A stretch of 24,928 nucleotides of DNA from a virus. This document shows, piece by piece, positions 1-24,928 of this stretch; the first letter of the stretch is position 1; each line of letters opens with the position of its first letter. The DNA is taken from the IMG/VR virus record IMGVR_UViG_3300038472_000103. One strand, written 5' to 3'. A model generated the notes under the pieces. It was not told the DNA's origin and did not search any database. It saw only the letters and a program-made list of their open reading frames with translations. The translations under genes were made by a program, and so were the position numbers.

Positions 1-72
1 TACCGAAAATAGTGGTTAGATTGTTAACAATAACCGCGAGTGAAAAATTAGATCCCATAAAAAACACCTCTA

Positions 73-1389
73 TTAGGGGATCGTGGTAGTTGAGAAAGTG
101 GGAGCGATTTTTTCATATTTAGCGGCACGAAATCCATGAATTCCACACCAAGCACCCACCCCGGATAGAATCATGCCTAAGCCTAGCAATAGTCCGTTAT
201 GATCCCCAAAAATACCGGCCGCGAAGAGAAGTATCGTTGGGCAAACTCCTACCAAGATAGCGCCCAATTTTCCCCCAGGCACACGAAAAGGTCGAGGCAA
301 ATCTGGTTCTTTCCAACGCAATACCACTAAAGCGATAAACTCCAGAATAAGACTCGTTCCATAAAGTAAAATATCCAGCATCACCAGACGGTCAAAATTC
401 AAACCGAACGCTGTTGCCCAAACTGTCGCCAAGGCAAATAAAGCTATCATGGGAACTGACACTGCATTTATTTTTGTGAATATGCGAGGCAGATAATGAT
501 CTTCAGCCAGCGCTGGGGGAATACGAGAATAGCTCATCATGAGGGAGTTCAACATCCCCGCTGCACTGATCATTCCACCCAGTACAATGGCGTCTCGTAC
601 CCAAGAACCCGCGATGATTTCACCAATAGTCGCCCAACTCCCTGTTGACCAGGCAGACAGGGGTACTCCCAGATACCAAGACGCTGCTACGGGGAGAATA
701 TAGCTTCCAACAATCAACAGCATAGTCACCATCATGGCGATGGGGTAGGTTCGTTGAGGTTTTTTGACTTCTGTGGCTATGGTGCTGGCGTTATCCCAAC
801 CCATGAAGTTCCACATAGCGACCATAATACCGCCCATAAGACTGACGGCGTGAGGATGACCCGTAACATGGGTCAGATGGGCGTGTCGGAGAGCTGCTAG
901 GGTGATAATCACAAAAGGGCTCACCATAAGGGCTCCTAACGCCACAGAGCCGTTTCCTACAGCTTTGGCACCCCGAAGGTTCCACAATACGCAAACAGCG
1001 ATTAGAGCCGTTGCTATAAGCGAGCCGTGCCACCCTGCGGTGAAACTTGGAGCCAATACACCCAGGTAAGAAATAAAAAGTAGCGGGTAGATTCCCATAT
1101 CAAATATGGAAGCCGCTAATGAAAGCCAAGCTTCCTGGAATCCCCAAAATTTTCCAAGGGCACGTTGCACCCAAATATAAAAACCCCCGCGATTCGGTAT
1201 CGCAGAGGCGAGTTCACCAACCATCATAGCGGTTGGCAGTGCCCACAGGAAGGGCACTAAGCAAAGAATGAGTATTCCCCATCCGTAACCAGTTTGAGCA
1301 ATTAGGTCTTCTAGACCGTACGGGCCTCCGCTTACCATAAAATACGTAGCGGCGACTAGACCCAAAAGGGTCATTTCTTTTTTCATCAT
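73..1389 (-). CDS. APC-superfamily amino acid/polyamine permease (about 12 TM, 438 aa)
   Basis: Very hydrophobic protein with multiple TM segments throughout. The N-terminal GGPYGLE-type motif in TM1 is typical of APC transporters. TAA stop at 73-75. Confidence 0.65.
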   Translation of the reverse strand: MMKKEMTLLGLVAATYFMVSGGPYGLEDLIAQTGYGWGILILCLVPFLWALPTAMMVGELASAIPNRGGFYIWVQRALGKFWGFQEAWLSLAASIFDMGIYPLLFISYLGVLAPSFTAGWHGSLIATALIAVCVLWNLRGAKAVGNGSVALGALMVSPFVIITLAALRHAHLTHVTGHPHAVSLMGGIMVAMWNFMGWDNASTIATEVKKPQRTYPIAMMVTMLLIVGSYILPVAASWYLGVPLSAWSTGSWATIGEIIAGSWVRDAIVLGGMISAAGMLNSLMMSYSRIPPALAEDHYLPRIFTKINAVSVPMIALFALATVWATAFGLNFDRLVMLDILLYGTSLILEFIALVVLRWKEPDLPRPFRVPGGKLGAILVGVCPTILLFAAGIFGDHNGLLLGLGMILSGVGAWCGIHGFRAAKYEKIAPTFSTTTIP

Positions 1390-1547
1390 TAGCCTTTGTA
1401 GCGCAGTTGCGCAAATTCTTAATACTGCATATGATGCACTACGTAGAGAAAAAAATCAATAGATTATCGATAATTATTTTCAGGGGAAGGAAAGGTTCTA
1501 TGATAGTGTCGTATTTTGGTGCTGTACTAATACTGTGGTTCCGCACT

Positions 1548-1901
1548 TCACGCCTTATCCCAAGGCAAGTTGATTGGTTCCCACTGATCCTTCTCAACGA
1601 AGCGACTCTTAACATAAATCTTAAGAGTCTGGATCTTAAGAGGTTGATCGAGACAGGGCTCGGTTCTCGAACATACTTCGATGGTGTACTTAACGTTGAT
1701 GTTGTCACCACCAAAGCGACTCTTGCCCGCTTTGAACGGAAAACGGATTGATAACTTCTTTTTGTACTGCGGAGTCAGCGCCGCGTAGTGTTTGACAATC
1801 AATTCTTTGAACTCGTAAGCGAGCGCCTGAACCTCGGCTGGAAGTACGCGCAATTCCTGTTCGAGCGATTCGAGCACCTTGTAGTAATCGTATTTGGGCA
1901 T
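1548..1901 (-). CDS. hypothetical protein (117 aa)
   Basis: ATG with GGAG about 10 nt upstream. Nothing plausible on the opposite strand. No recognisable motif. Confidence 0.5.
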   Translation of the reverse strand: MPKYDYYKVLESLEQELRVLPAEVQALAYEFKELIVKHYAALTPQYKKKLSIRFPFKAGKSRFGGDNINVKYTIEVCSRTEPCLDQPLKIQTLKIYVKSRFVEKDQWEPINLPWDKA

Positions 1902-1987
1902 TAAAACATCTCCGGTTGGTCTGACGAGGTTTCGGTTACCTATTTTTACTTTAAGAGGTTTTAAGGGAATTTGTCAAGTAGAATATT

Positions 1988-2063
1988 TGGTGGGTGCATT
2001 CGGACTCGAACCGAAATCGGCCGATTTAAAAGATCGGGGTCTTAGCCATTAGACGATACACCC
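1988..2063 (-). tRNA. tRNA-Lys (anticodon UUU), CCA encoded
   Basis: Reverse complement is GGGTGTA..TGCACCCACCA. Folds as a cloverleaf with 7-bp acceptor, T-arm TTCGG/TTCGAGT/CCGAA and anticodon loop CTTTTAA. Confidence 0.8.
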
Positions 2064-2069
2064 AAAGTT

Positions 2070-2145
2070 TGGTACCCCCGGCCGGGAACGATCCAGCGAC
2101 CCTCCGCTTAAAAGGCGGTGGCTCTACCAACTGAGCTACGGGGGC
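2070..2145 (-). tRNA. tRNA with anticodon UUU (Lys-like), CCA encoded
   Basis: Acceptor is GCCCCCG/CGGGGGT. D-arm GCTCAGTTGGTAGAGC. Anticodon loop CTTTTAA. T-stem GCTGG/CCGGC with an unusual T-loop ATCGTTC. There is a mismatch at positions 27-43. Confidence 0.65.
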
Positions 2146-2156
2146 ATTAAAATTTT

Positions 2157-2231
2157 TGGTACCTCCACCAGGACTTGAACCCGGATCCACGGCTTAGAAG
2201 GCCGGTGCCCTTCCAGTTGGACGATAGAGGC
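2157..2231 (-). tRNA. tRNA-Arg (anticodon UCU), CCA encoded
   Basis: Acceptor GCCTCTA/TGGAGGT. Anticodon stem CCGGC/GCCG(T). Loop CTTCTAA. T-arm CCGGG/TTCAAGT/CCTGG. Confidence 0.75.
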
Positions 2232-2468
2232 ATTTAGAGATTTTTGAACGCGGAAATTTAGCGTTTAGGTCTGAGGTGAAGCGTGGTGAGCGTGTTGTTA
2301 AGAATTACCATCATATTGATACTCCCACGCCTAAAGGCGGGAGATTCTAGGCGGCTAACGCCGCCCTTAACTGTTTCAACCAGCGCTGCTGGCTTTCGCC
2401 AGACTTACACACTGTCCGCAGTCGTTTAACGACTCCATGTATCCCAAGGCGTCGAGAATTCTTAATTC

Positions 2469-2699
2469 TTATTTCCCGAATGCAACATCCAGCATTGATT
2501 TAGCCAGCTTGGTTTTCGCAAGACCTTCAATGCTTGTAGCCTTCAATAAATACTCTCGTAGTTTATAATCTTCTTGATTATCTATCTTTTGATCATCAAG
2601 TTCCAGTGTATCAGGAAGTGTTATATCTGTCAACTGCAAAAGCAGCTCATCAAATACATGATCCAAATCCACATCGAATATGCTGCATTTGATGTACAT
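2469..2699 (-). CDS. hypothetical acidic small protein (76 aa)
   Basis: ORF with a D/E-rich C-terminal half. Lies between tRNA genes. No motif recognised. Confidence 0.4.
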   Translation of the reverse strand: MYIKCSIFDVDLDHVFDELLLQLTDITLPDTLELDDQKIDNQEDYKLREYLLKATSIEGLAKTKLAKSMLDVAFGK

Positions 2700-2706
2700 A
2701 AAAACC

Positions 2707-2783
2707 TGGTATCCTCGGTGGGACTCGAACCCACATTGCTCCTTTACGGTTACTCGTTTAGGAAACGAGGCCGGTACGAGGAT
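2707..2783 (-). tRNA. atypical tRNA-like gene (anticodon-like loop UUCCUAA = CCU, Arg-like); no canonical D arm
   Basis: Canonical acceptor (ATCCTCG/CGAGGAT), T-arm GTGGG/TTCGAGT/CCCAC and encoded ACCA. Internally a 5-bp stem CTCGT/ACGAG with loop TTCCTAA sits only 7 nt after the acceptor. It is followed by an 18-nt unpaired stretch. No standard D stem could be drawn. Confidence 0.45.
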
Positions 2784-2956
2784 GTCTAAACTTCCAAAAT
2801 TTCAATCCTGATCCGCCATTGCAGCAATTATTTCCGCATGTACGCATACAACCATCCAGCATTTGCATTGTGTACACCATTTCCAATAATGCGGAAAAAC
2901 TATAAGTGGCGGTTTTCTTTTGATGCACTTAAAACCTGGTATCCTCTACTCTAGTG

Positions 2957-3115
2957 TCATACTATCATACTTTTAATGGGTTGTTGTTTGCGCCCACGTT
3001 GGCAACCACATTTCAAGCAAGCAATAATCAAATTTACAGGCGGTTCGTTCTCGTCCTTCTGAACAGATTTCCAGTAGGTCGAATCACAAATCGGGCAATG
3101 TTTATCGAACATCAT
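2957..3115 (-). CDS. small zinc-ribbon protein (52 aa; CPIC...CLKCGC)
   Basis: Translated by hand as MMFDKHCPICDSTYWKSVQKDENEPPVNLIIACLKCGCQRGRKQQPIKSMIV. Two CxxC pairs. Below the 60-aa cutoff of the ORF track. Confidence 0.4.
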   Translation of the reverse strand: MMFDKHCPICDSTYWKSVQKDENEPPVNLIIACLKCGCQRGRKQQPIKSMIV

Positions 3116-3223
3116 ATCGGGTACTTCGGTTGAACTAGTCCATAAATTGGTAGTCCCTACCCTTTAAGCTGGGTCAGCACATCCGGGACCAGATGTGACA
3201 CGTAAAGGATCGTGTCAAAGCTT

Positions 3224-3769
3224 CTACGCTTCTAGTTCCACATTCCAATATAGCCAGGTTTCCCACTCTTTCCATTCTGGCCGTAGCTTGTTAATGTGAA
3301 GCTTGAAGTTGTACTTCGGATCGTCCTTCTTCGGCTCCACGGGCTGCTTAAGTAAGTGCATGCCAGCTTCCTTAGGTGTCTGACCGGCCTTACGCTTGTT
3401 GCAGCGCACACAGGCGAGCACCAAATTGGTCCATGAAGATACACCACCTTGAGAACGAGGCATTACGTGGTCAAGAGTATATTCCTGAGTCTTCAATACC
3501 CTACCGCAGTACTGACACCCGCTATTATCCCTAACCGCGATGTTGCGTCTGGAGAAAGGAACGGACAAACGCTTCCTACGAACCCAAGCGTTTTTGACAA
3601 CAATAACCCTTGGCATCTTCCATTCCAGAGAAGGAGACCGTAAAATGCGCCCACCCTCGTCTTCTTTGATAACTTGAGCACGCCCTTCATATATCAATTT
3701 CACAGCGTTCTGCCAGTTACAAAAAGACTGTGGTTGCCAGTTTTGGTCAAGAATTAAAGTGTCTGCCAT
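3224..3769 (-). CDS. HNH homing-type endonuclease (181 aa)
   Basis: HNH motif LDHVMPRSQGG...N...CVRCNKRK. Located inside the tRNA array, as is typical of phage HNH elements. Confidence 0.8.
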   Translation of the reverse strand: MADTLILDQNWQPQSFCNWQNAVKLIYEGRAQVIKEDEGGRILRSPSLEWKMPRVIVVKNAWVRRKRLSVPFSRRNIAVRDNSGCQYCGRVLKTQEYTLDHVMPRSQGGVSSWTNLVLACVRCNKRKAGQTPKEAGMHLLKQPVEPKKDDPKYNFKLHINKLRPEWKEWETWLYWNVELEA

Positions 3770-3838
3770 AATTTACCTTCCTTTCTAAGGAGTCTAAAAG
3801 CCTAAAACATTTTGCATTCTGCTCATACCCCCTAATAC

Positions 3839-4654
3839 TTACTTTCTCTCCAAAGCCTTTCGTTCCCGTCTGCTGAAAGCTTTAGGATTCGGAGGGTCAT
3901 TTTTCAATCCTGCTTTTTTCAGTTCTTTCCGGTTAAGCTGGCGTTTCGTGCTGATGTGCTCAGTCCATTTGATTAAGTAAAAAACCAAGGGCTCGCCTTC
4001 CTCGTTGACTTCGCCATCGATCTTGATGGCGTCATTGACCCGGAAATAGCCCGGACGAATCAGCGTCTTGCCCTCGTGCTTGATAGCGTAGTTCTCGCAG
4101 TAGTACCAGATGCCGTCGAACTTCTCGTAACGCCCGATGTCCGAAAGTCGAATCTCGGTGACGGGCTTTTCTTTCCTGGTGCGATTGCTGCGCCGCCATT
4201 CGCGCCATCCGCTGTACCCACTGTCGCACAAAATCCCGGTATATGGGTGGATATAATAATTATAGGGCTCAGTCAAATAGCCGCCACCACCGGCCCATTC
4301 TCGTACCTTTCCGTCAATGCACATCACAGTATTTTTGGCTACGAATTGCCAAAGATGAGTGAATACATGTAATCCAGTTACACTACGACGATCAAGGTTT
4401 TGACAAATTTCACTGTAGACATCATCCCAATGGCGTCCCACGCTTTTGTGGAGATAACCCTTTAATGGGTTGAGTACATCGCTAAGGTTTTTCCCGCAGT
4501 CATCTTGCCGATGTCGGGACATCGAAGCACGATATGGTTGATCATCGTAGTCCGAATCAGGGTTATATTTGAACCGCTTACCCCACTTCTGAGATCGGTT
4601 TTTTGAACCGTACCTCTCAGCTTCAGTGAGGAGTTTGGCCATGTCTGGGCGCAT
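3839..4654 (-). CDS. hypothetical protein (271 aa)
   Basis: Long ORF with GGAG upstream of the ATG. Basic C-terminus. No motif recognised. Confidence 0.55.
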   Translation of the reverse strand: MRPDMAKLLTEAERYGSKNRSQKWGKRFKYNPDSDYDDQPYRASMSRHRQDDCGKNLSDVLNPLKGYLHKSVGRHWDDVYSEICQNLDRRSVTGLHVFTHLWQFVAKNTVMCIDGKVREWAGGGGYLTEPYNYYIHPYTGILCDSGYSGWREWRRSNRTRKEKPVTEIRLSDIGRYEKFDGIWYYCENYAIKHEGKTLIRPGYFRVNDAIKIDGEVNEEGEPLVFYLIKWTEHISTKRQLNRKELKKAGLKNDPPNPKAFSRRERKALERK

Positions 4655-4741
4655 AGTTCTACCGCTCCTTTGCAGTATCTTAATGAGTATGCATATTTTG
4701 TACCTCCTGTTTTAAATTCATGTAGTTCATTTTACTTCTCC

Positions 4742-4817
4742 TTTTTAAATTTGGTGGGGAATCCCAGAGTTGAACTGGATTCTTTCCGTCTTCAGCGGAA
4801 CGCTATAACCCTACTAG
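4742..4817 (-). tRNA. tRNA-Phe (anticodon GAA), CCA encoded
   Basis: Acceptor GGGGAAT/ATTCCCC. D-stem GCTA/TAGC. Anticodon stem TTCCG/CGGAA. Loop CTGAAGA. Confidence 0.8.
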
Positions 4818-5012
4818 CTCATTCCCCAATATGAATTCTAACTAATTCTTGTTGTTTACCGTTAATCATCCAATACTCTAATGGATGCTCTGTCGCTGGC
4901 TTCCCGCACAAAGCACAATCAGTTCCTGTGTATGTCTGATGCAAAGTGTAGAGATGATTTGGGTCAATCATAATAATACACGCTTACTGGCTTATAATCA
5001 ATTCCTAAATCT

Positions 5013-5088
5013 TGGTGCGCTGGGTGGGCAACGATCCCACAGCCTATCGATTAAGAGTCGAGTGCTCCGCCAATTGAGCTACCAACGC
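5013..5088 (-). tRNA. tRNA-Lys (anticodon CUU), CCA encoded
   Basis: Acceptor GCGTTGG/CCAGCGC. D-arm GCTCAATTGGCGGAGC. Loop CTCTTAA. T-loop ATCGTTG (non-standard). Confidence 0.65.
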
Positions 5089-5168
5089 AAACTTTCTAAA
5101 ACCGGTGGGATTGAAGGATTTCACGAAACGGTCCACTGATCAAGTGTCTATCTTCTCCCAAGAAGCCT

Positions 5169-5239
5169 TCCTCACGGTGGGGATCGAACCCACATCAGCG
5201 CCGTTAATGGCGCTGCTCTACCAATTGAGCTACGTGTAT
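5169..5239 (-). pseudogene. degenerate tRNA (71 nt)
   Basis: Perfect D-arm (GCTCAATTGGTAGAGC) and T-arm (GTGGG/TTCGATC/CCCAC). Acceptor pairs at only 4-5 positions. The anticodon hairpin AGCGCC/GGCGCT encloses ATTAAC, which is 6 nt rather than 7. No CCA. Confidence 0.45.
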
Positions 5240-5340
5240 CATGACTTCAAACTTCAAAACTTATTGAGCGAGTCGCTTTGGTCGTTGCCCTCCATGAACA
5301 AAGTTGCCTTCCACGTAACTCGCTCAAAGTAAATTAGATC

Positions 5341-5375
5341 AGGTGCTCTACTACTGAGCTACACCCGTCATCTGC
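5341..5375 (-). pseudogene. tRNA 5' fragment (acceptor strand + D arm only)
   Basis: GGGTGTAGCTCAGTAGTAGAGCACCTGA. It matches the 5' third of the neighbouring tRNAs, but no partner anticodon or T arm follows. Confidence 0.35.
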
Positions 5376-5443
5376 CTGTAGCCCGAAGGCGTACAGTATA
5401 CGGGAAGATCGGGTACGAGACCGCCGACCTCCTGACCCAAATT

Positions 5444-5518
5444 TGGCTCCTGCGGATGGATTCGAACCACCGACCAAACGGTTAACAGCCGTTCGCTCTG
5501 CCCCTGAGCTACGCAGGA
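5444..5518 (-). tRNA. tRNA-Asn (anticodon GUU), CCA encoded
   Basis: Acceptor TCCTGCG/CGCAGGA. Anticodon stem AACGG/CCGTT. Loop CTGTTAA. T-arm GGTGG/TTCGAAT/CCATC. Confidence 0.8.
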
Positions 5519-5539
5519 ATAATCGTTAAATATCATTTT

Positions 5540-5628
5540 TGGCTGGGACGGCATGATTTGAACATGCAGTGACCAAATTGGTCGCTGGGGTCAGAACCCA
5601 GTGGGGTTGCCGGTTTTCCTACGTCCCA
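5540..5628 (-). tRNA. type-II (long variable arm) tRNA with apparent anticodon CUG and discriminator G73
   Basis: 89 nt. Acceptor TGGGACG/CGTCCCA followed by G and CCA. T-arm GCATG/TTCAAAT/CATGC. Variable arm GACCA-ATT-TGGTC. Only one anticodon hairpin can be drawn: CTGGG/CCCAG with loop TTCTGAC. Confidence 0.5.
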
Positions 5629-5736
5629 ATAAAAATTTTTAGCGCTGCTACTCCCGGCTTCAACCCCGAAGAGTGTTTACCGATGAACTAGCTAAGGGAG
5701 TTGAAGACCCACCTGTTCTACCGGAGCGCTAAAATT

Positions 5737-5823
5737 TGGCTGTGGAGGAGGGTCTCGAACCCCCAGAGTCTTACGACACTGCATTAACAGTGCAGCCCGC
5801 TGCCAATTACGGTTTACTCCACA
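5737..5823 (-). tRNA. type-II tRNA with apparent anticodon GUU and discriminator G73
   Basis: 87 nt. Acceptor TGTGGAG/CTCCACA followed by G and CCA. 3-bp D stem CCG/CGG with a 10-nt loop. Anticodon hairpin CTGCA/TGCAG with loop CTGTTAA. Short variable hairpin GTC-GTAA-GAC. Confidence 0.5.
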
Positions 5824-5827
5824 AAAA

Positions 5828-6097
5828 TCAAATCTCTTCTACTACATGTCCTCTATCTTCGGGACACAGACGAGTGTTAATTACCATTTCTCCTGTAGGA
5901 ACAAGTTCTCCCCTTACTTCCATTGAAGTTTGGTAAGAAACTAAAGATAAATCTTTACCAAATGTCACCTTCCCACAATCGGTACAACGATACTGTTTAT
6001 CTTCGTCTATACCAGACCTATCTTCGACCATTTGTCCTCGAAAATTAATCTTCATAAACTTGGTGCCCCCAGTAAGGTACGATCTTACACTAATCAT
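5828..6097 (-). CDS. hypothetical Cys-containing small protein (89 aa or shorter)
   Basis: ORF containing CTDCGK...CPEDRG. The start codon is uncertain and no strong SD is present. Confidence 0.35.
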   Translation of the reverse strand: MISVRSYLTGGTKFMKINFRGQMVEDRSGIDEDKQYRCTDCGKVTFGKDLSLVSYQTSMEVRGELVPTGEMVINTRLCPEDRGHVVEEI

Positions 6098-6257
6098 CGT
6101 TCGAAGCGATGTTGACTATCCAGTTGCCGATGGAGGCGTGTTAAACTTTTCCAAAAATTCAAGCCAGTACCAATTGCGTTGGGACGCCGTTCTTTTCCGA
6201 TGACAATTGGCACAGCACTACTTAATACGAAAGTCAAACAAAGTTCGTAGTTAAACT

Positions 6258-6334
6258 TGGTAGTCCCAGTAGGATTCGAACCTACACTGATCCGCGTTCG
6301 TAACGCAGTTGACTCTCCAGTTGCCGATGGAACC
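6258..6334 (-). tRNA. tRNA-Arg (anticodon ACG), CCA encoded
   Basis: Acceptor GGTTCCA/TGGGACT with two G-U pairs. Anticodon stem CTGCG/CGCGG. Loop TTACGAA. T-arm GTAGG/TTCGAAT/CCTAC. The D stem is weak. Confidence 0.65.
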
Positions 6335-6339
6335 AAATC

Positions 6340-6415
6340 TGGTGCTCGTGAACGGACTCGAACCGTAAAATCAGCCTTCGCAGGGCTGCGCTTTATCCAG
6401 TTAAGCTACACGAGC
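6340..6415 (-). tRNA. tRNA-Arg (anticodon GCG), CCA encoded
   Basis: Acceptor GCTCGTG/CACGAGC. D-stem GCTT/AAGC. Anticodon stem CAGCC/GGCTG (perfect). Loop CTGCGAA. Confidence 0.65.
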
Positions 6416-6466
6416 GAAATCTAAAATCTGGTGACCCTGTGCTTGTCTACAATCTCTCCCCGTAAC

Positions 6467-6544
6467 TTGGTAGCTCCAGTGGGACTCGAACCCACACTTA
6501 AACCTCCTTCGGAGGGAGGATGACTATCCAATTGCCGATAGAGC
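6467..6544 (-). tRNA. tRNA-Arg (anticodon CCG), CCA encoded
   Basis: Acceptor AGCTCTA/TGGAGCT. Anticodon stem CCTCC/GGAGG. Loop CTCCGAA at canonical positions 32-38. T-arm GTGGG/TTCGAGT/CCCAC. Confidence 0.7.
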
Positions 6545-6712
6545 TGCTTTCAAAAACTTTAAAATCGACTCGCGTACTGCTTGATGCGGGAGGTTCATAC
6601 CTGATCTCCAACGCCTTATCGTCGGCTGACTAACACTCACAGCGTTAGCCAATTCACTGATGGTGAGTTTTGAAGCTCGGATACAGGCTATAAATTCTTC
6701 ATCAGTTATCAT
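6524..6712 (-). CDS. small helix-turn-helix DNA-binding protein (62 aa), paralog 1
   Basis: Sequence ISELANAVSVSQPTIRRW is a typical HTH. About 45% identical to the adjacent ORF. The 3' end overlaps a tRNA 5' end by about 20 nt. Confidence 0.6.
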   Translation of the reverse strand: MITDEEFIACIRASKLTISELANAVSVSQPTIRRWRSGMNLPHQAVRESILKFLKAALSAIG

Positions 6713-6890
6713 TTTGCACCGTAGGCACCAAACTCTTTAAAATCGATTCTCGTACTGCGTTGTACGGTAGATTTTCTCCTACCATCCAACGCGCGATCGT
6801 GTTGTTACTCACCGAAAATTTTTCTGCGATATCGGGCACCTTCATATTCAGTCCCTTTAAAGCATCCATAAATTCTTCATCACTTACCAT
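6702..6890 (-). CDS. small helix-turn-helix DNA-binding protein (63 aa from ATG at 6890), paralog 2
   Basis: MVSDEEFMDAL...SVSNNTIARWM...NAVRESILK. The true ATG is 3 codons inside the TTG-initiated track ORF. Confidence 0.6.
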   Translation of the reverse strand: MVSDEEFMDALKGLNMKVPDIAEKFSVSNNTIARWMVGENLPYNAVRESILKSLVPTVQNDN

Positions 6891-7000
6891 TATACCCAAC
6901 GATGGGGGCTTGATGTGCGCAATTAGACTCAGCTACGAAGTAGCGAATCGTATTGTCTCCGTCGCACGCTGGGCAAGCCCCCATATCTCCGTGTTAATCT

Positions 7001-7081
7001 TGGGGTGGTGTGCGGGGGTCGAACCCGCCAGAAGACAGTTTCACAGACTGCTGTAACATCCCCAGAGTTACCAACACCACC
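7001..7081 (-). tRNA. tRNA-His (anticodon GUG) with G-1, CCA encoded
   Basis: 8-bp acceptor: an extra 5' G (G-1) pairs with C73, the His-tRNA hallmark. Anticodon stem GCAGT/ACTGT. Loop CTGTGAA. T-arm GCGGG/TTCGACC/CCCGC. Confidence 0.8.
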
Positions 7082-7109
7082 AGATATCATTTACTTCTAC
7101 ATCTAAAGG

Positions 7110-7183
7110 CAGGGGTGACAGGATTCGAACCTGCTTAACTCCGTTTTGGAGACGGATGCCCTTCCCATCGGGTCATCACCCCT
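7110..7183 (-). tRNA. tRNA-Trp (anticodon CCA); 3' CCA not encoded (CCT)
   Basis: Acceptor AGGGGTG/CACCCCT. Anticodon stem TCCGT/ACGGA. Loop CTCCAAA. T-arm GCAGG/TTCGAAT/CCTGT. Confidence 0.75.
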
Positions 7184-7212
7184 AAAAAGTAAAAGCCCAC
7201 TTTTCAGTGGGC
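7184..7212 (-). terminator. intrinsic terminator (minus strand)
   Basis: Hairpin GCCCACT-GAAA-AGTGGGC followed on the minus strand by TTTTACTTTTT. Confidence 0.65.
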
Positions 7213-15081: not shown

Positions 15082-15504
15082 TCACATATTCTCTTTCTGA
15101 TCGGTACCCATTTTTTCCAGTAAATCCAAAATAATATCTGTATCTTTTCCTTCTTCTTGTTTGAATTTATCGCTAGTGCCTAGTACCATTTTTAGCACAC
15201 TTATTGACAATAACTCAATGCCAAACTCAGCCAAGTGTGTATCAAGGAGGTGTTTTTCTTCTTCCCCTAGAAGCGCAATCGATGCTCTGAAAAGAATTTG
15301 AAAAGCTGTCATCGCCACAGCTGGATGTACTTTTTCGTTCAGGCAAATATCCCCTATTTGATGTACTAGCGTCACTACCGCATCTGAGTTCAAGGCTTCC
15401 TCGCCCAGTTGCATGGAAGATGAAGGAGAAAGTGATCTGGTTATTTTTTCTAATTCATCTGCTAACGCTTCAATTGGTTTGGGTTTTTCGTATTTTTCAA
15501 ACAT
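15082..15504 (-). CDS. hypothetical acidic helical protein (140 aa)
   Basis: ORF with no recognisable motif. Confidence 0.45.
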   Translation of the reverse strand: MFEKYEKPKPIEALADELEKITRSLSPSSSMQLGEEALNSDAVVTLVHQIGDICLNEKVHPAVAMTAFQILFRASIALLGEEEKHLLDTHLAEFGIELLSISVLKMVLGTSDKFKQEEGKDTDIILDLLEKMGTDQKENM

Positions 15505-15814
15505 ATTGTCTCCCAGTGTTAGACCCTAATTTTTTTACCAGGATTTCTTCTTGTTCTGTTAGGGTTCGTCCCATAATATCACGAACCGCTTTTCCTAAAT
15601 TAATGAAATCCGCTTTCCGCTCATCTTCCACATATTGGACAATGTTTTGGATTCCGCTTTCACTGGGATTCATCCTAAGTACAGCCAGAAGTTCCATGAG
15701 CGGGTCCTTCACTCTGGCTTCATGCGTAGGAATCACCGGAGTCTGAACAATCAGACGCTTACGAAGTACACATTTTTTTGCTGCATTCTTCGCCTTAAAC
15801 TTCGCTTTTGTCAT
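15497..15814 (-). CDS. hypothetical protein with basic N-terminus (105 aa)
   Basis: ORF with a lysine-rich N-terminus. Confidence 0.45.
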   Translation of the reverse strand: MTKAKFKAKNAAKKCVLRKRLIVQTPVIPTHEARVKDPLMELLAVLRMNPSESGIQNIVQYVEDERKADFINLGKAVRDIMGRTLTEQEEILVKKLGSNTGRQYV

Positions 15815-15948
15815 TTTTTCACCTGGAAGAAAAATTTATCAGCAGAAGGCTGATTCATGATGAGTTCTTGGCATTTACTGGGGACTGCTATCAGTACGAG
15901 TATGAAAAGAATAAACCCCAATAAGTAATTGAATTCAGTGCGATCCAT
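15812..15948 (-). CDS. small hydrophobic (single-TM) protein (about 45 aa)
   Basis: Found by hand. GAGAGG SD. The stop codon overlaps the next ATG (ATGA). Confidence 0.3.
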
Positions 15949-16001
15949 AGAGTTTTACCTCTCAACTCTTTAGATGCTAACAGATTAAAAATGAAATGGA
16001 A

Positions 16002-16095
16002 AATTTTATTTTGGTAGTGGGCCGGGGAGTTGAACCCACGCCGTCGCTCTAATCTGGAGCTTTCCCGAGTTTATAAGGCTCAGCCGCACACCAGT
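16002..16095 (-). tRNA. long (94-nt) tRNA-like gene; anticodon not assignable
   Basis: Acceptor GGTGGGC/GCCCACT followed by A and CCA. T-loop TTCAACT. No canonical anticodon arm could be drawn; the only candidate is GCTC-CAGATTA-GAGC, which lacks U33. The length is in the tRNA-Sec/Ser range. Confidence 0.4.
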
Positions 16096-16107
16096 GCTGC
16101 CCACCAC

Positions 16108-16190
16108 ATCCAAATTTTGGTACCCAGAGGGGGACTCGAACCCCCACCCTTTCGGACTCGATCTTAAGCCGAGCGCGTCTTCCAATTTCG
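16108..16190 (-). tRNA. tRNA-Leu (anticodon UAA), type II, CCA encoded
   Basis: Acceptor GCCCGGA/TCTGGGT. 3-bp D stem with an 11-nt loop. Anticodon stem CTCGG/TCGAG. Loop CTTAAGA. Variable arm present. T-arm GGGGG/TTCGAGT/CCCCC. Confidence 0.75.
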
Positions 16191-16200
16191 CCATCCGGGC

Positions 16201-16389
16201 CTATCTTGTAACTCCATAATTTTGTATATACTGCGGGTCTGCATGCATACATTCATCGCAAATAATGGTCTCGTAATTCCTGGCGTATTTTCTCCAACAA
16301 CCCAAGCTTACATCGTAAAATCCGCAGGTAAACCTTTCGTGAAAATCGCCTTCAACTTTTCGCTTACATCGATCACAATGAATCAGCAT
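16201..16389 (-). CDS. small Cys-rich protein (62 aa)
   Basis: Six Cys in CxxC-like spacing. ATGA overlap with the upstream PTH2 gene. Confidence 0.45.
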   Translation of the reverse strand: MLIHCDRCKRKVEGDFHERFTCGFYDVSLGCWRKYARNYETIICDECMHADPQYIQNYGVTR

Positions 16390-16664
16390 TATTCTCTGGG
16401 GTCATCCTCATAGAAAGCCAAAACAGTTTCACTGCCCGCTGGAATTTCCGTGTAGCCCGCATCGGTCACTACATATCCCTCTGGATGCGCTTCTTTTGCT
16501 TCCTCGAATTTTTTATCGCTAGCATCCAGCACCACGCATGACCAATGATCCTGCGGATTTTTTTTGTAAAGCCCTAGAGCTGCATGTACACATTGAGCGG
16601 ATTGCTTATTTTCACTCATGTGCAAATTTTTTCTAACGATGAGCTTAATTCTCATTTTGCTCAC
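16389..16664 (-). CDS. PTH2-family peptidyl-tRNA hydrolase (91 aa)
   Basis: MRIKLIVRKNLHMSENKQSAQCVHAAL and YVVTDAGYTEIPAGSETVLA match the PTH2 core (KMVLVVRxDLxMGKGKIAAQCSHAA ... DAGRTQIAPGSxTVL). Confidence 0.75.
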   Translation of the reverse strand: MSKMRIKLIVRKNLHMSENKQSAQCVHAALGLYKKNPQDHWSCVVLDASDKKFEEAKEAHPEGYVVTDAGYTEIPAGSETVLAFYEDDPRE

Positions 16665-16965
16665 CCGTACATGTATAACATGTACCGTTTAATTCCAGCG
16701 CATCTCCACAAGAAGGGCAGCGGTCAGATTCATCGAGATCTGATGGTTCGGTGGTATCTTCTAGAACTCTATCCAGATAGCAATAATCCATCATATCCTG
16801 GTGGGCCTTAATGTACGCTTTTCGCAAACTATTGAATTTTTTATCTTTGAATTCTTTAAAATCCCAGTTCTGCAAAACATAATCCAAACTTCCTTCCCAC
16901 TCTATTTTGGCGTTAAATTCTCGTGCGTTCTCAATGGACAACAGTGGTTTATTTTTTCTCTTCAT
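16645..16965 (-). CDS. hypothetical protein with C-terminal zinc ribbon (106 aa)
   Basis: The C-terminus reads CPSCG...CYTC. Confidence 0.45.
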   Translation of the reverse strand: MKRKNKPLLSIENAREFNAKIEWEGSLDYVLQNWDFKEFKDKKFNSLRKAYIKAHQDMMDYCYLDRVLEDTTEPSDLDESDRCPSCGDALELNGTCYTCTGEQNEN

Positions 16966-16994
16966 CGTAACTCCTTACGATAATACCATAAAGT

Positions 16995-17083
16995 TGGCCG
17001 AGAGAAAGGGATTCGAACCCTTGATACCTTACGGTATACCAGTTTTCAAGACTGGCGGCATAATCCATCTCGCCCATCTCTCG
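16995..17083 (-). tRNA. tRNA-Ser (anticodon UGA), type II, CCA encoded
   Basis: Acceptor CGAGAGA/TCTCTCG followed by G and CCA. D stem GGC/GCC. Anticodon stem CCAGT/ACTGG. Loop CTTGAAA. Variable arm TATACC/GGTATC. Confidence 0.8.
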
Positions 17084-17090
17084 GTAAAGG

Positions 17091-17177
17091 CAGAGAGTAC
17101 CGGACTCGAACCGGTGTGCCCTATTTCTAGAAGCAGTCGCTTTCGAGGCGACCTACCATGCCCACTGGTTACTCTCT
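17091..17177 (-). tRNA. tRNA-Ser (anticodon CGA), type II; no encoded CCA
   Basis: Acceptor AGAGAGT/ACTCTCT followed by G. Anticodon stem GTCGC/GCGAC. Loop CTCGAAA. T-arm ACCGG/TTCGAGT/CCGGT. Confidence 0.7.
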
Positions 17178-17182
17178 AAACT

Positions 17183-17271
17183 TGGCGATGACAGACCGAT
17201 TCGAACGATCGATACCTTGCGGTATGGTAGCTTTCCAAGCTACTGGGTTAATCCATCTCCCCCATGTCATC
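17183..17271 (-). tRNA. tRNA-Ser (anticodon GGA), type II, CCA encoded
   Basis: Acceptor GATGACA/TGTCATC followed by G and CCA. Anticodon stem GTAGC/GCTAC. Loop TTGGAAA. Variable arm ATACC/GGTAT. Confidence 0.8.
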
Positions 17272-17370
17272 AAATCGCAGGGAACATAAAACATACAGTT
17301 GGTACAACTCCACTGCCGGGTTTCCCCCAGTGGGTATCGAAGTAACTGTACGCAACACCGCTGCGAATTT

Positions 17371-17820
17371 TTACTCTTCTGGACCTTCACCGACTTCGAT
17401 GAAGTCCATTAAATCTTCCCCACCAGCATATTTACTAGTGTTACCGCCTAGCCATCCGTTAAAAGCTCCCTGCTCTGTGGCTTTACGAATACCTTCAACT
17501 AAAAACAACCAGGCATCGTATGGCATGTCCCTGCGTAGATAGTTGCATCGCATACATGCTGGATTGACATTCGTCTTTAAATGACCTAAGCTATTATCTA
17601 TTCTATCCAAGGTCATCCTTATTTTTGTCTCTCCGCAGTAAAAACATCCATTGCTAATTTTATCCTTAATAAAGTCTTTGTCAAGATCATTTTCCCGAAG
17701 CAATTTTTTATCTGAGCTACGAGAATCTCGCCAAATAATGCTAGGTAAAAATTTAGGATCTTGCCTACGCCTTTTAGCCCAACGATGCCGTTTTTCCCTA
17801 CAAACTATTTTAGTGTCCAT
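17371..17820 (-). CDS. HNH homing-type endonuclease (149 aa)
   Basis: CFYCGE...LDRIDNSLGH...NPACMRCNYLRRDM is the T4-type HNH signature. Confidence 0.8.
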   Translation of the reverse strand: MDTKIVCREKRHRWAKRRRQDPKFLPSIIWRDSRSSDKKLLRENDLDKDFIKDKISNGCFYCGETKIRMTLDRIDNSLGHLKTNVNPACMRCNYLRRDMPYDAWLFLVEGIRKATEQGAFNGWLGGNTSKYAGGEDLMDFIEVGEGPEE

Positions 17821-17852
17821 GCTAAGAACACAGAAAGTTTGTTTTGATGTTA

Positions 17853-17942
17853 TGGCGGAAGTGCCGAGGCTCGAACTCGGATAGCCCTTTCAGGCTTCGG
17901 CGGCTTAGCAAACCGCTGGTTTAACCATTCACCCACACTTCC
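17853..17942 (-). tRNA. tRNA-Ser (anticodon GCU), type II, CCA encoded
   Basis: Reads GGAAGTGTGGGTGAATGGTTAAACC...GCGGT-TTGCTAA-GCCGC...CCGAG-TTCGAGC-CTCGG-CACTTCC-G-CCA. The acceptor is identical to the E. coli tRNA-Ser scaffold. Confidence 0.85.
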
Positions 17943-17944
17943 TT

Positions 17945-17974
17945 AAAATAAAAAAGCCGCCTTAATCGGCGGCT
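17945..17974 (-). terminator. intrinsic terminator (minus strand)
   Basis: Hairpin AGCCGCC-GATTAA-GGCGGCT followed on the minus strand by TTTTTTATTTT. Confidence 0.75.
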
Positions 17975-18026
17975 ATCAGTGTTTCTTTAATTGCTTTACG
18001 CAAACACACCCCGTTGGAGCTACTAG

Positions 18027-18172
18027 TTGAACTTCTTTTTTAAATGCGGGTTCTCCCCCACATAAAGATTCTCAGGCTACGCTTGAATTTAATACTTCTA
18101 CGTTAACGCCTGATGGCTCGTTCCGAACCAACTACTCTTTATATAATACTGATAGTTGGAAAATTTGTCAAG
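18027..18172 (-). repeat. ~146-bp direct repeat, copy B: minus-strand sigma70 promoter + leader
   Basis: Near-identical to 7372-7516. -35 TTGACA (plus 18166-18171), 17-nt spacer, -10 TATTAT (plus 18143-18148). Confidence 0.85.
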
Positions 18173-18179
18173 ACTTATT

Positions 18180-18482
18180 TTAACTGGACACAATTCCATA
18201 CAACAAAAATCCAATTATGGTTTTGTCTTCCAAGCTGGCGCAAAGGGGAATGGCGAAAGCAGAACCCCATTTATCGTTATTTTCGATGTCTTCTTCCGCG
18301 AAAACCTCAGCGTCACCCATCAACATAGGCTCCTTCTTCCGAAGTTCAACACTGGGTTTTTCAGCGATAGTCCCGCTGTACCCGCCGTGTCCATGTTCCC
18401 AAGCGGCTTGATCTACTGCTTCACTGAACGCTTTGTTTAAATCGTTCCCGTTCACTTTAAACATAAAATCGCAACCACCCAT
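18180..18482 (-). CDS. hypothetical acidic protein (100 aa)
   Basis: Strong SD AGGAGG 6 nt before the ATG. Confidence 0.55.
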   Translation of the reverse strand: MGGCDFMFKVNGNDLNKAFSEAVDQAAWEHGHGGYSGTIAEKPSVELRKKEPMLMGDAEVFAEEDIENNDKWGSAFAIPLCASLEDKTIIGFLLYGIVSS

Positions 18483-18491
18483 AATTCCTCC

Positions 18492-19220
18492 TTAATTCCT
18501 GGTCAATTGGGTTTCTAATGCTATGATACGGTCTAAAATCTCCTGTTTTTCAGCTAGTCGTATCTGCTCCTTCATCCGCTCAATTGCAGCCCTGTGGTCA
18601 GGCGTTTGAGTCTGTGGTGCTGGTTTGGGTGCATTAGCGGGGATGTGCTCTCCAATCGAATCTCTGTGTCGATAGATAAAAATGAACTTTTCTGACCATC
18701 TGCCGTGATTGAAATTTTTGCAGCATTCATAGCATGCGGTGGGGCTACTTTTAGTGGAACGACGATGATAATGAACCACCTTACCACAATTCGGGCAAGT
18801 AGCTGTCCAGTTGCCTTTGGGTGCTACAACAACAGCGCCATCGTAGCAGCGCTCCGGTTTAGCACCGGTAATAAGGCACTTTGCTTTCCAATCCGCCCCG
18901 TGGATGTCTCTACGCGATATGCTTCTGCGCCCGAAATCACTGGAAAAAGGGTTTTTTGCGTGGAAAGTTAATTTATCTTCTGTTACCAGAGCATGGGCGA
19001 TTTCGTGACGGATGGTATCTTCAACATCTATTTGGGAGTTGAGTTGAACAATATGACGGCTGAGAGTAATCAATTTTTTTCTAGTATGACAGCATCCGAA
19101 GCGACTTTTAGAATTATCAAACTCGAATCTCCAGCAGCGCGGGAAGAGATTGAATTCGTGCATCAGTTTCTTGGCAAGCACTTCTGCTACGCTGAGTTCC
19201 ATTAGCGGTGTCCCCTCCAC
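18492..19220 (-). CDS. SprT-like zinc metalloprotease with C-terminal zinc ribbons (242 aa)
   Basis: GCCHTRKKLITLSRHIVQL...IRHEIAHAL (HExxH) in the SprT arrangement. C-terminus has CPNCG...CYECC. Confidence 0.7.
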   Translation of the reverse strand: MEGTPLMELSVAEVLAKKLMHEFNLFPRCWRFEFDNSKSRFGCCHTRKKLITLSRHIVQLNSQIDVEDTIRHEIAHALVTEDKLTFHAKNPFSSDFGRRSISRRDIHGADWKAKCLITGAKPERCYDGAVVVAPKGNWTATCPNCGKVVHYHRRSTKSSPTACYECCKNFNHGRWSEKFIFIYRHRDSIGEHIPANAPKPAPQTQTPDHRAAIERMKEQIRLAEKQEILDRIIALETQLTRN

Positions 19221-19286
19221 CTATAGTATACATTGAGAACACCTATTTTGTGTATTTTTAAACCTTTTAAAATCAACATATTGCAA

Positions 19287-19793
19287 CTATTTTCGCTTGG
19301 TTTTGGGCTTCGCTTTCATTTTTATCGGATATAGTCTGATCTTTTGCGAGACATAATTTTTAAGATCGCAAGAGTCTGACACACTACCATCAGTTCCAAT
19401 AGTTGTGATATCCATTATCTCCACGGGAATAATTTTACATGTACCATATGCATCATCCGAATTCTTGTTCCAAGAATTCAAAGCTTCTTGAGCTGCTTCC
19501 TTAGTGAAGTAAGTATGGAATCCTGTTTTATAAGTTTTCCAACCACCTACGAAGAGCGTAGCCTCGTCGCCGCCGGTTCCGGCGCGAATTTCGAGGACGA
19601 CGGTCAAGCCTTTTTCATCCCACTCCCAAGAAGCGATTCTATCACCTGGCGTATCTGTTTGCCAGGTGATCGTTATAGAATTGTTCTTAAAACAGGAGAG
19701 TGCTTTCTTACCCCGTAAGACAATCTTCCAAGCTTTTATAGGACCTGGGATTGGCTGATCTTCATGATTTTCAAGTATGCGAGCGAGACACAT
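19287..19793 (-). CDS. hypothetical protein, paralog A (168 aa), K-rich C-terminal tail
   Basis: Shares MCL..NH...P(I)KGPI.AWKIV, GFH.Y and KNYV.QKIRL.P with the adjacent gene. Confidence 0.55.
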   Translation of the reverse strand: MCLARILENHEDQPIPGPIKAWKIVLRGKKALSCFKNNSITITWQTDTPGDRIASWEWDEKGLTVVLEIRAGTGGDEATLFVGGWKTYKTGFHTYFTKEAAQEALNSWNKNSDDAYGTCKIIPVEIMDITTIGTDGSVSDSCDLKNYVSQKIRLYPIKMKAKPKTKRK

Positions 19794-19796
19794 AAC

Positions 19797-20219
19797 TTAT
19801 CCTCTCTTCAGTTTATTTTTCTTTTTCTTTGCTGGTTGGGGCATCAATCGAATTTTTTGAGCAACATAGTTTTTTAGCATCGCTTGCTTAATTTCGTAAG
19901 TTGTGCCATCAATGCCGGTAGTTGTAATTTCATCGATTTGAACTGGGATCACTTTTTTTGTTTTCATATACATATACAATACACGCGCCTTTGCAGCATC
20001 TTGTTGTGTAGTATAACAGTGAAACCCACTTTTGTAGCGAGTGCAGCAACTATCATTTGCGGCCAGGTAGCCTTTCCAAGCAGACTTCCATTTTTTAGTT
20101 ATGCGGAACTGTTGAAACGGGGTAAAAACTTTACCCGATATTACTTCAACTATCTTCCAAGCGATAATAGGTCCCTTGATTGGGTTACGATGATTTTTTG
20201 TAACGCTTAGTAAACACAT
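19797..20219 (-). CDS. hypothetical protein, paralog B (140 aa), K-rich C-terminal tail
   Basis: Tandem duplicate of 19287-19793, with a 3-nt intergenic gap. Confidence 0.55.
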   Translation of the reverse strand: MCLLSVTKNHRNPIKGPIIAWKIVEVISGKVFTPFQQFRITKKWKSAWKGYLAANDSCCTRYKSGFHCYTTQQDAAKARVLYMYMKTKKVIPVQIDEITTTGIDGTTYEIKQAMLKNYVAQKIRLMPQPAKKKKNKLKRG

Positions 20220-20228
20220 AAATTTTCC

Positions 20229-20438
20229 TTATTCGTGACTTGAGTCTCCGTTGTCAGATTGCATCTGGTTAATTGCTTTTTCATACTCTTCAGTAGCTAC
20301 TTTTTCTACCCAACAGCGTAGGCAGTCTAAATCGAACACTTTACTTCCAAATATCGTTGTTTTGTGGTTTTCATCATGAATCGGCCAGGTAGCTAAAGGC
20401 TCATGCCAACGATTCCTGGCGATGATTTCCAAACTCAT
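20229..20438 (-). CDS. hypothetical protein (69 aa from the internal ATG)
   Basis: GGGAGAG SD before MSLEIIARNRW. The longer track ORF would overlap the ferredoxin gene by 65 nt. Confidence 0.45.
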   Translation of the reverse strand: MSLEIIARNRWHEPLATWPIHDENHKTTIFGSKVFDLDCLRCWVEKVATEEYEKAINQMQSDNGDSSHE

Positions 20439-20439
20439 G

Positions 20440-20703
20440 TTATTCTCTCCCAAAATACTTTGCGTTGATAGCGGTAAAATGCTTCCATTGTTCGGGTAAA
20501 TCATCTACTGGAAAGATAGCGGATACAGGACACACAGGAACACACGCTCCGCAGTCAATACACTCCACAGGATCAATGTAAAGTTGGGGATTCTGATCAA
20601 ACTCAGGAGTCCCCTTCTTGGGGTGTATGCAGTCTACAGGGCAAGAGTCCACGCATGCGGTATCCTTTACCCCTATGCATGGCTCAGCAATTACATATGC
20701 CAT
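20440..20703 (-). CDS. bacterial-type [3Fe-4S][4Fe-4S] (7Fe) ferredoxin (87 aa)
   Basis: AYVIAEPCIGVKDTACVDSCPVDCIH...CIDCGACVPVCPV is the classic FdxA-type cysteine pattern. AGGAGAAG SD. Confidence 0.8.
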   Translation of the reverse strand: MAYVIAEPCIGVKDTACVDSCPVDCIHPKKGTPEFDQNPQLYIDPVECIDCGACVPVCPVSAIFPVDDLPEQWKHFTAINAKYFGRE

Positions 20704-20782
20704 GACTTACTTCTCCTCTTGGGTTTTACTGACTTTTTAGATGCCATTTTATTTACTCCTGTTTTAGTATACCACAAAAATT

Positions 20783-21649
20783 TCACAGTGTGTAGAAATC
20801 GTTTTTTACCTCTTTAATAAAATCTGTCAAAGCGGGGCGCAATGCCGCCATATTTTGCCATTGTTCCCAGCACAATCCCCGTTCAATCAAATCATATGTC
20901 TTTACTATGCTAGAAGATTTATCCCCACCTGGGGTCCACCCCAAAGCCCAAATATGGTCACACACTGATGCCGCTGCTGTTACATCGTGGGTTACAACTA
21001 TCACACAGTTTAAATCATCCATATTGGCTATCTTCATGATCAGTTGTAACATCTTATCTTCCATGATAATATCGAGACCTGAAAAAGGTTCGTCCATAAG
21101 TAAGAAATATGATGATGATAAAATTTGCTGGATTATTGCTACTCTTTGTTTTTGCCCCCCTGATAATTGAGCAGGGTACAAATTTATTTTATCTGCAATG
21201 CCGAATTCATTAAGAAAGGTCATGATTTTTTCATGAGCGGTTTTTGCATCTTTTTCTTTTTTCTCTGCCGCCAACGTTAAATTACCCATAACTGTGCGAT
21301 GCGCAAACAACGGATAATCTTGTGCTACTACTCCTACCTCTCCGGCGACCACGGGAACCGCTTTCCCGTTTATCAAAACTTGTCCGGATGTGGGTTTATT
21401 AAGACCTGAAATAATACGAAATAGCTGTGTTTTTCCCCGTCCGGAAGGCCCCAATAACCCTACCATCTGCCCTTGAATTTGATTAGGGCGTTTGATCTTC
21501 TTGATTTCTGCACAGACATCCGTCAAAATAGCGCGGCTTCCAGGCATAGGCTTCGTTAGCAGGGAATTCCCATCCGCGGACGCGCTTAGGTACACATGAT
21601 CAATCTTTAGGAGAGTATCACCGTAACTGTATGGATAAAGTGCGCTCAT
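20783..21649 (-). CDS. ABC transporter ATP-binding protein (288 aa)
   Basis: Walker A GPSGRGKT, signature LSGGQKQRV, Walker B LLMDEPFSGLD, H-loop VTHD. Confidence 0.9.
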   Translation of the reverse strand: MSALYPYSYGDTLLKIDHVYLSASADGNSLLTKPMPGSRAILTDVCAEIKKIKRPNQIQGQMVGLLGPSGRGKTQLFRIISGLNKPTSGQVLINGKAVPVVAGEVGVVAQDYPLFAHRTVMGNLTLAAEKKEKDAKTAHEKIMTFLNEFGIADKINLYPAQLSGGQKQRVAIIQQILSSSYFLLMDEPFSGLDIIMEDKMLQLIMKIANMDDLNCVIVVTHDVTAAASVCDHIWALGWTPGGDKSSSIVKTYDLIERGLCWEQWQNMAALRPALTDFIKEVKNDFYTL

Positions 21650-21984
21650 TTATTTTTTCCTTTTACATCCGGCTTAACAGGAACCGGAGGATCTATTTCC
21701 TTTCCATTTCTTGCTTTCCATTTCTTAAGCCATGCGTCGTCAACAGTCCAGCTTGTTCTTTGTCCGCGAACTGTTTTGTATTGAATCAAAATCTCCTTTA
21801 CTAGTTCAGTCCTTATCTCTATTGTTGGGTTATCACCAAGAGAGATGCCCCGATAAACATAGTAGCCATATCTGTTAAGATCATCCCATAGATGAACCTG
21901 CGGATGATCTTTGGGACTTATCCAAATTTTGATTCCATCTTCTTTGAGAACAACCTTACCGTTCTTGTATGTCTTTATTGTCAT
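21646..21984 (-). CDS. hypothetical protein (112 aa from the internal ATG)
   Basis: GAAGGAGAACAG SD before MTIKTYKNGK. ATGA overlap with the ATPase gene. Confidence 0.45.
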   Translation of the reverse strand: MTIKTYKNGKVVLKEDGIKIWISPKDHPQVHLWDDLNRYGYYVYRGISLGDNPTIEIRTELVKEILIQYKTVRGQRTSWTVDDAWLKKWKARNGKEIDPPVPVKPDVKGKNK

Positions 21985-22291
21985 CTGTTCTCCTTCTAAT
22001 TTGCTCTTTCTCTCCTTTCTTAGATTTAAGCCATGCGTCGTCATATGGTGATTTTGATTCTACGAGTTGATCCATGGCCCAGTCGCCCTTTAACTCGACA
22101 ATCTTCACAGCGCCACAAATCTTACACCGATGAAGAACTTCGGTATCAACTTGATCTTTACCCACGCAAAACGCGCCCACAATCTCCCACTCATGTGGGT
22201 GCCATTTCGATGCGATTTTGATAAAATACATCAAACAGAAACCCCCAGCAATAATTACGAATAATTCACAAAATAACCTGAGTGTATTCAT
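21956..22291 (-). CDS. hypothetical protein with N-terminal TM and Cys motif (111 aa)
   Basis: Hydrophobic N-terminus. Contains HRCKICG. Confidence 0.4.
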   Translation of the reverse strand: MNTLRLFCELFVIIAGGFCLMYFIKIASKWHPHEWEIVGAFCVGKDQVDTEVLHRCKICGAVKIVELKGDWAMDQLVESKSPYDDAWLKSKKGEKEQIRRRTDDNKDIQER

Positions 22292-22584
22292 CGTGATTTT
22301 AGGCGCGGAAACCCAGCAGTTATGCTGGGAGGAGCGCCGTCCTCCATGTGTTGAAACTCAGAAATGTGCAATCGTCTGGCTTGAAACTTTGTCCCCATCT
22401 CTTGCCTCTTCGACGGTTGCCTGCACAGAGGCTTGAGACTAGAGAAGCATCCCAAACATGCTCTGAGGAACCACCCTCAGCAGGCTAACTTTGCGGCTAT
22501 ACAAGCCCTACTTGTCTAGTACATAGGTTTAACTTGCTTCCACCTGTTGGTCAGGCTTCCCCAAGCCCAGACTTTAGTCTGGGT

Positions 22585-24928: not shown

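What the first reader, a model, noticed from the sequence alone, without database searches (positions are those of the whole stretch)
1988..17942. tRNA arrays encode every Arg and every Ser isoacceptor plus three Lys tRNAs
Hand-folding gives these sets:
- Arg: UCU, ACG, GCG, CCG, and a CCU-like gene.
- Ser: UGA, CGA, GGA, GCU.
- Lys: UUU twice, plus CUU.
- Single genes: Phe, Asn, His (with G-1), Trp, Leu-UAA.

Complete sets for the two six-codon families and tripled Lys are not what simple codon-usage compensation predicts. Lys, Arg and Ser-family tRNAs are targets of bacterial anticodon nucleases and tRNA-depleting defences (PrrC/RloC-type, colicin-like, and retron or PARIS-type effectors). 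An anti-defence tRNA repertoire is a plausible reading. The PTH2 hydrolase at 16389-16664 is embedded in the same array.
Basis: partly seen in the sequence, partly recalled or inferred. Interest (0 to 1): 0.6.

Follow-up and report, generated by a model that had tools for sequence, protein, structure and literature searches.

The report
Huge-phage tRNA island with long-armed tRNAs
This is the tRNA gene island of an uncultured, probably very large peat-soil bacteriophage: it carries every arginine and serine anticodon and three lysine tRNAs beside RNA-repair genes, and some of its tRNAs have an unexpected extra hairpin arm.

Summary
ARAGORN and Rfam find 22 tRNA-like genes, all on the minus strand, between 1988 and 17942. 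Also present: a second Asn, a Gln-CUG, one decayed tRNA and a UAU tRNA-like element. PTH2 is confirmed.

The source appears to be a huge phage from peat and bog metagenomes, probably infecting Acidobacteriota. The array order Trp-His-Arg-Asn-Gln-Lys-Arg-Lys recurs in relatives down to about 46% protein identity. It lies next to a conserved pair of genes: a major-vault-protein homologue and the RlaP tRNA-repair nucleotidyltransferase.

Against a Terriglobia codon-usage proxy, compensation explains Leu-UAA, Lys-UUU and Arg-UCU. It does not explain CCG, GCG, CGA or CUG, which read codons the phage under-uses. The anti-defence reading is therefore plausible but unproven, and it is an already published idea.

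The new element: Gln and Asn tRNAs here, and Arg, Lys and Trp tRNAs in relatives, carry a short variable-arm hairpin capped by a GNRA loop. The same design occurs in cultured Pseudomonas, Xanthomonas and Ruegeria phages.

The parts
1988..2063 (-). tRNA-Lys(UUU), copy 1, CCA encoded
   Evidence: ARAGORN; Rfam tRNA 57.4 bits
2070..2145 (-). tRNA-Lys(UUU), copy 2. Its body differs from copy 1.
   Evidence: ARAGORN; Rfam 55.3 bits
2157..2231 (-). tRNA-Arg(UCU)
   Evidence: ARAGORN; Rfam 51.9 bits
2707..2783 (-). Arg(CCU)-like tRNA with no D-arm. It keeps the acceptor, anticodon and T arms and a small variable hairpin. Probably degenerate.
   Evidence: Rfam 36.6 bits, only in the sensitive scan. 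ARAGORN does not call it. Fold. Identical in all strains. Relatives have intact Arg-CCU genes.
2795..3139 (.). 345-bp strain-specific insertion. It carries a 52-aa Cys-rich ORF (2957-3115) and a duplicated tRNA 3' end.
   Evidence: Absent from strains L001 and L004, present in L002; sequence
3224..3769 (-). HNH homing-type endonuclease between tRNA blocks
   Evidence: Pfam HNH_5, E = 1.6e-14. Conserved at the same array position in L013 and L015.
4752..4827 (-). tRNA-Phe(GAA)
   Evidence: ARAGORN; Rfam 50.0 bits
5013..5088 (-). tRNA-Lys(CUU)
   Evidence: ARAGORN; Rfam 55.1 bits
5169..5239 (-). Decayed tRNA: 6-nt anticodon loop (AUUAAC), mismatched acceptor stem, no CCA
   Evidence: ARAGORN reports 'tRNA-???(ta)'; Rfam 44.5 bits; fold
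5335..5366 (-). 5' half of a tRNA (acceptor strand, D-arm and start of the anticodon stem). A relic.
   Evidence: Read directly from the sequence. No tRNA finder calls it.
5444..5518 (-). tRNA-Asn(GUU), canonical 75 nt
   Evidence: ARAGORN; Rfam 65.7 bits
5540..5628 (-). tRNA-Gln(CUG), 89 nt, with a variable-arm hairpin. It has U1-A72, G2-C71, G3-C70 and G73.
   Evidence: ARAGORN; Rfam 42.4 bits. Orthologues in L015 and L020 have compensated stems.
5737..5823 (-). tRNA-Asn(GUU), 87 nt, with a variable-arm hairpin (GUC-GUAA-GAC). It has U1-A72 and G73.
   Evidence: ARAGORN; Rfam 31.8 bits. Four further distinct long Asn genes in relatives L015/L020, L024 and L062 have fully compensated stems.
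6061..6137 (-). tRNA-Arg(UCG) with A54/U58 in the T-loop. A paralogue of the ACG and CCG genes.
   Evidence: ARAGORN. No Rfam match even at E <= 5. Paralogy.
6258..6334 (-). tRNA-Arg(ACG) on an unusual body with a 3-bp D-stem. Its closest match is the Arg-UCG gene of relative L020.
   Evidence: ARAGORN; Rfam 32.8 bits; 79% identical to L020 Arg-UCG
6340..6415 (-). tRNA-Arg(GCG), canonical body
   Evidence: ARAGORN; Rfam 62.2 bits; 84% identical to L020 Arg-GCG
6468..6545 (-). tRNA-Arg(CCG) on the same unusual body
   Evidence: ARAGORN; Rfam 38.0 bits
7001..7081 (-). tRNA-His(GUG) with encoded G-1 opposite C73 and an extended D-arm
   Evidence: ARAGORN. In Rfam it appears only as a sub-threshold tRNA-Sec match (31.1 bits). 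Orthologues in L020 and L062.
7108..7183 (-). tRNA-Trp(CCA). Only CC of the CCA end is encoded.
   Evidence: ARAGORN; Rfam 39.3 bits
8956..9789 (-). RlaP nucleotidyltransferase, an enzyme that mends RNA 3' ends
   Evidence: Pfam PF10127, E = 2.4e-18; PHROG 388, E = 4.7e-46; biochemistry in PMC12776372
10066..12546 (-). Major-vault-protein homologue. It is always adjacent to RlaP in close relatives.
   Evidence: Pfam MVP_shoulder, E = 3.6e-26. The only hits in the phage collection are huge phages LR756500, LR756501 and LR756503. Synteny.
13249..13527 (-). Remnant of the polynucleotide kinase-phosphatase gene: the last roughly 50 residues of the HAD phosphatase domain
   Evidence: Pfam HAD_PNKP, E = 2.8e-10, profile positions 95-143 of 143; PHROG 505
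16012..16105 (-). 94-nt tRNA-like element with a UAU anticodon loop, a long variable arm and A73-CCA. It resembles allo-tRNA(UAU).
   Evidence: ARAGORN at relaxed threshold. Rfam tRNA-Sec 27.4 bits, below threshold. Conserved directly after Leu-UAA in L100 and L062, with a covarying variable-arm stem.
16118..16200 (-). tRNA-Leu(UAA)
   Evidence: ARAGORN; Rfam 50.3 bits
16389..16664 (-). PTH2-type peptidyl-tRNA hydrolase
   Evidence: Pfam PF01981, E = 5.4e-12
16995..17083 (-). tRNA-Ser(UGA)
   Evidence: ARAGORN; Rfam 52.6 bits
17089..17177 (-). tRNA-Ser(CGA), non-canonical: 6-bp anticodon stem, possibly an 8/4 acceptor/T arrangement, and only CC of the CCA end encoded
   Evidence: ARAGORN. In Rfam it appears only as a sub-threshold tRNA-Sec match (26.7 bits).
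17183..17271 (-). tRNA-Ser(GGA)
   Evidence: ARAGORN; Rfam 45.4 bits
17371..17820 (-). Endonuclease VII / HNH-like nuclease inside the Ser block
   Evidence: PHROG 1035, E = 9.8e-15
17853..17942 (-). tRNA-Ser(GCU)
   Evidence: ARAGORN; Rfam 54.4 bits

Best explanation
What it is (shown): the tRNA island of an uncultured, probably huge phage from peat and bog. The host is probably Acidobacteriota of the class Terriglobia. About 19 apparently functional tRNA genes, co-oriented with the surrounding genes, lie in three blocks:
- Ser (four genes), Leu-UAA and a UAU element;
- Trp, His, Arg (four genes), Asn (two), Gln, Lys and Phe;
- Arg-UCU and Lys-UUU (two genes).
The blocks are interleaved with HNH and endonuclease-VII-type nucleases and tRNA relics. 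They flank a conserved module made of a major-vault-protein homologue and RlaP, plus a PNKP remnant and PTH2.

How it most likely works (inferred): during infection the island gives the phage its own pool of tRNAs. The pool decodes every Arg, Ser and Lys codon, plus Asn, Gln-CAG, His, Trp, Phe and Leu-UUR. Translation can then continue when host tRNAs are too scarce or have been destroyed. Two pressures act together:
1. Supply for A-ending codons that a 59% G+C host rarely uses. This accounts for Leu-UAA, Lys-UUU (two genes), Arg-UCU and perhaps the UAU element.
2. Insurance against loss of host tRNAs to cleavage by defence nucleases or to host shut-off. This accounts for the redundant complete families and for the C34 and G34 isoacceptors, which read codons the phage under-uses. 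It also fits the duplicated Asn, Gln and Lys genes with altered architecture and the neighbouring RlaP and PTH2 repair and rescue enzymes.
For: Identity and integrity of the genes.

Phage origin:
- No close match in the phage collection.
- The vault-protein homologue matches only huge phages LR756500, LR756501 and LR756503.
- Syntenic relatives are listed in IMG/VR.
- A relative on a 338-kb contig encodes a tail-fibre protein near its MVP gene.
- Relatives lie on contigs of 436 and 894 kb.

Conservation: the order and composition of the array recur in eight divergent loci.

Selection on the anticodon set rather than the gene bodies: the window's Arg-UCG, ACG and CCG genes are paralogues on one unusual body. 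The window's Arg-ACG is closest to the Arg-UCG of L020.

Host hint: the 80 best genome matches to the phage's permease are almost all Acidobacteriota, including Stordalen palsa and bog MAGs.

Codon test against this proxy (59% G+C, GC3 0.71, versus phage GC3 0.42):
- TTA 6.5x, ATA 4.6x, AAA 3.7x and AGA 3.6x over-used, each with a cognate gene (p = 0.03).
- CGC 0.30x, CGG 0.34x, TCG 0.26x and CAG 0.47x, also with cognate genes.
- No overall enrichment, p = 0.64.

Repair context: RlaP, PNKP remnant and PTH2. Published roles are in PMC7824862 section 3.4.9 and PMC12776372.
Against: - The host is inferred from one auxiliary gene, not from CRISPR spacers or culture. The codon proxy uses crude ORF calls.
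- No tRNA-targeting nuclease of the host is known.
- Of three comparable isoacceptors, two have anticodon loops identical to Terriglobia tRNAs.
- No RNA ligase was seen and PNKP is a fragment, so the repair pathway is incomplete within the roughly 44 kb examined.
- The rest of the genome was not seen. Relatives hold Leu (four genes), Tyr, Gly, Met and Pro tRNAs elsewhere. The emphasis on Arg, Ser and Lys may therefore come from where the window falls.
- Expression and aminoacylation are untested.
Confidence: 0.5

Rival explanations
1. Pure supply and autonomy. The island is one section of a near-complete tRNA complement, typical of huge phages. It serves only to match a 45% G+C genome to a 59% G+C host and to raise translation capacity late in infection. 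It has no link to defence.
For: - Huge phages carry up to 67 tRNAs, and the number rises with genome size (PMC7162821).
- Relatives cluster Leu (four genes), Tyr, Gly, Met and Pro tRNAs as well.
- The phage uses all six Arg and all six Ser codons, at 9-29% each.
- Four of the five codons most over-used relative to the host proxy have a cognate gene.
Against: - Codons with a cognate gene are not enriched overall (p = 0.64).
- The conserved Gln tRNA is CUG although the phage prefers CAA (63%).
- CCG, GCG and CGA read codons that are abundant in the proxy host and under-used by the phage.
- ACG, GCG, UCG and CCG together are redundant for decoding.
Confidence: 0.3
2. Replacement after the phage's own shut-off. 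The phage degrades host DNA and RNA, host tRNAs decay, and the phage's tRNAs keep late translation going. No host defence nuclease is involved.
For: This explains complete families regardless of codon bias. It is compatible with the array being conserved and with the many nucleases encoded in the region. It rests on my own knowledge of published work on tRNA turnover during lytic infection, which I did not retrieve here.
Against: Nothing in the window shows degradation of host tRNA. It does not explain why RlaP and PTH2 accompany the array, nor why Asn, Gln and Lys tRNAs exist in two architectures.
Confidence: 0.12
3. Largely decaying cargo. The arrays are kept and shuffled by homing endonucleases and duplication, and many members are pseudogenes with little function.
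For: - Clear relics exist: 5169-5239, about 5335-5366, the Arg-CCU gene without a D-arm, and duplicated 3' ends.
- Three nucleases are interleaved with the tRNAs.
- Several Arg genes score low in Rfam: 32.8 bits, 38.0 bits and no match.
Against: - Order and anticodon content are kept across relatives down to about 46% protein identity.
- In ARAGORN's models, every pair drawn in the unusual tRNAs is canonical although the stem sequences differ between relatives.
- 17 genes pass Rfam's curated threshold.
Confidence: 0.05

Closest known systems
tRNA gene clusters of jumbo and huge phages (mycobacteriophage cluster C1, T5, XacN1, the huge phages of Al-Shayeb 2020)
   Same: Dozens of co-oriented tRNA genes interleaved with HNH endonucleases and small ORFs. 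RlaP and PTH2 lie nearby. RlaP homologues occur in cluster C1 phages such as Rizal, and a putative aminoacyl-tRNA hydrolase gene lies next to the array of Ruegeria phage V10.
   Different: This lineage has no near-identical DNA match in the phage collection. It keeps all six Arg anticodons, including both ACG and GCG. It is linked to a major-vault-protein homologue and holds several non-canonical tRNAs.
Phage tRNAs that escape defence nucleases (T5 tRNA-Lys, Thr and Asn against PARIS AriB; the van den Berg and Brouns hypothesis)
   Same: Lys-UUU and Asn-GUU are exactly the kinds of isoacceptor that AriB cuts, and T5 supplies resistant copies of them (PMC12409363). Phage copies here are multiple and differ in structure from each other.
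   Different: In T5, escape comes from point changes around positions 39-41. Here the striking difference is a whole extra hairpin in the variable region. No cognate nuclease or host tRNA is known, so escape is not shown.
T4 tRNA repair (PNKP plus Rnl1 against PrrC)
   Same: Enzymes that heal RNA ends lie close to Lys tRNA genes. RlaP is present, and so is part of a PNKP phosphatase domain.
   Different: The kinase is missing, the phosphatase is a 50-residue remnant and no ligase was found. The T4 pathway cannot run from these genes alone.
allo-tRNAs of Acidobacteria and soil metagenomes (Mukai 2017, PMC5389517)
   Same: The element at 16012-16105 has a UAU anticodon, which is the commonest allo-tRNA anticodon. 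It also has a long variable arm and a 4-bp D-stem with a 4-nt loop, weakly matches the tRNA-Sec model, and comes from a peat setting linked to Acidobacteria.
   Different: The discriminator is A73, not G or U. The L062 orthologue, read by eye, folds as ordinary 7/5 rather than 8/4 or 9/3. It sits in a phage tRNA array, not beside a toxin-antitoxin locus.
Nematode nev-tRNAs (class II tRNAs with Gly or Ile anticodons; PMC3333845, abstract only)
   Same: tRNAs that carry a long variable arm but whose anticodons are not those of Leu, Ser or Tyr.
   Different: The nev-tRNA abstract says they decode an alternative code for leucine. The phage tRNAs keep the acceptor features I recall for Gln and Asn identity (U1-A72, G73). 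Their variable-arm stems are short (3-5 bp), so normal charging seems more likely, though it is untested.

Membership tests
Phage tRNA gene array | Several cloverleaf tRNA genes clustered and co-oriented | tested here: met
   20 ARAGORN calls and 17 Rfam hits at the gathering score, all on the minus strand
Phage tRNA gene array | The genome is a phage | tested here: met
   Met by indirect evidence only; no capsid or terminase gene was seen in the window. The evidence: syntenic IMG/VR contigs; the MVP homologue matches only huge phages; tail-fibre PHROG hits on a relative's contig; HNH, endonuclease VII and NAD-dependent ligase genes nearby.
Codon-compensation tRNA set | Phage tRNAs match codons that are over-used by the phage relative to its host | tested here: inconclusive
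   Tested against a Terriglobia proxy. Four of the five most over-used codons are covered (p = 0.03). Overall there is no enrichment (p = 0.64), and five cognate codons are among the 15 most under-used. The host is not established.
Nuclease-evading phage tRNAs (van den Berg 2023; T5 against PARIS) | The phage isoacceptor differs from the host tRNA at the nuclease's recognition or cleavage site | tested here: inconclusive
   Only three host-proxy isoacceptors were available. The Ser-GCU and Ser-GGA anticodon loops are identical. Leu-UAA differs at position 37. No Arg, Lys or Asn host tRNAs were recovered.
Nuclease-evading phage tRNAs (van den Berg 2023; T5 against PARIS) | A host nuclease depletes the matching host tRNA, and the phage tRNA rescues infection | not testable with these tools
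   This needs a host, a defence system and infection assays.
T4-type tRNA healing and sealing | Complete PNKP (kinase plus phosphatase) | tested here: not met
   Only profile positions 95-143 of 143 of the HAD_PNKP domain are present. There is no kinase domain.
T4-type tRNA healing and sealing | RNA ligase (Rnl1, Rnl2 or RtcB) | tested here: not met
   No ligase family was hit among the window ORFs scanned, nor in the precomputed Pfam labels of the flanking loci. It could lie elsewhere in the genome.
RlaP RNA-repair nucleotidyltransferase | Match to PF10127 above the curated cut-off | tested here: met
   67.2 bits against a cut-off of 23; PHROG 388, E = 4.7e-46
allo-tRNA (for 16012-16105) | Long variable arm and a tRNA-Sec-like D-arm | tested here: met
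   4-bp D-stem with a 4-nt loop, and a variable-arm hairpin whose stem covaries in L100 and L062
allo-tRNA (for 16012-16105) | 12-bp acceptor branch arranged as 8/4 or 9/3 | tested here: inconclusive
   The window copy has only 3 good T-stem pairs. The L062 orthologue, read by eye, folds as 7/5.
allo-tRNA (for 16012-16105) | Discriminator G73 or U73 (Ser identity) | tested here: not met
   A73 in the window, L100 and L062
Class II tRNA (for 5540-5628 and 5737-5823) | Variable region of 10 nt or more that forms a stem-loop | tested here: met
   Variable regions of 14-17 nt with 3-4 bp stems. All 43 variable-arm pairs that ARAGORN drew in 13 distinct genes are canonical.
Class II tRNA (for 5540-5628 and 5737-5823) | Leu, Ser, Tyr or Sec anticodon | tested here: not met
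   The anticodons are CUG (Gln) and GUU (Asn)

The most novel reading that the evidence does not exclude
Large phages may carry a distinct class of tRNAs that I could not find described. These have class-I identities: Asn and Lys widely, and Gln, Arg and Trp in this peat clade. They have gained a short variable-arm hairpin capped by a GNRA loop. In the window, several relatives and cultured phages Milchi and X1, a copy of ordinary length with the same anticodon is also present. The extra arm projects beside the 3' strand of the anticodon stem, the site cut by PARIS-type nucleases. It may therefore act as a steric shield or a 'private' mark. It could let the phage copy escape host tRNA nucleases, or other tRNA-directed toxins, while still being charged by the normal synthetase.
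Probability: 0.3. Interest if true: 0.8.

Novelty: new variant of a known kind. Interest (0 to 1): 0.5.

Why it matters
Why phages carry tRNAs is a question more than fifty years old. It is now being reopened by the finding that many bacterial defence systems kill phage by cutting tRNAs.

This locus adds three things:
- It shows an environmental clade of very large phages in which a defined tRNA set has been kept through deep divergence. The set holds all Arg and all Ser anticodons and multiple Lys and Asn genes. Codon matching explains only part of it.
- The set is linked to a vault-protein homologue and the RlaP tRNA-mending enzyme. That suggests a combined 'replace and repair' island.
- It draws attention to tRNAs for Asn, Gln, Lys, Arg and Trp that carry an added hairpin arm.

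The same design occurs in cultured Pseudomonas, Xanthomonas and Ruegeria phages. The idea that tRNA architecture, not only anticodon-loop sequence, is used to evade defence can therefore be tested at the bench.

Tried and rejected
- Near-identity search of the whole window against the phage collection: no match.
- IMG/VR scan with the single RlaP protein: nothing. A three-sequence alignment was needed.
- Exact look-up of the OmpA ORF: not on record, because the true gene is longer than the window.
- Huge phages LR756500 and LR756501 share the MVP homologue but have no tRNAs within 20 kb of it. The MVP-tRNA link is therefore specific to this clade.
- I first read the long Gln and Asn tRNAs as Ser-type mistranslators, because of G73 and the long arm. 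I set that reading aside. From my recollection of E. coli identity rules, not checked here, U1-A72 with G73 (plus G2-C71 and G3-C70 for Gln) are the native Gln and Asn features. The arm is also only 3-5 bp. Charging by SerRS is not excluded.
- An 8/4 reading of the His tRNA was rejected because the eighth pair would be U-C. It is an ordinary 7/5 tRNA with G-1 and a long D-arm.
- The MAFFT alignment of the long tRNAs was out of register at the 5' end. I counted pairs from ARAGORN's structures instead. These list only pairs that ARAGORN accepted, so the 100% figure is biased upward.
- BLAST of the long Gln tRNA against phages: no match.
- A survey of public collections for long-armed tRNAs by DNA pattern was judged unworkable. 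My rough estimate was thousands of chance matches for 14 specified bases.
- The whole-genome tRNA complement of this phage could not be obtained. Its contigs break inside the arrays, and only 10-kb flanks can be fetched.

Full report

Yes. ARAGORN reports 20 tRNA genes, all on the minus strand, between 1988 and 17942. Rfam's tRNA model confirms 17 of them at its curated threshold, with E-values from 2e-12 to 4e-3.
- Arg-UCU, ACG, GCG and CCG;
- Ser-UGA, CGA, GGA and GCU;
- Lys-UUU twice, plus Lys-CUU;
- Phe-GAA, Asn-GUU, Trp-CCA and Leu-UAA;
- His-GUG, with G-1 encoded at 7081 opposite C73.

The 'CCU-like' gene lies at about 2707-2783. It scores 36.6 bits, but only in the sensitive Rfam scan. 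It has acceptor, anticodon and T arms but no D-arm, and ARAGORN does not call it. PTH2 at 16389-16664 is confirmed.

- Arg-UCG at 6061-6137, so all six Arg anticodons are present;
- a second Asn-GUU at 5737-5823;
- a Gln-CUG at 5540-5628;
- a decayed tRNA with a six-base anticodon loop at 5169-5239;
- a 94-nt UAU tRNA-like element at 16012-16105;
- a 5' tRNA fragment near 5335-5366.

Arg-UCG, His and Ser-CGA are not reported under the general Rfam tRNA model, but their stems are intact. The 8.5 kb beyond the window's high-coordinate end and the 10 kb beyond its low-coordinate end hold no further tRNAs.

**2. Where does it come from?**

The window has no near-identical relative among 50,697 phage records. 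An exact copy of its RlaP protein occurs in 134 data blocks. The six contigs inspected include Stordalen Mire (WOOD18) assemblies and JGI metagenomes, and these contigs reach 153 kb.

Genes nearby include an NAD-dependent DNA ligase, an AAA ATPase, ferredoxin, an SprT-like protease, Ku, methionine aminopeptidase and ADP-ribosylglycohydrolase. There are also many small ORFs without known families, nearly all on one strand.

Several results point to a huge phage:
- The 826-residue protein at 10066-12546 is a major-vault-protein homologue. Its only matches in the phage collection are the 462-kb and 735-kb huge phages of Al-Shayeb et al..
- Closer homologues (60-77% identity) lie on metagenomic contigs of 338, 436 and 894 kb.
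- One relative encodes a tail-fibre protein near its MVP gene.
- Two syntenic relatives are listed as viral genomes in IMG/VR.

I therefore treat the element as a huge phage. No capsid or terminase gene was seen directly.

The phage's amino-acid permease is closest (50-57% identity) to proteins of Acidobacteriota. These are almost all Terriglobia and include palsa and bog MAGs. This is a hint to the host, not proof.

**3. Is the repertoire a stable feature?**

Loci centred on RlaP homologues were taken from metagenomes and IMG/VR. They show the same order again and again: Trp, His, the CGN-reading Arg genes, two Asn, Gln-CUG, one or two Lys-CUU, Arg-CCU, sometimes Arg-UCU, then Lys-UUU twice. 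Where the contig reaches far enough, three Ser genes and Leu-UAA lie upstream. These relatives share as little as 46% RlaP identity with the window.

The bodies of the genes change while the anticodon set stays. In the window, Arg-UCG, ACG and CCG are each other's closest relatives (71-77% identity) and share an unusual three-pair D-stem. The window's Arg-ACG is most similar (79%) to the Arg-UCG of relative L020. Keeping ACG, GCG, UCG and CCG together is redundant for decoding. As far as I know it is also unusual for bacteria.

The array also decays and is rebuilt. It holds relics, duplicated 3' ends, three interleaved nucleases, and a 345-bp insertion present in some strains only.

**4. Does codon usage explain it?**

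Fifty phage genes (10,652 codons) have GC3 of 0.42 and use all six Arg and all six Ser codons. As a host proxy I used 77 Acidobacteriota loci (1.39 Mb, 59% G+C, GC3 0.71).

| Codon | Phage use relative to proxy | Cognate gene in window |
|---|---|---|
| TTA | 6.5x | Leu-UAA |
| ATA | 4.6x | UAU element |
| AAA | 3.7x | Lys-UUU (two genes) |
| AGA | 3.6x | Arg-UCU |
| CGC | 0.30x | Arg-GCG |
| CGG | 0.34x | Arg-CCG |
| TCG | 0.26x | Ser-CGA |
| CAG | 0.47x | Gln-CUG |

- TTA, ATA, AAA and AGA are four of the five codons most over-used by the phage. Finding a cognate gene for four of the top five has p = 0.03. It falls to p = 0.13 if the two doubtful genes are left out.
- Overall, codons with a cognate gene are no more over-used than the rest (p = 0.64).
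- The conserved Gln tRNA is CUG although the phage prefers CAA (63%).

Compensation therefore explains part of the set, but not its completeness. This conclusion depends on the host inference.

**5. Context that bears on mechanism**

Between the blocks lie the MVP homologue and RlaP. The two are adjacent in every close relative examined. RlaP adds one or two nucleotides to damaged RNA 3' ends and restores the chargeability of over-trimmed tRNA (PMC12776372). In jumbo phages it has been proposed to act with RNA ligases against wobble-excising anticodon nucleases (PMC7824862).

The same review proposes that PTH2 frees ribosomes jammed by cleaved peptidyl-tRNA. It describes phage tRNAs as substitutes for cleaved host tRNAs.

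The repair pathway is not complete here. PNKP survives only as the last roughly 50 residues of its phosphatase domain, and no RNA ligase was found in about 44 kb.

Host-proxy tRNAs could be compared for only three isoacceptors. Two have identical anticodon loops and one differs at position 37.

The anti-defence reading is thus consistent with the neighbourhood and with the codon test. It is not demonstrated, and it is already in the literature (PMC10264068; PMC7824862; PMC12409363).

**6. The unexpected part**

The Gln-CUG (89 nt) and the second Asn-GUU (87 nt) have ordinary 7/5 acceptor/T arms. From my recollection of E. coli identity rules, their acceptor ends (U1-A72 and G73, plus G2-C71 and G3-C70 for Gln) fit Gln and Asn identity. 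Their variable region, however, forms a hairpin.

Relatives hold thirteen distinct genes of this kind, for Asn, Gln, Arg-ACG, Arg-CCU, Lys-UUU and Trp.
- The extra arm is a stem of three to five pairs.
- Of the thirteen, eight end in a GNRA tetraloop and one in UUCG. The three Gln genes have other loops.
- In ARAGORN's models, every pair drawn in every stem is canonical although the sequences differ widely. That count includes only pairs ARAGORN accepted.

The window, L015, L020 and L024 also hold an ordinary-length Asn gene beside the long one. The window itself has no ordinary-length Gln gene, and L062 has two long Asn genes and no short one.

A BLAST search with one long Asn gene then found the same design in other phages:

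| Phage | Long-armed tRNA | Ordinary-length copy seen in the stretch examined |
|---|---|---|
| Pseudomonas phage Milchi | Asn, 87 nt | Asn, 75 nt |
| Xanthomonas phage X1 | Asn, 86 nt; Lys-CUU, 89 nt | Asn, 76 nt; Lys-CUU, 76 nt |
| Ruegeria phage vB_RpoS-V10 | Lys-CUU, 88 nt | Lys-CUU, 75 nt |
| Huge phage LR756502 | Lys-UUU, 87 and 89 nt; Lys-CUU, 82 nt | none |

In those records the genes are annotated simply as tRNA-Asn or tRNA-Lys. Three literature searches found no discussion of them. The nearest described analogue is the nematode nev-tRNA.

PARIS AriB cuts Lys-UUU, Thr-UGU and Asn-GUU between positions 40 and 41, next to the variable region (PMC12409363). A bacterial Schlafen also cuts the anticodon arm of Lys-UUU (PMC13056530). 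A steric-shield role for the added arm is therefore a concrete and testable idea. It remains an inference.

**7. Other non-canonical members**

- The UAU element at 16012-16105 follows Leu-UAA directly in the window, L100 and L062. Its variable-arm stem covaries (GCUC/GAGC, UCCC/GGGA, CCUC/GGGG) and its loop YAGAUUR is conserved. It resembles allo-tRNA(UAU), the commonest allo-tRNA of Acidobacteria and peat metagenomes, whose function is unknown (PMC5389517). It has A73, however, and the L062 orthologue folds as 7/5 by eye. ATA is 4.6 times over-used by the phage, so the element may be its AUA decoder.
- Ser-CGA has a six-pair anticodon stem and could fold as 8/4. Mukai et al. reported that arrangement for phage Ser tRNAs.

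**8. Verdict**

The region is a conserved tRNA island of a new huge-phage lineage. It most likely supplies a phage-owned tRNA pool that serves two ends: supply of rare codons, and insurance against loss of host tRNA, backed by RlaP and PTH2. The anti-defence reading is partly supported and is not new. The long-armed tRNAs with class-I identities are the feature most worth following up.

Noticed in passing
window 5540-5628 and 5737-5823; L015, L020, L024, L062; L192-L195: tRNAs for Gln and Asn carry an added variable-arm hairpin of 3-5 bp, mostly capped by GNRA. Relatives have the same for Arg-ACG, Arg-CCU, Lys-UUU and Trp. The same design for Asn and Lys occurs in cultured Pseudomonas phage Milchi, Xanthomonas phage X1, Ruegeria phage vB_RpoS-V10 and huge phage LR756502. 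In the three cultured phages a copy of ordinary length is also present.
   Followed up: partly
window 16012-16105; L100 2269-2365; L062 7993-8090: A 94-nt tRNA-like element has a UAU anticodon loop, a covarying variable-arm stem, a conserved YAGAUUR loop and A73-CCA. It always follows Leu-UAA directly. It resembles the allo-tRNA(UAU) of Acidobacteria. It may decode AUA, which the phage over-uses 4.6 times relative to the host proxy.
   Followed up: partly
window 10066-12546 with 8956-9789; L013, L015, L017: A major-vault-protein homologue has thousands of metagenomic relatives and no PHROG family. It is always adjacent to RlaP in close relatives. In L017 it lies directly beside a Ser/Leu/Tyr tRNA array. 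A link between a vault-like shell protein and tRNAs or RNA repair in phages is unexplained.
   Followed up: partly
window 13249-13527: Only the C-terminal roughly 50 residues of a PNKP phosphatase domain remain. Gene calls across this stretch differ between strains (77, 195 and 224 aa in L001, L006 and L003). This suggests a gene that is broken or being lost.
   Followed up: partly
window 6061-6545: Arg-UCG, ACG and CCG share one unusual body with a 3-bp D-stem and a 6-7 nt variable loop. The window's Arg-ACG is closest to the Arg-UCG of L020. Anticodons have therefore been switched on a duplicated body while the set stayed complete. Arg-UCG also has A54/U58 in place of T54/A58.
   Followed up: yes
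window 2795-3139: A 345-bp segment is present in this strain and L002 but absent from L001, L003 and L004. It carries a 52-aa Cys-rich ORF and a copy of the last 16 nt of the Arg-CCU-like gene (GAGGATACCAGGTTTT). It looks like a small mobile insertion next to a tRNA 3' end.
   Followed up: partly
window 6524-6712 and 6702-6899: Two adjacent small ORFs of 62 and 65 aa lie between His and Arg-CCG. They look like paralogues and their sequences look helix-turn-helix-like. Not scanned against any family library.
   Followed up: no
window 5634-5737, 5264-5327, 6902-6984, 6167-6213: Several spacers between tRNA genes form long hairpins with arms of 10-13 nt, some nested. They could be processing signals, small RNAs or relics of mobile elements.
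   Followed up: no
window 7972-8031: A perfect 15-bp tandem repeat in four copies (CATGTTCTCCCACGC) lies in the ORF-poor stretch between RlaP and the Trp tRNA.
   Followed up: no
window 7193-7214 and 17955-17974 (minus strand); 7487-7515 and 18143-18171: Terminator-like hairpins lie immediately upstream of the Trp and Ser-GCU genes. Near-consensus TTGACA-17-TATTAT sites lie 200-300 nt further upstream. The tRNA blocks may therefore be separate transcription units. These are pattern matches only.
   Followed up: no
window 73-1389, 20783-21649, 22585-23457, 23479-24924; L109: The phage carries cell-type transport and envelope genes: an APC-family amino-acid permease, an ABC ATPase with a permease, and an OmpA-domain protein. 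Downstream lie an ADP-ribosylglycohydrolase, methionine aminopeptidase and Ku. The permease's nearest cellular relatives are Terriglobia.
   Followed up: partly
L013 19228-19701; L015 19224-19691: Relatives carry a 155-157-aa fragment of histidyl-tRNA synthetase between their Trp and His tRNA genes. It is absent from the window.
   Followed up: no

What the first reader, a model, noticed from the sequence alone, without database searches (positions are those of the whole stretch)
2707..3769. D-arm-less tRNA-like gene whose 3' 16 bp is duplicated 224 bp away, next to an HNH endonuclease
The 77-nt gene has perfect acceptor and T arms and CCA. An anticodon-like hairpin (loop UUCCUAA) sits directly after the acceptor. 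There is no D arm.

The sequence AAAACCTGGTATCCTC (tRNA 3' end plus 4 nt of flank) recurs at 2931-2946. The interval between the copies contains a 9-bp inverted repeat (TTCCGCAT/ATGCGGAA). A zinc-ribbon ORF and an HNH endonuclease gene follow.

Duplicated tRNA 3' ends are the footprint of site-specific insertion into tRNA genes, or of homing-endonuclease-mediated gene conversion.
Basis: seen in the sequence. Interest (0 to 1): 0.55.

Follow-up and report, generated by a model that had tools for sequence, protein, structure and literature searches.

The report
Rewired, D-arm-less arginine tRNA of phages
The odd tRNA-like gene is not a broken tRNA: it belongs to a conserved family of phage arginine tRNAs that lack the usual D arm, a family also present but almost never annotated in Felix O1 and about 250 other cultured phage records.

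Summary
Window 2707-2783 (- strand) has a 7-bp acceptor stem, a T arm, an encoded CCA and a UUCCUAA anticodon hairpin, but no D hairpin. The 16-mer occurs exactly twice.

The gene is not a one-off. I found 29 related genes in viral and MAG contigs, and more in cultured phages (Felix O1, Sugarland, Kamaji, BoomerJR, 7t3). All share one plan:
- acceptor stem, then U8 A9
- a short covarying "helix A" that encloses the anticodon arm
- a D-loop-like A-N-N-G-G-A connector
- T arm

98% of paired cells form standard pairs, against 70% in shuffles. Helix A shows G-C, C-G, A-U and U-A exchanges. Every anticodon is arginine (CCU, CCG, UCU, UCG). In 20 of 21 loci no canonical tRNA carries the same anticodon. 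I read this as a functional, structurally rewired tRNA-Arg(CCU); charging and decoding are inferred.

The second 16-mer copy lies in a 342-bp segment (2796-3137). Three near-identical strains have it and eight lack it, with three linked SNPs at the junctions. The repeats do not bound the segment, and the HNH gene is conserved in all strains and in distant relatives. This is therefore a recombination scar, not an integrase att duplication.

The parts
2707..2783 (-). Non-canonical tRNA-Arg(CCU) gene, 77 nt. It belongs to the D-arm-less (rewired) tRNA-Arg family.
   Evidence: Sequence. Family model R1 scores 93 bits, the best hit of all, while canonical tRNAs score about 43 bits or less. Rfam tRNA gives 36.6 bits only with the D arm deleted. 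ARAGORN finds nothing.
2777..2783 (-). Acceptor stem, 5' strand (AUCCUCG). It pairs with 2711-2717.
   Evidence: 7 of 7 Watson-Crick pairs in the window. All 7 pairs show double changes across the family.
2771..2776 (-). U8 A9, a bulged C, then the 5' strand of helix A (CGG).
   Evidence: CGG pairs with CCG at 2747-2749. The family shows CGG/CCG, CGA/UCG, CUC/GAG, CCC/GGG, CGC/GCG, CAG/CUG, CGU/ACG, AGU/ACU and CCG/CGG. RNAalifold predicts this helix on its own.
2753..2769 (-). Anticodon arm CUCGU-UUCCUAA-ACGAG. The anticodon CCU lies at 2760-2762.
   Evidence: Sequence. All 5 stem pairs covary in the family.
2745..2749 (-). 3' strand of helix A (CCG), followed by U A.
   Evidence: G-U-A was fixed by my search pattern for the CCU members found by pattern. 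Members found by model or BLAST, which were not selected on it, carry it too.
2735..2744 (-). Purine-rich connector AAGGAGCAAU carrying the D-loop-like motif A-(N)-(N)-G-G-A.
   Evidence: GGA is present in the connector of 28 of 29 family members. It resembles the D loop AACUGGAUA of the window's canonical tRNA-Arg genes. Reading it as G18 G19 A20 is inference.
2707..2734 (-). T arm (GUGGG UUCGAGU CCCAC), acceptor 3' strand (CGAGGAU), discriminator A and encoded CCA.
   Evidence: Sequence; pair counts.
2701..2716 (+). Copy 1 of the 16-mer: the last 10 nt of the tRNA plus 6 nt of 3' spacer (GGTTTT on the - strand).
2931..2946 (+). Copy 2 of the 16-mer, inside the strain-variable segment. Diverged similarity continues to about 2917, matching 2686-2700 of the resident copy.
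   Evidence: The extension was read from the sequence by eye.
2796..3137 (.). Strain-variable 342-bp segment. Present in the window, L001 and L007. Absent from L002-L006, L014, L015 and L019.
   Evidence: There is no homology at the junctions and no target-site duplication. No other copy exists in the held sequences.
3140..3140 (.). SNP linked to the indel, 3 nt outside the left junction. Two more linked SNPs lie at 2788 and 2785, which are 5 and 2 nt upstream of the tRNA 5' end.
   Evidence: On the - strand the long allele reads ATGGAC|...|GGAAGTTTAGAC and the short allele ATGAAC|GGAAGTTGAGCC.
2957..3115 (-). 52-aa CxxC...CxxC ORF inside the variable segment. It may be a remnant of an HNH zinc knuckle and is probably not a real gene.
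   Evidence: Translation. No homologue in the 5.8-billion-protein database, and no gene is listed there for the public contigs. VNLIIACLKC resembles VNLVLACIRC of the HNH family: hhalign probability 37%, tblastn E = 0.001 in a very small search space.
3224..3769 (-). HNH endonuclease gene (181 aa), resident and conserved.
   Evidence: Pfam and PHROG hits. Present in all strains. 85%, 70% and 65% identical in L009, L010 and L016.
2469..2699 (-). 76-aa ORF that starts 7 nt after the tRNA. It is conserved in L009 and L018, and its start is part of the duplicated junction.
   Evidence: A 5-bp insertion in most short-allele strains cuts it to 56 aa.
2831..2897 (.). 9-bp inverted repeat (2831-2839 / 2889-2897) inside the variable segment.
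   Evidence: Sequence. The fold is not better than shuffles.

Best explanation
Window 2707-2783 (- strand) encodes a non-canonical arginine tRNA with anticodon CCU. It sits in the tRNA array of an uncultivated, probably large phage from peat or soil metagenomes.

It belongs to a conserved family of phage tRNA-Arg genes whose D and anticodon domain is wired differently from the cloverleaf. After U8 A9 comes a 3-bp covarying helix (helix A) that encloses the anticodon arm. The D-loop-like sequence (A-N-N-G-G-A) follows on the 3' side and connects to the T arm. Total length stays at 76-84 nt.

Proposed working, step by step:
- The gene is transcribed with the array and trimmed at an ordinary acceptor and T minihelix. 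CCA is encoded. (Inferred.)
- It folds with helix A stacked on the anticodon stem. The relocated G-G contacts the T loop as G18 G19 do in normal tRNAs. (Inferred.)
- Host ArgRS charges it through C35, U36 or G36, and the A that follows G-G, equivalent to the A20 identity element. (Inferred from established tRNA-Arg identity rules.)
- It reads AGG, the one arginine codon family for which this array has no canonical tRNA. (Inferred from the isoacceptor pattern.)

Shown here: conservation, covariation, restriction to arginine anticodons, and isoacceptor complementarity.

The duplicated 16-mer is a separate and lesser matter. Its second copy lies in a 342-bp strain-variable segment just upstream of the gene. 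That segment holds scraps of the local gene order: an HNH-like zinc-knuckle fragment, then the tRNA 3' end with its spacer, then the start of the downstream ORF. It is most likely debris from recombination or gene conversion with a diverged relative in an endonuclease-rich tRNA array. It is not an att site.
For: 1. Family.
- Pattern scans of IMG/VR and GTDB, followed by a covariance model, gave 29 distinct genes with the same plan in 21 loci.
- One is L016 7865-7943, in a relative of the window phage. Compared with the window it has compensatory changes in the acceptor stem (1:72), helix A (CGG/CCG to CGA/UCG) and the anticodon stem (31:39).

2. Covariation.
- In the 14-sequence MAFFT alignment, 99.4% of cells are paired against 73.9% in shuffles (0 of 500 shuffles reach it). 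17 of 22 pairs have double changes. The covariation score is 0.79, against 0.146 or less when the partners are slid.
- In the 29-sequence alignment, 98.3% are paired against 70.2%.
- Helix A pair counts: G-C 21, A-U 4, C-G 2, U-A 2; and G-C 13, A-U 6, C-G 4, U-A 2.
- These helix A columns were N in my search patterns, so they were not selected for. RNAalifold recovers helix A on its own.

3. Separation from ordinary tRNAs. Family members score 49-93 bits on model R1, with the window highest. Canonical tRNAs in the same arrays score about 43 bits or less.

4. Arginine only. The anticodons are CCU, CCG, UCU and UCG.

5. Complementarity.
- In 20 of 21 loci no canonical Arg tRNA with the same anticodon is present.
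- The window has canonical UCU, CCG, GCG, ACG and UCG but no CCU.
- Felix O1 has canonical ACG only, plus a non-canonical UCU.

6. Syntenic slot. The relatives L009, L018 and L010 carry a canonical tRNA-Arg(CCU) in the same place.

7. D-loop-like motif. GGA is in the connector of 28 of 29 members.

8. Cultured phages.
- The Felix O1 type occurs in 252 records at 80% coverage or more. These are mostly Escherichia, Salmonella and Klebsiella phages, with a few Streptomyces, Serratia and other records.
- Five of these genes, from five phages, have anticodon stems that differ by compensatory changes.

9. A published tRNAscan-SE 2.0 table for Shigella phage Sf14 lists Arg_TCT with an Arg isotype score of 82.6, between Ile_GAT and Ser_TGA (PMC12482277). 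That is the syntenic position of the Felix O1 gene. I infer it is the homologue from order and loop sequence; I did not check the sequence.

10. Codon use. AGG makes up 25 of 230 Arg codons in the window's long ORFs.

11. Indel and linked SNPs.
Against: - No expression, processing, aminoacylation or decoding data exist for any member. Everything after "conserved structured RNA with arginine anticodons" is inference.
- No tRNA without a D hairpin is known to work on bacterial ribosomes. [quoted passage not shown]
- My first CCU members were found with patterns that fixed the anticodon loop, G-U-A-A and the T loop. Conservation at those positions is partly built in.
- Most loci are partial contigs, so a canonical isoacceptor could lie outside the stretch held.
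- One locus (L044) has both a canonical and a non-canonical UCU gene.
- The tertiary model (G-G to T loop, A20 equivalent) is not tested. The two subclasses suggest different junction topologies.
- For the 342-bp segment, no donor sequence was found. The direction of the event (insertion or deletion) is not settled. Its similarity to HNH is weak.
Confidence: 0.68

Rival explanations
1. The family is a tRNA mimic rather than a decoder. It would be a structured RNA that keeps the acceptor and T minihelix and an arginine anticodon arm. It would act as a decoy or inhibitor for a host factor that recognises tRNA-Arg, for example an anticodon nuclease, a toxin or a sensor. Or it could be a nuclease-resistant stand-in whose real value is defence evasion.
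For: - The fold departs from what EF-Tu, the ribosome and the modification enzymes normally see.
- The window also encodes RNA-repair-type proteins: RlaP at 8956-9789, and a HAD_PNKP gene in L001. Phage tRNA clusters are known counter-measures to tRNA-cleaving defences (PMC13096335).
- Only the four rarer anticodons occur in this form, never ACG or GCG.
Against: - A decoy needs neither isoacceptor complementarity with the canonical tRNAs of the same array, nor an encoded CCA and a perfect 7-bp acceptor stem in nearly every member.
- Relatives hold an ordinary tRNA-Arg(CCU) in the same slot.
Confidence: 0.2
2. The gene is a decayed pseudogene of tRNA-Arg(CCU). It would have lost its D arm and gained junk in the variable region through imprecise repair next to a homing endonuclease.
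For: - Relatives L009 and L010 have a canonical gene in the same slot.
- ARAGORN and default Rfam miss the gene.
- There is an endonuclease gene and an indel next to it.
Against: - The same architecture recurs in 29 or more diverged genes, with compensatory changes in every helix including the new one.
- It is conserved from Streptomyces phages to enterobacterial phages.
- It fills the missing isoacceptor slot.
Confidence: 0.03
3. One reading: the two 16-mers are att-type direct repeats left by site-specific integration of an element, including the HNH gene, into the 3' end of a tRNA gene.
For: An exact 16-bp repeat includes a tRNA 3' end. Presence and absence polymorphism exists nearby.
Against: - The variable segment is 2796-3137. 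Its ends are not at the repeats and share no homology.
- The fragment copy lies upstream of the intact gene, not downstream as an integrative element would leave it.
- No integrase was found among the ORFs scanned.
- The HNH gene is outside the variable segment and is present in both alleles and in distant relatives.
Confidence: 0.03
4. The 16-mer recurs because it is a functional signal rather than a scar. It could be a tRNA 3'-processing or spacer signal (CCA followed by G-U-U-U-U) or a translation-initiation region for the ORF that follows each copy.
For: - Spacers of the form CCA-(A)GUUUU-G recur between tRNAs in other arrays, such as L026 and L025.
- Each copy is followed within 1-2 nt by a start codon (ATG at 2699, GTG at 2928).
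Against: - Only two copies exist in 25 kb holding about 21 tRNA genes, even allowing 3 mismatches.
- The match includes 6 nt of a gene-specific acceptor strand.
- The ORF after copy 2 has no homologues, runs into the tRNA gene, and is missing in the eight short-allele strains.
Confidence: 0.1

Closest known systems
Canonical bacterial and phage tRNA-Arg (Rfam RF00005 tRNA)
   Same: 7-bp acceptor stem, discriminator, CCA, a 5-bp T stem with a UUCGANU loop, and a 5-bp anticodon stem with a 7-nt loop (U33, purine 37). It has arginine anticodons, lies in a tRNA array, and has the same overall length.
   Different: There is no D hairpin between positions 9 and 27. A new helix forms between nt 11-13 and the three nt that lie 3 nt past the anticodon arm. 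The D-loop-like A-N-N-G-G-A lies 3' of the anticodon arm, where the variable loop should be. The gene scores at or below the detection limit of standard tools.
Mitochondrial tRNAs that lack the D arm, such as metazoan tRNA-Ser(AGY/UCU) and nematode tRNAs (reviewed in PMC7609411)
   Same: No D hairpin, but the acceptor, anticodon and T arms are kept. ARAGORN's mitochondrial mode reports a D-replacement-loop tRNA with anticodon CCU here, although with a different and poorer fold.
   Different: The mitochondrial tRNAs are shortened (about 55-65 nt), have an unstructured replacement loop and no G18 G19, and depend on specialised mitochondrial factors. The phage family is full length, keeps a G-G-A motif and adds a covarying helix. 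It occurs in viruses of bacteria.
Circularly permuted tRNA genes of Cyanidioschyzon merolae (Soma and colleagues; cited in PMC10085705)
   Same: The order of tRNA segments along the gene differs from the cloverleaf order.
   Different: In those genes whole halves are swapped, and processing through a circular intermediate restores a normal tRNA. In the phage family the 5' and 3' ends are normal and the rearrangement is internal, so the mature RNA itself should be non-canonical.
Non-canonical tRNAs found in metagenomes: allo-tRNAs and the 8/4 and 9/3 tRNAs (PMC5389517)
   Same: They are natural tRNA variants from bacteria and their phages that standard tools score poorly.
   Different: Those change the lengths of the acceptor and T stems but keep all four arms in order. 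The phage family loses the D hairpin and rewires the core.
Free-standing homing endonucleases in phage tRNA clusters: T4/T6 SegB (PMC2330249, PMC13096335) and, from my own knowledge, the T5 HNH enzymes
   Same: An endonuclease gene sits among tRNA genes. A neighbouring segment is present or absent between strains, with linked flanking markers. Partial duplicates of tRNA-gene junctions occur. HNH genes also directly follow the non-canonical tRNA-Arg in Felix O1, Sugarland and Kamaji.
   Different: The window's HNH is conserved in all strains and relatives and lies outside the variable segment. The variable segment holds no intact endonuclease gene. The HNH proteins next to family members in different phages are unrelated beyond the motif. 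No cleavage data exist.

Membership tests
tRNA (Rfam RF00005 cloverleaf) | 7-bp acceptor stem, discriminator base and a 3' CCA (encoded or added) | tested here: met
   AUCCUCG/CGAGGAU, A, CCA.
tRNA (Rfam RF00005 cloverleaf) | T arm: 5-bp stem and a 7-nt UUCRANY loop | tested here: met
   GUGGG UUCGAGU CCCAC.
tRNA (Rfam RF00005 cloverleaf) | Anticodon arm: 5-bp stem and a 7-nt loop with U33 and purine 37 | tested here: met
   CUCGU UUCCUAA ACGAG.
tRNA (Rfam RF00005 cloverleaf) | D arm hairpin between positions 9 and 26 | tested here: not met
   Only 5 nt lie between U8 A9 and the anticodon stem. The Rfam alignment deletes the D arm. ARAGORN finds nothing.
tRNA (Rfam RF00005 cloverleaf) | Score at or above the family's gathering threshold | tested here: inconclusive
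   36.6 bits against 29 with relaxed filters, but not reported by the default gathering scan. Other family members score 31.7-40 bits or are missed.
Rewired (D-hairpin-less) phage tRNA-Arg family, defined here (model R1) | Helix A: nt 11-13 pair with the three nt that begin 3 nt past the anticodon arm, with covariation | tested here: met
   The window has CGG/CCG.
Rewired (D-hairpin-less) phage tRNA-Arg family, defined here (model R1) | Connector between helix A and the T stem that carries A-N-N-G-G-A | tested here: met
   The window has UA-AAGGAGCAAU. GGA is present in 28 of 29 members.
Rewired (D-hairpin-less) phage tRNA-Arg family, defined here (model R1) | Arginine anticodon, and a place inside a phage-type tRNA array | tested here: met
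   Anticodon CCU; 20 ARAGORN tRNAs in the window; family anticodons.
Rewired (D-hairpin-less) phage tRNA-Arg family, defined here (model R1) | Arginylation and use in translation | not testable with these tools
   This needs tRNA-seq or acid-gel Northern blots and ArgRS assays.
Integrase-mediated insertion into a tRNA gene (att duplication) | Direct repeats of the tRNA 3' end lie exactly at the two ends of the inserted element | tested here: not met
   The variable segment is 2796-3137, while the repeats are at 2701-2716 and 2931-2946.
Integrase-mediated insertion into a tRNA gene (att duplication) | An integrase or recombinase gene inside the element | tested here: not met
   The segment holds only a 52-aa ORF with no significant Pfam match (best E = 0.025, below threshold). 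No integrase was found among the 19 ORFs scanned.
Free-standing homing endonuclease cassette | Endonuclease domain (HNH, GIY-YIG or LAGLIDADG) | tested here: met
   HNH_5 E = 1.6e-14.
Free-standing homing endonuclease cassette | Sporadic presence of the endonuclease gene among close relatives | tested here: not met
   It is present in all 11 strain contigs and in L009, L010 and L016, at 65-85% identity.
Free-standing homing endonuclease cassette | Presence or absence of neighbouring DNA with co-converted flanking markers | tested here: met
   A 342-bp indel with three perfectly linked SNPs within 11 bp of the junctions.
Free-standing homing endonuclease cassette | Cleavage of the allele that lacks the insert | not testable with these tools
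   This needs purified enzyme and the short-allele junction as substrate.
Mitochondrial-type D-arm-lacking tRNA | Shortened molecule with an unstructured D-replacement loop and no G18 G19 | tested here: not met
   The gene is 77 nt, with an extra covarying helix and a conserved GGA.

The most novel reading that the evidence does not exclude
Phages of bacteria encode and use a class of arginine tRNAs whose core is wired differently from the universal cloverleaf. The anticodon arm is carried on a helix that starts right after U8 A9. The D-loop sequence, with G18, G19 and the ArgRS identity base A20, is moved to the 3' side. In one subclass the anticodon hairpin is nested inside a D-stem-like helix (21 of 22 pairs at fixed offsets). 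If these RNAs are charged and decode on bacterial ribosomes, they are the first natural non-cloverleaf tRNAs of a bacterial translation system. They may have been selected because the new core escapes host enzymes that attack tRNA-Arg.
Probability: 0.5. Interest if true: 0.9.

Novelty: new variant of a known kind. Interest (0 to 1): 0.8.

Why it matters
The cloverleaf with its D arm is treated as universal outside mitochondria. [quoted passage not shown]

This family would be a natural exception:
- It is restricted to one amino acid.
- Compensatory changes preserve it across phages of Actinobacteria, Enterobacteria and uncultivated hosts.
- It is present in 252 cultured phage records, including Felix O1, a classic typing phage. 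In 33 of the 40 sampled records nothing is annotated at the site, 4 show an overlapping CDS (3 of them HNH), 2 records carry no annotation at all, and one calls it tRNA-OTHER. Phage 7t3 labels it tRNA-TERM.

It matters in four ways:
- It bears on how much of the tRNA core ArgRS, EF-Tu, RNase P and the ribosome really need. This can be tested directly in E. coli or Salmonella.
- It shows that phage tRNA counts, and codon-usage arguments built on them, are incomplete.
- It offers a natural scaffold for orthogonal tRNA engineering.
- It may be a route by which phages escape tRNA-targeting defences.

The original question about the 16-bp repeat matters much less. It documents ongoing recombination around tRNA genes in an endonuclease-rich array.

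Tried and rejected
- Near-identity BLAST of 2400-4700 against cultured phages found nothing. This phage and its tRNA are absent from IMG/VR.
- The single metagenome scan, anchored on the downstream ORF, returned only another short-allele strain.
- L015 looked like an intermediate relative. It is the same phage with assembly frameshifts.
- The 52-aa zinc-ribbon ORF has no homologue and no significant Pfam match. It is not similar to the zinc-ribbon ORF after the L010 tRNA. Only a 10-16-residue resemblance to the HNH zinc knuckle was seen, which is too weak to count as shown.
- I looked for other copies or a donor of the 342-bp segment in the window and the held loci. Only the 16-mer matched.
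- I tested whether the inverted repeat or the HNH-tRNA spacer forms a significant RNA structure. They do not (z = -0.11 and -1.16). No terminator was found and promoter-like sites are at background level.
- I tried to fit a canonical cloverleaf by treating the CCU hairpin as a D arm or by assuming an intron. No pairing supports either, and ARAGORN with introns or relaxed thresholds gives nothing sensible.
- I considered that AAGGAG-CA-AUG in the connector is a ribosome-binding site. I rejected this because the spacing is 0-6 nt across the family and the AUG is simply A-U plus the first G of the T stem.
- I considered a conserved partnership between a particular HNH enzyme and the non-canonical tRNA. 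I rejected this because the adjacent HNH proteins are unrelated.
- Literature searches (10 queries) found no description of a D-arm-less or internally rearranged tRNA in phages or bacteria. The library holds open-access papers only, so absence is not proof.
Full report
**1. The observation**

The - strand of window 2707-2783 reads:

ATCCTCG TA C CGG C CTCGT TTCCTAA ACGAG TAA CCG TA AAGGAGCAAT GTGGG TTCGAGT CCCAC CGAGGAT A CCA.

The acceptor stem (7 bp), T arm, anticodon-type hairpin (loop UUCCUAA, anticodon CCU) and CCA are all intact. Only 5 nt separate U8 A9 from the anticodon stem, and 18 nt separate that stem from the T stem.

Standard tools handle the gene poorly:
- ARAGORN finds 20 tRNA genes in the window, all on the - strand, but not this one. 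It also fails with introns allowed or relaxed thresholds.
- Rfam's default scan misses it.
- With relaxed filters the Rfam tRNA model reaches 36.6 bits (cut-off 29), but only by deleting the D arm and inserting 15 nt.

The 16-mer is exact at 2701-2716 and 2931-2946 and occurs nowhere else in the window. It consists of the last 10 nt of the tRNA plus 6 nt of spacer. Weaker similarity continues for about 19 nt into the start of the downstream ORF.

The inverted repeat exists but is not structurally significant. The zinc-ribbon ORF and the HNH gene are real ORFs. On the coding strand they lie upstream of the tRNA-like gene.

**2. Source and strain variation**

The exact HNH protein is encoded on many metagenome contigs: the index lists it in 156 blocks, and 21 contigs were read (ENA WOOD18 and k141 assemblies, JGI 3300033822).

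The gene content includes RlaP, a PNKP-like HAD protein, a vault-protein-like ORF, transporters and many tRNAs, all on one strand. Distant homologues of a neighbouring gene lie on contigs of 340-373 kb. Together this suggests a large phage.

The strains are about 99.9% identical over 13 kb or more. They differ by one large indel:
- Window 2796-3137 (342 bp) is present in the window, L001 and L007.
- It is absent from L002-L006, L014, L015 and L019.

The junctions share no homology. Three SNPs (3140, 2788, 2785) lie within 11 bp of the junctions and are perfectly linked to the indel.

The variable segment contains the zinc-ribbon ORF, the second 16-mer and the inverted repeat. The tRNA-like gene and the HNH gene lie outside it and are identical in both alleles.

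**3. Relatives**

I used homologues of the 271-aa neighbouring gene to fetch more distant genomes.
- L009 and L018 (75% protein identity) have HNH, then a 79-aa ORF with a weak GIY-YIG resemblance (E = 0.021), then a canonical tRNA-Arg(CCU), then the same downstream ORF, then tRNA-Arg(UCU), Lys and Lys.
- L010 (53%) has HNH followed directly by a canonical tRNA-Arg(CCU).

So the window gene occupies the tRNA-Arg(CCU) slot. CCU is also the only arginine anticodon the window's array lacks in canonical form.

The HNH protein is 85%, 70% and 65% identical across these relatives, more conserved than its neighbour.

Between the window and L009 most tRNA genes are 95-100% identical. Three slots, Arg(ACG), Lys(CUU) and Arg(CCU), hold unrelated genes with the same anticodon. 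tRNA cassettes are therefore being exchanged in this phage group.

**4. The turning point: a family**

I searched IMG/VR for the 17-nt anticodon arm. This returned two unrelated viral contigs (L025 and L026, 105 and 93 kb) with genes of exactly the same plan, each sitting next to a second such gene with anticodon CCG.

A looser pattern returned 18 loci, nearly all of which conform: anticodon loop, 10 free nt, GTAA, a gap, then the T loop. One further member lies in L016, a relative of the window phage. It shows compensatory changes in the acceptor stem, the new helix and the anticodon stem.

The common plan is:
- acceptor stem (7 bp)
- U8 A9
- one bulged nt (two in a second subclass)
- three nt, X Y Z
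- one nt
- anticodon arm
- three nt (eight in the Felix O1 type)
- Z' Y' X'
- U A
- a connector holding A-N-N-G-G-A and usually ending in A-U
- T arm, then the acceptor 3' strand, usually followed by CCA

**5. Covariation**

On a plain MAFFT alignment of 14 genes:
- The proposed structure has 99.4% of cells paired, against 73.9 +/- 1.5% after shuffling (0 of 500 shuffles reach it).
- 17 of 22 pairs show double changes.
- The covariation score is 0.79, against 0.146 or less when partners are slid by 1-3 columns.

RNAalifold independently predicts the new helix, 11-13 with 35-37.

I built covariance model R1 from this alignment. It scores family members at 49-93 bits, with the window highest. 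The many canonical tRNAs in the same arrays score about 43 bits or less.

Aligning the 29 members gives 98.3% paired against 70.2%. Helix A pair counts are:
- G-C 21, A-U 4, C-G 2, U-A 2
- G-C 13, A-U 6, C-G 4, U-A 2, other 4

These helix A columns were free (N) in my patterns.

In the 11 members with two extra nt after U8 A9, those two nt pair at a fixed offset with two nt of the connector. This holds in 21 of 22 cases, with three pair types, against 4-16 of 22 when slid. That gives a D-stem-like helix B enclosing both the anticodon hairpin and the G-G-A strand.

**6. Identity**

Every member has an arginine anticodon: CCU, CCG, UCU or UCG.

In 20 of 21 loci, ARAGORN finds no canonical arginine tRNA with the same anticodon in the stretch held. 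Canonical ACG, GCG and others are usually present.

GGA is in the connector of 28 of 29 members. The stretch U-A-A-N-U-G-G-A resembles the D loop of the window's own canonical tRNA-Arg genes, AACUGGAUA.

From established identity rules, A20 in the D loop and C35 with U36 or G36 are the main ArgRS determinants in bacteria. G18 and G19 dock on the T loop.

My reading is that the D-stem strand and D loop have been moved to the 3' side of the anticodon arm, so these elements are kept while the hairpin is lost. This explains why about 12 nt are missing 5' of the anticodon arm and 13 extra nt appear 3' of it at unchanged total length. It is inference, not a tested structure.

**7. Distribution**

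The same pattern run over 596 Gb of bacterial and archaeal genomes gave only three true loci. All are tRNA arrays on MAG contigs: Bryobacterales, a Saccharofermentanales contig with three members in tandem, and a 1.5-kb fragment. The class is essentially one of phage-type tRNA arrays.

BLAST and R1 then found it in cultured phages:
- Felix O1 (AF320576.1 25951-26032, anticodon UCU, 54.9 bits). It is unannotated in both GenBank and RefSeq, where an HNH ORF is drawn over its 3' end.
- Jumbo phage 7t3, where it is labelled tRNA-TERM.
- E. coli phage AMO3598, Klebsiella phage Sugarland, Serratia phage Kamaji and Streptomyces phage BoomerJR, all unannotated.
- 252 records in total at 80% coverage or more.

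The anticodon stems of these five genes all differ by compensatory changes.

Felix O1's only canonical tRNA-Arg is ACG.

A published tRNAscan-SE 2.0 analysis of the related phage Sf14 lists Arg_TCT with a high Arg isotype score at the syntenic place (PMC12482277). So some pipelines call the gene, apparently without noting its shape. I inferred that homology from gene order and loop sequence only.

With Rfam at the gathering threshold, members score 31.7-40 bits or are missed.

**8. The repeat and the indel, re-read**

The second 16-mer is not an att site. On the - strand the variable segment contains, in the normal gene order:
- a zinc-knuckle fragment that weakly resembles the HNH motif
- 10 nt of spacer
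- the last 10 nt of the tRNA plus its spacer
- about 14 nt resembling the start of the downstream ORF
- about 120 nt of unrelated sequence

This looks like a heavily deleted, diverged second copy of the local HNH, tRNA and ORF module.

Endonuclease-driven recombination in phage tRNA clusters is well documented. T4 SegB recognises the T-arm motif of tRNA genes and drives co-conversion of the region (PMC2330249). SegB also causes unstable segmental amplification of tRNA loci (PMC13096335).

The linked junction SNPs fit exchange with a diverged partner. I could not find a donor, and the direction of the event is open.

HNH genes also abut family members in Felix O1, Sugarland and Kamaji, but those proteins are unrelated to each other. 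The association reflects the general crowding of homing endonucleases in tRNA arrays.

**9. Verdict**

- The integration reading is not supported.
- The gene-conversion reading is plausible for the 342-bp segment only.
- The important result is that the "D-arm-less tRNA-like gene" belongs to a conserved, covarying, arginine-specific family of non-cloverleaf tRNA genes, widespread in phages and largely unannotated.
- Function as a decoder is likely but unproven. A decoy role is the main rival.
- I found no prior description in the open-access library, which cannot exclude one elsewhere.

Noticed in passing
window 5169-5239 (-); L009 1443-1513: ARAGORN reports a tRNA of unknown identity with a two-base anticodon. 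It has a short anticodon loop, an imperfect acceptor stem and no CCA, yet scores 44.5 bits on the Rfam tRNA model. It is conserved in relative L009 with 4 changes.
   Followed up: partly
window 5540-5628 and 5737-5823 (-): tRNA-Gln(CUG) (89 nt) and one tRNA-Asn(GUU) (87 nt) carry long variable arms, normally a feature of Leu, Ser and Tyr tRNAs. The long tRNA-Gln is also found in L009, L010 and L016. The long tRNA-Asn is found in L009 (87 nt), and L016 has an 84-nt tRNA-Asn.
   Followed up: partly
window 6258-6334 and 5013-5088, compared with L009 388-463 and 1583-1670: Most tRNA genes are 95-100% identical between the window phage and L009. Arg(ACG) and Lys(CUU) are unrelated sequences with the same anticodon (Lys is 76 nt in the window and 88 nt in L009). 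This points to slot-wise replacement of tRNA cassettes.
   Followed up: partly
L026 1046-1122, L025 6114-6189 (-), L033 1748-1823, L058 1650-1929, L016 9163-9243: Several arrays carry two or three rewired tRNA-Arg genes in tandem with different anticodons (CCG, UCG, UCU, CCU).
   Followed up: yes
L026 about 490-670 and L025 about 6200-6290 (-): Further tRNA-like sequences lie in these arrays that ARAGORN does not call. One is a CAU-loop gene at L026 494-568, which scores 29.8 bits on Rfam. Other non-canonical tRNA classes may be hiding in phage arrays.
   Followed up: no
window 18027-18178 and about 7372-7522: A stretch of about 150 bp is repeated within the window at about 95% identity. It appeared as a secondary BLAST match.
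   Followed up: no
window 8001/8002, 8830-8835, 2535, 1782-1784: Small strain-specific indels of 30, 6, 5 and 3 bp. The 5-bp insertion at 2535 shortens the ORF downstream of the tRNA from 76 to 56 aa in most short-allele strains, but not in L019.
   Followed up: partly
window 10066-12546 (-): An 826-aa ORF matches the major vault protein shoulder and repeat domains (MVP_shoulder E = 3.6e-26). This is unusual for a phage-like genome.
   Followed up: no
window 8956-9789 (-) and L001 288-521: An RlaP-type nucleotidyltransferase and a HAD_PNKP-like gene, both of RNA-repair type, lie next to the tRNA array.
   Followed up: no
window 17371-17820 (-): A second nuclease-like ORF (endonuclease VII / HNH PHROG families) sits between tRNA-Ser genes.
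   Followed up: no
window 16014-16107 (-) and 22331-22591 (-): Weak Rfam matches below threshold: tRNA-Sec-like (27.4 bits) next to tRNA-Leu, and HEARO RNA (26 bits, E = 0.085).
   Followed up: no
Felix O1 NC_005282.1 26003-26395; Sugarland MG459987.2 41379-41888; Kamaji ON287373.1 4451-5014: In three cultured phages an annotated HNH endonuclease gene starts within about 10 nt after the rewired tRNA-Arg(UCU) or overlaps its 3' end. The annotated Felix O1 start overlaps the tRNA and is probably too far upstream.
   Followed up: partly
L009 4104-4343 and L018 922-1161: In the closest relatives a 79-aa ORF occupies the spot where the window has its 342-bp variable segment. Its match to the SegE GIY-YIG domain is weak (E = 0.021). 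This intergenic site seems to collect endonuclease-related inserts.
   Followed up: partly
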